Source of the DNA: a virus
Virus record (IMG/VR): IMGVR_UViG_3300027742_000002
Location: 1 to 48,910 of that record
Direction: 5' to 3' (one strand)
Length of the DNA stretch: 48,910 nt
The notes under the pieces: model-generated
Seen by the model: only the letters and a program-made list of their open reading frames with translations
Databases searched by the model: none
What the model was told of the DNA's origin: nothing
Program-made: the position numbers and the translations under genes
Shown: one piece after another, positions 1 through 48,910 of the stretch
How positions within the stretch are numbered: the stretch's first letter is position 1
Layout of the letters: the number at the start of each line of letters is the position of its first letter

Positions 1-99
1 TACCCGCAATTAGTAATAAAATCGCGGTAGAAACACTAATAACAAGTAATAGTAAATAACAACAAGTAGTACACAAATGTAATGATTGTTAAACCAAAT
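1..99. repeat. Left copy of a 99-bp direct terminal redundancy, identical to 48812..48910
   Basis: Comparing the first 99 bases (tacccgcaattagtaataaaatcgcgg...gttaaaccaaat) with the last 99 bases of the window by eye shows an exact match. Confidence 0.9.
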
Positions 100-115
100 G
101 TATACCAAATATAAT
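86..115 (+). promoter_or_regulatory. Candidate sigma70-type early promoter (TTGTTA, 18-nt spacer, TATAAT)
   Basis: TTGTTA lies at 86..91 and a perfect TATAAT at 110..115. It sits in the non-coding left end and points towards the early genes. The 18-nt spacer is slightly long and the -35 is imperfect. Confidence 0.3.
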
Positions 116-129
116 CAAATAGACCAAAT
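93..129. repeat. Four phased A(C/T)CAAAT repeats with 9 to 11 bp spacing
   Basis: ACCAAAT occurs at 93..99, 104..110 and 123..129, and ATCAAAT at 114..120. The roughly 10-bp period suggests a binding array or intrinsically bent DNA. Confidence 0.6.
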
Positions 130-225
130 ATTAAAAAGTGGTAGTAAATGTGAGGAGGTACTCCCTCCACACACCAACAAATAGTTTCCCCCATAGGTAC
201 CTTCATAACACTATATAACCATAGT

Positions 226-240
226 CATGTGTAACACATG
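226..240. promoter_or_regulatory. Perfect 15-bp palindrome CATGTGT-A-ACACATG (operator-like)
   Basis: The palindrome was read directly. It is followed by the inverted repeat GTTAC..GTAAC and a second GTAACAC copy at about 254. Confidence 0.5.
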
Positions 241-271
241 GTTACTACGTTGGTAACACCTGTGGTCTTGG

Positions 272-299
272 TGGGCTGCGCCCAGATATGTCTCTTTTG
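272..299 (+). terminator. Small GC hairpin plus ATATGTCTCTTTTG motif (copy 1), candidate intrinsic terminator or attenuator
   Basis: The stem-loop is TGGGC-TGC-GCCCA at 272..284, followed by ATATGTCTCTTTTG at 286..299. The motif matches 13 of 14 bases of the copy at 1077..1090. Confidence 0.4.
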
Positions 300-308
300 T
301 GATTATGT

Positions 309-335
309 TATACACACTATACACACTATGTACAC
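309..335. repeat. Tandem 9-mers TATACACAC / TATACACAC / TATGTACAC
   Basis: Three head-to-tail 9-bp units were read directly, about 30 bp upstream of the first ORF. Confidence 0.7.
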
Positions 336-362
336 TCTGTTACATAACACAACACTAACCAA

Positions 363-677
363 ATGGGTAACCAAATGAATACAAGTAATACAAGACTATT
401 AACAATAGCTAACACCAACACATCAACTGACTTAGTAACCGCAATCAAGGTAGATAACAACATGCTACGATATAAGACAACACACTCTACGGGTTGGGTA
501 GAGTTAATTGATTCAACTGGGGATTGTGGAGCAATCAACTTCGTCAACTGGATGAAAGAGACAGTGGTTGAGAAGACTGGTAAAGAGTCTAACCTTATCG
601 ACTTAGTTGTGCAGTATGTAGATACATTTAGTAACGTGGAGTTACGTAACTTTAAATTCAATGGAGCGCTATCATGA
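363..677 (+). CDS. Hypothetical early protein (104 aa)
   Basis: This is the first + strand ORF and its translation looks protein-like. The overlapping minus-strand ORF 326..769 is low complexity. No clear RBS, and an alternative ATG lies at 375. Confidence 0.5.
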   Translation: MGNQMNTSNTRLLTIANTNTSTDLVTAIKVDNNMLRYKTTHSTGWVELIDSTGDCGAINFVNWMKETVVEKTGKESNLIDLVVQYVDTFSNVELRNFKFNGALS

Positions 678-1000
678 GCAAGTACACAACAAAGCAAGAC
701 CTTAACCGTCGTAAGAGTGACATACGTAGAAACAATAGGAACAAGAGTATGGCTACAAAGATAGTGCATAAAAAGATTAATGTATGGAAGCTAGTAAGAT
801 ACACATGTTACGCTATAATGGCTTACCACTTACATAACGGAGTAGTAACCATGACAGATAGTGTGATACGAGCTAGTAACCAATACACACTGGAGACTAA
901 CTGTGTTAAGGAACAGATAGCAATGGGTGTACCGAGAATACATATTGGTACTGAAGATGGTACATGTTGGGTAGAGACTAATGCGTATTATAACGATTAA
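674..1000 (+). CDS. Hypothetical early protein (108 aa)
   Basis: An ATGA start/stop overlap links it to the upstream ORF, and a GGAG lies about 10 nt upstream. Confidence 0.55.
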   Translation: MSKYTTKQDLNRRKSDIRRNNRNKSMATKIVHKKINVWKLVRYTCYAIMAYHLHNGVVTMTDSVIRASNQYTLETNCVKEQIAMGVPRIHIGTEDGTCWVETNAYYND

Positions 1001-1063
1001 CAAAGACACACCGTTGGTTCTAAGTGTCGTTAACCAATCGTTGACACTCTTGGACTCCACTAA

Positions 1064-1090
1064 GCGACAAAGTCGCATATGTCTTTTTTG
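1064..1090 (+). terminator. Small hairpin plus ATATGTCTTTTTTG motif (copy 2), candidate intrinsic terminator or attenuator
   Basis: The stem-loop is GCGAC-AAA-GTCGC at 1064..1076, followed by ATATGTCTTTTTTG at 1077..1090. It lies between the second ORF and the RNAP1 gene. Confidence 0.4.
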
Positions 1091-1145
1091 AAGTTGGTAG
1101 GATTAATGGGCCGCAAGGTCGTTTATAACTAAGTGAGTAAATATC

Positions 1146-3320
1146 ATGAAAACATCAGTAAATGAAGTAGCAACATCATTAACAGTAGTACAACCTCAAC
1201 TGTCTTTCGTGTCACAATCAGTAGCGAAAGCATTAAAGATAGATGATGTACAAGGTGAGGTTAATAACTTACTGGATCAAGCACGTAATAACATTGGTCG
1301 CTTTGAAGCAACTGATGAGTGGTTAGCGAACAAGCTAACCGAGCTACCAACAGTGATAGAGGGTGACGTTAAGATAATGTACACAGACAGCCGTGACTTT
1401 AGACAAGTTAAGGATCAATCATTGTCTGAATCATTATGGGTTATTGTACTAAAGCAAGTACAATACCATTTATCGGTTAACTATGATCTGTTATCCACAG
1501 CGTTTGCTAACTGGATTAACGACAACGTGTATACCGAGCATGAGGTGTTGGGTGTGAGTGAATATCAGCGAGTAGAGATAGAATCCTCGTCTATGGTATC
1601 CGTAGCAAAGAACTACCTCGTAGCAATGCAACAGCTAGGTATAATCGACAAGAACCTAGTTAAGAAAGTTATTCGATTACAAGCTGGTAACAACATTACA
1701 GCCAAGGTGTACGAAATAACACCTGAGTTCACTAGTGAGCTTAATGAGTTAATCGAAGAACTCCGTGAGAAAGCAGCGTATAAATGTGCTCCGTTAGAAC
1801 ATGTACCACAAGATTGGGAAAACATGAGAGTAGGAGTTGCGGATAACACCAACATGAAGCTTGTGGCCAGAGCTAAGGTCAAGTCGAACTCTGTATCAAA
1901 GCATGTACTTAGTGCGGTGAATAAACTACAGCGTGTTAAGTTTACTGTCTCACCTTGTATTCTTGAAGCAGCTAAAGATATGACCATGAACAAATCACTG
2001 TTCACACAACAAGAGTACAAACATCGTTTCTTCATTGAGAAAGAGGTGAGTAAAGAAGCCTTTGAGTTGTACAATGAGATACAACACTACGCTGGTAAAG
2101 AGTTTTACTTCCCAGTGACAATGGACACACGTGGTCGAATGTACTACCGAGGTGGTATGTTATCGCCACAAGGTGTTGACTTCTGTAAAGCAGCATTCCA
2201 ATTTGCTGAATACAAGCCACTAGGTAAGCAGGGCTATAAAGCGATCTGTTTACACACTGCTAACGTGTGCGGTATGGATGGCGAATCTATCGATGATCGG
2301 GTCAAGTGGGTACAGGACAATTGGGAAACAATTATCTCCGTATCCACTCACAGGGACATCAGGAAGCGATTTCAGGGCGCTGATGTGTTTCAGGCACTCG
2401 TAGCCTGCCTTGAGCTTAAAAGGCTGTCAGTAGGCTCTCAGGCATGGGAGGATCGAACCTCGAATTTAGTCTGTCATGTGGACGGAACCTGTAATGGGTT
2501 GCAGCACATGGCAGCGATCACTGGAGACAGAGCAACAGCAACCGCTGTGAACTGTGTAGAATCAACAAACAGCGACAAACCAGCAGATGTGTATGGATTG
2601 GTTGCAAAGGCAGCCGAAGAACATGCAGTTGGTACACCGTTAGAGTTAATCAAGCAATACGGTAGAGGTATGTCAAAAAATCCGGTGATGATTACAAGCT
2701 ATGGCGCAACTGAAACCACAGTGAAAGCGAACACAGTTACATACCTCAAGAAGCAAGGACAGAACGTAACTAATGCTGAGGATATAGGTGATGCTTATCT
2801 AACCTCTATTGAAGAGACAGCAGGAGCGGTTACTCAACTAACCGACGCATTAAGCACACGTGTACAATTCGCAGTAGCAGCGGGTATGAAGAAGTTTACA
2901 TGGAGAACAGCGGATGGGTTCTTAGCATCCACTCGTTACGATGATGATGAACAGATGGCTGTACGAGTTGGTACATTTTACACTCGTAAGCGTAACATGG
3001 GTTCAGCACCACTTGATGCTCGTAAGACAGCACAAGCAATGGCTCCTAACTTCGTACACAGTATTGATGCAACACACCTCCGTATGGTAATCAACGAGTG
3101 CGACCATGACCTAGTAGCAGTACACGATTCAATTGGGTCACATCCTGGGGATTACTTCGAGACATCACGGGTAATTCGTAAAACATTCGCAGCATTGCAT
3201 AACGAATACGACGCACTTGCAGACCTTTGTGCAAGTATGAAGCAACCTGTACCTGAATTTCCACGTAACGGTGATTACAATGCTAACGAAGCGTTGAAAT
3301 CAGCTTACATATTTTCTTAA
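1146..3320 (+). CDS. Single-subunit T7-type DNA-directed RNA polymerase, copy 1 (724 aa, divergent and compact)
   Basis: Palm motifs are present: HVDGTCNGLQHMAAITGD (motif A, Asp at about aa 446), GRGMSKNPVMITSYGAT (motif B Lys/Tyr), PNFVHSIDATHLR, and VAVHDSIGSH (motif C, Asp at about aa 661). The C-terminus is ...AYIFS, compared with FAFA in T7. Confidence 0.9.
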   Translation: MKTSVNEVATSLTVVQPQLSFVSQSVAKALKIDDVQGEVNNLLDQARNNIGRFEATDEWLANKLTELPTVIEGDVKIMYTDSRDFRQVKDQSLSESLWVIVLKQVQYHLSVNYDLLSTAFANWINDNVYTEHEVLGVSEYQRVEIESSSMVSVAKNYLVAMQQLGIIDKNLVKKVIRLQAGNNITAKVYEITPEFTSELNELIEELREKAAYKCAPLEHVPQDWENMRVGVADNTNMKLVARAKVKSNSVSKHVLSAVNKLQRVKFTVSPCILEAAKDMTMNKSLFTQQEYKHRFFIEKEVSKEAFELYNEIQHYAGKEFYFPVTMDTRGRMYYRGGMLSPQGVDFCKAAFQFAEYKPLGKQGYKAICLHTANVCGMDGESIDDRVKWVQDNWETIISVSTHRDIRKRFQGADVFQALVACLELKRLSVGSQAWEDRTSNLVCHVDGTCNGLQHMAAITGDRATATAVNCVESTNSDKPADVYGLVAKAAEEHAVGTPLELIKQYGRGMSKNPVMITSYGATETTVKANTVTYLKKQGQNVTNAEDIGDAYLTSIEETAGAVTQLTDALSTRVQFAVAAGMKKFTWRTADGFLASTRYDDDEQMAVRVGTFYTRKRNMGSAPLDARKTAQAMAPNFVHSIDATHLRMVINECDHDLVAVHDSIGSHPGDYFETSRVIRKTFAALHNEYDALADLCASMKQPVPEFPRNGDYNANEALKSAYIFS

Positions 3321-3341
3321 TCAGTAGGTAGGAGAAACACC

Positions 3342-3641
3342 ATGAACACATATTTTATAAGTAGAGTAACAGGTCAACGGTATAAGATTGACAAAAGAGA
3401 TATAGCATGGATGAGAAGCGGTAATGAATGGATGCTATGCACAAAAATAACTAGTGAGAAGTTAACAATAGGTAAAAACATATTTAGAAAACTCAAGATG
3501 CACACAGGCGCAATAAAACATCTTGGTAAAGTTGTTAAAGTTCCGTACTACTACACGGACTCTGAAACAATAGAGTTTGAATTTCAAGGTAAAGTATTTA
3601 TGACTCATTACAAATCATTACTTTTTTACGAAGCAGGATAA
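3342..3641 (+). CDS. Hypothetical protein (99 aa)
   Basis: The ORF has an AGGAG RBS (gtaggagaaacaccATG). Confidence 0.6.
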   Translation: MNTYFISRVTGQRYKIDKRDIAWMRSGNEWMLCTKITSEKLTIGKNIFRKLKMHTGAIKHLGKVVKVPYYYTDSETIEFEFQGKVFMTHYKSLLFYEAG

Positions 3642-3644
3642 CTT

Positions 3645-4079
3645 ATGGTCACGAAGCGTAAAGCAGGTGGTGGTCGTAAACCGATGGTGATGCCAAACCC
3701 GTTTGTTGTTTACGACCACTGGGGCGAAGAAGAGAACATCTTGTGGGAAAATGAAGACGAGCTGGAAACTCGTGTAGAAGAAATACTAATAGGATGTATC
3801 CGATCTTTTAATGCACATAAACCGTGGTCTGTAAGACAAGAATATGTTAGCTGGTCAAGGTTATTTAAGGTTTACCGAAACTGCAACACGCTAACAAGAC
3901 AGAATATACAAAACCAGTTACAATGTTCCGAATCTCAGGCGAAAAGGTACGTTAGAGTAATCAAACTAGCAAACCCTTTTTTAGAGAGATTAGTCAAAGG
4001 AGATAACCGCAGCAACATAAAAGGTTATATCGACATGACACCAGATCAAGTAGAGGCTGGGTATTTAGAAAACTTATAA
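3645..4079 (+). CDS. Hypothetical protein with a probable C-terminal helix-turn-helix (144 aa)
   Basis: The segment TRQNIQNQLQCSESQAKRYVRVIKLA resembles an HTH. The gene is tightly packed after the upstream ORF. Confidence 0.45.
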   Translation: MVTKRKAGGGRKPMVMPNPFVVYDHWGEEENILWENEDELETRVEEILIGCIRSFNAHKPWSVRQEYVSWSRLFKVYRNCNTLTRQNIQNQLQCSESQAKRYVRVIKLANPFLERLVKGDNRSNIKGYIDMTPDQVEAGYLENL

Positions 4080-4093
4080 CAAAGGTGATAGTT

Positions 4094-4306
4094 ATGTATG
4101 AATTAGAAGATATTTCAAGATCAATGAAAGTGCAAGATACTAGACACGATGGTAATACTATAAAAGGTAACGTCGTGAAAGGTGGTGGACATTACAACGA
4201 AGGACATGGTGTAAGGTTCGCTGACAAAGATAACTGGGTTGCACGAGCTAACGCACGGCCAACCCTAATAGTACGTAATGGAAAGGTAGTTTATAATGGA
4301 ACTTAA
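4094..4306 (+). CDS. Hypothetical protein (70 aa from the ATG)
   Basis: The track ORF starts at a GTG at 4085. The ATG at 4094 is better placed behind AAAGGTG. Confidence 0.5.
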   Translation: MYELEDISRSMKVQDTRHDGNTIKGNVVKGGGHYNEGHGVRFADKDNWVARANARPTLIVRNGKVVYNGT

Positions 4307-4529
4307 TACTTGGCAGAAGGAAGAATTAATAAAGTCGTTAAATAAACAGAAGACTGATATATTCGCAACCAAAGGAAGTACCACGGAAGCGTTAGATTAC
4401 GCTGTATCATTAGGTAAAGCAGAAGGAATGGAAGCAGGTTATATGACCATAGCTATTATGATTTACCACAACACATTAGTAGACCAACTTATCAAACAGA
4501 TAGCAGGAGTAAACAATGACAAAGGTTAA
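4296..4529 (+). CDS. Hypothetical protein (77 aa)
   Basis: The ORF overlaps the upstream stop, and the packing is consistent with an operon. Confidence 0.5.
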   Translation: MELNTWQKEELIKSLNKQKTDIFATKGSTTEALDYAVSLGKAEGMEAGYMTIAIMIYHNTLVDQLIKQIAGVNNDKG

Positions 4530-4758
4530 GCAAAGTAGTACGAGAAAGATAAGAAAATCAATAATGTCGTCGGCATGGTTTATGGCTATGCAAGAGTTGT
4601 TTAGACCACAAGCACAACCGATGCAGATGTTACATAAACCTGTAAAATACGAAGGTGGTCGATCCAAACAATACGGACAATCACACTTCAAACAAAACCG
4701 ACGTAAAGATTTGAAAGCGAGAGCGAAACGTCGTGCTAAGAAGCACAAACATAATTAA
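4516..4758 (+). CDS. Highly basic small protein (80 aa), possibly nucleic-acid binding
   Basis: The C-terminal tail FKQNRRKDLKARAKRRAKKHKHN is Lys/Arg-rich. Confidence 0.5.
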   Translation: MTKVKQSSTRKIRKSIMSSAWFMAMQELFRPQAQPMQMLHKPVKYEGGRSKQYGQSHFKQNRRKDLKARAKRRAKKHKHN

Positions 4759-4768
4759 TAGGTGTAAC

Positions 4769-5800
4769 ATGAACCAGATCAAATATGGTATGACGCGGGA
4801 ATACCGAGAAGAGTGGGGTATAGTTGAAGCAATCCGCGAATTAGTACAAAACTGTATTGATAACAAGGAATGTGAGCACACCTATGAATTAGAAAGGGAT
4901 GCGTTAATAACAATAACAACGAAGAACTTTACATTACCTGTGAGTACATTCGCATTAGGTGAAAGCCAAAACAAAACATCAGAAAGTATAGGTGGTTTTG
5001 GTGAAGGATTCAAACTGGCTTTGTTGGTATTACAAAGAGCAGGTTGTTGCCCTATGGTTACATTTGGTGATAAAAGAGCACAACCACAGTTTGAATACGA
5101 CGAGCTACTAGAGCGAGAAACATTCATGATAACTCTAGTAGATAGTGAGTATACAGAAGATACTACATTTCAGTTCCTATTCCCGAAGGAATTAAAAGAA
5201 GAACTACAAAAGAAAGTAACAGTATTTAGTGATGAACCATTATCACAAAACATAGATGATGTTGAACTGCTACCAGAGCGAGAGGGCCAGATATTTGTTA
5301 ACGGCCTATTCGTATGTGAAGAACATCAATTTAAGTATGGGTACAACTTTGCAGCAGACAACATTGAATTAGGTTGTGACAGACAGATAGCCAACCCACT
5401 AGGACTTGCTTGGGAAACCAGTAAATACTGGGCGAATAACCTAGACCCACAAGAAGTACTACAAATGATGACGGATGGACAACTTGATGTACAAGACATC
5501 CACTGGCATATAAGCGAAGCACAAGCAGTGCGTATAACAAAAGCATTCGTTGAAAGGTACGGGAATGTGACAATTAAATCCATGGGAAGTACACTCTCCT
5601 ACGGTATGTCAGTTGGCAATAGTCTGTACAACACATTATCAAAATCGAATAAGATTAAAATAGCAAACCCTTATGAGGAATCTGGTACACCATACCGTAT
5701 CCTTAGTGACTTCTTAGAAACAAACAAGAAGCACATGAGGCGATGCGCTAAAAAGAATTTGCAAGAACTAATGGATGAATCTAAGAGTTGGCGCAAATAG
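4769..5800 (+). CDS. GHKL (Bergerat-fold) ATPase-like protein (343 aa)
   Basis: An N-box-like IRELVQNCIDN and a G2-box-like IGGFGEGFKLALLV are present. No canonical DxGxG G1 box was seen. The start was moved to the ATG at 4769, behind AGGTG. Confidence 0.5.
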   Translation: MNQIKYGMTREYREEWGIVEAIRELVQNCIDNKECEHTYELERDALITITTKNFTLPVSTFALGESQNKTSESIGGFGEGFKLALLVLQRAGCCPMVTFGDKRAQPQFEYDELLERETFMITLVDSEYTEDTTFQFLFPKELKEELQKKVTVFSDEPLSQNIDDVELLPEREGQIFVNGLFVCEEHQFKYGYNFAADNIELGCDRQIANPLGLAWETSKYWANNLDPQEVLQMMTDGQLDVQDIHWHISEAQAVRITKAFVERYGNVTIKSMGSTLSYGMSVGNSLYNTLSKSNKIKIANPYEESGTPYRILSDFLETNKKHMRRCAKKNLQELMDESKSWRK

Positions 5801-5824
5801 AGGCATAAGCCTCATCATGATGAG
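5800..5824 (+). promoter_or_regulatory. Overlapping hairpin GAGGC-ATAA-GCCTC and perfect 14-bp palindrome CTCATCATGATGAG
   Basis: Both were read directly in the 76-bp gap between the GHKL-like gene and the 5877 ORF. There is no U-tract. Confidence 0.4.
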
Positions 5825-5876
5825 CTAATACAAACCCGTGGAGTAGCTCACCACTTAATAACAAAGGAGTGACATT

Positions 5877-6287
5877 ATGTCTCTATCAGAACTAGCTGCA
5901 TTTGCAGTTAAAAACAACAACACAGCAGCACGAGTTGGTGTACATACACTATCTCTTGAAGAAGCACGTGCTAAAGTAGTCATTAAAGACGGCAACCGAG
6001 TTGCTAAAGAGGATGGCACACAAGCACTGACACTTGTACTGGGTAAATACGTTGTATCACTTGATGCGGTTTCTAAAGGAGCCACACGTATCAATGCAGC
6101 GAAGAGTAAAGTAAAAGCATTTACTACAACTCTACAAGCTGCACTAGACGCAGGTGATTTTGACGACGCTATCGTAGCAGCGCAGGCAAAAGCTGCTCCA
6201 GCTAACCGCACTGTTAAGCCTAGCGAAACACCAGACGCACCAGAGGAAGCACCAGAAGGTGTCGATCTTGGCGAACTGGATAGCTAA
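5877..6287 (+). CDS. Hypothetical Ala-rich protein with an acidic C-terminus (136 aa)
   Basis: The RBS is strong (AAAGGAGtgacattATG). The C-terminus is ETPDAPEEAPEGVDLGELDS. Confidence 0.7.
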   Translation: MSLSELAAFAVKNNNTAARVGVHTLSLEEARAKVVIKDGNRVAKEDGTQALTLVLGKYVVSLDAVSKGATRINAAKSKVKAFTTTLQAALDAGDFDDAIVAAQAKAAPANRTVKPSETPDAPEEAPEGVDLGELDS

Positions 6288-6644
6288 AATAAACACGGGC
6301 TAATAACCTGAGTTAATTGGGGGTGGTGGTAGATGTAAATTTGCCATCATCTCTAACAATATAAATAACAAACATAAATAAACATAAACAATATAAGTAA
6401 AGTTAGTTCACTTACAACTGTGCTGGAAAGCACGGAACGGTAACTATAGTAAAGATTCTAGGCACAAAGCACCACAGAGTGTGGAAGACAGCAGCATATC
6501 TATTACTATATCTATTGTTATTACACAGTGTGGAATCCAATGTATTGACTCATACAAGATTGAGTATACTACGAGAAAGCACTGCCTCTGTTACCAATTG
6601 AGGGTACAGTCTGTAAGTGAATTAACGAAGTATAGGACAACAAC
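6288..6644. other. AT-rich non-coding region with short direct repeats, a candidate replication origin or regulatory region
   Basis: An AT-rich run (ataaataacaaacataaataaacataaacaatataag) is present. ATATCTATT occurs twice. CACAG(A)GTGTGGAA occurs twice, containing the weak DnaA-box-like TGTGGAAGA at 6480..6488 and TGTGGAATC at 6529..6537. The hairpin GTGCT-GGAA-AGCAC lies at about 6420. The region sits directly upstream of the primase gene. Confidence 0.35.
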
Positions 6645-6827
6645 ATGTTCGGTAAAGAACAACCAGACGTTGTTACTGATGATGATGTTGGTAACTTCGT
6701 TAAACAACTACACCAAGAAGGTGTAAAAGAAATAGAAACTTTTATCTTGGGAGAAGACGATGGAATTAATAGAGATGGACTTCGCAGAAGTCGAGATGAG
6801 AGTAGCAGCACAACCGAAAGTGAATAA
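6645..6827 (+). CDS. Possible small acidic protein (60 aa)
   Basis: The ORF lies in the gap before the primase gene. It competes with the overlapping ORFs 6481..6726 and 6760..6954, and its RBS is weak. Confidence 0.3.
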   Translation: MFGKEQPDVVTDDDVGNFVKQLHQEGVKEIETFILGEDDGINRDGLRRSRDESSSTTESE

Positions 6828-6892
6828 GGATTTAAGAACGAAGTCGTATGTAGAAGCATACGGCTCACCAAGAAAAATGTCAGAGGTTTTAA

Positions 6893-7675
6893 ATGGAGTG
6901 GTTAACTCTAGCGGAGAACCTTCCAACGGGCCAGAAACTACGAAAAGATTGTGAATGTGGTGATGGTAAAACACTTGTAATTAACCACACAGTAAAAGGA
7001 TACTCACGATTTTGTTTTAGATGTGATATAGATGACTTCGTTGGTAAGGGTAAACAATCACTTGCTGAGTTAGCAAGGATACGTGAACTAAACGAAGCAG
7101 CAAAATCAATTAAACTAACACTGGAGCTACCACATGACTTTACAAGAGAGATTCCAATACATGGAAGATTGTGGCTATACTCCGGTGGAATCACAGAGTC
7201 AGTCTGGCGAGAGTATGGTATCGGTTATTCAGAAAGCATTGACAGAGTTGTACTCCCTGTATACGACACCAGCAATAACCTTGTATGGTTCCAGTGTAGA
7301 GCGTTACATAAAGGACAAAAACCTAAATATATACAACCAGCAAGAAGTAGAGATAATGAGCTATTTCAAGTCGGATACAGCAAAACAAATCTACAACGAG
7401 TTGTTGTTGTTGAAGACATACTATCAGCAATTAGAGTCGGTAAACACATCCCAACTGTTTCCTTACTTGGAACAAAAATTACAACAGGTCAGGCAGCAAG
7501 ACTGTCAGAATATGAAAAAGTAACTACATGGCTTGATTCAGACCGCGCAGGACGGCGGGGGGCTTACACAATCCGTAAAACAATCGGACTTGTTACAGAG
7601 ATTAATAACATAGTGACAATAAAAGACCCTAAAAAATTAACAGATCAGCAAATAAGAGAAATATTATGCCTATAG
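6893..7675 (+). CDS. DNA primase (T7 gp4 N-terminal type: zinc finger plus TOPRIM), 260 aa
   Basis: A Cys4 zinc motif DCECGDG...FCFRCD is present. TOPRIM-like VVVVEDILSAIRV and WLDSDRAGRRG are present. GAGG lies 8 nt upstream of the ATG. Confidence 0.8.
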   Translation: MEWLTLAENLPTGQKLRKDCECGDGKTLVINHTVKGYSRFCFRCDIDDFVGKGKQSLAELARIRELNEAAKSIKLTLELPHDFTREIPIHGRLWLYSGGITESVWREYGIGYSESIDRVVLPVYDTSNNLVWFQCRALHKGQKPKYIQPARSRDNELFQVGYSKTNLQRVVVVEDILSAIRVGKHIPTVSLLGTKITTGQAARLSEYEKVTTWLDSDRAGRRGAYTIRKTIGLVTEINNIVTIKDPKKLTDQQIREILCL

Positions 7676-8520
7676 CACCACATGAAAATATTGAATTAGA
7701 GTATGTAATGGTAGGATTAAAACCACTTGCATCATTAGAAAAAGATAAACAACCAGATCAATTTGAACGCGCTTTGAAATTAAAGCATGTAGCAAGCGTT
7801 ATGCAACACGACGAGAATTTACTAACAGTAACCAGACGTGAAAATAGTCACTTGCACGAAGTGTTTAAATTACTATCTTCTGAAAGAGCATCAGTAATAG
7901 TTAGATCAGCAGAAGAAAAGCATAGACTACTAGGACGATTGTTCGGTTATTCAGAGACCGACATCGACGAGTTTATTGCAGCAGGGTTAGATTGCGCCTG
8001 TGGGCAGTGTGAGTGGAACAAGGAACCAGAAGAAACAACCAAAACCAAATTACCACAACTGTCAGGGAGAACACAGCAAATACTTATAGATTGGTGCGTA
8101 GATAACTTACTACCTATTCAACCTTTAGCAGAATATAATCCAGAGACCTTAGCGGCACTGAAGAAAGATAGAATGGATGGGGTAATATACGTATTTAGTG
8201 GAGGAAGTAAAAACAACATATTCACTAGCGATCTAGCAATACTATGTTTTAGAGCGTGGCATGACGAAATACATATAAAATACAACCTAGACTTCTCATT
8301 AGACCATGAGTTAATAGTAGCAGCCTTACACGATAAGGAAGCTATTGAAATGGGTATATCTAAAGAGGACGCAAAACTACTATCCTTAGACATTGAGCTT
8401 CATGTACGACACCTACATAAACACGGTGTACACCCAGAGTACCAAACTCAGATGTTGTCTGATTACATGGTCGTGGGTTTAGAGTGTCTCAATAATAACT
8501 ACGGATTAGTAGAGTGGTAG
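7666..8520 (+). CDS. Hypothetical protein (284 aa) between the primase and helicase genes
   Basis: This long ORF is overlap-coupled at both ends. I recognised no motif. Confidence 0.65.
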   Translation: MPIAPHENIELEYVMVGLKPLASLEKDKQPDQFERALKLKHVASVMQHDENLLTVTRRENSHLHEVFKLLSSERASVIVRSAEEKHRLLGRLFGYSETDIDEFIAAGLDCACGQCEWNKEPEETTKTKLPQLSGRTQQILIDWCVDNLLPIQPLAEYNPETLAALKKDRMDGVIYVFSGGSKNNIFTSDLAILCFRAWHDEIHIKYNLDFSLDHELIVAALHDKEAIEMGISKEDAKLLSLDIELHVRHLHKHGVHPEYQTQMLSDYMVVGLECLNNNYGLVEW

Positions 8521-9761
8521 ACTTAGCCCTGCTACGTATAATCAAGTACCGAGAACAATATAATAAAGTTCATCGGTACATACCACGTTCAGCTATTGAC
8601 AAACGTACAAAAGCTGTAACAGACGATATCAGTAAGTACTTCGAGCTGAATGAGGAAGAGCAAGTAATAGACTTCCCATCATTTCGCAGTATGTTCTTTA
8701 CAACTTGGCACAAAGGTATGGCCGAAAGCGATTGCGACTATTACAATACATTAATAGATCGTATGGAAGAAGACGTACCAGAGTCAATTAAGAAGAACAT
8801 TATAAACCAACTACTAGAGTTAGAGTTTGCTACTGATGTCGCTAACGTAGTACAGGAGTATGAACAAGGTGAAGAAATAGAAGTAGTTGTCGCAGTAGAC
8901 AACCTAGTAACACGAGTTAAAGAAACATTAGAAAGAACAGCAGCTACAGAATTCGCTGACTTCGATGATTCCACAATAGGTGGTGACGGAGACGAAGAAG
9001 GATTAGCATGGTGTTTACCAATAATGAACGACCACTATCGTAAAATACAAGGTGGCGACCAATACATTATTGCAGCAAGACCAGGAAAAGGTAAGACATC
9101 GTTCTTAACATTCCTTAACTGGAGTATGGCACAACAGATGCCAGATAATAAGGTTATCGTGTGGTTCAACAACGAATCAAGACGACAACGTATTATGTCA
9201 CGACAAATTATGTCAGCTTTAAATGCAAGTAACGTAACACTAGCAGAAAAGCAAAGAGCAGGTACATTACGTGACGAGTACATAGAAGCAATGGGTTCAC
9301 CAGATCGTGTACGAGTATACGATATACATGGTAAAAACAACTTCCATCTTGAAGAGATACTTGAAGGTATTGGGATAGATAATGTAGGAGCTATCGTATT
9401 AGATATGCTTGACAATGTGAAATTCCCAACTCGTAAGGATATACGTGAAGATCAGAAGTTAGAACAACTATACCAATGGTCGCGTGAACTAGGTGTGAAG
9501 TATAACTGCCCAGTGTTCCCTACAAGTCAGATAAGTAACGAGGGTACAGGTCTTATGTTCCCATCAGAGAATATGTTGAAAGACAGTAAGACAGGTAAAC
9601 AAGGTGCGTGTGATGGGATTATTATGTTGGGTTCATCCGCTGATCCATTATTACAAAACAAACGTGGTATTAGTATGCCAAAAACCAAATCAAAGAAAGA
9701 GGGTATGCCTGATCTACGAGAGGAAATAACATTCGATGCAGATCGGGGAAGATTTATATGA
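8514..9761 (+). CDS. DnaB/T7 gp4-type replicative DNA helicase (415 aa, GTG start)
   Basis: Walker A is IIAARPGKGKTSFL and Walker B-like is AIVLDMLD. The ORF starts at a GTG that overlaps the upstream stop. Confidence 0.8.
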   Translation: MVDLALLRIIKYREQYNKVHRYIPRSAIDKRTKAVTDDISKYFELNEEEQVIDFPSFRSMFFTTWHKGMAESDCDYYNTLIDRMEEDVPESIKKNIINQLLELEFATDVANVVQEYEQGEEIEVVVAVDNLVTRVKETLERTAATEFADFDDSTIGGDGDEEGLAWCLPIMNDHYRKIQGGDQYIIAARPGKGKTSFLTFLNWSMAQQMPDNKVIVWFNNESRRQRIMSRQIMSALNASNVTLAEKQRAGTLRDEYIEAMGSPDRVRVYDIHGKNNFHLEEILEGIGIDNVGAIVLDMLDNVKFPTRKDIREDQKLEQLYQWSRELGVKYNCPVFPTSQISNEGTGLMFPSENMLKDSKTGKQGACDGIIMLGSSADPLLQNKRGISMPKTKSKKEGMPDLREEITFDADRGRFI

Positions 9762-10057
9762 AAGATAAGAATATAGAATCAATAGAATCATTACCAATAC
9801 GTACATTGTACCAAGCTGCTATGTGTATAGATGATAGAGCAGAACAAAGGGACGTAGAAGGTGAGCGTTCAATGGAAGCAACGGTTGGAGCATTTAATCA
9901 AATGTTTGACACAAATTTAACAGAAGAGCAAGGCTGGCACTTTATGGTATTGCTAAAAATGGCAAGATCAAAAGGTGGTAAATACCGCCAAGATGATTAC
10001 GTTGATGGTGCAGCTTATTTCGCTCTAGCAGGAGAGAGTAGACATGATAGTATTTAA
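9758..10057 (+). CDS. Hypothetical protein (99 aa)
   Basis: An ATGA overlap links it to the helicase stop. Confidence 0.6.
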   Translation: MKDKNIESIESLPIRTLYQAAMCIDDRAEQRDVEGERSMEATVGAFNQMFDTNLTEEQGWHFMVLLKMARSKGGKYRQDDYVDGAAYFALAGESRHDSI

Positions 10058-10262
10058 ACGAGTAACACAAGACGGTGACGAAATTGAAATTGGAGTACCG
10101 TTAACAAACATATCAGAAGTTTCACCACATAAAGAAGTGAAAGATCGAGTGTGGGTAAAGTATTGGAACGGTTCAGAGATTCGTTCAATGGTAGTAATTG
10201 GTACTGTTGAAGAGATCGCAGTAGATGTGCGTCGTGCTAGACATGGTGGGACTATACTATGA
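10044..10262 (+). CDS. Hypothetical protein (72 aa)
   Basis: The ORF is overlap-coupled on both sides. Confidence 0.55.
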   Translation: MIVFKRVTQDGDEIEIGVPLTNISEVSPHKEVKDRVWVKYWNGSEIRSMVVIGTVEEIAVDVRRARHGGTIL

Positions 10263-10915
10263 TCGAATACCTAGAACACGCGGGTAGCGACAATAGTATC
10301 GCTAACACAGCACGTGTATCAATGCAATTTGATACTAATTGGAATGAGTTACCAGATGGTTACACAGACTTAGAAAGAGATAGTCTTATACGGTATCTAG
10401 CAACGAATGAGCACACAAGCCCATTCAGGCACACATCGATAACAATCCGTGTGAACTTACCAATATTCCTAGCACGACAACTAGGTAAACATCAAGTAGG
10501 TCTTTCATGGAACGAAGTATCTCGGCGGTATGTTGATGAAGAACCATCCTTTTGGAAACCAGCGCAATGGCGAGGTAGACCTGATGGAAGTATCAAACAA
10601 GGTAGCTCAGAAGACCTACCAGAAGATACACAAAATATCGTAGATGATGTATACATGAACGCGCTAGACATATGTGAAGGCGCGTACCAAAACATGCTAG
10701 AGAATGGTGTTGCACCAGAACTGGCACGTATGGTGTTACCACAATCAATGGAAACACAAATCATATGGACAGGTTCTTTAATGGCTTTCGCGCACGTGTA
10801 TAACCTACGATCAGATAGCCATGCACAAGTAGAAGCACAAGACTTCGCAGCAGAACTGGACTATGTGATACGTCCATTATTTCCTGTAGCTTGGGAAGCA
10901 CTAACAAGTAAATAA
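10259..10915 (+). CDS. thyX: ThyX-like flavin-dependent thymidylate synthase with a divergent signature (218 aa)
   Basis: It contains HTSPFRHTSITIRV and then QLGKHQVGLSWNEVSRRY. This matches the ThyX signature RHRxxSxxxxSxRY, except that RHR is replaced by KHQ. Confidence 0.65.
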   Translation: MIEYLEHAGSDNSIANTARVSMQFDTNWNELPDGYTDLERDSLIRYLATNEHTSPFRHTSITIRVNLPIFLARQLGKHQVGLSWNEVSRRYVDEEPSFWKPAQWRGRPDGSIKQGSSEDLPEDTQNIVDDVYMNALDICEGAYQNMLENGVAPELARMVLPQSMETQIIWTGSLMAFAHVYNLRSDSHAQVEAQDFAAELDYVIRPLFPVAWEALTSK

Positions 10916-10928
10916 AACGGAGAAATAG

Positions 10929-12797
10929 ATGGATAAACAAACATCGACACAAATACTTAGTGATATAACAGTATTCAACAAATACGCTAAGTATGTCCCA
11001 GATAAAGAAAGACGTGAGTCGTGGGAAGAGTTAGTAACACGAAACATGAATATGCACATTGAGAAATATCCGACTATAGAAGACGAGATTAGATCAGCAT
11101 ATGATTATGTCTATAAGAAGCAAGTGCTTCCAAGTATGAGGTCATTACAATTTAGTGGTAGACCTATCGAGTTAGCACATAATCGTATATACAACTGTGC
11201 GTATTTACCAATTGACCATATCGACGCATTCAGCGAACTTATGTTCATGCTACTTGGTGGCACAGGTGGAGGTTACTCAGTACAATCACACCATGTAGAG
11301 AAACTGCCACGTGTAGTAGGTACACGGCAAGAGAGTAGACGTTTCTTAGTTGGTGATAGTATAGAAGGTTGGGCAGACGCTATAAAAGTATTAGTAGAAG
11401 CACACTTCTTAGGTAAACAACATCCTGAGTTCGATGTACGTGATATACGTCCAAAGGGAGCAGAGTTGATTACAACAGGTGGTAAAGCACCTGGGCCTGA
11501 TCCGCTTAAACATTGTTTAGTAAAGTTAGAGAAGTTACTAAATACTAAACGTGGTGAGTACTTACGACCAATAGATGTACACGACATATGTTGTATTATA
11601 GCAGATGCAGTACTTGCTGGCGGTATACGAAGAGCAGCTTTAATTAGTCTATTCGACAGATTCGACGAGCAAATGCTCACGTGTAAATCAGGTGAGTGGT
11701 GGGAAGATAATCCACATAGAGGTAGAGCAAACAACTCTGCCGTACTACCACGTGGTGAAGTAACAAAAGAAGAATTCATGACACTTATGCGAAAAGTAGA
11801 GCATAGTGGATGTGGTGAGCCAGGAATATACTGGACGAGTAACATAGATTGGGGTACTAATCCATGTTGTGAGATCGGTTTACGTCCATATCAGTTTTGT
11901 AACCTCTGTGAAGTTAATGCCTCTGATGTTTCAAGCCAACAGGACTTGAATAAGCGAGCTAAAGCAGCCGCCTTCATTGGTACATTACAAGCAGGTTACA
12001 CTGATTTCCACTACCTCCGTCCTCAGTGGAAAGAAACCACGGAGAAAGACGCGTTGATTGGCGTTGGCATGACGGGGATCGGTAGTGGAACAGTATTACA
12101 GTACGACTTGAGAGAAGCAGCAGAAGCAGTTATTGCGGAGAACGAAAGAGTAGCGAAACTCATCGGTATCAACGCAGCAGCACGAACTACTACTGTTAAA
12201 CCAAGTGGTACATCATCCTTAGTCTGTGGAAGTGCGTCAGGTATACATGCTTGGCATAACGATTATTACATCAGACGCATGAGGCTAGGGAAAGACGAGG
12301 AACTATATAAGTACCTTGTTAAAAAGATTCCAGAGTTAGTGGAAGATGACATCATGGTGGAGAATGGGGCTATCGCTTCATTCCCACAGAAAGCACCAGA
12401 AGGTTCTATATTACGACACGAAACACCATCAGAATTGTTGGAGCGTGTACGAATATTTAATTTAGACTGGGTACGTCACGGACACAACAATGGTGATAAT
12501 ACACACAACGTCTCCTGTACAATATCTGTAAAGGATGATGAATGGGGACTTGTGGCAGAATGGATGTGGAACAACCGTAACGATTATAACGGAATTTCAC
12601 TACTATCATATAATGGTGGAACCTATCAACAGGCTCCATTTGAAGATATAACCAAAGAGAAATTTGAGGAACTTGAAAAGCACCTAAACGACATTGATCT
12701 AGGGAGTATCTATGAAACAGAGAATAACACAGACCTGCAAGGTGAAATAGCTTGTGCAGGTGGTATGTGTGAGATAGATTTTACACCAACAAAATAA
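10929..12797 (+). CDS. nrdJ: Class II (adenosylcobalamin-dependent) ribonucleotide reductase (622 aa)
   Basis: The active-site segment GTNPCCEIGL matches the class II NPCxEI thiyl-Cys motif. A C-terminal Cys pair, CAGGMCE, is present. The size fits a monomeric NrdJ. Confidence 0.8.
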   Translation: MDKQTSTQILSDITVFNKYAKYVPDKERRESWEELVTRNMNMHIEKYPTIEDEIRSAYDYVYKKQVLPSMRSLQFSGRPIELAHNRIYNCAYLPIDHIDAFSELMFMLLGGTGGGYSVQSHHVEKLPRVVGTRQESRRFLVGDSIEGWADAIKVLVEAHFLGKQHPEFDVRDIRPKGAELITTGGKAPGPDPLKHCLVKLEKLLNTKRGEYLRPIDVHDICCIIADAVLAGGIRRAALISLFDRFDEQMLTCKSGEWWEDNPHRGRANNSAVLPRGEVTKEEFMTLMRKVEHSGCGEPGIYWTSNIDWGTNPCCEIGLRPYQFCNLCEVNASDVSSQQDLNKRAKAAAFIGTLQAGYTDFHYLRPQWKETTEKDALIGVGMTGIGSGTVLQYDLREAAEAVIAENERVAKLIGINAAARTTTVKPSGTSSLVCGSASGIHAWHNDYYIRRMRLGKDEELYKYLVKKIPELVEDDIMVENGAIASFPQKAPEGSILRHETPSELLERVRIFNLDWVRHGHNNGDNTHNVSCTISVKDDEWGLVAEWMWNNRNDYNGISLLSYNGGTYQQAPFEDITKEKFEELEKHLNDIDLGSIYETENNTDLQGEIACAGGMCEIDFTPTK

Positions 12798-12811
12798 CCA
12801 ACGGAATAAGT

Positions 12812-13168
12812 ATGGATAACAAGACATTTACACAAGACGCATTACGAACAGAATCACCGCACTACTATCCTCAGAACACACGTATAACACACGCAGCATT
12901 TGGTTTAGTAACAGAAGCAGGTGAGTTATTAGACGCATTAAAAAAGTCAATGTTCTACGGGCGGGAACTAGATGTAACAAACATTAAAGAAGAGGCTGGT
13001 GACATTCTATGGTACTTAGCAATATTGTTTGATGAAATTGGTACTGATTTTGAAACAGAACAAGCCCGTGTAATCGCTAAACTACGAGCAAGGTTCCCAG
13101 AGAAGTTCACAGAGCGATCTGCGTTTGTACGTGACTTACCCAAAGAACGTCAAGTATTGGAGGAATAA
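12812..13168 (+). CDS. mazG: MazG-like nucleoside triphosphate pyrophosphohydrolase (118 aa)
   Basis: The metal-binding helices EAGELLDALKK and EEAGDILWYLAILFDEIG are present. Confidence 0.8.
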   Translation: MDNKTFTQDALRTESPHYYPQNTRITHAAFGLVTEAGELLDALKKSMFYGRELDVTNIKEEAGDILWYLAILFDEIGTDFETEQARVIAKLRARFPEKFTERSAFVRDLPKERQVLEE

Positions 13169-13515
13169 TGTTAGGTATAGTATACGCAGCAACCTATGCA
13201 CACGCAGAAATATTACGTAGAAAAGAATTACTAGAAAGACAGTACAGACAATACGTCACGGTATGTAGAAGTGTACAAATACCATATGTGACAAAGCAAG
13301 AATTTAAAGAAGCACAAGAAAGATTCAAAGAACACTCAGAGTTAAACATACCTACACCACAAGAAGCTGCAAGAATAGAGCAAAGACTATTCGCAAAACA
13401 TGAAGCCAAACGTAAGGAGTGGGAAAAGTATTCAGAGTACTTGTCAATTTGTAATACTATGGGTGTAGAGCCAATTAATAAAGAGCAATATGACTTAGCA
13501 CGAGGAGTATTATGA
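13168..13515 (+). CDS. Hypothetical protein (115 aa)
   Basis: The ORF is coupled to its neighbours (TAATG junction). Confidence 0.6.
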   Translation: MLGIVYAATYAHAEILRRKELLERQYRQYVTVCRSVQIPYVTKQEFKEAQERFKEHSELNIPTPQEAARIEQRLFAKHEAKRKEWEKYSEYLSICNTMGVEPINKEQYDLARGVL

Positions 13516-13907
13516 AACAAAGTTATTCAATACCAACAACAAAACACTTTAACCCAGTAAGTGACCCAAAGATGGTTTGTACTTGTTGTGGTGGGGGTGG
13601 ATTAAGTATTACCATATTGATTTTGTTAGAACTACTAAAACAACATTTCAACGGTAAAGCAGTAATAATCCACTCAGGAGCACGTTGTGCAAAACATAAC
13701 GCACAAGAAGGTGGTGCTAAAAACAGCGAACATAAGTTTACTGAGGAAGAACCACTAGTGGATGTAGCAGATATTCATATAGAAGGTGTATCGCCACAAG
13801 AACTGTATATGTTTGTTAAGTCTTTACCATTCGCAAACTTACTAGGGATTGGTAAATACAAAACATTCGTACATGTTGACACACGTGGCTATGCTGCGAG
13901 GTGGTAA
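13512..13907 (+). CDS. Peptidase M15 family (zinc D-Ala-D-Ala / L-Ala-D-Glu peptidase-like), candidate endolysin (131 aa)
   Basis: IIHSGARCAKHNAQEGGAKNSEH ... VDVADIHI ... FVHVDTR fits the M15A pattern SGyRC..hN...GG...S.H ... D ... HvD. Confidence 0.7.
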   Translation: MKQSYSIPTTKHFNPVSDPKMVCTCCGGGGLSITILILLELLKQHFNGKAVIIHSGARCAKHNAQEGGAKNSEHKFTEEEPLVDVADIHIEGVSPQELYMFVKSLPFANLLGIGKYKTFVHVDTRGYAARW

Positions 13908-14277
13908 GATAAATTGTCTAGTAAGACGTTAAAACCGTGACTAATAACACGAAAACATGCGTAGGGCGTGAGACGCTAGTCTGCTAATGACTATAAACTT
14001 TGGGTCAGACAAGACCTTAACACCCGATAGACAGTCGGATTTGTCCGTGTGTGGATCGTTACACGTAAAAGAGGAACCACTGACCTACAGTATAATAGGA
14101 GTGGCAGGGATTAGTTTATCGTAGGGATGAACTTGGACACTTTAAACAGGCTCGACTGGTGGCGCAGTATAAAACGCCTTAATTACGAAGTAGCACTCCA
14201 GCTACGGTCTCCTTCACTGTATGGCAATTACATTAAGGCTTGGGAGTGCTACCCCGTAATTAAATGAGGGAAAGTAA
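13908..14277 (+). other. 370-bp gap with extensive RNA-type complementarity upstream of the DNA polymerase gene (possible structured leader or ncRNA)
   Basis: There is no ORF of 60 aa or more. TTAATTACG-aa-GTAGCACTCC at 14179..14199 pairs with GGAGTGCTAC-cc-CGTAATTAA at 14243..14263. An alternative pairing joins GCCTTAAT (14176..14183) with ATTAAGGC (14232..14239). Several 4 to 5 bp hairpins lie upstream. Only two short ORFs are present (13987..14124 and 14127..14267), both with poor RBS. Confidence 0.4.
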
Positions 14278-16596
14278 ATGATAGCATTAACATTCGATTT
14301 AGAAACAGAGAACCATATATTAAACAAACGTAAGGCTTCACCATTTGACCCACGGAACTATGTAGTTCAAGCAGGTTGGTCAGTCAATGGTGGACAGCCA
14401 TATGAGCAATATTATACAGCATGGCACAGAGAACCAGTACTACCAGTAGAGATACTACGTAAGATGGGTAAAGGTGATGTATTCATTGGGTTCAACATTA
14501 AGTTTGATAACTTATGGGTATGGGCCGAGCCAGAATTTCAAGCAGCACTAAAGCGTGGAGCTACAATTTATTGTGGACAATACGCGGAGTACTTACTAGG
14601 TGGTCACACACAAGATGTACAAATGTGTGCCATGAACGACATTGCCGAACAATACGGTGGTGGTTGTAAGATTGATGCAGTAAAAGAACTGTGGGAAGAG
14701 GGTTATTTAACTAGCCAAATACCACGAGACCTATTAACCGATTACCTAATAGGCGATGGTAAAGACATCGTAGGTGACGTAACAAACACTTGGAAGATTT
14801 ACGTAGGTCAGATCAAACGTATGAAAGAGGAACATCCACCAGAGTTTCGTAAGATGCTCAAGTTTCGTATGGACGGACTACTAGCAACTTGTGAAATGGA
14901 ATACAACGGTGTGTTCTGCGACAAAGGTATTGGTGAAGAATTAAGAGACGATTTAGTTATCGAATTAGAAAAAGCTACTACAGAACTAGAAGCGTTCATA
15001 CCAGAGTTACCAGAAGAGTTAGCATTCAACTGGAACAGCCCTGTACATAAATCATGCCTAATATTCGGTGGTGTAGCTAAGTACGACAAATGGTTAGCAC
15101 ACACAGATGTAAATGGAAACGTACTATGTTCTAAAAAGACTGTAAAATACCCTGTATTTAATGGTGTAGCAATACCACCAACAGAGTGTTTAAAAGCTGG
15201 TGAATTATATGTAATTGAAGTACCAAAAGACACAGGATTCCAATACAAGGATAAATGGTACAAAGCACAAGATACATTTAAATCGGGTAAACGGGCTGGT
15301 GAAGGTAAGTTTAAGAATACACAAGTTGATGATCTAACCAAACCAAAAGGTGCTAAACAACCTCATTACTTTGAATTCGATGGTTATGTAAAACCAGACC
15401 GTAGATGGGAATCACAGCAGACAGATGCTTACGACAAACCGTTATACCAAACTGGTGCGAAGATAATAGCTAAATTAGCACAGCGTGGATTAAAATTCAC
15501 AGATGCACTAGTAAAACGCACTGGGCTTGATAAAGACTTAGGAACGTATTACTGGAAAGAGGATAAGAAGGGTAAACGAAAAGGGATGCTTACACTAGTT
15601 ACTGATGATGGGATTATTAATCATAAGTTAAACCATACTAGTACAGTAACATCACGATTATCATCGTCAGACCCAAATTTACAAAACGTACCGAGGGGTG
15701 ATACATCAAATGTCAAGAAGATGTTTGTATCAAGATTCGGAGAAGATGGGAAGATGGCTGAGATAGATTATAGCCAACTAGAAGTAGTAGTACAGGGTGT
15801 ACTATCACGTGATCCACAGTTAATGGCAGATTTAAACAACAAGGTTGATTTCCACTGTAAAAGATTAGCAGCGAAATTAGGTGAAGACTACGAACACGTA
15901 TGGAAGATGTGTCACGAAGTAGAAGACACAGAATATAAGAAAGGAAGAACAAACGCTAAGATATTCTCATTCCAACGAGCATACGGAGCAGGTGCAGACA
16001 CCATATCCAATGAAACAGGTATGCCGCGAAGTGAGGTTGACGAGCTTATAGCAGCAGAAGAGAAGTTATACCCTAATGTTGTATCATTCGATAAAGCATT
16101 AGAAGACAGTATTAATAAGAGTAGAATACCAACCGCTAATAAATTATTTATTGATGGTGTTATGTTTACTCAGGGTGAAAGTCATTGGGATAGCCCAACT
16201 GGAACAAGATACATATGGAGGGAAGGAATAACCCCTACATTTCTACACCAGCACGGGAAGTACACAGGATTTAGCCCAACAGAACGGAAGAACTACCCAG
16301 TCCAAGGATTAGGTGGAGAAATAGTACAAACTATGCTCGGCATATTATTCAGACACATGTTAGAAAACGACCGTTACAACGGTGATGTGTTATTAGTAAA
16401 CACAGTACATGATTGCGTTTGGTTAGATGGTAAGAGTGAAGTAATTGAACAAGTAGCACTAAAGGCACAGACTATATTAGAATCCGTACCAGAAGTATTT
16501 AACACAGCGTATCCAGAATTAGAAGTGGAAGTACCATTTCCGTGTGAAACAGAAATAGGATCAGATATGTTCACTATGAGAGGAGTACATGTTTAA
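14278..16596 (+). CDS. Family A DNA polymerase with a 3'-5' exonuclease domain (772 aa)
   Basis: Exo I is FDLETEN. Motif A is IDYSQLEVVV, motif B is RTNAKIFSFQRAYGAG and motif C is VNTVHDCVW. The RBS is GAGGGA. Confidence 0.9.
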   Translation: MIALTFDLETENHILNKRKASPFDPRNYVVQAGWSVNGGQPYEQYYTAWHREPVLPVEILRKMGKGDVFIGFNIKFDNLWVWAEPEFQAALKRGATIYCGQYAEYLLGGHTQDVQMCAMNDIAEQYGGGCKIDAVKELWEEGYLTSQIPRDLLTDYLIGDGKDIVGDVTNTWKIYVGQIKRMKEEHPPEFRKMLKFRMDGLLATCEMEYNGVFCDKGIGEELRDDLVIELEKATTELEAFIPELPEELAFNWNSPVHKSCLIFGGVAKYDKWLAHTDVNGNVLCSKKTVKYPVFNGVAIPPTECLKAGELYVIEVPKDTGFQYKDKWYKAQDTFKSGKRAGEGKFKNTQVDDLTKPKGAKQPHYFEFDGYVKPDRRWESQQTDAYDKPLYQTGAKIIAKLAQRGLKFTDALVKRTGLDKDLGTYYWKEDKKGKRKGMLTLVTDDGIINHKLNHTSTVTSRLSSSDPNLQNVPRGDTSNVKKMFVSRFGEDGKMAEIDYSQLEVVVQGVLSRDPQLMADLNNKVDFHCKRLAAKLGEDYEHVWKMCHEVEDTEYKKGRTNAKIFSFQRAYGAGADTISNETGMPRSEVDELIAAEEKLYPNVVSFDKALEDSINKSRIPTANKLFIDGVMFTQGESHWDSPTGTRYIWREGITPTFLHQHGKYTGFSPTERKNYPVQGLGGEIVQTMLGILFRHMLENDRYNGDVLLVNTVHDCVWLDGKSEVIEQVALKAQTILESVPEVFNTAYPELEVEVPFPCETEIGSDMFTMRGVHV

Positions 16597-16798
16597 GAAA
16601 GGCGAGATACTTATATGTGTAGGAGACCGAGATATTCATCAGTTGACTGCGGGTAAAGAGTATACAGCATTAGACGACGAGCAATATGGGATAGTCCCAG
16701 GACGACATTATATTACAGTAGAAAGTGATGATGGTAAATTAAACTGCCACGCATCACGTTTTATAAGCAAAATTAACAAGCAAACAACAACAAACTAG
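16589..16798 (+). CDS. Hypothetical protein (69 aa)
   Basis: The ORF overlaps the end of the polymerase gene. Confidence 0.55.
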   Translation: MFKKGEILICVGDRDIHQLTAGKEYTALDDEQYGIVPGRHYITVESDDGKLNCHASRFISKINKQTTTN

Positions 16799-16807
16799 AG
16801 AAGAACA

Positions 16808-17656
16808 ATGGATTACAGTAAATTAGGAACAGCAGCCTCACAATCTGAGGACATGACACAGAACAAAACATTCGAGCGCGAACTACCTCGTGCTGGCGTA
16901 GCACTACTACGACTACGTGATTACATCGAAACAGGTAGACACGAATCAAAGAACCCACAATATAAGCCAGCATTAAAAGCTATGCTTGTATTCGAGCTGA
17001 ACCATCCAGATCATATGATCGATATTGATGGTAAGAAAGTACCAGCGATCATTACAATCCGTATGAATAAAGGCGCAACAAGTGCTTCTGGATTTAAAAA
17101 GCTATTCAACGTAATGAATCTAGCTCATGGTGGACAGTTCCACCACTTCGTACAGATGATTGGCCTACCATTCTTAGGTGAGATATATCACAATACATCG
17201 GGTGAAGGTGCTAAGAAGAAGACTTACGCCAACCTAGACCTTGCTGGAGCATGGTCATTGAAAGCACCAGTACAAATTGATGCTCTCACAAACAATCAAA
17301 CACCAATACCAGTAGCAGAGCTGGATGGTACACCAAAAGTGTTCCTTTGGGAGAACGGGTCATTAGAAGACGATGATGTAATATCAATGTGGGAATCGAT
17401 CTTTATCGATGGTGAACGGGAAGTAGAAGACCCTAAAACCAAAGAGAAGAAGATGGTATCCAAGAACTGGATTCAAGAACTCATTATGAAGAACATTGAA
17501 TGGGAAGGTTCTACAACACAAGCTCTAACACAAGAGCACATCACATTAGAAGAACATGAGGAAGATGGTGAAGGAACCGATCCTGCTCTTAGTGATTTGG
17601 CCGGAGCCGCCGCTGGAGACCCGTCAGACGACGATGTACCTAGCCTAGACGATTAG
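16808..17656 (+). CDS. Putative ssDNA-binding protein with an acidic C-terminal tail (282 aa)
   Basis: It lies between the DNA polymerase and exonuclease genes. The C-terminal tail is very acidic (DPSDDDVPSLDD), as in T7 gp2.5-type SSBs. I recognised no diagnostic motif. Confidence 0.4.
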   Translation: MDYSKLGTAASQSEDMTQNKTFERELPRAGVALLRLRDYIETGRHESKNPQYKPALKAMLVFELNHPDHMIDIDGKKVPAIITIRMNKGATSASGFKKLFNVMNLAHGGQFHHFVQMIGLPFLGEIYHNTSGEGAKKKTYANLDLAGAWSLKAPVQIDALTNNQTPIPVAELDGTPKVFLWENGSLEDDDVISMWESIFIDGEREVEDPKTKEKKMVSKNWIQELIMKNIEWEGSTTQALTQEHITLEEHEEDGEGTDPALSDLAGAAAGDPSDDDVPSLDD

Positions 17657-17663
17657 TACGGAT

Positions 17664-17681
17664 GGGTGGTGAAAGCCGCCC
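17664..17681 (+). terminator. Hairpin GGGUGG-UGAAAG-CCGCCC after the SSB-like gene, with no U-tract
   Basis: A 6-bp stem with one G-U pair was read directly in the 57-bp gap. Confidence 0.3.
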
Positions 17682-17713
17682 TGTCCTACCACAGAAGATG
17701 AGAAGGAATTATT

Positions 17714-18712
17714 ATGGACTTTAAGAAATTAGGCGAAACCGCCGCAAAATCAGAAACAATAACACGACCAGTAGTACAAGACCGTGTACTACAATACGAT
17801 ACAGACTTCGCATGTTATGAAGTATCAGACTTAGACGAAACAACAGCACAAAGTTTTAAACGCTTACTAGATCATATTGAAATGAAACGAGTGATAGCTG
17901 GCGCAGAGTTTGTTAATGCACATATAACATTAGGTACTAAATCAGGCCGAGAGGATATGGCATCATTAAAGCCATACCAAGATAACCGTGATCCAGATGC
18001 ACCTATTAAAGTACGTGTACGAGAACTACGCCATATGTTAGCAAATAGTGGTTCAACAACCATAATGGCACCAGTGTTCAATCTGCATTATGAAGCAGAT
18101 GATATGATGGTTAAATACCAACATGAGCGTATAGAGAAACACGGTGTAAAATCATCAGTAATTATGTCTGGTGATAAAGATTTATGGATGGGTCAAGGAT
18201 ACCACTGTGATCCTAAAACCGGACGATTATATCTCATAGATGGTTTCGGCCATACAGAGTATAGAGAAGTAGGTAATGTTAAACCAAAACTAGTAGGTGA
18301 AGGTTACTCATGGTTTTGGCACCAAATGATTCTAGGTGACACAGCAGACAACATCCCAGGATTAGAAAAGATTAGTAACTTCATGTTAGATAAATATCTA
18401 CCACTAAAATCAGGTAAAGCACGTAAGAATGGTGCAGTATCATGTGGTGAAGCTAAAGCATATACAGTACTGAAAGGTGTAACAACTGATCAGGAAGCAG
18501 CACAGCGTACTTACGAGTTGTACTGGGAGTACTATGGTGCTATGGCATCTGAAAGGATGATTGAGCAAGCATACCTATTATGGATGCAACGTACTGACGA
18601 TCCGTGGGATATATTAAAATACCTACACGAAACATGTGGTCTAAAGATAAACCCGTCTAAAAGACAGTTAGAAATAGTAGAGGAGTTTAGATCGATATGT
18701 CAAACATCTTAG
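17714..18712 (+). CDS. 5'-3' exonuclease / flap endonuclease (T7 gp6-like), 332 aa
   Basis: The FEN/53EXO motifs MSGDKDLW and ILGDTADNIPGL are present. Confidence 0.85.
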   Translation: MDFKKLGETAAKSETITRPVVQDRVLQYDTDFACYEVSDLDETTAQSFKRLLDHIEMKRVIAGAEFVNAHITLGTKSGREDMASLKPYQDNRDPDAPIKVRVRELRHMLANSGSTTIMAPVFNLHYEADDMMVKYQHERIEKHGVKSSVIMSGDKDLWMGQGYHCDPKTGRLYLIDGFGHTEYREVGNVKPKLVGEGYSWFWHQMILGDTADNIPGLEKISNFMLDKYLPLKSGKARKNGAVSCGEAKAYTVLKGVTTDQEAAQRTYELYWEYYGAMASERMIEQAYLLWMQRTDDPWDILKYLHETCGLKINPSKRQLEIVEEFRSICQTS

Positions 18713-19044
18713 ATAATATTGAAGCGGTAGCTACACAAGAACGTAGAGCACGAAGGAACACATTACCATCATTTGTATCTGTGGAAGAGAACAGAAGTGA
18801 ACGATTCACTTACCCAGAGAGCGTAGTATATGATGTTAGAGTTAAGATAGGTCACAGAGTAGCATGTGATAATGCGGAACATTTAGCTATAGCTAAGGAA
18901 AACGTACGAAAAGGATTCTCTAATTATATATTTGGAGAACAGATAGGATTGGTAACAGAACTACAAATACTACTACACGAGCACGGTTACAACGATAGGG
19001 TTATAACGGAAGCTATTGACAAAATCGTGAGGTCGATGAAATGA
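18697..19044 (+). CDS. Hypothetical protein (115 aa)
   Basis: The ORF overlaps the end of the exonuclease gene. Confidence 0.55.
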   Translation: MSNILDNIEAVATQERRARRNTLPSFVSVEENRSERFTYPESVVYDVRVKIGHRVACDNAEHLAIAKENVRKGFSNYIFGEQIGLVTELQILLHEHGYNDRVITEAIDKIVRSMK

Positions 19045-19286
19045 GATTCATAATACCGATAAACGAAGCATCAGAAGACGAGAGTCAAACTCTGCATATT
19101 GTAGAAACAGACTCCAACTGTGCTCGTACAAACAAAAAGAAGTTAACAGAATACTTTATAGCTGTGGGAGTACCACGACCTAGAGTTAAATACGTAATGA
19201 AGTCGATGGGCTTCTGGGGAGACGCACTAGGAGGCCAACATGAGTCAGAACATAAAACCACAGAAAGCATTACACCTATTCACTGA
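19041..19286 (+). CDS. Hypothetical protein (81 aa)
   Basis: ATGA coupling links it upstream. It overlaps the ligase start by 47 nt. Confidence 0.5.
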   Translation: MRFIIPINEASEDESQTLHIVETDSNCARTNKKKLTEYFIAVGVPRPRVKYVMKSMGFWGDALGGQHESEHKTTESITPIH

Positions 19287-20109
19287 GGCCGACAAAAAGA
19301 AGCCAAAGTTTGTAGGACACAACTACATGATGTTCGAGAAGCATGACGGTTGGTACGGTTACTTAGACTTCCCATCATGTAAAATACACTCAAGAGCAAT
19401 GCGTGAGATACCATCATTGGTGGAATTATCTAACTCAATCCGTGAGAAACGACCACAAGTAAAAGGTCGACTAATATTCGAGATAATGATTGAGGGTTTA
19501 GAGATAGATTCATTCTCAGAACTTAACGGAATACTTAACCGTAAGTACGAACAGGTAGATGATGTTTACCTACGTGTACATGACTTCATCTTCGAGTGGA
19601 AGTTTGAAATGCCAGCCACTAAGAGATTCGGATTTGCTCAGGAAATAGTCAGAAGAATAGACTCTCCTAGCGTTCGTATCAGCCCACTGCTGGGACACGC
19701 TAATCACCCTGACCTATGGCAGTCGGAAGCAGAAAGTATCTGGCAGCGAGGTGGTGAGGGACTAATTTTAAAGCGTGTAGATAGTGTTTATATGCCGGAG
19801 AAACGGAACTTCGACCTTATGAAAATTAAGGAAGAACTAACACTTGACTTACAAGTAGTAGGTATGTTTGAAGGTGAGGGTAAGTACACAGGAACACTAG
19901 GTGGATTAATAGTACTAGATAGTGCAGGTAACAAACATCGTGTATCAGGTATGACTGATGCACAACGACACGAATGGTGGAATAACGAAGACGTAATACT
20001 AGATAAGGTTGTTGAAGTGAAAGCAATGAAACGACTTAAAGATGGTAGTCTACGGGAACCACGTTTTAAATCAATTCGATTTGATAAACGTGTGGAGGAT
20101 ATAGATTAA
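19240..20109 (+). CDS. ATP-dependent DNA ligase (289 aa)
   Basis: Motif I is FEKHDGWYG (KxDG), motif IV is GEGLILK and motif V is LMKIK. The RBS is AGGAGG. Confidence 0.85.
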   Translation: MSQNIKPQKALHLFTEADKKKPKFVGHNYMMFEKHDGWYGYLDFPSCKIHSRAMREIPSLVELSNSIREKRPQVKGRLIFEIMIEGLEIDSFSELNGILNRKYEQVDDVYLRVHDFIFEWKFEMPATKRFGFAQEIVRRIDSPSVRISPLLGHANHPDLWQSEAESIWQRGGEGLILKRVDSVYMPEKRNFDLMKIKEELTLDLQVVGMFEGEGKYTGTLGGLIVLDSAGNKHRVSGMTDAQRHEWWNNEDVILDKVVEVKAMKRLKDGSLREPRFKSIRFDKRVEDID

Positions 20110-20261
20110 TGATAATACACATACGTAAACAAGGTATACATAAATGGTTCGCATGGTATCCAGTAAAATTAGATAAATATAGATACGCGTGGTTGACCGT
20201 AGTGAATAGAGAGTTTTGTGCTGCATCATTACTATATAAGTATACAGAAGGTGTAAAGTAA
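20109..20261 (+). CDS. Small ORF absent from the track (50 aa: MIIHIRKQGIHKWFAWYPVKLDKYRYAWLTVVNREFCAASLLYKYTEGVK)
   Basis: I translated it by hand. TAATG overlaps at both ends (ligase stop and next start) exactly fill what would otherwise be a 150-bp gap. An aromatic WFAWYPV segment is present. Confidence 0.5.
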   Translation: MIIHIRKQGIHKWFAWYPVKLDKYRYAWLTVVNREFCAASLLYKYTEGVK

Positions 20262-20473
20262 TGGAAACTACAATAACAGGAAGAACACGCCATAGGCTAC
20301 AAAAACGGTTCATGGATACTACACTACTGGTACTACAGATAGAGAAAAGAACGCTAGGAGTAGACTATTCTCAAGATGTAGCCGGTGGTATCGGGAAAGA
20401 CATAGACTCAATTTCATGGTACGACGCTACCATAGAAGACTTACAAGAATTAAAAGGTATAGAAATTGATTAA
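20261..20473 (+). CDS. Hypothetical protein (70 aa)
   Basis: The ORF is coupled to its neighbours. Confidence 0.55.
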   Translation: METTITGRTRHRLQKRFMDTTLLVLQIEKRTLGVDYSQDVAGGIGKDIDSISWYDATIEDLQELKGIEID

Positions 20474-20852
20474 ACAACTTAAATCAAACCAAGTTGCCAG
20501 TGTACTTGATCAATTGGTTAAGAGACAAGGTAACAAATGTGCGATTTGTGGTAAGCCTTTTACAAAAGTGGATAAGCCAGTGTTAGACCATTGTCATTAC
20601 ACTGGTTTCATACGCGAAGCGGTACATAACTCTTGTAATGGGGCAGAGGGTAGAGTCAAGACAAAAGCACAACTAGGTCATAAAGGAGTACATGCGTATG
20701 ATTACCTTATTGGACTAGGTGAGTATTTAAGTAAGCACTCAAAACCACAAATAAATTTAATTCACCCAACGCATATGACACCAGAACAGAAGCGTATACA
20801 GAGAAACGCTAAGGCTCGTGCAGTACGTGCTAAGAAAAAGGTAAAACAGTAA
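20466..20852 (+). CDS. Endonuclease VII-type Holliday junction resolvase (128 aa, TTG start)
   Basis: CAICGKP...LDHCHYTGFIREAVHNSCNGAEGRV matches the T4 endonuclease VII zinc/H-N-H pattern. No in-frame ATG lies upstream of the motif. Confidence 0.8.
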   Translation: MIKQLKSNQVASVLDQLVKRQGNKCAICGKPFTKVDKPVLDHCHYTGFIREAVHNSCNGAEGRVKTKAQLGHKGVHAYDYLIGLGEYLSKHSKPQINLIHPTHMTPEQKRIQRNAKARAVRAKKKVKQ

Positions 20853-21070
20853 TGAGTAATAGATTAAAATGTATTAGTAGTAAAGAAGTACTAGCAGTAC
20901 CTATGACTTATGGAGAATATTACATATACCGTGGTTATAGTCTACTGGAAGGAGAACATGCAGAACAAAAGGGATATTTAATGATACATGACAGAGAGAC
21001 AAAAGATCATCGTGAATATTGGAAAACTGAGTCTCAATTTAAAGACGAGTACACAGTGATAGGAGAATAA
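20852..21070 (+). CDS. Hypothetical protein (72 aa)
   Basis: The ORF is coupled to its neighbours (TAATG). Confidence 0.55.
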   Translation: MSNRLKCISSKEVLAVPMTYGEYYIYRGYSLLEGEHAEQKGYLMIHDRETKDHREYWKTESQFKDEYTVIGE

Positions 21071-21071
21071 A

Positions 21072-23465
21072 ATGAACTTGAGTCAGCAAGTCGAGTGGGA
21101 AAAGGAATGTCAACGCCGTGGATCAGAACGATACTACGCAAACCAAGACAGACTTAGAGAAAAGAATCAGGGAGACACAACAGATGTTATGTCTTACCTT
21201 ATTAAAGATAGACTAGAGGACTCAGCAGACTACTTAGAAGATTTAGTTAAAAGTGGTTCTCGTGGAAGAGCAGCAAGCTACAACACTATTATTAGGAGTG
21301 TAGCCCAAGACGACTACTTGAAGATAGCGTACATAGGCTTAAAGGCAGTACTCAAAGCTATTCAAGTTCGTGAGAAGAATACTGTATTAAAAGTGACATT
21401 AGATATTGCAGCACGTATAGAAGCTGATATGAAATGTCAAATGTTTGAAGCAGCACATCCAGAATACTATGATACTGTAAGACGATCATTCGCAGAACAG
21501 AATGTTACAGATTACGCACACAAACATAAAGTATTAATGAAGAAGTTTGGTGACTTTGAAATAGAATGGTATGACTGGTCTCCAACCGAGAAGGTTCAGA
21601 TAGGTGTAAGGATTCTACGAGCGATACTAAATGTATTTGGAGACATAATCTTCATGTATACAGAACGTAGCCGTGGTAAGACTACTAATAAGTTAGACAC
21701 AACAGTACAGTTTGATGAATGGGCAGCAGAATTCGAGAAAGAACGAGGGTTACTAAACCCAACATACCTGCCATTAAAAGTACCACCAAGACCGTGGACT
21801 TCATTAACAGAGGGTGGATACCATACACCACACCTACGACTAAGGTTTGTGAAAACTAAAGGTAACGATCATAAAGAATTCGTAGAACAACACATACCAC
21901 ACAAGCACATTAGAGCAGTTAACAAGATGCAACGTACAGCGTGGCAAATTAATGACACTGTGTTAAAAGTACAAGAAGAGATATATCACAAAGGGTTAGG
22001 TATAGGGATGCCATCCAAGGAAAGGATAGAACCACCCACATTCCCAGAGCATCTAAAGTCTATTGACAAAGACGATCTAACAGACGATCAAAAAGATGAG
22101 ATTAGAAATTGGAAGATAATAGCCAAACGGTGTTACGGAAGAGAGCAACAACGTAAAGGTCAAGTATTAGCATTCATCCAAGGTCACAAGTTAGCTAAGG
22201 AGCTAAGAGATTGGGAACGGTTGTACTTCGCATATACATGTGACTTCCGAGGACGTATATATTGTGCGACATCAGGACTATCACCACAGGGAGCAGACAC
22301 AGCAAAAGGTCTGTTAAGATTCGCAAAGTCTGTAGTGTTAGGTAAAGATGGAGTCAAGTGGTTAGCCATACATGGAGCTAACACATTTGGTGAAGACAAG
22401 TTGACATATAAAGATAGAGTAAATTGGATCAACGAACACGAACCATATATAAAACAGGTAGTATCAGACCCAATATCACACCGTGACTTCTGGGGTAGTG
22501 CAGACAAACCATACCAGTTTCTAGCATTCTGTTTCGAGTGGGCTAATTGTGATTATGGTAGAGACCACAACGCAACAGGACAATTACCAGTTGGATTAGA
22601 TGGTAGTTGTAATGGACTGCAACATTTCTCAGCAATGTTACGAGACGAAGTAGGAGCAGCCGCTACAAACTTAATGCCTTGTAGTACTCCAGAGGATATA
22701 TATCAACAAGTTGCAGATGTAACCACAGAGAAGCTAAAAGAGATAGACGACCCAAGAGCTGAAAAGTGGTTGAAAGTTGGTGTAGCAAGAAGTTGTGCTA
22801 AACGACCAGTAATGACTCTCCCGTATGGAGCAACACAGCAATCAGCACGTACTTATATTATGGAGTATGTGATGGACAACTGGAGTAAGTTTGAACTAGA
22901 TGAATCACACCAATGGGACTTCGCACGATTCTTAACACCTATACTATGGGAATCAATTAGTGAAGTAGTAATAGCAGCGCGAGAAGGTATGGACTGGTTA
23001 CAGAAGAACTCAGGAAGAGACTACGCTAAATGGTTAACACCATTGGATTTCCCAGTATACCAGTACTATAAGAAAGTGGATGCAACCAGAGTAGTAACAC
23101 AGCTAGACGGTAAAGTAGAGATATGGTTACGGGACTTCAACAGAGAAGGAGAACCCGCGTATAGTAAACAACGTAACGGGATAGCTCCAAACTTTGTACA
23201 CAGTATAGACAGTACACATATGGTAATGACTATTAATGGTACAGATGTAGACAGTTACGCAATGATACATGACGACTTTGGAACACATGCAGGAAACACA
23301 GAAAGACTATTTAAAGCTATCCGTAAGTCTTTCTTAATACTGTATAAGAACCATAACCCAATGCGAGAATGGGCTGAACAAATGGGTGTAGACGTAATGA
23401 CTATGCCAAAAGAAGGGTCATATAATATCGAGAACATCGAGAAAGCAGACTTTTTCTTTGGGTAA
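21072..23465 (+). CDS. Single-subunit T7-type DNA-directed RNA polymerase, copy 2 (797 aa, phiKMV-like position)
   Basis: The motifs are LDGSCNGLQHFSAMLRDEVG (Asp at about aa 510), ARSCAKRPVMTLPYGAT, FPVYQYYKK...GIAPNFVHSIDSTHMV and MIHDDFGTH. The C-terminus is ...ADFFFG. Confidence 0.92.
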   Translation: MNLSQQVEWEKECQRRGSERYYANQDRLREKNQGDTTDVMSYLIKDRLEDSADYLEDLVKSGSRGRAASYNTIIRSVAQDDYLKIAYIGLKAVLKAIQVREKNTVLKVTLDIAARIEADMKCQMFEAAHPEYYDTVRRSFAEQNVTDYAHKHKVLMKKFGDFEIEWYDWSPTEKVQIGVRILRAILNVFGDIIFMYTERSRGKTTNKLDTTVQFDEWAAEFEKERGLLNPTYLPLKVPPRPWTSLTEGGYHTPHLRLRFVKTKGNDHKEFVEQHIPHKHIRAVNKMQRTAWQINDTVLKVQEEIYHKGLGIGMPSKERIEPPTFPEHLKSIDKDDLTDDQKDEIRNWKIIAKRCYGREQQRKGQVLAFIQGHKLAKELRDWERLYFAYTCDFRGRIYCATSGLSPQGADTAKGLLRFAKSVVLGKDGVKWLAIHGANTFGEDKLTYKDRVNWINEHEPYIKQVVSDPISHRDFWGSADKPYQFLAFCFEWANCDYGRDHNATGQLPVGLDGSCNGLQHFSAMLRDEVGAAATNLMPCSTPEDIYQQVADVTTEKLKEIDDPRAEKWLKVGVARSCAKRPVMTLPYGATQQSARTYIMEYVMDNWSKFELDESHQWDFARFLTPILWESISEVVIAAREGMDWLQKNSGRDYAKWLTPLDFPVYQYYKKVDATRVVTQLDGKVEIWLRDFNREGEPAYSKQRNGIAPNFVHSIDSTHMVMTINGTDVDSYAMIHDDFGTHAGNTERLFKAIRKSFLILYKNHNPMREWAEQMGVDVMTMPKEGSYNIENIEKADFFFG

Positions 23466-23491
23466 GAGTGTAGCTAATAAGGATTAAAATT

Positions 23492-23965
23492 ATGGAATTA
23501 GTATTAACAGAGAGCAACTGGGTCAGTATGAGCCGACAAGAACGACGTGATACACTCATGGAGTTTGAGAGAGCATGTAAAGAGCAGGAGCCAGAACATG
23601 GGGTACATATAGAACCGAAGCATATTCACTGTGAAGGTGTATACGCACGGGAAATAATAATACCAGCAGGAACGTCATTAGTAGGTGAAATACACTTACA
23701 TGATCAAATTAACATAATTTCACAAGGGATAATCAAAGTAGCTACAGAAGAAGGTCTACGAGAGATTAAAGCCCCATGTACATTCATAAGCCCTGCTGGT
23801 ACTAAACGAGCTGGATTCGCTGTAACTGATACTGTTTGGACAGTGTTCCATGCGACTACATCTACTGACCAACAGGAAATTAAAAAGGAATTCATAGCAC
23901 CAAATTATGAATCCTTAGACAACCATTTGGAGAAACAACAATGTCTTGGGTTGCAACCGCAGTAG
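23492..23965 (+). CDS. Hypothetical protein (157 aa), possibly a beta-barrel or cupin-like fold
   Basis: This is the first gene after RNAP2. The His-rich strand pattern HIHCEGVY...GEIHLHDQINIISQG is only weakly suggestive. Confidence 0.5.
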   Translation: MELVLTESNWVSMSRQERRDTLMEFERACKEQEPEHGVHIEPKHIHCEGVYAREIIIPAGTSLVGEIHLHDQINIISQGIIKVATEEGLREIKAPCTFISPAGTKRAGFAVTDTVWTVFHATTSTDQQEIKKEFIAPNYESLDNHLEKQQCLGLQPQ

Positions 23966-24177
23966 TAGCAGGCACAACATTATACACTGCTGATAGAAGT
24001 AGAAAAGCGCAAAAGAAAGCGCGACGAGAACAATTAGCAGACCAGAAGCAAGCACGGAAAGCAGAAGTGTTTGCGGAAACAGAGGGGAAAGGTACTGGCC
24101 AACTAGGGCAGATAAGCCTAGAGGTAGATGATGAATTAGATGAAGATGAAGAAGTATCATCTAACATAAGCATCTGA
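23941..24177 (+). CDS. Small protein with a hydrophobic N-terminus, basic centre and acidic C-terminus (78 aa)
   Basis: It lies directly upstream of the portal gene, where T7-like phages carry small virion proteins. The sequence is MSWVATAVVAGTTLY...DDELDEDEE. Confidence 0.5.
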   Translation: MSWVATAVVAGTTLYTADRSRKAQKKARREQLADQKQARKAEVFAETEGKGTGQLGQISLEVDDELDEDEEVSSNISI

Positions 24178-24186
24178 GGAATCATT

Positions 24187-25725
24187 ATGAAACCAGAAAC
24201 TCTCAAGGAGAAGTATTTAAACAATGACTTCTTACTAAAAGGAGAATTCCAAGGTGGAGATCATGCGCGTGATGAAGTATTAACACGATGTGAACGATAC
24301 GCCGGTTGGACTCTACCTAACATATTCCCAGACGATCCGTTGATGGAATATGACGAAATGCAGAACGACTACCAATCGGTAGGAGCGCAAGCAGTAACGA
24401 ACTTAGCCAATAAGATAATAATGACTTTGTTCCAACCATCAAAACCATTCTTCCGTATGCAATTAACAAAAGAGCAGCGGGAAGCAGTAGCAGAAAGTGG
24501 TTTATCAGGAGCACAAGTTGATGCAGCACTAGCACAAGCAGAGAGAGATTCGATGCGGGAGCTAGACAAGATCAATGCTAGAGTAACAATGAACGACGCT
24601 GCACAACACCTTATTATTACAGGTAACGGCTTACTGTTCATGCCAGACGATGCAGACATGCAAGTGTACTCATTACGAGATTACACTATCAAACGTGATC
24701 TACGTGGTACACCAGTTAAGATTATTATACGTGAGACAAAATCTGTATCGGGACTATCCGACGAATTAGCAGCACTAGCTGCAACAGAAGGATATAGTCC
24801 AAACGACGACATATCTATATACACAGGTATATGCAGAGTAGGTAAATCAAGATACTTCGTATGGCAAGAACTAGAAGACATCTGCTATTGTCATAAACGA
24901 GTGGGTATATACAACAAAGATAACTTACCGTGGATTCCCTTAACATGGAACTTATGTAGAGGAAAGGATTACGGCACAGGTTTAGTAGAGAACTACGCAG
25001 GTGACTTCCATACACTATCAACATTAGCAGAAGCAATATTAGATTATACGACAGTAGTAACTGATCTAAAGAATCTAGTAGACCCGACTGGTATGACAGA
25101 TGTGCGAGAGATAACCGAGGCACCATCAGGAGCATATGTACACGGTAGAGAAGAAGACATCCATGTACATACAGCACAAGTAACCAACGCAGCAGACTTT
25201 CTTAATGAAAGGTTCGACGCAGTAGCACGACGTATTGGTGCAGCATTCTTGCTTAATACAGCAGTAACTCGTGATGCAGAGCGAGTAACAGCACAAGAGA
25301 TTAGGATGCAGGCACACGAACTAGAAGGTTCGTTAGGTGGAGTGTACTCACGACTAGCAGCAGAACTACAACTACCATTAGCTAAACGTCTATTACGTAA
25401 ACAAAATAAAACATTTACAGACATCGAACCAGTGATTGTAACTGGGTTTGAATCGTTATCACGTAATAGTGAGTTAGATAACTTCCGAGCATTTATGCAG
25501 GATATGATTATCCTTGCAGATGTGCCAGATGAAGTTAAAGTTCGTATGGAATTTGGTGATGTAATCGCTGTACTTGGTGCAGGACACGGTGTGGATTATA
25601 AGAAGTTCTTGAAAGGCGAAGATAAAGTCAAGCAAGAATCTAAAGAACGAATGAAGATGCAAGCACAAGCCGCCGGAATGGAGGCAGGTGCAGTTAACGA
25701 AGCAGAACAAGGAACACAACAATGA
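24187..25725 (+). CDS. Portal (head-tail connector, T7 gp8-like), 512 aa
   Basis: Size and gene order (portal, scaffold, capsid) fit. The N-terminal segment ...YQSVGAQAVTNLANKIIMTLFQPSKPFFRMQL is typical of T7-group connectors. Confidence 0.8.
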   Translation: MKPETLKEKYLNNDFLLKGEFQGGDHARDEVLTRCERYAGWTLPNIFPDDPLMEYDEMQNDYQSVGAQAVTNLANKIIMTLFQPSKPFFRMQLTKEQREAVAESGLSGAQVDAALAQAERDSMRELDKINARVTMNDAAQHLIITGNGLLFMPDDADMQVYSLRDYTIKRDLRGTPVKIIIRETKSVSGLSDELAALAATEGYSPNDDISIYTGICRVGKSRYFVWQELEDICYCHKRVGIYNKDNLPWIPLTWNLCRGKDYGTGLVENYAGDFHTLSTLAEAILDYTTVVTDLKNLVDPTGMTDVREITEAPSGAYVHGREEDIHVHTAQVTNAADFLNERFDAVARRIGAAFLLNTAVTRDAERVTAQEIRMQAHELEGSLGGVYSRLAAELQLPLAKRLLRKQNKTFTDIEPVIVTGFESLSRNSELDNFRAFMQDMIILADVPDEVKVRMEFGDVIAVLGAGHGVDYKKFLKGEDKVKQESKERMKMQAQAAGMEAGAVNEAEQGTQQ

Positions 25726-26600
25726 CAGACCGACAGAACGCTAACACTGATCAACAGCAGGCCAACCAAAACAACGCGGCGGATGATCAGAACAAAGCAC
25801 CAGCATCACCCAATGAAAACTGGCAAGACGACAAATCATTAGATGCAAACGGTAATCCAGTATCACAAGATCAACAGTCTCAAAACCAATCACAAGATCA
25901 AGCTAATAAAGATGATGATAAAGGCGGTCAAGGTGATGATACTGGAGACAAAGGTGGGGAAGGGGATCAGAAGCGAGAGTATGACCTATCAGCACCAGTA
26001 GTTAAACAAGTAGAAAAGCTAATCACGGAGGCGGGGTTAGACGCGCAAGATGTAGCTCGTATTGTTACAGAGAATGAAGGTAAAGCAACACCGGAACTTA
26101 TTAAAGCATTAGCAGATAAGCATGGTGACGCAGTAGCTTCAATCGTAGCAGAACAGCTATCAGGATTTCACACAGCAAACAAAGACAAGGCTAACAAACG
26201 AGACCAAGCGATCTTCGACCAAGTACAGGAATCCTTTAAAGGGGCTACTGATCAAGGCGGTGAAGAAACTTGGAAAGAGTTGGCTGGATGGGCTAAAGAA
26301 AACGTCCCTAATGATGAGCGTGTGGAAATCAACAAACTTCTAGCACAGGGTGGTATTGCTGCGAAATATGCAGTAGACGATCTAGTTAGTCGTTTTAAAA
26401 CTTCGGAGAACTTTACACAGTCAGCAGACCTACTAACAGGTGACGCTACATCAAACGACTTCGGAGTTAAGCCACTAAGTAAACAGGAATACGTTTCAGA
26501 ACTACGTAGCCTAGAAGCGAAAGGTCACATATATGGACAATCGCAAGAAATGGCAGCACTAGACAAACGACGTACCGCTGGGATGCAGCGTGGCATTTAA
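25722..26600 (+). CDS. Scaffolding protein (292 aa)
   Basis: It lies between the portal and capsid genes. It is acidic, low complexity and rich in Q, D and K. Confidence 0.7.
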   Translation: MTDRQNANTDQQQANQNNAADDQNKAPASPNENWQDDKSLDANGNPVSQDQQSQNQSQDQANKDDDKGGQGDDTGDKGGEGDQKREYDLSAPVVKQVEKLITEAGLDAQDVARIVTENEGKATPELIKALADKHGDAVASIVAEQLSGFHTANKDKANKRDQAIFDQVQESFKGATDQGGEETWKELAGWAKENVPNDERVEINKLLAQGGIAAKYAVDDLVSRFKTSENFTQSADLLTGDATSNDFGVKPLSKQEYVSELRSLEAKGHIYGQSQEMAALDKRRTAGMQRGI

Positions 26601-26601
26601 T

Positions 26602-26649
26602 TATTCTCCATCCATGTGTAGTGGAGCTAAGAATGCAGCATGGAGAATA
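26602..26649 (+). promoter_or_regulatory. Long-range stem TATTCTCCAT / ATGGAGAATA enclosing an inner hairpin, upstream of the capsid gene (RNA processing or stability element candidate)
   Basis: 10-bp perfect complementarity joins 26602..26611 with 26640..26649. The inner stem is CTCCA...TGGAG. It lies in the 83-bp scaffold-capsid gap. Confidence 0.45.
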
Positions 26650-26683
26650 TAACATTAAGACATTTCCTAGGAGAACAAGCTAA

Positions 26684-27814
26684 ATGTCAATTTTGAACCA
26701 ACCAGTAGCAAATAACCAAGTACGTTCCGGCCATCAGGCGGGGATTGACTCAGGTAACATTAACCCACTATATATCGAACAGTATGGTGGTGAAGTAGAA
26801 CACCGATTCTTGAAAGACTCTTTCATGCGTCAGTTCTTTAAGTTCAAATCAGTACGTGGTACAGATACTATTACGAACGACCGTATTGGTCACACGCAGC
26901 TACAGAAAGTACAGCGTGGAGTTCGTCCACAGGATCACAGTCCTACATTCGATAACATTTCTGTGAAAGTAGATACTATCGTATTAGCACGAACTAACCA
27001 GTTCTTGTTGGATGATTTCCTATCGCACATTGATGTACGTAAAGAAGTAGGTATCGAGCACGGTAAAGAGATCGGTAAATTCTTTGATGAATCATTCATC
27101 GTACAAGCAATTAAAGCTTGTCAGATTACCAACCAAGTACCCGTTAAAGACGCATCAGGTGCGGTAACTGGTACTGCCTTAGTAGGTGGTTGGGAAGATC
27201 ATGTATATGTAGGCGCAGGTACAGCACCAACAGTACCTTCTAACAGTGTGCGAACAGCACCAGAAGGTTTCCAAGGTGGTGCAGTAATCGTACTGGGCGC
27301 AGATGGTGACGAAGACGATCCAGAACTACTTGAACTAGCAATCCAAGACCTATGTCAGACGATTGAAGAGAAAGATGTAGATATTATGGAAGCAGTACTT
27401 CTAGTACGTCCTGCTCAATACTACACACTATTGAAGAATGACAAGTTGCTAGACAAAGACTTCTCTACAAGCAATGGTGACTACGCAAGTGGTACTGTAC
27501 TCAAGTCAAATGGTGTGCGACTACAAGTTACTAACCGATTCCCAGCACAGGCAGATGTAGGTGAAACCCATTTCTTGTCAAACGCAGGTAACGGTAACGC
27601 TTACGACGTAGTACAGCCAGATGTAAACTGTAAGGTTCTGCTGTTAATGCCTAAAGCATTACTAGCAGGTGAAACAATCCCACTGACTTCTAAAGTCTAT
27701 TACAGCGACATCGAGTTGCAGTGGTTCATTGATTCATACCTTGCGTATGGTGTGACACCTAACCGCGCAGAAATGGCGGGTGGTATCTTCACCTATACAC
27801 CAACTACTGCTTAA
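26684..27814 (+). CDS. Major capsid protein (T7 gp10-like), 376 aa
   Basis: Position and size fit. The RBS is AGGAG, and tandem terminators follow the gene. Confidence 0.85.
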   Translation: MSILNQPVANNQVRSGHQAGIDSGNINPLYIEQYGGEVEHRFLKDSFMRQFFKFKSVRGTDTITNDRIGHTQLQKVQRGVRPQDHSPTFDNISVKVDTIVLARTNQFLLDDFLSHIDVRKEVGIEHGKEIGKFFDESFIVQAIKACQITNQVPVKDASGAVTGTALVGGWEDHVYVGAGTAPTVPSNSVRTAPEGFQGGAVIVLGADGDEDDPELLELAIQDLCQTIEEKDVDIMEAVLLVRPAQYYTLLKNDKLLDKDFSTSNGDYASGTVLKSNGVRLQVTNRFPAQADVGETHFLSNAGNGNAYDVVQPDVNCKVLLLMPKALLAGETIPLTSKVYYSDIELQWFIDSYLAYGVTPNRAEMAGGIFTYTPTTA

Positions 27815-27835
27815 TAGCAGGTAGTGATACCTTAG

Positions 27836-27862
27836 AGTCCATCCCTCATAGGGGTGGGCTTT
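27836..27862 (+). terminator. Post-capsid hairpin AGUCCAUCCC-UCAUA-GGGGUGGGCU plus UUU (position analogous to T7 T-phi)
   Basis: A 10-bp stem with two G-U pairs, read directly, begins 22 nt after the capsid stop. Confidence 0.55.
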
Positions 27863-27882
27863 ATAGGTGTTATTACACCAAG

Positions 27883-27919
27883 CGTATATGGAATCCCTCC
27901 ATATATGTTTTTTCTTTTT
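27883..27919 (+). terminator. Canonical intrinsic terminator CGUAUAUGGA-AUCCC-UCCAUAUAUG plus UUUUUUCUUUUU
   Basis: A 10-bp stem with one G-U pair is followed by a 12-nt T-rich run. Confidence 0.7.
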
Positions 27920-27935
27920 AAAGGGAATAAAGATA

Positions 27936-28535
27936 ATGAACGAATTAGAAGCATTAAATATGCTATTACGTTTGATTGGTTCTTCACCTGTAAACAATGT
28001 AGACACACCACACCCAGATGCTTCTAATGCGAAAACGACATTAAACCGTATTCGTAGACAAGCACAACGAAGAGGTTGGTGGTTCAACATAGATTACAAT
28101 TTAACCTACTCACCAGATGATGTAGGTAACATACTAATACCGGATGAAATAAGTTCGTTAGTAGCGGTGGACAACAACTTCTTCAAACGTGGAAAGAAGC
28201 TTTACAATAAGTACGACAACACATTTATATTCACTGGCCCTGTAGAGATATACAGAGAAGTGAGGATATTAGAATGGGATGATATGCCGGATTGTATGAA
28301 AGAGCATTGTGCATATCTAGCTGGGTCACAGTTTGTTAGGGATGAATTAGAAGACCCACAAAAACAACAGGATTTAAACATATCAGCAGGACAAGCTATG
28401 ATAGATGTGAAGAAGCAAGACTTAGAAGAAGGTCGCTACAACACATTTAATAAATCAAGAGTTCTGCAAGCAAGAGCAGGGGTTCAACCTTACAACCGTA
28501 ATAACCGTAGATTCCACGGTGATCCTGACAGATAG
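27936..28535 (+). CDS. Tail tubular protein A / gatekeeper (T7 gp11-like), 199 aa
   Basis: MNELEALNMLLRLIGSSPVNNVDTPHPDA...RRGWWFN is typical of gp11 family N-termini. The start was moved from 27867 because the upstream extension contains the terminator. Confidence 0.75.
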   Translation: MNELEALNMLLRLIGSSPVNNVDTPHPDASNAKTTLNRIRRQAQRRGWWFNIDYNLTYSPDDVGNILIPDEISSLVAVDNNFFKRGKKLYNKYDNTFIFTGPVEIYREVRILEWDDMPDCMKEHCAYLAGSQFVRDELEDPQKQQDLNISAGQAMIDVKKQDLEEGRYNTFNKSRVLQARAGVQPYNRNNRRFHGDPDR

Positions 28536-28543
28536 GAGACATT

Positions 28544-31072
28544 ATGAGAATAGAAAGTTCATACCCGACACCTATACACGGAGTTAGTACATTAGCGCCA
28601 CGTAATAGGGCAGAAGGACAAGCAGGATTACAAGTCAATTTCAGGTCAGACCCAGTTAATAAATTAACAAGGCGACCACCTATGAAGTGGGTTGCACCGT
28701 TATTACTAGGAAACACGGGGAGTGACATATTATACCACTCGTATGAACGAGAAGGTGTAACATACCGTTTTATATTAGACAAACTGACAGACGACTTACA
28801 CATCTATATAGATGATACATTATGGAATACTCTTACAGCACCAACAGGTTATGTAGGGAACAACATGGTGGCTCAAACTGTAGATCATGAAACATTCTTT
28901 ATAAATACAGACAAAGTAGTAGAAATGACTACTGATGATGATCTAGCAGACATAGAGCGAGTATCACACATTAACGTGGTGTCTGCATTAAACTATGGTG
29001 AAACAGTACAAGTAAATGTAACAACAAGTGATACTGTTAGACATGTAGTAACATACACAATACCAGATTTAGGGGTAACAAACCCAGATTATGATACAGC
29101 AGATAAGGCTCGTGCGACAAATCAAGTAGCATTAGAATTAGCAGCAAACATAAATGGTGGTGGTACTTACGATATAAGAGCACCAAATCCTGATTACCCA
29201 GATGATCCATTTATTGATGCGAACTTCATAAACTACTGCCAACCATATATAGATGATGGTTTTGGTGGCTGTATAGTAAACCCTAATTACGATGTATCTC
29301 AATCTGTATGTAAAGCGTATAAGACAGGTTACACAGGTATAACCGGAGTGACAGCAGTAGCACTAGGTTCCTCGGTAGCAGTTTGGGAAGATGGTAGAGC
29401 TGATTGGTTAGACCTAGAGATAGAAACAGGTCAAGGTGATAGATCATGTGTAGCAATAAATAACACTGTCGAGAACACAGAAGGCTTACCGTTGTACGCA
29501 GTAGTAGGCACACGAATAACTATTAAGCCCGACCCAACATCCGATAAAGGAACTTACTACCTACAAGCAGAACGAACAGCACAGCAAGTATCAGGTGAGT
29601 ACTTAGAAGAAGTTGTATGGTCAGAGACTAGAAACTCTGAACAACCACATGCTCTAGATACAACAACAATGCCGTTTAGTTGTGTATACGACAACAATGT
29701 ATTTACAGTTAATACAATAGCATTCAAAGAACGCCAAAATGGTGATGATGACTCTGTACCACAACCGGACTTCGTTGGTGAGACAATCACAAATGTAGGA
29801 TACTTCCAAAAGAGATTAGTATTCGTATCGGAGAATAACGTGATAATGTCTGAGGTAGATGATCCAGCAAACTTTTGGAAACAGTCGGCTGTACAACTAT
29901 TAGTTAATGACACAGTATCAGTAGCATCGAGTGCAGTAGCCATCGATAGACTAGCACACATAGTTCCTCATAATAGAGACCTATTAGTTATATCGTCTAA
30001 TGGTCAGTTTAAGATAGACGGATCAGAAGGTATAACACCGGAAACTGTATCAATGACACTTACTACAAAATACGAGTGTCAGGTAAACGTACCACCAGTA
30101 ACAATTGGTAACTCAATATTCTTCCCGATTGATTATGGAACGTCAACAGGATTACAAGAGTACACTGGTGAGAGGGATACTAACCAAGATTTTGCAGCAC
30201 CACTAACACATCATGTAATTGGATATATGTCTGGTAGTGTGAAGTTAATGACTGCAAGCCCTAACCTAGAAATGATAGCAGTTGTAACAGAAGGTGCAGC
30301 AGCTAATCAATTATTCATGTATGAGCAGTACACAGATGATACTGGGAAACGTCGGCAGAGATCATGGGGCCAGTGGGTTATATCAGGTAATTCTGAGATA
30401 TTAGACATCGAGTTCAGAAACGATAGATTAACACTTATTGTAAATGAACAAGGCAACATTATATTAAAAGAAATAGATATTTACTCCAGAGTTTCGACAG
30501 GAGTAAACGAAGTATACCTAGATGATTTAGTAAAGTTACCAACTGATGGAAGTACGGCAACATTAGATGCAGACTACGACACGAGTGACATAATTGTAAT
30601 TCGTGGAGATAGTACAGAGTATGAATTAAATAAAGTACAATTCACACTAGCTTCAAACGTAATAACATTCAATGAAGATATAGCAGTAGGTGATGTTTAC
30701 GTAGGAAAGTTATACGAATCAAGATACAGACCAACACGACCATTCAAATACGATGATAATAATATCGCAGTAACCACAGATAGAATACGTATAGCTAAGT
30801 TCATTTTAAGTTTAGTAGAAACAAATGAAGTTAAAATGCACATCATATCTGATTACTATGATACAGATGATCAAGAGTTTAACAGTAGGTATTTAGGAGG
30901 GTTGGACAACGTAGTTGGAAGTGTACCGTTTTACACAGGAGATCATAAGTTCTCGTTTGCACAAGATGCAAATTTAGCAGAAGCAGAGTTCTACTGTGAC
31001 AACTGGTTAGGATGTACAATCGCAGGAATAAGTTGGGAGGGGCAATACTTCCAAACAGCGCAGAGGATGTGA
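28544..31072 (+). CDS. Tail tubular protein B / nozzle (T7 gp12-like), 842 aa
   Basis: Size and position after the gp11-like gene fit. Confidence 0.75.
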   Translation: MRIESSYPTPIHGVSTLAPRNRAEGQAGLQVNFRSDPVNKLTRRPPMKWVAPLLLGNTGSDILYHSYEREGVTYRFILDKLTDDLHIYIDDTLWNTLTAPTGYVGNNMVAQTVDHETFFINTDKVVEMTTDDDLADIERVSHINVVSALNYGETVQVNVTTSDTVRHVVTYTIPDLGVTNPDYDTADKARATNQVALELAANINGGGTYDIRAPNPDYPDDPFIDANFINYCQPYIDDGFGGCIVNPNYDVSQSVCKAYKTGYTGITGVTAVALGSSVAVWEDGRADWLDLEIETGQGDRSCVAINNTVENTEGLPLYAVVGTRITIKPDPTSDKGTYYLQAERTAQQVSGEYLEEVVWSETRNSEQPHALDTTTMPFSCVYDNNVFTVNTIAFKERQNGDDDSVPQPDFVGETITNVGYFQKRLVFVSENNVIMSEVDDPANFWKQSAVQLLVNDTVSVASSAVAIDRLAHIVPHNRDLLVISSNGQFKIDGSEGITPETVSMTLTTKYECQVNVPPVTIGNSIFFPIDYGTSTGLQEYTGERDTNQDFAAPLTHHVIGYMSGSVKLMTASPNLEMIAVVTEGAAANQLFMYEQYTDDTGKRRQRSWGQWVISGNSEILDIEFRNDRLTLIVNEQGNIILKEIDIYSRVSTGVNEVYLDDLVKLPTDGSTATLDADYDTSDIIVIRGDSTEYELNKVQFTLASNVITFNEDIAVGDVYVGKLYESRYRPTRPFKYDDNNIAVTTDRIRIAKFILSLVETNEVKMHIISDYYDTDDQEFNSRYLGGLDNVVGSVPFYTGDHKFSFAQDANLAEAEFYCDNWLGCTIAGISWEGQYFQTAQRM

Positions 31073-31082
31073 GGAGAACAAT

Positions 31083-31619
31083 ATGTCAATGTACGCACAA
31101 GCTGCAATGTCTGGAATGTCAGCACTACAACTAATGGCGACAGGTGAGAACGCCCAGACCAAAGCAGCATATAATGAGGCTTACGCGATAGCAGCACAGA
31201 AGTCTAATATTAGAGAAGCTAAACACACAGCGGAGTTAAATATAGCTGCTATAAAGCAAGATAAGATTACATCCAACACACAAATCAGGATGGCCCAAGA
31301 CCAAGCGGAAGCAATGGCGTTAGTAAACGCAGCAGCCGCAGGGGTCGAGGGTGGATCAGTGGAAGATGTATTATATGAAACAGAGAAGAATGAAGCCTTC
31401 GCACTTAATAGTGCAAACCGGAAAGCAGAGCAAGCAACAGAGAGTCAACTAGCACAGATAGGGAGCCAAGCATCATCATTACTAGCTATACAAGAACCAG
31501 AGATTTCTTATGTAGGTGAGTTAATGTCGGCGTTTAGTTCGTTTGAATTAGGAGACTTAGAAATAGGTGAAGCACTATCATCGGAAGGTTACAGTTTACC
31601 AGCATTATGGGGAAGTTAA
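31083..31619 (+). CDS. Internal virion protein A (178 aa)
   Basis: Position fits. The protein is Ala-rich and helical (MSMYAQAAMSGMSALQLMATGENAQ...), as in phiKMV-group internal virion protein A. Confidence 0.6.
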   Translation: MSMYAQAAMSGMSALQLMATGENAQTKAAYNEAYAIAAQKSNIREAKHTAELNIAAIKQDKITSNTQIRMAQDQAEAMALVNAAAAGVEGGSVEDVLYETEKNEAFALNSANRKAEQATESQLAQIGSQASSLLAIQEPEISYVGELMSAFSSFELGDLEIGEALSSEGYSLPALWGS

Positions 31620-33887
31620 ATGACACAGTTTGGTTCACCGCAACGTAATGCAACGAGTGACGCTAATGCAGGGGTGGTTAATCCACCCGCTGTAAAGCAT
31701 ACACAGCGGCAAGTTGCAACAAAACAAAAGCAGGCTTCATCCCTAGATACTGGTGTAAACCAACTTGGTGAAGCATTAGGTGCAGCACTAGTAGAGAAAC
31801 TAGAGACAACAGCCACAAATATTAACGAACAACGTGCTACAGACGCAGCTATAAGACAGGGTACTGACCACGCTATAAACCAGATAGACGCTAATAAAAA
31901 GAATCTGGGGTGGGAGAAAGCAGTCTTTGGTGAGAATGTTGAATACAGAGCAGCACAGCAGAGAGCAGCACAGAACGCAGTTAACTCAGCGTATCTTGAA
32001 CAAGCATCAACATTAGATCAGTATGCAGGTGAAACACCGGAAGAGTACGCAGTAAAACTGAAAGAAGGGTTAGATAAAGTATTAGAACCTTATGGGGAAG
32101 ATGCCGAGACCAAGCGATTAGTAACTCAAGCGTGGATGGCATCAAGTGGAAAGTTAGCAGCTAAACAGTATGAAGCACACTACGCATACAATCAGCTACA
32201 ACAAAGAGACACCTATTCAAAGCAAGTTCAACAAACATTCGACACATGGACAGTAGACGCATCATTAGCAAGTACCCAAAAAGAAGCACAAGGATTACTA
32301 CAACAAGCATCTATATTCTTTGATAAAGGCACTAAGCCAGAAGGTATGACAGATTTCGCTTGGAAAGAAGTAGTTAATGAAAACCTTGTGAACTCTTTAC
32401 GGCAAGGTAACATCGGGGCGTATAATGCAGCTAAAGCAAACGGCTGGGTGGATGGTTTAACAATAGAAGAGCAAGTAGCAATAGATAAAGGTATAAGCGC
32501 GTATGATGCAGACTTTAATCGAGAAGCTCTATTAGTAGTAAGCGACACTCAGCTAGCAGCACTTGATGCTAAAAACCTGAATGACGCAGCAGCAATATAT
32601 CAAACAGCAATGGGTTCATTAAATACATTAGGATCACGTTCAAGTAAAACCGATAAAGCAGAGCATGATCTGAATAAAGCAAAACTTGCGTTAGACAGAT
32701 TAGCAAAGAAAGCTGCGGCAGATGGTTTAGAAGCAGAAGACGAACAAGCACGTATTGATAGAATTAAAGCAGGGTTACTAACTGACGATCCTATTGAGAG
32801 GGCTAGTGTATTAAACCAAGAGAATCCAAAGAAATCTGATTTGGAAGACATATTAGATGTAGTGGTTGTAGAAGAAATATCACGGCAAGCAGGTCAAGAC
32901 TTAAGTAATGCGGAAGCTACAAAAGTACTGCTTGAAAATCCTAAGATAGCAAAGTCGATAGCACGACGTATAGATGGACAAGAAGTAGATTCGTCATTTG
33001 TAAAGCGGTCAATAGAAACATTCATTAATGGATTTCAGGGCCTAGTAAACAACGAGGGTCAATTAAACGAACGTGGAATTGTGGCAATGCAGTCAGTAGC
33101 TCAATTTGAACAGAATGAAGATACATTCAAATCACTAATAGGTAATGATAACTACGATAGATACGAAATCATACGTAGAGGTATGTCAATAGGCCAAACC
33201 TCGGATATGGTGATGAAAGACTTAGACGCTTATTCAGCTAACAAAGGAAACCGTGACATATATGGGATTCAGTGGGAGTTAGGAGAAAACGAGTCTAAAC
33301 GAGATCGTATACAATCACTAATACAAGGCTTTACAGGGCAAGTTCCAAAAGGTGCATCATTAGCACACTATATGGAAGAATACGACAGAGCATTAGTTGT
33401 TTATAAAGGTGATAAGAAATCGGCGGAGAGTTACTTACGTAAGTCTGCTCTTAACGCAGCGATAAATTATAAAGGTCGTGTGATCACTAATGGTAAACAA
33501 TTAAACAAAGCGACAAAGTATAACTTTGAGCAGTTAATGGATGGAGCACAACAATCCAAAGGTACATCAGCAAGTATGCTAACCCCATATTTAGCAACAC
33601 TCGGTGTAAAATTGGAAGATAAAGATGGTAAACCCCTTACTAGGATTGACCAAGTAAGAGGACTGACTTTATCAACAATTGATGGTGTAGAGGGATTCTT
33701 TATGGATTCACAAGATGCACAAGCACCTGTACATATAACACCAGATGTAATGAAGAGGTGGGAACAAACACTTGACCAACGATCTAACTTTAAGAAATTA
33801 GAAGACAAAGCCAGCGAGACATTTCTTAACAACTGGATGAAAGAGCAGAAGAAACTACAAGCGGTTAAACCATTGTTGTTTCCGTAA
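31620..33887 (+). CDS. Internal virion protein B (gp15-like), 755 aa
   Basis: The call rests on position and size. The ATG abuts the upstream stop. Confidence 0.6.
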   Translation: MTQFGSPQRNATSDANAGVVNPPAVKHTQRQVATKQKQASSLDTGVNQLGEALGAALVEKLETTATNINEQRATDAAIRQGTDHAINQIDANKKNLGWEKAVFGENVEYRAAQQRAAQNAVNSAYLEQASTLDQYAGETPEEYAVKLKEGLDKVLEPYGEDAETKRLVTQAWMASSGKLAAKQYEAHYAYNQLQQRDTYSKQVQQTFDTWTVDASLASTQKEAQGLLQQASIFFDKGTKPEGMTDFAWKEVVNENLVNSLRQGNIGAYNAAKANGWVDGLTIEEQVAIDKGISAYDADFNREALLVVSDTQLAALDAKNLNDAAAIYQTAMGSLNTLGSRSSKTDKAEHDLNKAKLALDRLAKKAAADGLEAEDEQARIDRIKAGLLTDDPIERASVLNQENPKKSDLEDILDVVVVEEISRQAGQDLSNAEATKVLLENPKIAKSIARRIDGQEVDSSFVKRSIETFINGFQGLVNNEGQLNERGIVAMQSVAQFEQNEDTFKSLIGNDNYDRYEIIRRGMSIGQTSDMVMKDLDAYSANKGNRDIYGIQWELGENESKRDRIQSLIQGFTGQVPKGASLAHYMEEYDRALVVYKGDKKSAESYLRKSALNAAINYKGRVITNGKQLNKATKYNFEQLMDGAQQSKGTSASMLTPYLATLGVKLEDKDGKPLTRIDQVRGLTLSTIDGVEGFFMDSQDAQAPVHITPDVMKRWEQTLDQRSNFKKLEDKASETFLNNWMKEQKKLQAVKPLLFP

Positions 33888-33916
33888 TAATAAATAGAGG
33901 AACAGAGGAGTACTTT

Positions 33917-36900
33917 ATGTCAGATATACAACGTGTAATTGATGGTGACACAGTAAAGACCACTGACGACACGTTGCGTGTCGGTTATATAAATACGCCA
34001 GAATCCGTACATCCTAATGAAGACTTAAACACACCACAAGGTGATGCAGCAACAGACTTCGCTAAAGATGTATTACCAGAAGGTAAGCCTGTAGCAACAC
34101 ATGACTATGGTCGTGATCATTTTGGAAGGCAGGTATCAGGTGTAAACCGTGTAATTGATGGTGTAGAAGTTGACTACGGCCTTGTTGCTTTAGATCAGCA
34201 AATGTCTACATACTACACAGAATATGGTGAGCACCCAGACCCGTTAAAGCATGATGAATATAAAGAGTACTATAGTAGACATGTACCGTATCAGTTTGGT
34301 ACAGCAGAACAACCGTTAACAAAAGAACAATTTGATACTGTTACTGCTAAACACGAGCGATTCAACAACACGTACACAGCATTCAAAGAAGGTGATGCAA
34401 CACAAGAAGAGTTTGATAAAGCAACAGCAGATTTATACGGTGATCCAGATATGGTGATGCGTTATCGTCACCAGTTATCAGCTTGGAACAGACCTATTGA
34501 AATGGAGAGTAGTGATACACTTCGTGGATCAATGCGGATAGCTATGGAAGACCCAGCTATCAGAGAGCAATACAATCGGACTGTGCGTAACGGGCATTTG
34601 ATGGACAGTCCTATACCAGAGAAAGAAGCAACATTCTGGGAAAAGATGAGTACATCATTCTCAATGTTAGGTAGTGCATCAAATTTAGCTGATATGGAAA
34701 TGTTATGGGATTCTCGTAGACTAGGAACTGATTTTGATGTACCTCAAGAAGAATTAACAAAAGGTCTACCAGAGCAATACCACGCAACTATATTAGCAGA
34801 AGCATCTAAGTACAACGATCAGTCAGCTATTATGTTACGTGATCAATTGATGGATGATATTCAGAACAATCGTGTATTTGAAAACATGGAGTGGTATGCA
34901 CAGTTAGGTTATGGGGCAGCATCAATAATAGTAGACCCTTTAACACTATTGACAGCAGGGCCAGTAATTAAAACTAGCCAAAGTATTAATGCAGGTGTAA
35001 AACTTTGGACATCCAATAGGCTAATTAGGAACACAGCACTAATGGGAACATGGGCCGCTGGAGGTGGTTTAGAAGGTGCAGCAATAAACACTCCAAGACT
35101 AGCTGGTGATCACACATACACAGCGAAAGACTATCAACTAGATATTCTAGTGGACGCGGGATTCGGATTAGGACTTGGTGGTTTAGTAGAGTACGCAGGA
35201 AAACCTCTGTACCAGCGTTATGTGAAAGACGCAAGAAGATCGCGGGAATTAGAACGTGAACAAATACAAAACCATGTAGAACAGCAAGGACAACCAGAAG
35301 CGGCAGCAACACCAGAACTACAAGAAGTTAAAGAACAGGTAAATGTAGAGACCGCAGAAAGTAGAACAAGAAGTAAAGTAGAACAAACTACAGGTACTAC
35401 GTTCACACCGTGGGAAGCTATAACACAAATAAGTCCAGAAGGATTCGCGTCAGCAGCAAGTACACTAGCAGATGTGTTTCAACAAGGTACAGCAATTCGT
35501 AAATTGTTAAATAGTCAAATTGGGCTTAATAATAAAAGCTTATCACCAGAGGCTAGAGTAATAGCAAATGAACTTAACTCAGACATACTACATTTAGCGT
35601 CAGCGTTTCCAGATGGTAAAGTACCTCCGTCAATAGAGAAGTCGATAGAAGCCGTAACATTCAGACAAAAGACGTTTAATAGAAAGAACGCCATGTCTGA
35701 CTTGCTACAAGGAGACACTGCTAACCCAGTACAAACTCTACAAAATTATGTACAAATGTTACGTAATCAGAAAGAGCTATGGGATGGGTATGATACTACA
35801 CCAATGAGTAGTAAAGACTTCTTTGCACACCAGTCAGATTGGATGTCAATACAAGGTAAAACTAGTGCAGATGATGTATTTAGTTTAACAACACAGATAC
35901 CAAAAGAATTATCATATCTGAAAGATGTTGTAGAACTAAATAGAATGGCAGCTAAGAAAGACAGTGCTGAATTCACAAGTGCTGTAGAAGAGTTAAACGG
36001 GTTAGTAGCAACTCGTATGGAGCAGAAGGAGTACGGTGACTTTAATCCGTATAGTGATAGTTCCAAACAGTTCGGTAAGACAGTACCAATGTCACCGCAG
36101 GAGATTGCAGCACAACTTAAAAAAGAAGGGCTGACACCGAAGACATCAGAGTATAGCACTAGGTTGGCAGAACTACGTCAACATGGTCGGGTAGCAGTAG
36201 GGGAGGAAGTTAATAGAGTAGGTAGAATAGATGAAGTCGAGGTTGGTAAAACTCGTACAGAGCAAGACCCTGACAGCCCAGACTACTACTCAGTAGACGA
36301 CGCTAAACAGGAACTATTCAAACTACAAAGTAAACCTGATCCAACACCAGACGATATAGCTAGGTCTAAAGAATTACTTAACACAATTGAGCAGGCTAAG
36401 AAGTCAAAAGAGACTACTCTCGTAAGAGATACATCAGAGCAAGACTTACTACCAAGATCATACACTAATACTACAACACAACAGGCGTATAAGAATCCAA
36501 GTGTTGAAACTTTAACAGAGTTAAAAAACCGACTTAATAAAGACATCATACGTAAGTTAGGTGTTAAAACTATAAAGGGTAAAGCCGAGCATAAAAGTCA
36601 AACACAGAGATTAGAAGTAGTTAAGAAAGCTTTGTTAAAAAATAAAGCCAAAGTGATGGATAGGATGGTTAAAGCTGGCCAGTGGCAGAATGTTGAGGAT
36701 GTTATAAGGGCATCACACGCAATTGCAGAACAGCAGAAACTAGCTCCGAAAGGTGATATAGAAACTAAAGTAGATACTCCGCTAACTGAGGACGAATTAA
36801 CTATCTTGTCTGATGGGAACTCTGGAGAAACAACTACGAAAGTATCTACGGAAGACTACACCAACATTCAAAGTAAGGCTAATAAAGCTTATGAGAAAAT

Positions 36901-39202
36901 GGTAGAAGATTCATTAGAAGGTGTTAATACCGGACTTACTAACTTTGTTAAATCGGGTGAAAAGAAAGCATTTGCATTAGCTAGGAAACCAAAAGGTATA
37001 TTAGATAGTGTAGGACGTATTGCAGCAAGAATCACAGAAGACTTAGGTACTAAATTCCAAAACGGTAAGATGACATCATTAGAATATATTGGGTCAAGGA
37101 TTACTGAGATCGGTAGAGGATACGGTGGAGCAATTCGTCGTAAAGCTACAGGCGGTATAATACGCGATACAGTATATAAAGAATCAATGATGCAGATAGC
37201 ACCAGCCTATGTGAAAGCAATGGACTCGTACGCAATATCGAAAGGTAAAACAGCCGTAGGGCGTATGAATGCTCAACAAAAGGCTGGAGCAGATAGTAAG
37301 ATAGTTGCTCAATTCAACCGAGAAGTATTCTTAATACAGGAGTACAGACGACAAGGGAAAGAACTACCAAGTAACCTAGATAAGTCAGTAATAGACTTCG
37401 TTAGTCAATGGGATAAATACATGGACTACAATCACGGTAAACTAGTAGAGTCTAACATCGGGGGATTTACTAAAGCACGTAAAGTAAAACACTATGTTCC
37501 ACATGTATGGCAATCGGGTAGATTACTGGCTGCTGTAAACAAACATGGTGAAGCTAAAGTAGAAGAGTTATTCACAAGGGCGTATCAGTCGTCAACAACT
37601 AATGGTGTAAACCCAACAGATGTATCAAAAGCTAGGGAACTAGCGAAGAGGCAGATCGATTGGATTAGACAGCAAGGAGAAGAACCGACTGATCAGTTTC
37701 TACCAGTATCAGATAGTAGGGCGAAACAACGACTTGACTTAGATACGACGATGGAATTTGAAGGTTTGTCTATACTAGATTTACTAGATAATGAAGTTAT
37801 GAGTGTAGCAACTAAATACTCAAACCGTATGGCTGGCTGGGTAGGATTATCAAAATCAACAGACGGTATGTTGACATCACAATTGGACATTGATTCATTG
37901 AAGAAGAATATGATCCAAGAAGGTATTGATAAAAACATTAATACAAAGAAGTACGAACAGTACTACGACGACTTAATGAACTTGATGTTTGGTAGACCAA
38001 CACGTGGTGGATTAACACAGGAAATGCGTCAGTTAAAAGACTTAACAGCATTAACACGTATGGGTGGTTTAGGAACAGCACAGTTAATCGAAACAGGCCA
38101 AGTAATATCACGGTCAGTACTTAGTACATTTAGTTCAGAACCAGTAGCCAAGAAGGTCATAAAATTAGGTGGAAAAGTAGAGAATGAGCGAGAGCTAATA
38201 AGGGAAATTCAATCAATCTCCAACGTAACAGACGACTTGGAATGGCTCGATAGGCAGAGCGTTCATTTAGACCAAGCGGAACTAGCAAAAGTGCATAAAG
38301 CAAGACAGATGTCTCTATGGTTAGCTGACAAAGCAACCTTTGGATCATTGAAGGCACCAGCTAGTAGGTTGTTAGGAAAAACAACAGGATACAACGCAAT
38401 TCGTAGAGCGCAATCCAGAGTAACTCAAGCAAGTTTTGTACTTGATGTAGCTAAACACTTTAACTCCGGTACAGGCAAGATGGGTAATGCTCGTATGGCC
38501 GATGTAGGTTTAACAGACGCTAACGGAGTAGATACTGAACTACAAGATGTATTTAAAAATATTGTTGAGTACGGTGACGATGGATTACCGACGAAACTAA
38601 ATGTAGATAAGTGGCCTAGCTCAGCACGAGAAAAGTTCCAGTACGCATTAATACGTGATGAAGCGCAGCAGATTCAACGTACACATGTAGGAGAACTACC
38701 ACCGTGGATGAACAGACCAATGATGGCTTTAATCTTCCAATTTAGGCAGATGCCAATAGTCGCTAATAACAAACAGTTAAGTAGATCATTAGCATTCGCA
38801 GATAAGGAAGCAGTAACAGCTACATTATTAAACACAGCTATGTCGGGATTAGTACGATACAGCAAGTTCGCGGCACTAGGGACAGGCGCAGCCGCAATAA
38901 CGAGTAGTGATTGGAAAGAGCCAAATGAAGGTCAAATGCAAGTTGATAAATACATAACTCAATTTGGTATATTCCCAGACGCAAAAGATATAGTACTAGA
39001 TGCGTACCAAGCAGGAACGACAGGAGACTATCGTCAACTACAAGGACAAATACCTGTTATGGGACTAATGAAGGACTACTACGACTCTGGGTTCGGAGAT
39101 AAACGAGAACAGATAGAAGCAGCACAGGGATTAGTCCCATTAGGAAACACTGCGTATGGAGATATGATTCACACGTGGATTAAAGAAACATTTGAAGATT
39201 AA
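33917..39202 (+). CDS. Internal virion / ejection protein C (gp16-like), 1761 aa, with an N-terminal staphylococcal-nuclease-like domain
   Basis: It is the giant ORF in the gp16 position. The N-terminus VIDGDTVK..LRVGYINTPESVHP..QGDAATDFAKD..DHFGRQVSGV..VDYGLVALDQ aligns with SNase AIDGDTVK..FRLLLVDTPETKHP..YGPEASAFTKK..DKYGRGLAYI..VNEALVRQGLA. Confidence 0.75.
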   Translation: MSDIQRVIDGDTVKTTDDTLRVGYINTPESVHPNEDLNTPQGDAATDFAKDVLPEGKPVATHDYGRDHFGRQVSGVNRVIDGVEVDYGLVALDQQMSTYYTEYGEHPDPLKHDEYKEYYSRHVPYQFGTAEQPLTKEQFDTVTAKHERFNNTYTAFKEGDATQEEFDKATADLYGDPDMVMRYRHQLSAWNRPIEMESSDTLRGSMRIAMEDPAIREQYNRTVRNGHLMDSPIPEKEATFWEKMSTSFSMLGSASNLADMEMLWDSRRLGTDFDVPQEELTKGLPEQYHATILAEASKYNDQSAIMLRDQLMDDIQNNRVFENMEWYAQLGYGAASIIVDPLTLLTAGPVIKTSQSINAGVKLWTSNRLIRNTALMGTWAAGGGLEGAAINTPRLAGDHTYTAKDYQLDILVDAGFGLGLGGLVEYAGKPLYQRYVKDARRSRELEREQIQNHVEQQGQPEAAATPELQEVKEQVNVETAESRTRSKVEQTTGTTFTPWEAITQISPEGFASAASTLADVFQQGTAIRKLLNSQIGLNNKSLSPEARVIANELNSDILHLASAFPDGKVPPSIEKSIEAVTFRQKTFNRKNAMSDLLQGDTANPVQTLQNYVQMLRNQKELWDGYDTTPMSSKDFFAHQSDWMSIQGKTSADDVFSLTTQIPKELSYLKDVVELNRMAAKKDSAEFTSAVEELNGLVATRMEQKEYGDFNPYSDSSKQFGKTVPMSPQEIAAQLKKEGLTPKTSEYSTRLAELRQHGRVAVGEEVNRVGRIDEVEVGKTRTEQDPDSPDYYSVDDAKQELFKLQSKPDPTPDDIARSKELLNTIEQAKKSKETTLVRDTSEQDLLPRSYTNTTTQQAYKNPSVETLTELKNRLNKDIIRKLGVKTIKGKAEHKSQTQRLEVVKKALLKNKAKVMDRMVKAGQWQNVEDVIRASHAIAEQQKLAPKGDIETKVDTPLTEDELTILSDGNSGETTTKVSTEDYTNIQSKANKAYEKMVEDSLEGVNTGLTNFVKSGEKKAFALARKPKGILDSVGRIAARITEDLGTKFQNGKMTSLEYIGSRITEIGRGYGGAIRRKATGGIIRDTVYKESMMQIAPAYVKAMDSYAISKGKTAVGRMNAQQKAGADSKIVAQFNREVFLIQEYRRQGKELPSNLDKSVIDFVSQWDKYMDYNHGKLVESNIGGFTKARKVKHYVPHVWQSGRLLAAVNKHGEAKVEELFTRAYQSSTTNGVNPTDVSKARELAKRQIDWIRQQGEEPTDQFLPVSDSRAKQRLDLDTTMEFEGLSILDLLDNEVMSVATKYSNRMAGWVGLSKSTDGMLTSQLDIDSLKKNMIQEGIDKNINTKKYEQYYDDLMNLMFGRPTRGGLTQEMRQLKDLTALTRMGGLGTAQLIETGQVISRSVLSTFSSEPVAKKVIKLGGKVENERELIREIQSISNVTDDLEWLDRQSVHLDQAELAKVHKARQMSLWLADKATFGSLKAPASRLLGKTTGYNAIRRAQSRVTQASFVLDVAKHFNSGTGKMGNARMADVGLTDANGVDTELQDVFKNIVEYGDDGLPTKLNVDKWPSSAREKFQYALIRDEAQQIQRTHVGELPPWMNRPMMALIFQFRQMPIVANNKQLSRSLAFADKEAVTATLLNTAMSGLVRYSKFAALGTGAAAITSSDWKEPNEGQMQVDKYITQFGIFPDAKDIVLDAYQAGTTGDYRQLQGQIPVMGLMKDYYDSGFGDKREQIEAAQGLVPLGNTAYGDMIHTWIKETFED

Positions 39203-39223
39203 AGAAGATAACAGGAGGTACAC

Positions 39224-39784
39224 ATGGCACAGACCATACGTACAAATGTAGGAGACGGTGTACAAACTCTCTATCCGGTATCATTCGACTTAGGATACGT
39301 ATCAAGAGATTATGTGTACGTATATACTGGGGACGATTATACAGTACAGTTAGACTATGTATGGATAAGCGACTCTCAAATAGAACTAAGTACTCCCGTT
39401 GCAATAGGTATAGAGTTCTACATTAGGCGGGTAGTACCGAGAAATGTACCATTCAATGATTACGAAGATGGCGCAATACTAAGGGAATCAAACTTAGATG
39501 ATTCATTCGTACAAGCGTTGATGATTAATGAAGAATTAAGTGATGGATTTGCAGACCCTACGACACCAGAGAAACAATTTATACTAAACACTGGTGACGA
39601 AATGATTGGGCCATTAAGTGGGGTAGACTCAACGGAGCCAGAACACTTTATGCCACAGCTACAAGTAACGAACACAATCGATGCTAGAATGGCATCAGCA
39701 CCAGAGTTTGATCCAAATAACTTTCAAGATTACGGATTAGTAACTGAGGACGTAAGTGACTCACTAGACTACGGAGGTATATAG
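39224..39784 (+). CDS. Tail fibre adaptor (T7 gp17 N-terminal domain-like), 186 aa
   Basis: MAQTIRTNVGDGVQTLYPVSFDLGYVSRDYVYVY resembles the gp17 N-terminal tail-attachment domain. The ORF is short and no receptor-binding part is attached. Confidence 0.6.
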   Translation: MAQTIRTNVGDGVQTLYPVSFDLGYVSRDYVYVYTGDDYTVQLDYVWISDSQIELSTPVAIGIEFYIRRVVPRNVPFNDYEDGAILRESNLDDSFVQALMINEELSDGFADPTTPEKQFILNTGDEMIGPLSGVDSTEPEHFMPQLQVTNTIDARMASAPEFDPNNFQDYGLVTEDVSDSLDYGGI

Positions 39785-39785
39785 G

Positions 39786-41474
39786 ATGTCATTACAAGTA
39801 AAACACCGTAGGGGAACAACCGCTGAGATAGAAGCATTCACACCGGCGGTGGGTGAGTTCATAATGGACACACAAACTAAGAGCCTAGTGCTGGGTGATG
39901 GTACGAAGCAGGGAGGACATAGACAGGTAACAAGAGCAGATATAGTAAATAATCTATCGACACTACCAATAGCAAAAGCGCAAGATTTGGAGATAGGAGA
40001 CCTTATTACTACTTCTGGGTATGTGACTCTCGGAGACGGGGGTGGTGCCACTTACAGAGTGGTGGCAGCTAGAGAAGTAGACGGATTTGCTGACCATCTA
40101 ATGGACAATGGATTAGTATTAGAACTTCACCTAGATGGATACATAGTCAATATAAGGAAATTTGGGGCTAATGAAACTACGGATGCGTCACCATCAATAC
40201 AAGCAGCTATCAATTATACGCTAGTCCTCGGAGGAGAACTATATTCACCGAGAGGCGCGTATCCGGTGGAGGATGAGGTAGTGGTAGATGTTAGGGGGAT
40301 AACTGGAGCACCTAATAGCAATCAACGTAGACTATCACTACGTGGCGCAGGTAAAGGCAACACCGTGTGGCTGGCTAAAACTGACAGCCAGACAATCTTA
40401 CATTTCATTGGAGACAACCCTACAACTACAGCAAGCCACGCATATACTGAATTTGCGGACATCAGCTTTGGGGGAGCAACGCCAACATCGAGAACAGCAG
40501 AGGGATTACGGTTAGAAGATTTGGCATACTTCACGCTACGTAATGTGAGTTTCCATAACCTAAATGCTTGCTTAAACAATATTGCATGTTTGAGTTCAAC
40601 ATTCTACACATGTGATTTTAATGAATCAGTTAAAGGGATAGTGGCACAACAAGCTACTGGTGCTAGTGACCCAAACGCTAATTCATACTACGGTTGTAAC
40701 TTCAGACTACTTACAAAAATGGCTTATGATGGCTTCGGTGGCATGGCTAATGGACTATTTTCTGGCTGTAACTTTGAGGGTAATGGAACTTTTGGTGACG
40801 ATACAACAGGTGCAGTGAATCTTCGGATAGACGCATCGGCGGGTGAAGTTGGCCCTGTATTTGAAAGTTGCTACTTCGAGAGTAATAGAGGCGGATTCGA
40901 TCTTCAGGTAGCATCAACAGGAGGTAGACGAATAACGGCAAACCTAACAGGTGTCAATTTTAACAGGGTGTCTGGTGCTTCGTATACAACAAACAATATA
41001 AGAACTTCAGGTAAATTAAACCTTAACACAGTAGGCTGTGCGTTCACGCCGTACAACGACTATGTTCCAAATATTAGTAGGTTATGTATACTTCCAAACA
41101 ATTCATGTAGGCACGTAGATGTAGGATCGACGTTTTATAGTAGCGTAGATATTCCAACCAATCTTGCAAGTACTGTATTTGCGGGTGACGTGACGGGAGA
41201 GGATGCTGGAGCTTTTGGGGCATCTAGTTATATATTACCTGCTGGGTGGTCAGCTACACGTACTGCCGCTGGTCACTACACGGTTATTCATAATCTAGGC
41301 CATACTAATTATTCTATAACTGCTACTTCAAACGGCACGTTTCAGAGATCGGTGGAACGATGTATTAAAGCAGCAAACTCTTTTCAGATACGTACAGTAG
41401 CAGGTGGTACTTTGACGCTAGCAGATTGTAATACAACATTTACGTTGAGCGCATTTCAACCAAGCATATCGTGA
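39786..41474 (+). CDS. Tailspike 1, probable beta-helix depolymerase (562 aa)
   Basis: It has the conserved N-terminal anchor KHRRGTTAEIEAFTPAVGE...GDGTKQGG. Pectate-lyase-like GYVTLGDGGGATYRVV is present. The body is rich in Gly, Asn and Thr repeats. Confidence 0.7.
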   Translation: MSLQVKHRRGTTAEIEAFTPAVGEFIMDTQTKSLVLGDGTKQGGHRQVTRADIVNNLSTLPIAKAQDLEIGDLITTSGYVTLGDGGGATYRVVAAREVDGFADHLMDNGLVLELHLDGYIVNIRKFGANETTDASPSIQAAINYTLVLGGELYSPRGAYPVEDEVVVDVRGITGAPNSNQRRLSLRGAGKGNTVWLAKTDSQTILHFIGDNPTTTASHAYTEFADISFGGATPTSRTAEGLRLEDLAYFTLRNVSFHNLNACLNNIACLSSTFYTCDFNESVKGIVAQQATGASDPNANSYYGCNFRLLTKMAYDGFGGMANGLFSGCNFEGNGTFGDDTTGAVNLRIDASAGEVGPVFESCYFESNRGGFDLQVASTGGRRITANLTGVNFNRVSGASYTTNNIRTSGKLNLNTVGCAFTPYNDYVPNISRLCILPNNSCRHVDVGSTFYSSVDIPTNLASTVFAGDVTGEDAGAFGASSYILPAGWSATRTAAGHYTVIHNLGHTNYSITATSNGTFQRSVERCIKAANSFQIRTVAGGTLTLADCNTTFTLSAFQPSIS

Positions 41475-41521
41475 TATTGCTATCATTGTACAAGTAGAAA
41501 CTAGATATAGGGAATAACATT

Positions 41522-43648
41522 ATGGCAACAGAAATTAAACATAGGCGAGGAACAACCGCTGAGATAGAAGCATTCACTCCAGCTATGGCTGAGCTAGTAG
41601 TAGATGTAGAGACCAACGAACTAGTAGTTGGAGATGGCTCTAAACAAGGGGGCTACCGTACACCTACGGTAGTCACTAGCTTGAGGAAGTTTGAGACAAA
41701 AGCTGACTTAGTGGCGGCTACTTACCTACAAGCAGGTACGCGAGTTGAGACAGAAGGTTACACTGCGGAAGGGGATGACGGGGCAGCCAGATACTTAGTC
41801 AAGACATCTGCACAAGCGACAATAGATAGCGACATCATTGATGAAGTAGTTAACCACACATTAGCTAACGGTAATGTTGTGGTGATAAAAACACAAACAC
41901 TACTATTCAAGCAGTGCGGGTTCTTCGGTTTAGGTACATCAGCAGACACACAAAACTTGATAAAAGGGATAGAGTGGGCATCAGCTAATAAGCGGATGAT
42001 CAAAGCTAACGAAGCTGAGGTACTGGAAACAGTAGCTACGATAAGTACATTTGATGAGGCGAGTGCAACAGTACTTGCTACCCTACCTATACTAAGCGGT
42101 ATGAATGTAGACCTTAACGGGGCTACGTTAAAGATGGCAGATGGGCAATCATCAAACGGTACTCCAACCCACCTACGAATGTTCTTCTCAAACGAGTTTC
42201 AATCCAACATATGGCTGAAGCATGGGATAATCGATAACAACGGTGATAATAACCTAATAAATGGTGGTACTCTAACACAAGCCATGTTTGGGTTCTCTGG
42301 ATCAGCAGCGGGAGGAACAGACGTAGCGAGAGGTAATAATGTTCGTATACACGACGTAGAATTCAACAACAACGCAGGTGTCTCATGTATATTAATGGCA
42401 CAATCAAACACTACGTCTGCATTGCTAGGTAAAGACTGGAAAATCACACAGTGTAAATTCAAAGAGAATGGTAAAGACACACAAGACCATTCGAGCATTT
42501 ACGGATGGGCGACAGATGTAACAGTAGATGATTGTTTATTTGAGACGGCTGCACCATTCGACTCAACTGCACTACTCGGAGGTAGAGTAGCATACGAAGT
42601 ACACGGCTCTGGTCATAAGTTTATAAACAACACTATTAAGAACTATTATCAAGGTGTGTGGGTAGCAGCGAATTTTACTGATTCGTTAGTTGAAGGGACA
42701 CTAATAAAAGGTAACAACTTTGAAGTAACACAAACAGCAGTTGATTTCTACAACCAAAACATAGGTGGTGGTAACCCCAATACAGGATTGCTGGATAGAA
42801 CTCGTATATTGGGAAATGATATAGTACTACTAGATGAACCAACAAATGACGGATACAAGGCTTGTGTAAGACTAACATCAAAGAAAGGTTCTAGTAGAAT
42901 CTTGTTTGCAAACAACGAATGCAGAAGTTTAGAAACAACGGATTCTTCTTGTCTATTCTTGATTGTAAATCAAAGTGACCAACTAACAACTCACGATAAG
43001 ATTAAAGTATCTAACAACCAAGGGTCAGGGCTAACAGCAGGTTTAGTCGTCTATATGGGTGGTTCAGGTGGATCATTTGATATAGGTAACGTAGTATACA
43101 CAGACAACGATATATACCCTCTGATAGCTAGAGACGGTACATTTCAGACGAAAGATGTATACATTTACGGAGCTAAAGCAGGGAACATAACTGACCTAGA
43201 GGTGTCAGGAATGCGCTACGGATTGCAAAATGCGTCAGCATTAGGCACACTACGACTACGTGGGATAGCAGACAACGTACCATTAACAGGAACATTCGAC
43301 AATGTAACTGTAGGTAACGGTACAGTGACAACAAGAGTCACATTGAACACATACCAAGGTATCGCAACAGTACACGCAAAACTAGTTGCAGGAACTACAA
43401 CTAGCATCGGAGGAAACATGCTCGCACGGTTCACAGGGTTAACAGCAACTAACAATAGTGTTGGTAGTGGTTTTGTTAAATCCGGTGCAAACATCCACCA
43501 GATCAGCGGTAGAATAGATAATACTGGTAGTTGGGTAACAATGTTTAATGACAGTGGTAACGTAAACGGAACAAACCCAGTAACAGTGGCAAGTGGTGAT
43601 GTATACGAAGTGTCTAGTAATTTCCATTGTAGCTCAATAACATTATAA
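41522..43648 (+). CDS. Tailspike 2, probable beta-helix depolymerase (708 aa)
   Basis: It has the same N-terminal anchor, KHRRGTTAEIEAFTPAMAE...GDGSKQGG. GYTAEGDDGAARYLV is present. The body differs from that of tailspike 1. Confidence 0.7.
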   Translation: MATEIKHRRGTTAEIEAFTPAMAELVVDVETNELVVGDGSKQGGYRTPTVVTSLRKFETKADLVAATYLQAGTRVETEGYTAEGDDGAARYLVKTSAQATIDSDIIDEVVNHTLANGNVVVIKTQTLLFKQCGFFGLGTSADTQNLIKGIEWASANKRMIKANEAEVLETVATISTFDEASATVLATLPILSGMNVDLNGATLKMADGQSSNGTPTHLRMFFSNEFQSNIWLKHGIIDNNGDNNLINGGTLTQAMFGFSGSAAGGTDVARGNNVRIHDVEFNNNAGVSCILMAQSNTTSALLGKDWKITQCKFKENGKDTQDHSSIYGWATDVTVDDCLFETAAPFDSTALLGGRVAYEVHGSGHKFINNTIKNYYQGVWVAANFTDSLVEGTLIKGNNFEVTQTAVDFYNQNIGGGNPNTGLLDRTRILGNDIVLLDEPTNDGYKACVRLTSKKGSSRILFANNECRSLETTDSSCLFLIVNQSDQLTTHDKIKVSNNQGSGLTAGLVVYMGGSGGSFDIGNVVYTDNDIYPLIARDGTFQTKDVYIYGAKAGNITDLEVSGMRYGLQNASALGTLRLRGIADNVPLTGTFDNVTVGNGTVTTRVTLNTYQGIATVHAKLVAGTTTSIGGNMLARFTGLTATNNSVGSGFVKSGANIHQISGRIDNTGSWVTMFNDSGNVNGTNPVTVASGDVYEVSSNFHCSSITL

Positions 43649-43666
43649 GATTAGAGGATACATACT

Positions 43667-43915
43667 ATGTCAGGAACAGTACACCGAGCGAACACACGTT
43701 CGTATGAAGAATCAGATGATACAGTAATACCCGCTAACAAAAATAGAACATACTTCTTTATAGTATTTATTACAGGTAGTGGGACAATCGAGTTCGGTGG
43801 AGGTGGTGGTTTAATACCACTTGCTAACGCCGCTTTCTATGAACCGCTTGTAGTACCGACGAGTGAAATATCAATCGCGTCTACAGGTGGGGTTTATGTA
43901 ATACACGAGGGATAA
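43667..43915 (+). CDS. Hypothetical protein (82 aa)
   Basis: The ORF has a GAGGA RBS. Confidence 0.55.
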   Translation: MSGTVHRANTRSYEESDDTVIPANKNRTYFFIVFITGSGTIEFGGGGGLIPLANAAFYEPLVVPTSEISIASTGGVYVIHEG

Positions 43916-43934
43916 AGCGTACAGGAGGTACAAT

Positions 43935-44477
43935 ATGCCATATGGAATTTTAGCAGGTGCATTCGATCCAGCAACAGGAATGAGAACAGAGCGTGTACTA
44001 AGTGGTAATAGCGTTGCAACAGCACAAGACCCGACAGGTACAGGCGAAGCAAATGGAATAAAAGTAGAATTTGGCCCAGCAGTAAATGACGCTAATGATT
44101 ATATACAGCTATTAGCTGACGGTACAATGCGGTGCAACATAGATGGTATGTACAATTTACATTTATCGTTATTCTATGGGAGAGACGCAGGGAGCCAAGA
44201 AGCAGAACTACGTTTGCGAGGATTCAGTGCAGGGATAGGTCAAATAGGAGTAACCATAGGAACAACATTAGGTAGCTCGAAGGCGACAATACCTTTTACA
44301 AATTCCGTATGGTTAAACCTAACAGCAGGTGCAGAGGTCTATTACGAAATTATGCGGGATTCTAGTGGAGTGGATGCAGGTGGTTTACGTCAAGCAGTAG
44401 TAACACCAGCAACAGCACCAAATTGGAATGACGCAGCTTGTGCGGCATTACGAATAGACCGTCTCGTGCAAACGTAA
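43935..44477 (+). CDS. Hypothetical protein (180 aa)
   Basis: The ORF has an AGGAGG RBS and lies downstream of the tailspike genes. Confidence 0.6.
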   Translation: MPYGILAGAFDPATGMRTERVLSGNSVATAQDPTGTGEANGIKVEFGPAVNDANDYIQLLADGTMRCNIDGMYNLHLSLFYGRDAGSQEAELRLRGFSAGIGQIGVTIGTTLGSSKATIPFTNSVWLNLTAGAEVYYEIMRDSSGVDAGGLRQAVVTPATAPNWNDAACAALRIDRLVQT

Positions 44478-44489
44478 TTGGAGAAACTG

Positions 44490-44864
44490 ATGGATTTACC
44501 ACATTTAACACACCCAACACATAAGGATAGGCGAGTAGTGAAGTACGATGCTCTACACAAATGGGTTGCAACATGTGTATCAATATTTTGTATTATATGG
44601 TTAGTTACGGCTTACTATGTACAATCAGAAGACACAAAAATACAACTCGATTTACAGTCACAGATCAACGTACTTACAGAACGACAAAAGACTACACTAC
44701 AAGTGAATAGTTTAGTGGTTGCTATCGATAAACAATTATCAAATATAGAAACCAAACTAACACTACAGTCAGATGTAGTTAAGGAAGTGCGTGAACTGCG
44801 AAAGGAGGTCAATCAGCTCAAAGTAGCGATGGCTAAAAACACACGTCCAATACATGGAGGCTAA
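44490..44864 (+). CDS. Membrane-anchored coiled-coil protein (124 aa), candidate holin or i-spanin-type lysis protein
   Basis: It has a single hydrophobic segment, WVATCVSIFCIIWLVTAYYV, followed by a heptad-like region. The ATG at 44490 lies behind GGAG, whereas the track starts at a TTG at 44478. Confidence 0.35.
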   Translation: MDLPHLTHPTHKDRRVVKYDALHKWVATCVSIFCIIWLVTAYYVQSEDTKIQLDLQSQINVLTERQKTTLQVNSLVVAIDKQLSNIETKLTLQSDVVKEVRELRKEVNQLKVAMAKNTRPIHGG

Positions 44865-44866
44865 TA

Positions 44867-45058
44867 ATGCCTAGCGTATTACTAAAAGCATTAGGAACAA
44901 TTCTAACAAGGCTGTTTGCAACAATGGCAACAGAAGTAATGTTAGAGTGGTTACTATTCAAAACAGCAGAAGCATTCGTTCAGTCTACAAAGACACCGTG
45001 CGACGACGAGTGGTTGAGAAAGTTTAAAGAGTCGTATAAAGAAATAAACAGCAATTAG
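44867..45058 (+). CDS. Small hydrophobic or amphipathic protein (63 aa), possible holin-like protein
   Basis: The sequence is MPSVLLKALGTILTRLFATMATEVMLEWLLF.... It sits just before TerS, as T7 gp17.5 does. Hydrophobicity is only moderate. Confidence 0.3.
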   Translation: MPSVLLKALGTILTRLFATMATEVMLEWLLFKTAEAFVQSTKTPCDDEWLRKFKESYKEINSN

Positions 45059-45066
45059 GAATTACT

Positions 45067-45396
45067 ATGACTAAAGCAACTGAGACAAAGCTATCCGTAT
45101 TACACGGAGCAGTAGCAGATGTTCTCACTGCTCAGTTACAACACACACAAGCTGAAACGATCTTTGATGAAGAGGGTAATTGTAAGGAAACTGGGGAAAA
45201 GATACATACAGCTCTTCCAGCTACTATTGCAGCAGCCGTCAAATTCTTAAAAGATAACCAGATCACGTGTGATATTGAAACAGATGAGAATATGAACAAC
45301 CTACGTGAAACATTAGCTAACAAACAACGTAGGTCGCGATTAAAAGGTGCTAAAGCTGCTGCATTAACGGTGGTGGACAATGAGCAAACTGGATGA
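45067..45396 (+). CDS. Terminase small subunit (T7 gp18-like), 109 aa
   Basis: It lies immediately upstream of TerL and overlaps it. The size fits, and an AAVKFLKDNQIT segment is present. Confidence 0.6.
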   Translation: MTKATETKLSVLHGAVADVLTAQLQHTQAETIFDEEGNCKETGEKIHTALPATIAAAVKFLKDNQITCDIETDENMNNLRETLANKQRRSRLKGAKAAALTVVDNEQTG

Positions 45397-47455
45397 TATG
45401 AGTTACCAAGAGTTGGAGGAGGCTCTTGGTAGCGAAGTAGCACAAGCAATTATTGCACATAGGGATAACCAATCTTTAGAGGACACCCCCGAAGGGGAAT
45501 GGTCAGATGAAGAATTTGCAGAAGTATTAGAACAACGACCAGACCTAGATAATCTTGAAAACCTAGAAGATGACTCTGAGTTCACTCGTCTATCTAGAGA
45601 CAAAGGGTATATGGCAACACTGTCAGACACAGAACGACAATGTGTTCACAGATGGGCTGAGGTAGAAGCACTACGTGACCATTACGCTGAGTTTGGCGAC
45701 TTCTTGTATGACTGTATGACAGAGTTAATGGGGTTTAAATGTACTGACCTACAGATAGATATAGGTGAGTTCCTACAATCCGATATACGTTATGGGATGA
45801 TTCAGGCCCAACGATCACAAGCGAAGTCTACAATCGTAGCTATGTTTGCTGTATGGCAACTAATACATGACTGTAAACATCGTGTGTTGATTATATCAGC
45901 CGGTAGTGAAGTAGCCGCAGAGATTGCTAACTGGGTAATTCAGATCATTATGAACTGGGATATTCTGGAATGCCTGCGCCCTGACAGGCAGCATGGCGAC
46001 CGCGCATCCTCTAAGGCATTCGACATCAACTGGCAGCTTAAAGGGGCTGAGAAGTCTCCCTCGATAGCCTGTATCGGTATTACGGCAAATATGCAGGGTC
46101 GCCGTGCCGATCTGCTGATCCCAGATGATATTGAGTCGTCTAAGAATGGTATGACGGAGGTACAACGACAAGCACTAGAACACTTATCAAAGGATTTCAC
46201 ATCGATATGTCAGAAAGGGCGTATCATGTATCTAGGTACACCACAGACAGTAGATAGTATATACAACAACCTACCAGCTCGTGGTTACATTATAAGAATA
46301 TGGACAGGGCGTGTACCAACAAATGAAGAAGCTAGACACTACGGCGAGACACTAGCACCATATATCAAAACAATGATGGACGACCCTAATAACCAAAGGG
46401 GCGGTGGTGTAGATGGTTCACGTGGAGTACCAACTGATCCTATATTACTAGGTGAAGACGCGTTAACACTAAAAGAGCTTGACCAAGGGGCTGCATACTT
46501 CAACCTACAACACATGTTGAACACAGAGTTGTCGGACGAACTAAGACACCCGCTTAAAGCCAAGAACTTGATCGTGATGCCATTTGGTATAGACAAAGCC
46601 CCAGGTGAGATAACATGGCTACCAAGCCCAGACAAGCTAATACCTTGTGATGGGAAGTTTACATCGAGACCACAATTCTACAGACCATTTACAATATCAA
46701 CAGAGATATATGAGTACGAAGGTAAACATATGTATGTTGATACAGCGGGTGGGGGTGAGAACGGTGACGAGACCGTAGCAGCAGTAACATACTTCTTACA
46801 TGGTTACATCTTCCTAGCGGAGATACTTAAACTACAAGGTGGGTATGGTGATGATAAGTACAAAGCGTTATCACAGTTGTCATTCAAACATGGAGTAAAC
46901 TCTATTGATGTAGAGAAGAACTTTGGGTTTGGTGCATTTGCGGCAGCGTGGAGACCTATCTTGATGAACACATATAAAGAGGGTGGCAAAGACCATTGTC
47001 CTCGTATTGAAGATGTGTGGGAAACAGGACAGAAAGAACTGAGAATAATCGATACATTAGAACCTTTAATGGCTCGACATAGACTTATCGTACACGAAGA
47101 CATTATCGACTATGACGTAGAGAGCGTTACAAAGTATCCAATAGATAAACGAGAATCATATAAGTTCTTTCATCAACTGGCTAAGATAAGCCGTGAGAAG
47201 GGATCACTAATACATGATGACTCTGCGGATGCTGTAGCAGGCTCAGTACGTAAATGGGTAGATAGAGTAGCTGTAGACGAGAAGATTCGTATGGAGCAGA
47301 AGACAACTGATGAAAACGTAGAGTTCTTTGCAGAGTGGGGAGGTGACATAGGAGCGAATCCGAACAGTGTACTAGGTCTATCAAGTGACCGCTTTAAGAA
47401 GAAGACAAGTAAACGTAATAGACCAAGACCAAGACAACTACGCGGGAGACAGTAA
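45380..47455 (+). CDS. Terminase large subunit (T7 gp19-like), 691 aa
   Basis: It has an ATPase core with Walker B-like ADLLIPDDIES, a C-terminal nuclease-type region and a basic tail. The acidic N-terminal extension is about 95 aa. Confidence 0.85.
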   Translation: MSKLDDMSYQELEEALGSEVAQAIIAHRDNQSLEDTPEGEWSDEEFAEVLEQRPDLDNLENLEDDSEFTRLSRDKGYMATLSDTERQCVHRWAEVEALRDHYAEFGDFLYDCMTELMGFKCTDLQIDIGEFLQSDIRYGMIQAQRSQAKSTIVAMFAVWQLIHDCKHRVLIISAGSEVAAEIANWVIQIIMNWDILECLRPDRQHGDRASSKAFDINWQLKGAEKSPSIACIGITANMQGRRADLLIPDDIESSKNGMTEVQRQALEHLSKDFTSICQKGRIMYLGTPQTVDSIYNNLPARGYIIRIWTGRVPTNEEARHYGETLAPYIKTMMDDPNNQRGGGVDGSRGVPTDPILLGEDALTLKELDQGAAYFNLQHMLNTELSDELRHPLKAKNLIVMPFGIDKAPGEITWLPSPDKLIPCDGKFTSRPQFYRPFTISTEIYEYEGKHMYVDTAGGGENGDETVAAVTYFLHGYIFLAEILKLQGGYGDDKYKALSQLSFKHGVNSIDVEKNFGFGAFAAAWRPILMNTYKEGGKDHCPRIEDVWETGQKELRIIDTLEPLMARHRLIVHEDIIDYDVESVTKYPIDKRESYKFFHQLAKISREKGSLIHDDSADAVAGSVRKWVDRVAVDEKIRMEQKTTDENVEFFAEWGGDIGANPNSVLGLSSDRFKKKTSKRNRPRPRQLRGRQ

Positions 47456-47516
47456 CAAGAATGAAAACAATGCAACAACGATGTAACACTACTAAAACCA
47501 ACGCAGGAGAAGCGAA

Positions 47517-47999
47517 ATGACTAAGCAAGTCAAAACAGTCAAACGCCCAGCACGTCTCGATATTGTAGACATGCCGCGTGACAAAACTAGAGCATTAGGT
47601 GGATTACGACAAGCCTTATGTGCTTCATTTAACTATTGCCGTAAATATCCAGCAAAGATGGCAGTACTAAAAGAAGTACTAAAGTATACGTACAACCGTA
47701 TTGTTGCGTGGGAGAAAGAGCATGAAGCACAACAAGAGCAGATTGCTAAACTACGACTAGAAGAAGAAGGTGAATCAATTGGTATCGAGTTAGATTCTCG
47801 TAAGACTATAGAGAACATGACGAAAGACCTTAATAAGTTCAAAGAAGACCTGATTTTACTAGCTGAGGAAGCCGCCATTGAAGCTAAGGAGAACGCCCAG
47901 AAAGACGCAGAATCTAAAGCCAACCAATCCGGTGACTCGGAACCCAACGGCTCTGAGACAGGCTCAGGTGAGCCAGAATCAGCACAAACAACCCAGTAA
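47517..47999 (+). CDS. Hypothetical acidic coiled-coil protein (160 aa)
   Basis: The ORF has a GGAG RBS. Confidence 0.6.
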   Translation: MTKQVKTVKRPARLDIVDMPRDKTRALGGLRQALCASFNYCRKYPAKMAVLKEVLKYTYNRIVAWEKEHEAQQEQIAKLRLEEEGESIGIELDSRKTIENMTKDLNKFKEDLILLAEEAAIEAKENAQKDAESKANQSGDSEPNGSETGSGEPESAQTTQ

Positions 48000-48056
48000 C
48001 CACGAACAATCACAAATAATCACAAAATAATCCTAACTAATTGAGGAATAAACCTA

Positions 48057-48599
48057 ATGGCTAACACATTAAACATCCCAGAACGTACTCTGGCACAAAT
48101 ATCCGACTCTACTAACACTATCAACGTAATCGGTGGTGCTGACGGTAGGGAGTCGGCGTATCAACCACTCGTAGCTCGTATCACAGACCATGTAGACAAC
48201 GATGCCGGTGAAACTGGTACTGACACAGACCTAATGGCTATCTTCAAGTCACAACGACACGGTGAACCTTGGATTAAAGACGCTAATGTACTCGAACATA
48301 TAGTACAAAGTGTTGGACAGGGCGCAACTGGTACTGTGGCTGAGACAGGAGGTGTAATCGATACACCTGTAGTCACCGCTGGTGGCTCTGGATACTACCC
48401 TGCTAACACTATTGCCGTATTTGGTGGTGGTGGTACAGGTGCAGCAGCTACTATTGTTGTAGAGAATGGTGTAATTACATCGTTTGTTATGACAAGTGGT
48501 GGTACTGGATACACTAGTCCTACGGTGACATTTAGTTCACCTGCGGATACTAATGTATCTGTCTTGTACCCTGACTTTGATTACTCTACTTTTGAGTAA
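48057..48599 (+). CDS. Hypothetical protein with Gly-rich GG(S/T)GY repeats (180 aa)
   Basis: The RBS is GAGGA. The C-terminal half is GGSGYYPANTIAVFGGGGTGAAATIVVENGVITSFVMTSGGTGYTSPTVTFS. Confidence 0.6.
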   Translation: MANTLNIPERTLAQISDSTNTINVIGGADGRESAYQPLVARITDHVDNDAGETGTDTDLMAIFKSQRHGEPWIKDANVLEHIVQSVGQGATGTVAETGGVIDTPVVTAGGSGYYPANTIAVFGGGGTGAAATIVVENGVITSFVMTSGGTGYTSPTVTFSSPADTNVSVLYPDFDYSTFE

Positions 48600-48628
48600 A
48601 TAGTAATCTAATAATAGTCTAACGTAGT

Positions 48629-48652
48629 GCGGGCTGTGTAAAAGCAGCTCGT
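48629..48652 (+). terminator. Hairpin GCGGGCUG-UGUAAAAG-CAGCUCGU after the last gene, with no U-tract
   Basis: An 8-bp stem with G-U pairs was read directly, 30 nt after the stop. Confidence 0.35.
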
Positions 48653-48660
48653 ATTACATC

Positions 48661-48683
48661 ATGTACTCTATTTATGTACTCTA
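48661..48683. repeat. Direct repeat ATGTACTCTA, two copies with a 13-bp period
   Basis: The copies are at 48661..48670 and 48674..48683. A related ATGTACACTCT lies at 329..339. Confidence 0.6.
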
Positions 48684-48702
48684 CAGTCGTTTAGAAACAG
48701 CC

Positions 48703-48744
48703 TGTGGATAACCTGTGGATAACTTCTGTATGAATTGTGGATAA
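48703..48744 (-). promoter_or_regulatory. Array of three perfect DnaA boxes (TTATCCACA on the minus strand)
   Basis: TGTGGATAA occurs at 48703..48711, 48714..48722 and 48736..48744, all in the same orientation. Start-to-start spacing is 11 and 22 bp. Confidence 0.6.
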
Positions 48745-48811
48745 GTCACTTTTCTCCTTATAAATCAATGACTTTTATTTAGGGTCACTTATATAAAGGG
48801 AAACCGTAAGT

Positions 48812-48910
48812 TACCCGCAATTAGTAATAAAATCGCGGTAGAAACACTAATAACAAGTAATAGTAAATAACAACAAGTAGTACACAAATGTAATGATTGT
48901 TAAACCAAAT
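48812..48910. repeat. Right copy of the 99-bp direct terminal redundancy, identical to 1..99
   Basis: The match to the first 99 bases of the window is exact. Confidence 0.9.

What the first reader, a model, noticed from the sequence alone, without database searches (positions are those of the whole stretch)
1146..3320. A second, divergent T7-type RNA polymerase in the early region suggests a two-polymerase transcription cascade
The genome encodes two full-length single-subunit RNAPs, at 1146..3320 (724 aa) and 21072..23465 (797 aa). Both keep the catalytic signature. RNAP1 has the motif A Asp in HVDGTCNGLQH, the motif B Lys/Tyr in SKNPVMITSYGAT, PNFVHSID and the motif C Asp in VHDSIGSH. RNAP2 has the equivalents LDGSCNGLQH, AKRPVMTLPYGAT, PNFVHSID and IHDDFGTH. 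T7-like phages normally carry one RNAP gene, either early (T7, SP6) or at the end of the replication module (phiKMV group). This genome has one in each position. The segment just upstream of PNFVHS, which is the specificity-loop region in T7 RNAP, is unrelated between the copies. RNAP1 reads ...FLASTRYDDDEQMAVRVGTFYTRKRNMGSAPLDARKTAQAMA, while RNAP2 reads the T7-like FPVYQYYKKVDATRVVTQLDGKVEIWLRDFNREGEPAYSKQRNGIA. I infer that the two enzymes read different promoter families. RNAP1 would be made early and drive middle genes including RNAP2, and RNAP2 would drive late genes. That would make the phage largely independent of host RNAP.
Basis: partly seen in the sequence, partly recalled or inferred. 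Interest (0 to 1): 0.85.

Follow-up and report, generated by a model that had tools for sequence, protein, structure and literature searches.

The report
Two phage RNA polymerases, known lineage
This marine podophage genome does encode two intact T7-type RNA polymerases, one early and divergent and one standard, but the same pair is already on record in related Alteromonas and Vibrio phages and its function has never been tested.

Summary
ORFs 1146..3320 (724 aa, RNAP1) and 21072..23465 (797 aa, RNAP2) are both full-length single-subunit RNA polymerases, and both keep every T7 catalytic residue. RNAP1 belongs to a distinct, long-branched family of at least 120 metagenomic clusters. It has a divergent N-terminal domain, a shorter thumb and a shorter specificity hairpin. 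RNAP2 is the ortholog of the single polymerase found in phiKMV-layout relatives such as the Rhizobium phages.

Both genes split in the same way into an Alteromonas-type and a Vibrio-type branch. The pair is therefore old and co-inherited, not a recent duplication or acquisition.

The arrangement is not new. It is annotated in Alteromonas phages H4/4 (2017) and R8W and in Vibrio phages JSF7, phiV141 and the K-series. A 2025 survey of marine Autographiviridae has a section on two-RNAP genomes and already suggests that different polymerases transcribe different genes.

The proposed early-to-late cascade is plausible. It fits gene position, operon structure and the divergent recognition loops. I could not detect two promoter families, or even one multi-copy family, in this genome or its relatives, and I found no experimental work. 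Verdict: a new member of a known but functionally unexplored kind, of moderate interest.

The parts
1146..3320 (+). RNAP1: early, divergent T7-type single-subunit RNA polymerase (724 aa). The polymerase domain spans about residues 320-724. The N-terminal domain (about 20-215) has no detectable sequence similarity to T7 or RNAP2. The thumb is short. The specificity hairpin lies at about 598-620.
21072..23465 (+). RNAP2: standard T7/phiKMV-type RNA polymerase (797 aa) with an RPOL_N N-terminal domain. It lies directly upstream of the structural module and directly abuts the preceding gene, with a 1-nt gap.
1046..1064 (+). 19-nt non-coding block ACTCTTGGACTCCACTAAG, about 90 nt upstream of RNAP1. 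It is near-identical in three close relatives and occurs once in the genome. It contains a CACTAAG core that resembles T3/T7 promoter cores. It is a candidate promoter or regulatory site, not proven.
1064..1090 (+). Conserved 5-bp stem-loop (GCGAC-AAA-GTCGC) followed by the U-rich ATATGTCTTTTTTG. Two of the five pairs show compensatory changes across four genomes. It could be a terminator or attenuator, or a 5' stabilising hairpin ahead of RNAP1.
1108..1121 (+). Second conserved hairpin with a GNRA-type loop (GGCC-GCAA-GGTC), about 25 nt upstream of the RNAP1 start codon. Equivalents are present in L036, L037, R8W and H4/4.
5840..5852 (+). Single-copy intergenic element GGAGTAGCTCACC, conserved at the same genomic position in the three close relatives L036-L038 (mismatches: L036 1, L038 1, L037 3); R8W and H4/4 carry only a gapped, more divergent version (GGAGTTAGGCTCACC, GGAGTTAAGCTCACC). 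It sits inside a hairpin-forming region between early genes. Its function is unknown; a processing site or a promoter are possible.
27880..27910 (+). Strong terminator-like hairpin (13-bp stem followed by a T-run) just after the major capsid gene. It is conserved in R8W and H4/4 and is the only strong terminator found on the + strand.
86..115 (+). Best sigma-70-like site on the + strand in the first 20 kb scanned (TTGTTA-18-TATAAT, 10 of 12), in the terminal non-coding region upstream of the early genes.

Best explanation
The phage divides transcription between two promoter-specific single-subunit RNA polymerases. RNAP1 is one of the first genes to enter the cell. It would be made from host-RNAP transcripts and would then take over transcription of the early-middle block, that is, the genes of unknown function and the DNA-metabolism genes down to and including RNAP2. 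It probably also drives the transcription-coupled entry of the rest of the genome. In phiKMV-layout relatives with one RNAP, those tasks fall to the host enzyme. RNAP2 is the ortholog of the single RNAP of those relatives and would transcribe the late structural, lysis and packaging genes.

Shown: both genes are intact and conserved, their positions are as described, they have been co-inherited for a long time, and their recognition loops differ. Inferred: the timing, the target genes, the separate promoter sets and the independence from host RNAP.
For: All catalytic and NTP-binding residues are invariant in both groups and in 62 RNAP1-type proteins down to 31% identity. The RNAP1 model is confident (pLDDT 91.6, pTM 0.87) and best matches T7 RNAP complexes (TM 0.71, E 8e-29). 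It has a long beta-hairpin at residues 167-191 where the T7 intercalating hairpin aligns.

The RNAP1 clade and the RNAP2 clade are each monophyletic (100% bootstrap), and both split in the same way into Alteromonas-type and Vibrio-type branches. The pair has therefore been kept together over deep divergence, which argues that the two roles are not redundant.

RNAP2 tends to group with the single RNAPs of Rhizobium phage N37 and Pseudomonas phage Kadastiku in the NJ tree, though with only 58% bootstrap support, and it shares 35% identity with N37 over its full length. Both of those genes also sit 17-20 kb into their genomes. RNAP1 is only 21-25% identical to every other RNAP, including its own partner.

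In H4/4, which has mapped termini, RNAP1 is gene 3, 0.9 kb from the left end. The same early-plus-late layout occurs in R8W, phiV141, JSF7 and K437b. RNAP2 has no upstream gap and sits in a tightly packed block from 14278 to 23465.

The four T7 base-contact positions of the specificity loop differ between the two enzymes. Sigma-70-like sites are depleted relative to shuffles (33 against 55±7, 34 against 52±8, 13 against 21±5), and none lies in the intergenic regions ahead of the middle genes. RNAP1's codon usage and GC content are ordinary for this genome.
Against: I could not detect two promoter families, or even one multi-copy family. The best motifs barely exceed shuffled controls (IC 22.9 against 21.6-22.1, 18.2 against 16.9-17.8, 26.3 against 24.8-25.5). 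Gene-upstream regions gave IC 22.4 (W=18, N=6), about the level of those shuffled intergenic controls; the gene-interior control run alongside (27.4-28.7) was flawed because its windows overlapped. Relatives also show no T7-style repeated promoter.

Between RNAP2 and the capsid gene there is almost no non-coding DNA, so late genes could also be reached by read-through from the middle block. No early gene resembles a known host-RNAP inhibitor or kinase. RNAP1's N-terminal domain has no Pfam RPOL_N match, so its way of recognising promoters, or its need for a cofactor, is unknown. The papers I could search contain no transcriptomic or biochemical data.
Confidence: 0.5

Rival explanations
1. RNAP2 is the main phage transcriptase for both middle and late genes, as T7 RNAP is. 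RNAP1 has a narrow early job, such as transcribing a few early genes or pulling the genome into the cell from one or two left-end promoters.
For: Only single-copy conserved non-coding elements are found, and they cluster around RNAP1 and the early region. The CACTA[AT][AG] cores are concentrated in the first 1.1 kb, with 4 of the 15 genome-wide sites there. RNAP1's thumb is about 30-40 residues shorter than in T7 or RNAP2. From my own knowledge of T7 thumb mutants, that may lower processivity and would suit short transcripts. RNAP1 evolves faster than RNAP2: 54-56% against 66-68% identity to R8W and H4/4, and 30% against 45% to phiV141.
Against: RNAP2 lies at the far end of the middle block with no promoter region of its own, so something else must transcribe the middle genes first. 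That is either the host RNAP or RNAP1. There is no positive evidence for RNAP2-type promoters ahead of the middle genes.
Confidence: 0.25
2. The two enzymes are largely redundant. The second copy serves as insurance against host defences or inhibitors that target one phage RNAP, or it broadens host range.
For: Both enzymes appear fully active. RNAP1 evolves quickly, which would fit an arms race. R8W is reported to have a broad host range (PMC8228385).
Against: The early and late positions are fixed, and the two genes have diverged in step across Alteromonas-type and Vibrio-type lineages. Both points argue for distinct, non-interchangeable roles. The recognition loops differ at every base-contact position, so the enzymes are unlikely to read the same promoters. 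RNAP1 has no match to the defence-system models in PADLOC.
Confidence: 0.12
3. RNAP1 is not mainly a transcriptase. It would make primers or R-loops for replication initiation, as T7 RNAP does at the T7 origin and as mitochondrial RNAP does.
For: RNAP1-type profiles also match mitochondrial RNAPs strongly (E 4e-48). Three perfect DnaA boxes and AT-rich tracts lie in nearby non-coding DNA.
Against: The phage encodes its own Toprim primase and DnaB-type helicase. All T7-family RNAPs match mitochondrial RNAP, so that match is not specific. No candidate origin lies next to RNAP1.
Confidence: 0.05
4. RNAP1 is an inactive or decaying paralogue kept by chance.
For: It has no RPOL_N Pfam match, its thumb is shorter, and its N-terminus is divergent.
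Against: Sixty-two homologues spanning 31-78% identity keep every catalytic residue and conserved N-terminal residues. At least 120 clusters of full-length proteins exist. The fold prediction is confident. The identical protein was recovered from several independent metagenome assemblies.
Confidence: 0.03

Closest known systems
Alteromonas phages vB_AspP-H4/4 and vB_AmeP-R8W (genus Foturvirus, Autographiviridae)
   Same: Gene order is the same throughout. An early RNAP of about 708 aa is 54-56% identical to RNAP1, and a 796-aa RNAP directly upstream of the structural genes is 66-68% identical to RNAP2. The H4/4 genome note lists 'two DNA-dependent RNA polymerases' (PMC5658483).
   Different: Only about 75% nucleotide identity over 8-10% of the first 20 kb. 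Many early and tail genes have no counterpart. The window is an uncultured relative outside those species. Neither paper analyses the two polymerases, and the R8W paper never mentions RNA polymerase.
Vibrio phages JSF7 and phiV141 (genus Tawavirus) and the K-series oyster Vibrio phages (e.g. K437b)
   Same: The two-RNAP layout is the same: an early enzyme of 673-698 aa and a late-position enzyme of about 802 aa. Both genes fall in the same clades as the window's genes.
   Different: They are more distant: 30-33% identity for RNAP1 and 45-46% for RNAP2. The host genus differs. The gene downstream of RNAP1 is not conserved.
Two-RNAP marine Autographiviridae, groups AG-14 and AG-10.1 (Commun Biol 2025, PMC12361551)
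   Same: The paper reports 17 AG-14 and 23 AG-10.1 genomes with an additional RNAP of about 650 aa. It notes the low identity to other RNAPs and suggests that different RNAPs transcribe different genes. AG-14 includes cultured phages of Alteromonadaceae and Vibrio.
   Different: The paper describes the AG-14 additional gene as the one between the DNA-metabolism and structural modules, and favours horizontal transfer. Here the short divergent enzyme is the early one, the late-position enzyme is the standard ortholog, and the two have diverged in step. I could not confirm which genomes that paper counted, because no supplementary files were available.
T7 RNA polymerase and the T7 transcription programme
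   Same: Fold and catalytic residues are the same. An RNAP gene lies near the left end, and a strong terminator follows the capsid gene.
   Different: T7 has a single RNAP and 17 highly conserved promoters (my own knowledge). Here there are two RNAPs and no detectable conserved promoter family. RNAP1 has a different N-terminal domain and a shorter thumb and specificity loop.
phiKMV-layout phages (Krylovirinae, the Rhizobium Cuernavacavirus phages and others)
   Same: RNAP2 sits at the end of the DNA-metabolism module. In the NJ tree it tends to group with the single RNAPs of Rhizobium phage N37 and Pseudomonas phage Kadastiku (58% bootstrap), and it shares 35% identity with N37. The phiKMV and KP34-like RNAPs themselves fall in a separate clade at only about 27% identity. 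Promoters are not obvious.
   Different: Those phages have only that one RNAP and rely on host RNAP for early and middle genes (my own knowledge).
Coliphage N4 (three-polymerase cascade) and phiKZ-type jumbo phages (two multisubunit RNAPs)
   Same: These are precedents for successive phage-encoded RNAPs serving different temporal classes. The RNAP1 profile weakly matches N4 RNAPII (E 4.5e-8).
   Different: N4 uses a giant virion-packaged RNAP and a heterodimeric RNAPII that needs a cofactor. phiKZ uses multisubunit enzymes. Here both enzymes are ordinary single polypeptides, and neither is positioned like a virion protein.

Membership tests
T7-type single-subunit RNA polymerase (Pfam PF00940), tested for RNAP1 | RNA_pol domain above the Pfam gathering score | tested here: met
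   207 bits against a cut-off of 22, E 6e-61, residues 357-705. PHROG 414, E 9e-125.
T7-type single-subunit RNA polymerase (Pfam PF00940), tested for RNAP1 | Catalytic Asp of motifs A and C (T7 D537, D812), motif B R627/K631/Y639, and H784 | tested here: met
   All are invariant in alignment A1. In 62 homologues they appear as D446, R507, K511, Y519, H638 and D661.
T7-type single-subunit RNA polymerase (Pfam PF00940), tested for RNAP1 | Specificity-loop beta-hairpin in the fingers and a C-terminal aromatic 'foot' | tested here: met
   The hairpin is at 605-614 in a confident model. It aligns to T7 739-770 and is shorter. F723, equivalent to T7 F882, is invariant.
T7-type single-subunit RNA polymerase (Pfam PF00940), tested for RNAP1 | T7-like N-terminal promoter-binding domain (Pfam RPOL_N, AT-rich recognition loop, intercalating hairpin) | tested here: inconclusive
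   RNAP1 has no RPOL_N match, while RNAP2 does. The profile aligns only weakly to T7 residues 271-349. The whole-chain fold match has TM 0.71. A beta-hairpin at 167-191 aligns to the T7 intercalating hairpin. An AT-rich loop could not be identified.
T7-type single-subunit RNA polymerase (Pfam PF00940), tested for RNAP1 | Promoter-specific transcription activity | not testable with these tools
   This needs purified enzyme or in vivo 5'-end mapping.
Two-RNAP Autographiviridae lineage (Foturvirus, Tawavirus and metagenomic relatives) | A divergent RNAP of about 700 aa near the left end plus a standard RNAP of about 800 aa directly upstream of the structural module | tested here: met
Two-RNAP Autographiviridae lineage (Foturvirus, Tawavirus and metagenomic relatives) | Both polymerases are orthologous to those of the named phages | tested here: met
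   The RNAP1-type and RNAP2-type clades each have 100% bootstrap support, and the window falls in the Alteromonas-type branch of both.
Genus Foturvirus in the strict sense | Genus-level nucleotide similarity across the genome (the ICTV practice of about 70%, from my own knowledge) | tested here: not met
   Megablast found about 75% identity over only 8-10% of the first 20 kb. Protein identities are mostly 50-80%, and many genes have no match.
N4-like polymerase cascade | A giant virion-packaged RNAP and a heterodimeric RNAPII | tested here: not met
   Both RNAPs are single ORFs of 724 and 797 aa. The largest ORF (1761 aa) matches the internal virion protein of R8W and H4/4. The only vRNAP signal is a roughly 40-residue partial PHROG match.
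phiKMV-type transcription layout | A single RNAP gene at the end of the DNA-metabolism module | tested here: not met
   RNAP2 is in that position, but a second RNAP gene is present early in the genome.

The most novel reading that the evidence does not exclude
RNAP1 would represent an old, separate lineage of single-subunit RNA polymerase with a rebuilt N-terminal promoter-binding domain and a minimal specificity hairpin. In a widespread group of marine podophages it would have replaced host RNAP for middle-gene transcription and genome entry. These phages would then be almost independent of host RNAP and would carry a natural pair of mutually orthogonal polymerase and promoter systems in one 49-kb genome.
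Probability: 0.35. Interest if true: 0.6.

Novelty: new member of a known kind. Interest (0 to 1): 0.4.

Why it matters
If the division of labour is real, it shows how a T7-like phage can shed its dependence on host RNA polymerase by adding a second polymerase of its own. That would be an intermediate design between the phiKMV and T7 strategies, and a single-subunit parallel to the N4 and phiKZ cascades. It would also provide two compact and probably orthogonal RNAP-promoter pairs for synthetic biology and for in vitro RNA production.

The lineage is common in marine metagenomes: at least 120 protein clusters on contigs of 40-50 kb. It has cultured members on Alteromonas and Vibrio, including a V. 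cholerae phage, so the question can be tested directly. What this analysis adds is that RNAP2 is the ancestral ortholog, that RNAP1 is the extra and faster-evolving enzyme, and that the pair is old and co-inherited rather than recently acquired.

Tried and rejected
Promoter discovery.
- Whole-genome direct repeats and exact k-mers gave no repeated element of 11 nt or more other than chance or coding repeats.
- All-against-all 18-mers in intergenic DNA gave only ribosome-binding-site and start-codon contexts and A-rich tracts.
- An 8-mer intergenic enrichment over the window, R8W and H4/4 put AATAAGGA on top, which is a stop codon plus ribosome-binding site.
- A soft-EM search collapsed onto A-rich low-complexity sequence, and an earlier version timed out.
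- Hard-EM with shuffled controls was at noise level. Over four related genomes it recovered only elements conserved at the same genomic positions. Over all gene-upstream regions it found nothing, and the gene-interior control for that run was flawed because its windows overlapped.

Candidate motifs examined and not accepted.
- GACTTTTWYYTWGGG: 12 hits against 11.3 expected, and one site is simply the codons for the RNAP2 C-terminus.
- TGTTAAACCAAA: the sites are mostly inside genes.
- GGAGTAGCTCACC and CTCTTGGACTCCACTAAG: each occurs once in the genome.
- GCTAATAAC: 34 hits against 13.6 expected with one mismatch allowed, including five intergenic sites. It is short and AT-rich and is confounded by codon usage.
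- CACTA[AT][AG]: the genome-wide count is at the chance level, though the sites cluster at the left end.

Other checks that gave nothing.
- Repeat searches in phiV141, K437b and R8W found no T7-style promoter family.
- Early ORFs searched for host-RNAP inhibitors or kinases gave nothing, and PADLOC gave nothing.
- No conserved cofactor gene lies next to RNAP1. The 144-aa downstream protein is conserved only among the Alteromonas-type phages.
- There are no tRNA genes and no Rfam family matches.
- Recent horizontal transfer of RNAP1 is rejected on composition and on the matching phylogenies.
Full report
WHAT IS THERE. The window is a complete podophage genome of 48.8 kb. Its first 99 nt are repeated exactly at the end. 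The same phage was assembled elsewhere as a 48,952-bp contig by a k=141 assembler. The repeat is therefore a circular-assembly overlap, not the physical terminal repeat. All genes lie on the + strand and are tightly packed.

BOTH ARE REAL POLYMERASES. Both hit Pfam RNA_pol PF00940 far above threshold, at 207 and 316 bits, and both hit PHROG 414. Only RNAP2 also hits the T7 N-terminal domain family RPOL_N. Aligned with T7 RNAP and four relatives of each type, the following T7 residues are invariant: D537, D812, R627, K631, Y639, H784, R425 and F882.

A search of 5.8 billion proteins found the window's exact protein and at least 120 further 90%-identity clusters of RNAP1-type proteins. They are 660-740 aa long, at least 40% identical, and mostly on metagenome contigs of 40-50 kb. 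In an alignment of 62 of them spanning 31-78% identity, every catalytic residue is invariant. Several N-terminal residues (E38, R83, W98, W123) are nearly invariant. RNAP1 is therefore under strong purifying selection along its whole length and is not a decaying copy.

An AlphaFold2 model built on that alignment is confident (pLDDT 91.6, pTM 0.87). Its best structural matches are T7 RNAP elongation complexes (TM 0.71, E 8e-29), followed by mitochondrial RNAPs.

HOW RNAP1 DIFFERS.
- The profile matches T7 residues 411-888 strongly (E 3e-49) but matches only weakly before that.
- The first 215 or so residues have no detectable similarity to RNAP2.
- The segment corresponding to the T7 thumb is about 30-40 residues shorter than in T7 or RNAP2.
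- A long predicted beta-hairpin at 167-191 aligns with the T7 intercalating hairpin.
- The specificity loop is retained as a short beta-hairpin. It is not 'unrelated', but it differs from RNAP2 at all four positions that contact bases in T7: A/R/R/R in RNAP1 and R/V/E/W in RNAP2.
- Within the closest RNAP1 relatives this hairpin is nearly identical. Between subclades it changes.

EVOLUTIONARY HISTORY. The nearest deposited genomes are Alteromonas phages H4/4 and R8W (genus Foturvirus). Both are annotated with two RNA polymerases in the same two positions. Vibrio phages phiV141 and JSF7 (genus Tawavirus) and the K-series oyster phages have the same layout. One IMG/VR contig also carries both genes.

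In a neighbour-joining tree with 200 bootstraps, RNAP1-type proteins form one clade (100%). The RNAP2 proteins of the two-RNAP phages form another (100%). Both clades split identically into an Alteromonas-type branch and a Vibrio-type branch.

RNAP2 tends to group with the single RNAPs of Rhizobium phage N37 and Pseudomonas phage Kadastiku in the NJ tree, though with only 58% bootstrap support, and it shares 35% identity with N37 over its full length. RNAP1 is only 21-25% identical to every other RNAP, including its own partner. RNAP1 also evolves faster than RNAP2: 54-56% against 66-68% identity to R8W and H4/4, and 30% against 45% to phiV141. Its GC content and codon usage are ordinary for this genome.

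I conclude that RNAP2 is the ancestral, orthologous enzyme. RNAP1 is an old addition that has been inherited together with RNAP2 ever since. It is neither a recent duplicate nor a recent acquisition.

WHAT THE LITERATURE SAYS. The H4/4 genome announcement lists 'two DNA-dependent RNA polymerases' without comment (PMC5658483). The R8W paper does not mention RNA polymerase at all. [quoted passage not shown] That paper says the additional gene in AG-14 is the one between the DNA-metabolism and structural modules. In the lineage studied here the short, divergent enzyme is the early one. I found no transcriptomic, biochemical or genetic study of any of these pairs. About 1.7% of phage records with an RNAP match have a second match.

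TESTING THE CASCADE IDEA. Several features fit it.
- In H4/4, whose ends were mapped, RNAP1 is the third gene, 0.9 kb from the left end.
- RNAP2 has a 1-nt gap to the gene before it. It sits in a block from 14278 to 23465 with only one 57-nt gap, so it must be co-transcribed with the DNA-metabolism genes.
- The only strong + strand terminator follows the capsid gene.
- Sigma-70-like sites are fewer than in shuffled sequence in all three genome segments, and none lies in the intergenic regions ahead of the middle genes.

The decisive prediction, two families of conserved phage promoters, was not met. None of the searches found a multi-copy motif clearly above shuffled controls. They covered exact k-mers, pairwise window matching, intergenic enrichment across three genomes, and hard-EM motif searches in this genome, in four close relatives and upstream of all 57 genes. 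Related two-RNAP phages also show no T7-style promoter repeats.

What does emerge is a set of single-copy non-coding elements conserved at the same genomic positions:
- a 19-nt block with a CACTAAG core upstream of RNAP1;
- immediately after it, a 5-bp hairpin with compensatory changes and a U-rich tail;
- a second hairpin with a GNRA-type loop;
- the element GGAGTAGCTCACC at 5840.

A short GCTAATAAC-like motif recurs in five intergenic regions and is over-represented (34 against 13.6 expected). It is too short and AT-rich to count as evidence. The separate-promoter idea therefore rests only on the divergent recognition loops. The failure to find promoters is not strong evidence against it, because phiKMV-layout phages typically have few and weakly conserved promoters (my own knowledge).

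MOST LIKELY MECHANISM. I favour a division of labour, with confidence 0.5. Host RNAP transcribes the first genes, including RNAP1. RNAP1 then transcribes the early-middle block through to RNAP2 and probably helps pull the genome into the cell. RNAP2 transcribes the late genes, as its orthologs do in single-RNAP relatives.

The rivals are:
- a narrow early role for RNAP1, with RNAP2 doing most of the work (0.25);
- redundancy, or insurance against host defences (0.12);
- a role in replication priming (0.05);
- an inactive copy (0.03, effectively excluded).

VERDICT. The window is a new, uncultured member of a known two-RNAP lineage whose mechanism nobody has tested. Interest is moderate.

Noticed in passing
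window 1-99 and 48812-48910: The exact 99-nt terminal repeat is probably an assembler circularisation overlap. The same phage appears as a k141 contig of 48,952 bp, which is 48,811 + 141. By homology with the mapped H4/4 terminus, the physical left end would lie near window position 165.
   Followed up: partly
window 48703-48744: Three perfect DnaA boxes (TGTGGATAA) lie within 42 nt of the right-end non-coding region. The genome has 4 against 0.47 expected by chance. A similar box (CCTGTGGATAAC) lies in the corresponding region of relative L036 at about 1760. This may be an origin or a host DnaA-binding site.
   Followed up: partly
window 286-300 and 1076-1090; L001 (R8W) 28-70; L004 (H4/4) 216-272; L036 2147 and 3058; L037 4798: The motif ATATGTCTCTTTTG recurs 1-3 times between the terminal repeat and the first genes in all relatives, and again just upstream of RNAP1. 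It resembles a boxA-type antitermination element (my own recollection), but its function is unknown.
   Followed up: partly
window, whole genome (scanned as 1-20000, 20001-40000 and 40001-48910): Sigma-70-like promoter matches are depleted on both strands relative to dinucleotide shuffles: 33 against 55±7, 34 against 52±8, and 13 against 21±5.
   Followed up: no
window 27880-27910: A 13-bp hairpin followed by a T-run lies immediately after the major capsid gene. It is conserved almost base for base in R8W and H4/4, like the T7 T-phi terminator.
   Followed up: partly
window 26601-26683: The intergenic region before the capsid gene contains a long inverted repeat (TTCTCCAT...ATGGAGAA). R8W and H4/4 lack it; their gap there is only 27 nt.
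   Followed up: no
window 6344-6395, 47997-48030 and 28-65: A/C-rich low-complexity tracts (AACAAATAAACATAAAC and similar) occur in several intergenic regions. They dominated the unconstrained motif searches.
   Followed up: no
window 48757-48790; L001 48470-48505; L004 47400-47430: The non-coding block CACTTTTC(C)CTTATAAATCAATGACTTTTATTT is conserved in all three Alteromonas-type genomes near the right end. It may be a packaging or terminus-related signal, or a promoter.
   Followed up: no
L001 (R8W) about 14650-14760: The 504-nt non-coding stretch upstream of the R8W DNA polymerase gene contains a tRNA T-arm-like GGTTCGATTCC. The window itself has no tRNA genes (ARAGORN) and no Rfam family matches.
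   Followed up: partly
PMC12361551 compared with window 1146-3320 and 21072-23465: The 2025 survey describes the AG-14 'additional' RNAP of about 650 aa as lying between the DNA-metabolism and structural modules. In this lineage the short divergent enzyme is the early one, and the enzyme of about 800 aa in the late position is the standard ortholog. The paper's labelling may be reversed for these genomes, or it may refer to different genomes.
   Followed up: partly
window 33917-39202: A single 1761-aa ORF matches the internal virion protein of R8W and H4/4, but only from just downstream of their separate small endolysin gene. In H4/4 that endolysin gene is joined to the virion protein by a -1 frameshift. 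No endolysin ORF lies at this position in the window.
   Followed up: no

Follow-up and report, generated by a model that had tools for sequence, protein, structure and literature searches.

Locus and gene neighbourhood

The locus described here raises the question of what a staphylococcal-nuclease (SNase) domain does at the N-terminus of a phage ejection protein, and whether it acts there as an enzyme. The window, meaning the whole analysed stretch of 48,910 nucleotides, is a metagenome-style assembly whose ends overlap by 99 nt. Its gene order is T7-like: nozzle, gp14-like, gp15-like and gp16-like proteins, and tail fibre. The nozzle is tail tubular protein B (842 aa, 28544..31072; phrog_457, E=3.5e-170). 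It is followed by a gp14-like internal virion protein (178 aa, 31083..31619; Pfam T7_gp14 PF24072, E=8.9e-10; phrog_805) and a gp15-like internal virion protein (755 aa, 31620..33887; phrog_3883, E=1e-9), all on the plus strand. The gp16-like internal virion protein, hereafter the ejection protein, is composed of 1761 aa (33917..39202, plus strand). Its ATG at 33917 is the earliest start codon downstream of the in-frame stop (33866-33868). A GAGGAG ribosome-binding site (33905..33910, plus strand) is located 6 nt 5' of this ATG. Therefore, the ejection protein begins directly with the SNase domain. Megablast of its gene against 50,697 phage records gave no match; at the DNA level, this phage is new.

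The first-pass annotation had recognised no muralytic motif in the three internal proteins. Pfam and PHROGs agreed, since the gp14-, gp15- and gp16-like proteins carry no recognisable muralytic domain and the ejection protein has no N-terminal peptidoglycan-hydrolase domain. Such a hydrolase on gp16-type proteins is phage-specific rather than universal (PMC8954989). The sole muralytic domain recognised in the window belongs to a Peptidase_M15_3 protein (13512..13907, plus strand; Pfam PF08291, E=1.1e-13). It is a probable endolysin, and its closest relatives are Vibrio phage endolysins. A vestigial lysozyme was also considered. The best tblastn match of the lysozyme of Alteromonas phage R8W (E=0.017) fell inside the gp15-like ORF (32121-32462) and was judged to be due to chance.

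Homology and fold of the SNase domain

Residues 1-120 of the 1761-aa ejection protein (33917..34276, plus strand) were confirmed as an SNase (thermonuclease-type) domain by profiles, an AlphaFold model and Foldseek. The proposal of an SNase fold at the N-terminus of a gp16-like ejection protein is thus supported by profiles, predicted structure and synteny. Its extent had been given as about 100 residues (33917-34216). The translation was exactly as quoted, but the domain reaches about residue 120 (34276) and takes in the equivalents of helices 2 and 3 of SNase. The motif pairs VIDGDTV/AIDGDTV, LRVGY/FRLLL, INTPES/VDTPET and FGRQVSGV/YGRGLAYI, drawn up in the same annotation, reappeared identically in the HMMER alignment of query residues 6-95 with SNase residues 16-109.

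The window sequence alone matched Pfam PF00565 with E=0.0023 (18.8 bits, under the gathering score of 21) and SNase in the PDB with E ~1e-3 (phmmer). The values were 3.4e-8 against PHROG phrog_452 'endonuclease' and 1.7e-8 against the NCBIfam thermonuclease NucI. All these single-sequence scores are borderline; the match at the level of the family is far beyond chance. A profile made from 21 homologous N-termini found solved SNase structures in the PDB with E=1.6e-11, and 12 of these 21 N-termini matched Pfam SNase (best E 1.6e-9). The AlphaFold2 model of the domain has a pLDDT of 85.7 and a pTM of 0.76. Its pLDDT is above 90 over most of residues 1-100 and low at 121-135. Strands lie within 2-22 and 58-86, and helices are formed by 40-52, 87-93 and 109-118. 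With this model, the best 50 Foldseek matches in the PDB were all staphylococcal nuclease (probability 1.00, TM 0.54-0.66, rmsd ~3 Å). The OB-type five-stranded barrel with three helices is therefore present in the AlphaFold2 and Foldseek results.

Conservation was determined as per-segment amino-acid identity, with relatives of ~55-70% amino-acid identity. Against 14 homologues, the identity of the SNase segment is 39-75%, on par with the conserved C-terminal core, whereas the middle of the ejection protein is less conserved (11-49% against the same 14). Staphylococcus aureus nuclease A (micrococcal nuclease; PDB 1stn, 1ey0, 1snc) has the fold and D19, D21, R35, E43, R87 and Y115 in common with the window domain. 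However, the identity is only ~22-25%, and the window has Asn for Asp40 and Phe for Tyr85. In addition, the S. aureus protein is a secreted free enzyme, whereas the window SNase is fused to a 1640-aa virion protein. Phage SNases that are ~35% identical over residues 4-90 include SPbeta YokF, the phi3T 'chromosome degrading nuclease' and the thermonucleases of phrog_452/phrog_20876. Unlike the window domain, they are small stand-alone proteins, often with a signal peptide or a lipoprotein anchor, and are not virion parts. The window domain is acidic (pI 4.4, net charge –14), in contrast to S. aureus SNase with a pI of 9.5. Its acidity may reflect weak DNA binding or another substrate.

Active-site residues

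The catalytic-site codons on the plus strand are those of D9 (SNase D19; 33941-33943), D11 (D21; 33947-33949), R21 (R35; 33977-33979), N26 (the Asp40 position; 33992-33994), T27 next to N26, E29 (E43; 34001-34003), R71 (R87; 34127-34129) and Y99 (34211-34213). SNase binds Ca through Asp21, Asp40 and the Thr41 carbonyl, and Asp19 and Thr22 are adjacent non-ligand residues. Accordingly, of the residues named as Ca ligands at first pass (Asp19, Asp21 and Thr22), Asp21 stands and the other two are merely neighbours. D9, D11, R21, E29 and R71 are invariant in 21 of 21 aligned homologues of 26-70% identity, and the positions around them vary. The catalytic elements of SNase are R35, R87 and E43 together with Ca (PMC8436206). 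The domain is a true member of the SNase (thermonuclease) superfamily and, judged by its conserved residues, has an intact active site.

The replacements of Asp40 by Asn and of Tyr85 by Phe had been read as a hint of reduced or retuned activity. They are no evidence of reduced activity, as both are common natural variants. At the Asp40 position, 17 large homologues have Asp (9), Asn (7) or Ala (1). Of 133 small SNase homologues, a sample biased towards the query, 86 have Asp there and 44 have Asn; between close relatives, the two residues alternate. Phe occupies the Tyr85 position in 18 of these 133 query-biased sequences. An Asn at the Asp40 position can ligate Ca through its oxygen.

Distribution and the lysozyme module

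The SNase-ejection protein arrangement appears in at least 15 metagenomic protein clusters (50% identity) with lengths of 1171-2378 aa. The same fusion is found in five IMG/VR loci (L008, L009, L011, L012 and L013), which were sought with a 7-sequence alignment; a single sequence alone gave one poor locus, L004. A protein search with the N-terminus alone returned one match, P0001, a fragment of a like protein on a contig of 2x coverage. For two other giant SNase-bearing proteins (L041 and L042), a PHROG scan of the neighbouring genes gave no matches. Among the 50,697 sequenced phages, the fusion occurs only in two Alteromonas Foturvirus isolates and is unannotated there. These are vB_AspP-H4/4 (gp39/gp40) and vB_AmeP_R8W (gp43/gp44). 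Their orthologues are 54.5% identical to the ejection protein over the full length and ~69% identical in the SNase domain. The nuclease domain is mentioned in neither the H4/4 nor the R8W paper.

In both isolates, a lysozyme ORF of ~160 aa lies directly upstream of the SNase-ejection protein and is linked to it by a putative –1 frameshift at A_AAA_AAG, whereas the window has no such ORF. Among the relatives, the extra lysozyme module is found upstream, by –1 frameshift or in frame, or at the C-terminus; the window phage has none. In these sequences, the SNase is the constant module of the ejection proteins and the lysozyme the movable one. Since the closest relatives carry a lysozyme alongside the SNase, the SNase is no substitute for a muralytic domain. 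In L006 and H4/4, the lysozyme domain is joined straight to the SNase domain. This lysozyme must reach the peptidoglycan, and the periplasmic side is also favoured by this arrangement.

The gp16-type body

The ejection protein matched phrog_37474 with E=0; its match to phrog_342, 'internal virion protein with endolysin domain', covers residues 237-1751 and has E=1.3e-73. Through tblastn, it found 170 phage records, mostly annotated internal virion proteins. The PHROG match and the synteny after the gp14- and gp15-like genes identify the body as a T7 gp16-type ejection protein. Vibrio phage homologues align from residue ~236 onward only. Residues 121-235 (34277..34621, plus strand), delimited by conservation and the low pLDDT at 121-135, form a linker and a helical region specific to the SNase-bearing clade with a nearly invariant motif, P124-Y125-x-x-G128. 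By analogy, this region may correspond to the 'molecular tape' of T7 gp16.

Two hydrophobic Gly-rich segments were found by a Kyte-Doolittle scan. The first comprises residues 327-354 (YAQLGYGAASIIVDPLTLLTAGPVIKTS; 34895..34978, plus strand; maximum 1.53) and is a candidate membrane-inserting segment. The second comprises residues 406-428 (YQLDILVDAGFGLGLGGLVEYAG; 35132..35200, plus strand). In T7 gp16, the gp16-N and gp16-C parts are separated by two putative transmembrane regions (PMC8954989). The likeness to T7 gp16 thus covers the position after the gp14- and gp15-like genes, the giant size, the phrog_342 homology and the layout, with an enzyme domain at the N-terminus, two hydrophobic segments after it and conservation in the C-terminal part. 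The difference is in the enzyme. The N-terminus of T7 gp16 is a lytic transglycosylase, as the first-pass annotation had said. This domain comprises residues 1-156 and is periplasmic (PMC8954989), whereas the window protein has an SNase there and no muralytic domain anywhere.

Proposed mechanism

The ejection protein starts with an SNase domain in which every catalytic residue is conserved, and so this marine phage probably brings a predicted nuclease into the host cell envelope along with its DNA. As a whole explanation, we consider it reasonably probable that an intact SNase-superfamily domain is carried on a gp16-type protein, is ejected with it and acts in the periplasm as a Ca-dependent phosphodiesterase. 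The packaging, ejection, periplasmic location, Ca dependence and substrate that we infer for the domain are as follows. The ejection protein would join the gp14- and gp15-like proteins in the virion's internal core and would leave through the tail at infection. Segments 327-354 and 406-428 and the conserved C-terminal part would then form the inner-membrane and cytoplasmic portion of the DNA conduit. The SNase domain would remain periplasmic, at the place of the transglycosylase 'wings' of T7 gp16. In a Ca-rich periplasm equilibrated with seawater, it may cleave DNA or RNA that is unshielded by the conduit, and foreign or competing nucleic acid would be its likeliest substrate.

Enzymes of the SNase family are typically secreted and Ca-dependent, and they hydrolyse DNA and RNA to 3'-phosphates. 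The domain would sit in the Ca-rich periplasm because it is N-terminal to two hydrophobic segments as in T7 gp16, whose gp16-N is periplasmic (PMC8954989). In Ca-rich seawater, an active non-specific nuclease should endanger the genome that it is packed beside, and no restraint mechanism is visible in the sequence.

To our knowledge, the periplasm holds no obvious nucleic-acid substrate. Action of the SNase domain in the cytoplasm, either threaded through the conduit or as the leading part of gp16 ahead of the genome, was weighed and is considered doubtful. Like an injected effector, the domain would then attack the DNA or RNA of the host, or nucleic acids that belong to its defences. The intact active site and the strong conservation of the module agree with this, as does the annotation of related SPbeta-type phage SNase genes as 'chromosome degrading nuclease'. 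The N4 virion RNA polymerase, an ejected enzyme, does reach the cytoplasm. Internal virion proteins of the phiKMV type carry modular enzymatic cargo in the form of a C-terminal lysozyme domain, which is muralytic and not nucleolytic; in P0002 and L012, such a lysozyme at the C-terminus accompanies the SNase at the N-terminus. With the lysozyme at this end, the T7 topology is an unsafe guide whose transfer may not be straightforward, and the N-terminus could enter the cytoplasm. However, SNase-type enzymes need approximately millimolar Ca, and free Ca in the bacterial cytoplasm is sub-micromolar. Moreover, the incoming phage DNA would be equally exposed to it, and the N-terminal domain of T7 gp16 was seen in the periplasmic tunnel (PMC8954989).

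That the SNase/OB fold is non-catalytic and binds nucleic acid or protein, for example in holding the genome end or docking gp15, is rather improbable. The inactive SN domains of eukaryotic Tudor-SN are a precedent for binding modules, the OB fold is a general binding scaffold, and the domain is acidic. A live nuclease packaged beside the genome would be hazardous. The Asp40 position also fits this idea, being Asn in the window, and two distant members, P0021 and P0040, have Ala or Gly there. Nevertheless, Asn is still able to ligate Ca, and five catalytic residues are invariant in 21 sequences while their neighbours vary. Joint retention of D21, R35, E43 and R87 would be unexpected in a module used purely for binding.

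We regard it as very improbable that the nuclease works in the producing cell, where unassembled protein would degrade host nucleic acid late and carriage in the virion would be incidental. T7-like phages recycle host DNA, and the fusion would tie the dosage of nuclease to late gene expression. However, dedicated nucleases of DNA metabolism are already encoded, such as endonuclease VII at 20466-20852 of the window, and the Ca limitation of the cytoplasm holds here as well. The SNase has also stayed at the N-terminus of a single virion protein throughout a deep clade, which argues for a role linked to ejection. Finally, an artefact might be suspected from the single-sequence Pfam score under threshold and the metagenome-style assembly with its 99-nt end overlap: the motifs could match by chance, or an assembly or frameshift error could have joined a free-standing nuclease gene to gp16. 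Such an artefact is refuted by concordant profile (family-level), structure (Foldseek) and catalytic-site evidence, by conservation that runs on across the SNase/ejection protein junction in the 21-sequence alignment, and by recurrence of the uninterrupted ORF in many independent contigs and loci and two isolate genomes.

Novelty and biological meaning

The known cargo of ejection proteins in short-tailed phages comprises wall-cutting domains and, in the giant protein of N4, an RNA polymerase. Like T4 Alt and MuF-fused polymorphic toxins, this N4 virion RNA polymerase is a capsid-packaged enzyme that is expelled into the host with the DNA. The concept is in common with the window protein, whereas the folds and activities differ. 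Full-text literature searches found nothing that links an internal virion or ejection protein with staphylococcal nuclease or thermonuclease. Those on virion-associated nucleases and on nuclease domains of ejection proteins brought up irrelevant papers only, and the main review of ejection proteins makes no mention of nuclease cargo (PMC8954989). No earlier description of an SNase domain on a gp16-type protein was found in these searches.

It is conceivable, though unlikely, that the domain is an active nuclease, exposed on the ejectosome towards the periplasm or injected for a short time, and that it serves conflict rather than entry. At infection, it would destroy nucleic acid that belongs to rival phages or mobile elements, or defence signals made of nucleic acid. 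If so, it would be without a described precedent as a nuclease effector on the ejection protein of a podovirus, and a mechanism that spares the genome packaged alongside it would be implied. Since the cultivable relatives R8W and H4/4 carry the same SNase domain, direct testing is feasible. If the domain is active, it would add one more kind of enzyme to those delivered by phages ahead of their DNA. It would also pose the puzzle of how a non-specific nuclease is silenced beside dense DNA in Ca-rich seawater, and it would become plausible that the domain has a part in marine conflicts of phages with one another or with defence systems.

Homology and fold of the N-terminal domain

The N-terminus of the 1761-aa protein encoded at 33917..39202 (+) is almost certainly a staphylococcal nuclease (SNase) domain, by fold as well as by homology. 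Between the in-frame stop at 33866-33868 and the ATG at 33917 there is no earlier start codon, and the ATG has a ribosome-binding site (GAGGAG) 6 nt ahead of it. Therefore, the protein begins directly with the SNase sequence, and the N-terminus read in the first-pass annotation is the true protein start. The scores of this single sequence are borderline. It matched Pfam SNase (PF00565) with E=0.0023 and 18.8 bits (gathering score 21), PDB sequences at about 1e-3, the PHROG 'endonuclease' family phrog_452 at 3.4e-8 and the NCBIfam thermonuclease NucI at 1.7e-8. The phmmer alignment against PDB, which placed residues 6-95 on SNase residues 16-109, reproduced the motif pairing of the first-pass annotation. 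When 1.84 billion representative proteins were searched exhaustively with HMMER, 299 matched at E<=1e-3. The top matches were giant proteins of 1171-2378 aa with an N-terminal SNase domain, followed by ordinary SNase homologues of 150-350 aa. An alignment of 21 giant-protein N-termini (A1), 26-70% identical to the window, was used as a profile and matched staphylococcal nuclease chains with E=1.6e-11; 12 of its 21 members also matched Pfam SNase individually (best E 1.6e-9). The AlphaFold2 model built with A1 had a pLDDT of 85.7 (>90 across most of residues 1-100) and a pTM of 0.76. All of its top 50 Foldseek matches in PDB were staphylococcal nuclease (probability 1.00, TM 0.54-0.66, rmsd ~3 Å). 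Profile, model and structural matches thus agree with the SNase fold first suggested from motifs. The domain covers residues 1 to ~120, a little past the end first assigned.

Genome context and tail genes

The window is a complete phage genome with a unique length of 48,811 bp and a GC content of 40.6%. Positions 1-99 are repeated exactly at 48812-48910 (99 nt). This repeat is a circular-assembly overlap of the kind typically left when metagenomic contigs are circularised at k=99, rather than a terminal repeat of the phage itself; the direct terminal repeat of Alteromonas phage vB_AspP-H4/4 (H4/4) is 217 bp (PMC5658483). As the first-pass annotation had proposed, the SNase-bearing protein is, on homology and gene order, a gp16-type ejection protein. 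Its residues 237-1751 matched phrog_342, 'internal virion protein with endolysin domain' (E=1.3e-73). Genes for the nozzle (phrog_457, E=3.5e-170), a gp14-like protein (Pfam T7_gp14, E=8.9e-10) and a gp15-like protein (phrog_3883) lie upstream, and the tail-fibre and tail-spike genes lie downstream. A 186-aa protein (39224-39784, +) matched T7-type tail fibres in their N-terminal adaptor part alone, and two large proteins (39786-41474 and 41522-43648, both +) each start with an Mtd_N domain. These genes look like the dual receptor-binding-protein system reported for Alteromonas phage vB_AmeP_R8W (R8W). One of the two Mtd_N proteins showed a weak pectate-lyase-like match (PF12708, E=5.5e-6, 26.8 bits against a gathering score of 27). 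The replication region encodes a MazG-type nucleotide pyrophosphohydrolase (12812-13168, +) and an endonuclease VII (20466-20852, +). Therefore, the phage has DNA-metabolism nucleases separate from the SNase domain.

Distribution and novelty of the fusion

Among 50,697 deposited phage genomes, the SNase-ejection fusion was found only in R8W and H4/4 (Foturvirus, Autographiviridae), and this distribution held with three divergent queries. Along their full length, the two Alteromonas phage proteins share 54.5% identity with that of the window, and they are annotated solely as 'putative internal virion protein'; neither the R8W paper nor the H4/4 paper mentions a nuclease. The next-nearest backbone relatives, from Vibrio phages phiV141 and JSF7 and from the K437b group of Vibrio phages, align only from about residue 236, and phiV141 has just ~64 aa before that point. 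Therefore, the SNase domain and its 115-aa linker are an accretion specific to the marine clade. In IMG/VR, loci L008, L009, L011, L012 and L013 have ORFs of 1254-2250 aa in which the domain starts at residue 1.

Taken singly, neither part is new: the SNase domain belongs to a very well-known enzyme family and is ordinary within it, and the backbone is of an ejection-protein type already known. The novelty is their combination. In full-text searches, no paper was found that links staphylococcal nuclease or thermonuclease to internal virion or ejection proteins, and the word 'nuclease' is absent from a review of ejection proteins (PMC8954989). In PHROGs, the family (phrog_37474) has the label 'unknown function', and neither the window protein nor its metagenomic relatives have been given names. 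An uncultured-phage protein of 1342 aa (A0A6J5NQ80) has the automatic label 'SNase-like, OB-fold', and the metagenomic homologue P0001 has a weak precomputed Pfam SNase match. Such labels on some large uncultured-phage proteins mean that the domain is detectable, yet undescribed and unstudied.

Canonical SNase domains were also seen on large backbones unrelated to gp16, at residues 64-193 of P0029 (1828 aa, locus L041 8001-13487), at residues 645-755 of P0062 (839 aa, locus L042 6110-8629) and mid-profile in phrog_8809 (2317 positions). A PHROG scan of the neighbours at L041 and L042 gave no matches. Genes for DNA hypermodification, thymidylate synthase and aGPT-Pplase3/ADDT, are also present at L042. 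SNase domains may have joined large phage proteins on several occasions.

Active site

Seven columns are invariant across the 21 sequences of A1: D9, D11, R21, E29, G42, R71 and Y99. Six of these residues align with SNase D19, D21, R35, E43, R87 and Y115; the catalytic elements of SNase are Arg35, Arg87, Glu43 and the bound Ca (PMC8436206). The first-pass annotation had taken Asn at the Asp40 position and Phe at the Tyr85 position as signs of possibly reduced activity. The substitutions are real, but both are frequent among homologues, in a sample biased towards the query: of 133 small homologues, 86 have Asp and 44 have Asn at the Asp40 position, and Phe replaces Tyr85 in 11/17 large and 18/133 small ones. 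Among close relatives, Asp (P0001, 71% identical to the window, and P0003) alternates with Asn (P0002, R8W). Judged from these homologues, the pattern points to natural variation that is tolerated, not to decay. The SNase segment is 39-75% identical across 14 full-length homologues, conserved like the C-terminal core and more than the mid-protein. This is read as purifying selection on what would be a working active site.

Lysozyme module and wall hydrolases

In R8W, a lysozyme module is a separate ORF upstream of the SNase-ejection ORF. In locus L006, lysozyme, SNase and ejection protein are fused in frame (1967 aa). P0002 and L012 carry a C-terminal module of the same lysozyme type as the upstream ORF of both isolates, and P0021 has a different lysozyme-like C-terminal end. 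The lysozyme ORF of both Foturvirus isolates ends in CCA GTA AAA AAG TAG, which contains the -1 slippery heptamer A_AAA_AAG (7974-7980 in H4/4, locus L002; 7962-7968 in R8W, locus L001). A -1 frameshift joining the two H4/4 ORFs has been proposed already (PMC5658483). In H4/4, the SNase N-terminus lacks its own start codon and is therefore producible only through that frameshift; R8W keeps the heptamer and also has an ATG for the SNase-ejection ORF.

The window protein has no lysozyme module. The only muralytic domain recognised in the window is Peptidase_M15_3 (13512-13907, +; E=1.1e-13). Among the matches listed, endolysins of Vibrio phages come closest to it (~40% identity), and no Alteromonas phage appears. 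An M15 peptidase seems to have taken the place of the R8W and H4/4 lysozyme-type lysin in the window phage, and no virion-borne wall hydrolase is recognisable in it. The sole sign of a leftover wall-cutting domain in the internal proteins, a tblastn match of R8W lysozyme to 32121-32462 (+) inside the gp15-like ORF, is weak (E=0.017, 25% identity over 118 aa), has no Pfam match and is probably due to chance. Since the lysozyme is mobile or absent while the SNase is kept, it is the wall-cutting domain that varies and the SNase that stays constant. The SNase domain does not simply substitute for a wall-cutting domain.

Proposed function

In T7 gp16, the transglycosylase (residues 1-156) forms periplasmic 'wings' on the gp15 tunnel, followed by a 'molecular tape', two putative transmembrane regions and a DNA-binding C-terminal domain projecting into the cytoplasm (PMC8954989). 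The parts of the window protein come in a matching order: a predicted enzymatic domain (1-120), a conserved linker (121-235), two hydrophobic Gly-rich segments that may insert into the membrane (327-354 and 406-428) and a conserved core at the C-terminus. In L006 and H4/4, a short linker tethers the SNase to the lysozyme, which must reach peptidoglycan; this speaks for a periplasmic placement. SNase-type enzymes are typically extracytoplasmic and need about millimolar Ca, a level supplied by seawater, and hence by the periplasm of a marine host, and not by the cytoplasm.

This Ca requirement makes a cytoplasmic effector doubtful, even though the active site is intact. A non-catalytic binding or docking module is distinctly unlikely given the invariant catalytic set, and action in the producing cell is very improbable because the deep and persistent fusion points to ejection. 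An artefact or chance resemblance is refuted by the giant HMMER homologues, the A1 profile, the Foldseek matches and the IMG/VR loci.

Against a periplasmic nuclease stand the risk that a nuclease packed with the genome would pose to it, the acidity of the domain (pI 4.4, net charge -14) and the relatives with C-terminal lysozyme, which warn that the T7 topology may not transfer. On balance, the whole chain is somewhat favoured: the SNase domain would travel in the virion core, leave with the ejectosome and come to lie on the periplasmic side as a Ca-dependent nuclease. There it may attack unshielded foreign nucleic acid, the most plausible guess for its substrate.

Follow-up and report, generated by a model that had tools for sequence, protein, structure and literature searches.

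A predicted oriC-type array of DnaA boxes beside an IHF-type site in the late-to-early region of a marine T7-like phage

Introduction

T7-type phages are the textbook example of host-independent replication, with their own RNA polymerase and replisome, and we know of no T7-type replication that uses DnaA. A cluster of DnaA boxes in the genome of such a phage raises the question of what the host initiator could be doing there. The cluster analysed here lies in a 48,910-nt stretch of viral DNA (IMG/VR record IMGVR_UViG_3300027742_000002, positions 1 to 48,910), called the window below. The phage is a marine T7-like phage related to Foturvirus, and it encodes its own primase, DnaB-like helicase, polymerase and ligase. 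Its nearest cultured phages point to an Alteromonas-like host, and the DnaA-box consensus is conserved in Gammaproteobacteria. A preliminary description of the sequence had reported three perfect, phased, same-orientation boxes, judged to be non-random, at a genome-end junction. DnaA boxes were already known from T5-like phages; new here is an array in a T7-like phage with oriC-like R1-IBS1 geometry.

Results

Three perfect DnaA boxes form a phased cluster

The 9-mer TGTGGATAA on the plus strand (TTATCCACA on the minus strand) was recovered at all three positions of the preliminary description, with start-to-start steps of 11 and 22 bp. The array comprises the following elements:

48703–48711, minus strand: DnaA box 1, perfect TTATCCACA, flanks CC...CC
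48714–48722, minus strand: DnaA box 2, perfect, 2-bp spacer from box 1, 11-bp pitch
48725–48733, minus strand: degenerate in-phase 9-mer TCTGTATGA with 6/9 matches, candidate low-affinity site filling the gap in the array
48736–48744, minus strand: DnaA box 3, perfect, in phase, 33 bp from box 1

Because the degenerate 9-mer occupies the skipped phase position, the array can be read as four same-orientation units with an 11-bp pitch, as in oriC. The whole 48.9-kb window contained four perfect boxes, three of them within 42 bp and the fourth at 1491–1499, within the RNA polymerase gene. Dinucleotide-preserving shuffles yielded a mean of 0.47 perfect boxes per 48.9 kb, close to the earlier chance figure of ~0.4 per 49 kb, and none of 100 shuffles reached four. 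From the rate of 0.47 we estimate the chance of three boxes inside 42 bp at ~1e-7, and the genome-wide count that had been proposed as a check thus confirmed the clustering. When the definition of a box was relaxed, no enrichment was seen over the whole window, either for boxes with ≤1 mismatch (19 seen versus 15.2 expected) or for TTWTNCACA-type boxes (9 versus 6.7), indicating that the signal is purely local.

At 48701–48723, Tandem Repeats Finder reported a period of 11 with 2.1 copies and 100% matches, and units 1 and 2 share the 11-mer CTGTGGATAAC, in which E. coli R1 and R4 appear in their extended form. The 2-bp spacers of the three perfect units vary (CC, CC and AT) while the box positions are identical (27/27), which hints at selection on the boxes (our own hypergeometric estimate, p ~0.03). 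The four assemblies of the region are 100% identical, leaving no within-species variation with which to probe selection.

A 24-mer spanning units 1 and 2 (GCCTGTGGATAACCTGTGGATAAC) was found in 74 bacterial genome stretches from many phyla, and it adjoins dnaA/dnaN in Deinococcus, Thermus, Poribacteria and Enterococcus. The five 24-mer loci that were sampled had 3–12 perfect boxes within 400 bp and adjoined dnaA or dnaN. With this 24-mer and the extended 11-mer, the original reading of the repeats as DnaA boxes holds up well. Judged by its sequence, the array is an oriC-type array, to which DnaA would be expected to bind. Capture from a host origin was considered and rejected: in the one genome scan for the exact 24-mer, none of the 74 stretches was from Alteromonas, and the arrangement is generic, so that its occurrence is no evidence of transfer.

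The window end is not a physical genome end

The position of the array relative to the genome ends depends on the following elements:

48812–48910, no strand: exact duplicate of bases 1–99, an assembly overlap and no physical terminal repeat
92–131, plus strand: four (A)CCAAAT repeats phased at ~10–11 bp (Tandem Repeats Finder: period 11, 4 copies)
130–175, plus strand: conserved ATATTAAAAAGTGGTAG..., then hairpin GAGGAGGTACTCCCTCC, packaging cut by homology
166–285, plus strand: direct terminal repeat predicted for the mature genome, with boundaries estimated by homology to H4/4 and R8W

The 99-bp length of the duplicate is that of a typical assembler k-mer overlap. Three further assemblies (four samples in all) were identical over 1955 bp reading across the window-end junction, and one more contig was identical across its 910 bp of coverage. 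Because bases 1–99 equal 48812–48910 and independent contigs are continuous there, the junction is no physical end, and the 'genome end' of the window is an assembly artefact. The array lies instead in the late-to-early non-coding region, at a distance of ~230 bp upstream of the terminal repeat predicted from homology to phage H4/4, and its placement at a genome-end junction in the preliminary description does not stand.

In its linear record, H4/4 finishes with ...GAGGTGGTACTCCAT and begins again with CCCTACATCA; bases 1–217 (217 bp) carry a repeat_region annotation. The terminal repeat of R8W is 202 bp (PMC8228385). The left boundary of the true terminal repeat of the present phage would lie at about 166, and the T7-type motif TTTCCCCCATAGG at 186–198 falls within the predicted repeat. 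The 130–175 element is kept in R8W and in the relatives L001, L287 and L290. The ACCAAAT repeats, conserved near the packaging cut, may belong to the cut.

Elements flanking the array

Four further elements were recognised around the boxes:

48624–48657, plus strand: strong stem-loop after the last late gene (stop 48599), 14-bp stem, −22.1 kcal/mol
48661–48686, plus strand: two tandem 13-mers, ATGTACTCTATTT and ATGTACTCTACAG, moderately AT-rich, ending 16 nt before box 1
48756–48775, plus strand: IHF-type site CCTTATAAATCAATGACTTT, by consensus match and conservation in relatives
48780–48801, plus strand: promoter-like element TAGGGTCACTTATATAAAGGGA, single copy in the window, conserved in L001

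The stem-loop had a z of −6.45, with equally good folds in 0 of 200 shuffles, and is probably the terminator of late transcription; a comparable inverted repeat, read by eye, follows the last gene of H4/4. The IHF core AATCAATGACTTT at 48763–48775 matches 12 of the 13 positions of WATCAANNNNTTR, and 19 nt separate the end of box 3 from its ATCAA. This match, together with at least 120 exact matches of the motif in IMG/VR in typical IHF contexts, suggests that 48756–48775 is an IHF site. The promoter-like element lies 36 bp downstream of the array, at a position comparable to that of the T7 right-end promoter phiOR, and would be expected to function as a promoter. H4/4, R8W and L290 have ...ACTATAATAAGGGCA in its place. 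Intergenic k-mers and repeats in the window gave no promoter consensus for the phage, which is not derivable because the element is single-copy. No sigma-70-type promoter was found overlapping the boxes. From left to right, the layout of the region is late-gene terminator, array, IHF site, promoter-like element, AT-rich phased repeats, packaging cut and terminal repeat. The IHF-type site and the parallels in other phages described below were not part of the preliminary description.

Several other candidates in the region were rejected. A structured RNA was discarded, with no Rfam match in 48400–48910. A datA-like layout would place boxes beyond the IHF site, and no consensus box was found there; before the TACACAC-repeat matches (308, 317), the only 9-mer with ≤2 mismatches to its right is at 48811 (TTACCCGCA). 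The sequence TTATACACA at 308 was examined as an opposite-orientation partner array, but it belongs to the TACACAC repeat family and has a non-box form in relatives.

Stability minima were located at 48577–48620, at 48740–48800 and in the tract 29–150, and none of them abuts the array on its 5′ side. Three 40-mers, with starts at 48577, 48758 and 98, ranked among the 12 least stable of the genome, that at 98 being the 7th. The (A)CCAAAT repeats lie within the long AT-rich stretch at about 29–150, among the genome's least stable DNA, which comes after the promoter-like element. The tandem 13-mers, which could speculatively be regarded as an unwinding element, had a 40-bp stability of ~−46 kcal/mol, ~1.4 sd less stable than the genome mean (−50.6, sd 3.2), and the stability scan of the genome found no strongly AT-rich unwinding element abutting the array. 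The overall stability minimum of the genome lies upstream of the primase gene, at 6358, which makes that site a stronger primary-origin candidate than the array region. The BUS criterion calls for at least three DnaA-trios (NAN, preferably 5′-TAG-3′) beside the proximal box (PMC8287927). Its tandem boxes with a spacer of ≤3 bp are present here (spacers of 2 bp), while the trio run before box 1 consists of TAG AAA CAG only, with a 2-nt spacer, and then breaks. The run is compatible with chance, and the trio signal was not significant. GC skew rises monotonically and was uninformative as an origin marker, because all genes are on one strand.

The boxes are absent from relatives that keep the IHF-type site

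Nucleotide BLAST of 48300–48910 against 50,697 phage records gave no match, and relatives were then identified via proteins. No relative with coverage of the region (H4/4, R8W, L001, L286, L287 and L290) has the boxes. The IHF-type site was kept (97% in H4/4 and R8W, 94% in L290 and partly in L001), so that the Alteromonas phages H4/4 and R8W have the IHF site and no boxes. The spacer from the last gene to the IHF site is fast-evolving and unalignable between species. The array is thus not conserved in any of the six relatives in which it was looked for, which argues that it is a dispensable, species-level element and not needed for the life cycle of the genus. Absence from relatives is half of what the preliminary description had itself named as refuting its idea.

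A phoB gene has been reported for R8W (PMC8228385). No R8W-type phoB was detected in the window, and in the 30 window ORFs that were examined Bac_DnaA_C, PhoB/OmpR-type and Rep families were likewise absent; a phage-encoded box binder was rejected accordingly.

DnaA-box arrays in other lytic phages and viral contigs

Similar arrays were found in other T7-like phages. Shigella phage A7 (Berlinvirus) has a 177-bp terminal repeat with eight same-orientation DnaA-type 9-mers, four of them perfect, and P483 and nasanit carry 7–9 DnaA-type sites between T7/T3-type left-end sequence and the concatemer-junction motif. In the T7-like Vibrio phage BD1, boxes lie 15, 26 and 47 nt from the early-gene end. 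The Berlinvirus and BD1 arrays, which are inside or at the terminal repeat, have no evident IHF site or AT tract, a pattern that a role at the termini would explain no less well than an origin would. The closest relatives of each array-bearing T7-like group lack arrays. Arrays of the same 9-mer occur in unrelated T7-like lineages and are missing from nearer relatives, which points to a host factor common to these lineages and away from a phage protein peculiar to one of them. The alternative raised in the preliminary description, that the repeat is the site of a phage protein and merely resembles a DnaA box, is disfavoured by these arrays in T7-like phages of E. coli/Shigella and Vibrio.

BLAST with tandem boxes gave matches near record ends or under annotated repeats in N4-like, T5-like, Crifsvirus, Stenotrophomonas and Microbacterium phages; among the matched phages, boxes were actually counted in GAP52, LIT1 and Namago. 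A match in Salmonella phage BCPSty_003 was discarded, with zero perfect or 1-mismatch boxes. The Streptomyces and Microbacterium phage matches carry E. coli-type TGTGGATAA pairs, and were rejected as a test of co-variation between box and host consensus because the BLAST query favours E. coli-type sequence. By our own count, ~10 of ~55 whole IMG/VR contigs had tandem boxes ≤150 bp from a contig end; closeness to contig ends can also come from repeats breaking assemblies. T5-like phages have eight conserved DnaA boxes in the injection-stop region of the terminal repeat (bioRxiv 10.1101/866236).

The pairing of boxes with an IHF-type site recurs in viral contigs. Within 200 bp of tandem DnaA boxes (135 viral arrays), the strict IHF consensus was ~6-fold enriched (43 seen versus ~7 expected). 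A family of origin-like viral contigs has the IHF-type motif beside a perfect DnaA box, iterons and an A/T tract, and in contig L205 the motif lies beside four perfect boxes. The T7-like metagenomic contig L245 has two DnaA boxes, the IHF motif and AT-rich DNA directly after the RNA polymerase gene; the primary origin of T7 lies just after its RNA polymerase gene.

Comparison with known systems

With E. coli oriC (DUE-R1-IBS1) the window shares consensus boxes arranged head-to-tail with 2-bp spacers and a weak site between strong ones, a box-to-ATCAA distance of 19 nt on the same strand, equal to that from R1 to IBS1, and two tandem 13-mers upstream of the array. Unlike oriC, it has no DnaA array beyond the IHF site and no convincing AT-rich unwinding element, DnaA-trio run or GATC cluster, and its array belongs to a lytic phage with its own replisome and is absent from sister phages. 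The origins of pSC101, P1 oriR, R6K gamma and RK2 oriV likewise combine DnaA boxes, an IHF site and AT-rich DNA, and iteron-origin IMG/VR contigs (L162, L231 and others) have the same IHF-type 19-mer as the window. In contrast to iteron origins, the window has no Rep initiator (30 ORFs) and no iteron family adjoining the boxes.

The iss cluster of T5-like phages resembles the array in that consensus boxes, of hypothetical function in each case, occupy non-coding DNA close to one end of a strictly lytic genome. It comprises eight boxes, in pairs 3 bp apart, with inverted repeats, inside a long terminal repeat and in 25 phages, whereas the window has 3–4 boxes with 2-bp spacers, outside the predicted repeat and unconserved. 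A search for inverted repeats in 48500–48910 for this comparison found none.

Among the T7-like phages, P483, A7, nasanit and BD1 have TGTGGATAA on the gene-coding strand, as does the window, whereas the two boxes of L245 are in the opposite orientation. The Berlinvirus, BD1 and L245 arrays share the pitch (11–12 bp) and non-coding position. Those of Berlinvirus and BD1 lie, as here, between packaging and early genes, and that of L245 after the RNA polymerase gene; the BD1 spacing of 11 + 21 bp is nearly that of the window. The Berlinvirus arrays differ in being longer (7–10 units) and inside the terminal repeat. Within this set of T7-like phages, an IHF-type site is paired with the boxes only in the window and L245. 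The E. coli loci datA and DARS2 also combine non-origin DnaA boxes with IHF sites, and they act on DnaA itself. However, datA requires boxes on both sides of IHF, an arrangement absent from the window, and DARS2 also needs Fis sites. The DARS three-box core, in which one box is in the opposite orientation, is absent from the window as well.

Discussion

We tentatively favour the view that the array, with the neighbouring site, assembles a complex of host DnaA and IHF that serves as a dispensable DNA-opening element or a host-factor-assisted secondary origin. Such an element would have its counterparts in the DUE-R1-IBS1 part of oriC and in the DnaA/IHF auxiliary sites of plasmid and phage origins, and by its position it would resemble phiOR, the right-end origin of T7. 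Binding of DnaA and IHF would be expected from the sequence of the two sites, and an opening or origin function is speculative. In such a complex, host DnaA would occupy all three strong boxes, the adjacent pair as well as the separate third, and cooperativity would bridge the weak site at 48725–48733 to give a short DnaA oligomer. IHF would bend the DNA beside this oligomer, and the two proteins might jointly destabilise the flanking low-stability DNA. The opened DNA could then be an entry point for the phage's self-loading helicase and primase, or for RNA polymerase. Since the phage has its own primase, helicase, polymerase and ligase, opening alone would be needed.

Four other explanations have to be weighed. 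DnaA near the ends or the concatemer junction might anchor, protect, organise or help process the DNA as it enters, forms concatemers or is packaged, and terminase would then use the conserved IHF site in the way known from lambda cosB; on this view DnaA arrays at lytic-phage terminal repeats would make up a broader class, to which the array belongs. DnaA is largely membrane-associated. The DnaA-type sites that fill or border the terminal repeats of A7, P483, nasanit and BD1 argue for such a role, as do the record-end or repeat-feature matches in N4-like, T5-like, Crifsvirus, Stenotrophomonas and Microbacterium phages, the eight boxes in the T5-like injection-stop region (bioRxiv 10.1101/866236), the ~10 of ~55 whole IMG/VR contigs with tandem boxes ≤150 bp from an end, and the distance of ~215 or ~165 bp between the IHF site and the predicted cut in Foturvirus-like phages. 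However, the predicted terminal repeat does not include the array, which is on the side entering last in T7, relatives manage packaging and injection in its absence, the model for T5 is a hypothesis in its own right and contig-end proximity may reflect broken assemblies, and we regard this explanation as unlikely, though worth keeping in view. Manipulation of host DnaA appears distinctly improbable. Here the amplified phage DNA would titrate DnaA or, with IHF, shift its nucleotide state in the manner of datA/DARS2, so that host chromosome initiation is shut down or disturbed and resources are freed for the phage. Three consensus boxes per copy of a highly amplified replicon would amount to hundreds of high-affinity boxes, a sink could sit anywhere in non-coding DNA, which fits the varied array positions among phages, and E. 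coli datA and DARS2 do combine DnaA boxes with IHF sites (PMC4585315). On the other hand, datA activity needs boxes on both sides of IHF at set spacings (PMC4585315), and the sole candidate to the right of the IHF site is the 2-mismatch 9-mer at 48811. Moreover, 3–4 boxes per genome are a modest sink, T7-type phages usually destroy host DNA, making control of initiation superfluous, and the array is absent from relatives. Titration has no need of strict phasing and a single orientation, though tandem duplication could yield both.

Complexes of DnaA with its boxes are able to stop RNA polymerase, depending on their orientation, and to control promoters, those of dnaA and mioC and lambda pR among them. 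Since the array is flanked by a terminator-like hairpin and a conserved promoter-like element, DnaA bound there could block late-operon read-through in concatemers, or repress or activate that element. We consider such transcriptional control very unlikely: a strong hairpin is already upstream (z = −6.45), the boxes overlap no sigma-70-type promoter, the promoter-like element and IHF site manage in relatives without any boxes, and a DnaA block of the phage's single-subunit RNA polymerase is an assumption. There is, equally, little chance that the array has nothing to do with host DnaA, being a neutral short tandem duplication or the site of a phage protein such as a small terminase subunit or a winged-helix regulator. 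Units 1 and 2 are indeed a perfect 11-bp tandem duplication, in a fast-evolving spacer that is unalignable across species, and the array occurs in a single species. A random repeat unit would, however, equal the 9-mer consensus with a probability of only ~1e-5, the different flanks of the third perfect box show that it is no fresh copy, and none of the 30 window ORFs examined has a Bac_DnaA_C or PhoB-type domain.

It is possible, although we hold it to be doubtful, that host DnaA-box arrays in or beside direct terminal repeats are a widespread and so far unrecognised class of cis-element in strictly lytic phages. Examples would be Berlinvirus, Vibrio phage BD1, the marine phage described here, N4-like phages, Crifsvirus and T5-like phages. 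If such a class exists, DnaA, often with IHF, would be a general host factor in the replication or end-handling of virulent phages that had been thought DnaA-independent. With the dnaA alleles already available in E. coli, the Berlinvirus arrays offer a direct experimental handle.

If a DnaA/IHF module at the concatemer junction is indeed under selection, some T7-type phages enlist the host initiator, and the same would follow from the terminal repeats of coliphages A7 and P483, which are filled with DnaA boxes. The finding bears on the roles of the short repeats around T7-type terminal repeats, on those of the DnaA boxes in the T5 injection-stop region, and on whether phages sense or manipulate the replication state of the host. 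Such arrays could mark phage termini or origins in metagenomic contigs, and could affect phage fitness in slow-growing hosts with little DnaA-ATP.

A cluster of perfect DnaA boxes

The sequence at 48703-48744 reads TGTGGATAA-CC-TGTGGATAA-CT-TCTGTATGA-AT-TGTGGATAA and contains three perfect complements of TTATCCACA, starting at 48703, 48714 and 48736. The preliminary description had reported these three boxes as clustered, and a genome-wide count confirmed that the cluster is real and robust: the 48,910-bp window holds only one other perfect box, within a gene at 1491, whereas 0.47 are expected and none of 100 dinucleotide-preserving shuffles reached four. Boxes with one mismatch (19 observed versus 15.2 expected) and TTWTNCACA-type boxes (9 versus 6.7) were not enriched genome-wide, indicating that the signal resides in the local cluster. 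From the shuffle and genome rates we estimate the chance probability of this cluster at ~1e-7. At the skipped phase position, 48725, the 9-mer TCTGTATGA matches the box at 6/9 positions; with it included, the array consists of four units in one orientation with an 11-bp pitch. The 2-bp spacers among the three perfect units vary (CC, CC, AT) and the box positions are identical (27/27), which hints weakly at selection acting on the boxes (p ~0.03 by our own hypergeometric estimate, ~0.06 when the degenerate unit is counted).

Units 1 and 2 contain the 11-mer CTGTGGATAAC, which we take to be the extended form of the E. coli oriC boxes R1 and R4. The 24-mer across these two units was found in 74 bacterial genome stretches, with Deinococcota, Armatimonadota, Poribacteria, Actinomycetota, Bacillota, Cyanobacteria and Proteobacteria represented. 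At each of five sampled loci, all adjoining dnaA or dnaN, 3-12 perfect boxes cluster no more than 400 bp from the array. The reading of the units as DnaA boxes is sound. Alteromonas was absent among the 74 stretches, and thus there was no sign that the array was captured from the host; the arrangement of the 24-mer box pair is of a generic origin type. Among the window ORFs tested, none encodes a DNA-binding domain of the DnaA or PhoB type. Judging from the sequence, DnaA very likely binds the array.

Phage identity and layout of the junction region

By its sequence the phage is a T7-like podophage. Its large ORFs all lie on the + strand, and their products include two single-subunit RNA polymerases, primase, DnaB-like helicase, DNA polymerase, ligase, exonuclease, endonuclease VII, ribonucleotide reductase, ThyX, MazG, and portal, capsid and terminase proteins. 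The closest cultured relatives are the Alteromonas phages vB_AmeP_R8W and vB_AspP-H4/4 of the genus Foturvirus (large terminase ~79% identity). Two T7-type RNA polymerase genes are present in this one 48.8-kb podophage, and the early copy is annotated in H4/4 and R8W as well:

1146-3320, + strand: early RNA polymerase, 724 aa (PHROG 414, E = 9e-125)
21072-23465, + strand: second RNA polymerase, directly before the structural genes, 797 aa (PHROG 414, E = 4e-250)

The array had been placed at a genome-end junction, which proved to be an artefact. Positions 1-99 are identical to 48812-48910, a 99-bp exact overlap of a length typical of assembler k-mer overlap. Contigs from four samples encode an identical last protein; three of them are identical over 1955 bp, reading from the last gene past the array and on over the window "ends" to the first genes; the fourth covers 910 bp and is identical over all of these. 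A second assembly of the phage, k141_747077, is 48,952 bp long; with an overlap of 141 bp, its unique length would equal that of the window. The 99-bp and 141-bp overlaps are signs of circular de Bruijn-graph closure, not measured terminal repeats.

About 575 bp without coding sequence separate the stop of the last late gene (48599) from the first early ORF (363). The array lies in this region, and the elements along the junction follow in this order:

48624-48657: strong terminator-like hairpin (-22.1 kcal/mol, z = -6.45)
48661-48686: two tandem 13-mers
48703-48744: DnaA array
48756-48775: IHF-type site
48780-48801: conserved promoter-like element
~29-150: AT-rich tract with phased ACCAAAT repeats
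thereafter: packaging-cut hairpin, terminal repeat and early region, as predicted

The linear record of H4/4 starts with CCCTACATCA...TTTCCCCCATAGGG and ends in ...GAGGTGGTACTCCAT, and its annotation gives a repeat_region at positions 1-217. The window homologue of its end hairpin lies at ~149-173, and TTTCCCCCATAGG at 186-198. The terminal repeat of R8W is 202 bp (PMC8228385). Judged by homology, the mature genome of the window phage probably starts near 166 with a terminal repeat to ~285, which would place the array ~230 bp upstream of the predicted right-hand terminal repeat. This position is comparable to that of the T7 phiOR region.

Window 92-175 runs from the phased ACCAAAT repeats through a conserved ATATTAAAAAGTGGTAG to the hairpin GAGGAGGTACTCCCTCC, inside which the break point of the linear H4/4 record falls; this is probably where the terminase recognizes and cleaves the DNA. 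From the IHF-type site to the predicted cut element downstream of it, the distance is ~215 bp in the window, H4/4 and the related locus L001, and ~165 bp in R8W and the metagenomic relative L290, a difference of ~five helical turns. The motif ATATGTCTCTTTTG occurs directly after the predicted terminal repeat and again ahead of the early RNA polymerase gene (286-299 and 1077-1090), each copy preceded by a short GC hairpin; three tandem copies are present in the H4/4 record (218-272) and two in that of R8W (31-74). It could be an early promoter or terminator signal. A TATACACAC/TACACTC repeat tract (308-340) directly precedes the first ORF and includes a relaxed DnaA box, TTATACACA, in the reverse orientation. 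This match is probably incidental, because similar ACAC-rich repeats in the relatives do not match the box. The intergenic gap at 6288-6480, ~400 bp ahead of the primase gene, contains the least stable DNA of the genome (AATATAAATAACAAACATAAATAAACATAAACAATATAAG; least stable 40-mer at 6358-6397), which is a candidate for the primary replication origin.

An IHF-type site beside the array

Directly after the DnaA boxes lies CACTTTTCTCCTTATAAATCAATGACTTTTATTT, conserved at 97% in H4/4 and R8W, at 94% in L290 and partially in L001; the sequence upstream of it could not be aligned between species. Its core, AATCAATGACTTT, matches 12/13 positions of the IHF consensus WATCAANNNNTTR and has AT-rich DNA upstream. 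The pattern CCTTATAAATCARTRACTT had at least 120 exact matches in IMG/VR, versus roughly one or two expected by chance (our own estimate). These lay just upstream of sigma-54 (TGGCAC-N5-TTGC) and sigma-70 promoters, beside 3' halves of tRNA genes as at att sites, and between iterons in an origin-like family with a perfect DnaA box and an A/T tract, contexts that are typical of IHF sites. Across 135 viral arrays, strict IHF consensus sites occurred ~6-fold more often than expected within 200 bp of tandem DnaA boxes. The last box of the window is followed after 19 nt by ATCAA on the same strand, and in E. coli oriC the ATCAA of the IHF site IBS1 likewise follows R1 after 19 nt in the same orientation (the oriC sequence used was verified by a 100% identity match among 5,399 genomes).

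The 19-mer CCTTATAAATCA[AG]T[AG]ACTT, with at least 120 exact matches in IMG/VR viral contigs of very different kinds (loci L161-L280), sometimes occurs in several copies (five related ones in L205) and looks like a near-optimal IHF site common to many marine phages. The origin-like contig family comprises L162, L172, L177, L183, L199, L210, L230, L231, L240, L244, L246, L255 and L269. The origin-like region of these contigs contains a hairpin, an A5-T7 tract, two IHF-type sites, and iterons, both direct and inverted, that vary in sequence by contig (GACCCTA, GCCCCTA, GCACCTA, ATACCTA); most of the contigs also have one perfect TTATCCACA ~107 bp after the first IHF site.

Conservation of the array and parallels in other phages

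The possibility that related phages conserve the array was not borne out. It was absent from 38/38 loci related through terminase, and no perfect box was present in the equivalent region of any relative covering it (H4/4, R8W, L001, L286, L287, L290), which argues that the array is specific to the species of the window phage and dispensable for the genus.

When the array was compared with cultured phages by BLAST, 266 records were returned. The Berlinvirus coliphages P483 (L371, 1491-1616), A7 and nasanit (L373, 1490-1604) carry 7-10 DnaA-type 9-mers in the same orientation, 4-6 of them perfect, with an 11-12 bp pitch, flanked by the T7/T3-type left-end sequence TCTCATAGTT... on one side and the concatemer-junction motif GTGTCTCTGTGTCCCTATCTGT on the other. 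The record of Shigella phage A7 (MK685668; L372, L378) has a 177-bp direct terminal repeat (1-177 = 39882-40058) with eight same-orientation DnaA-type 9-mers, 4 of them perfect; the direct terminal repeats of some Berlinvirus coliphages consist largely of same-orientation DnaA boxes, and we found no paper mentioning this. In the T7-like Vibrio phage BD1 (L375 15-55; PV244424 about 47146-47186), boxes lie 15, 26 and 47 nt from the early-gene end. In the metagenomic T7-like contig L245 (5278-5409), the RNA polymerase gene is directly followed by two DnaA boxes, arranged as TTATACACA-aag-TTATCCACA-acg, then the IHF motif of the window and AT-rich DNA, at the same place as the primary origin of T7.

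Further matches near record ends or under annotated repeats came from GAP52 (Crifsvirus), N4-like Pseudomonas phages, T5-like phages, Stenotrophomonas phage Siara and Microbacterium phages. Boxes were counted in three of these: Cronobacter phage GAP52 (L374 545-733) has five perfect boxes, Pseudomonas phage LIT1 (L382 912-940) one perfect and one 1-mismatch box, and Namago one perfect box pair. Several unrelated lytic phages (T7-like Vibrio, Crifsvirus, N4-like, Microbacterium) have tandem or clustered perfect boxes close to the ends of their records; those of Streptomyces phage Kenrey lie ~7 kb from the record end. A hand count of ~55 whole IMG/VR contigs with tandem boxes gave ~10 in which the boxes are no more than 150 bp from a contig end. 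For lytic phages, DnaA boxes have been described in the injection-stop region of T5, together with a hypothetical model of membrane-DnaA (bioRxiv 10.1101/866236). No description of DnaA boxes in T7-like phages was found in the searchable literature.

Possible functions of the array

We tentatively favor the array as a dispensable element at which host DnaA and IHF would assist DNA opening, or which would serve as a secondary origin, because its geometry copies the R1-IBS1 module, because DnaA/IHF modules are typical origin accessories, and because arrays in T7-like phages fall at the three origin sites of T7, after gene 1 and near both ends. A search for a basal unwinding system found no significant DnaA-trio run and no AT-rich element abutting the boxes. 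Nearly as likely, though itself doubtful, is a role at the terminus (anchoring, protecting or packaging the DNA, or processing the junction), in favor of which DnaA-box arrays often sit inside terminal repeats.

Titration of DnaA, or its manipulation in the manner of the E. coli loci datA and DARS2, is unlikely; a comparison with datA found no box beyond the IHF site. Transcription control by the array seems less probable still, and we give equally little weight to a neutral repeat or the site of a phage protein. The array is a variant of the known DnaA-box clusters of phage and plasmid control regions and is apparently undescribed in this phage family. Its significance would grow if DnaA arrays at lytic-phage termini turned out, as a broader pattern, to have a function.
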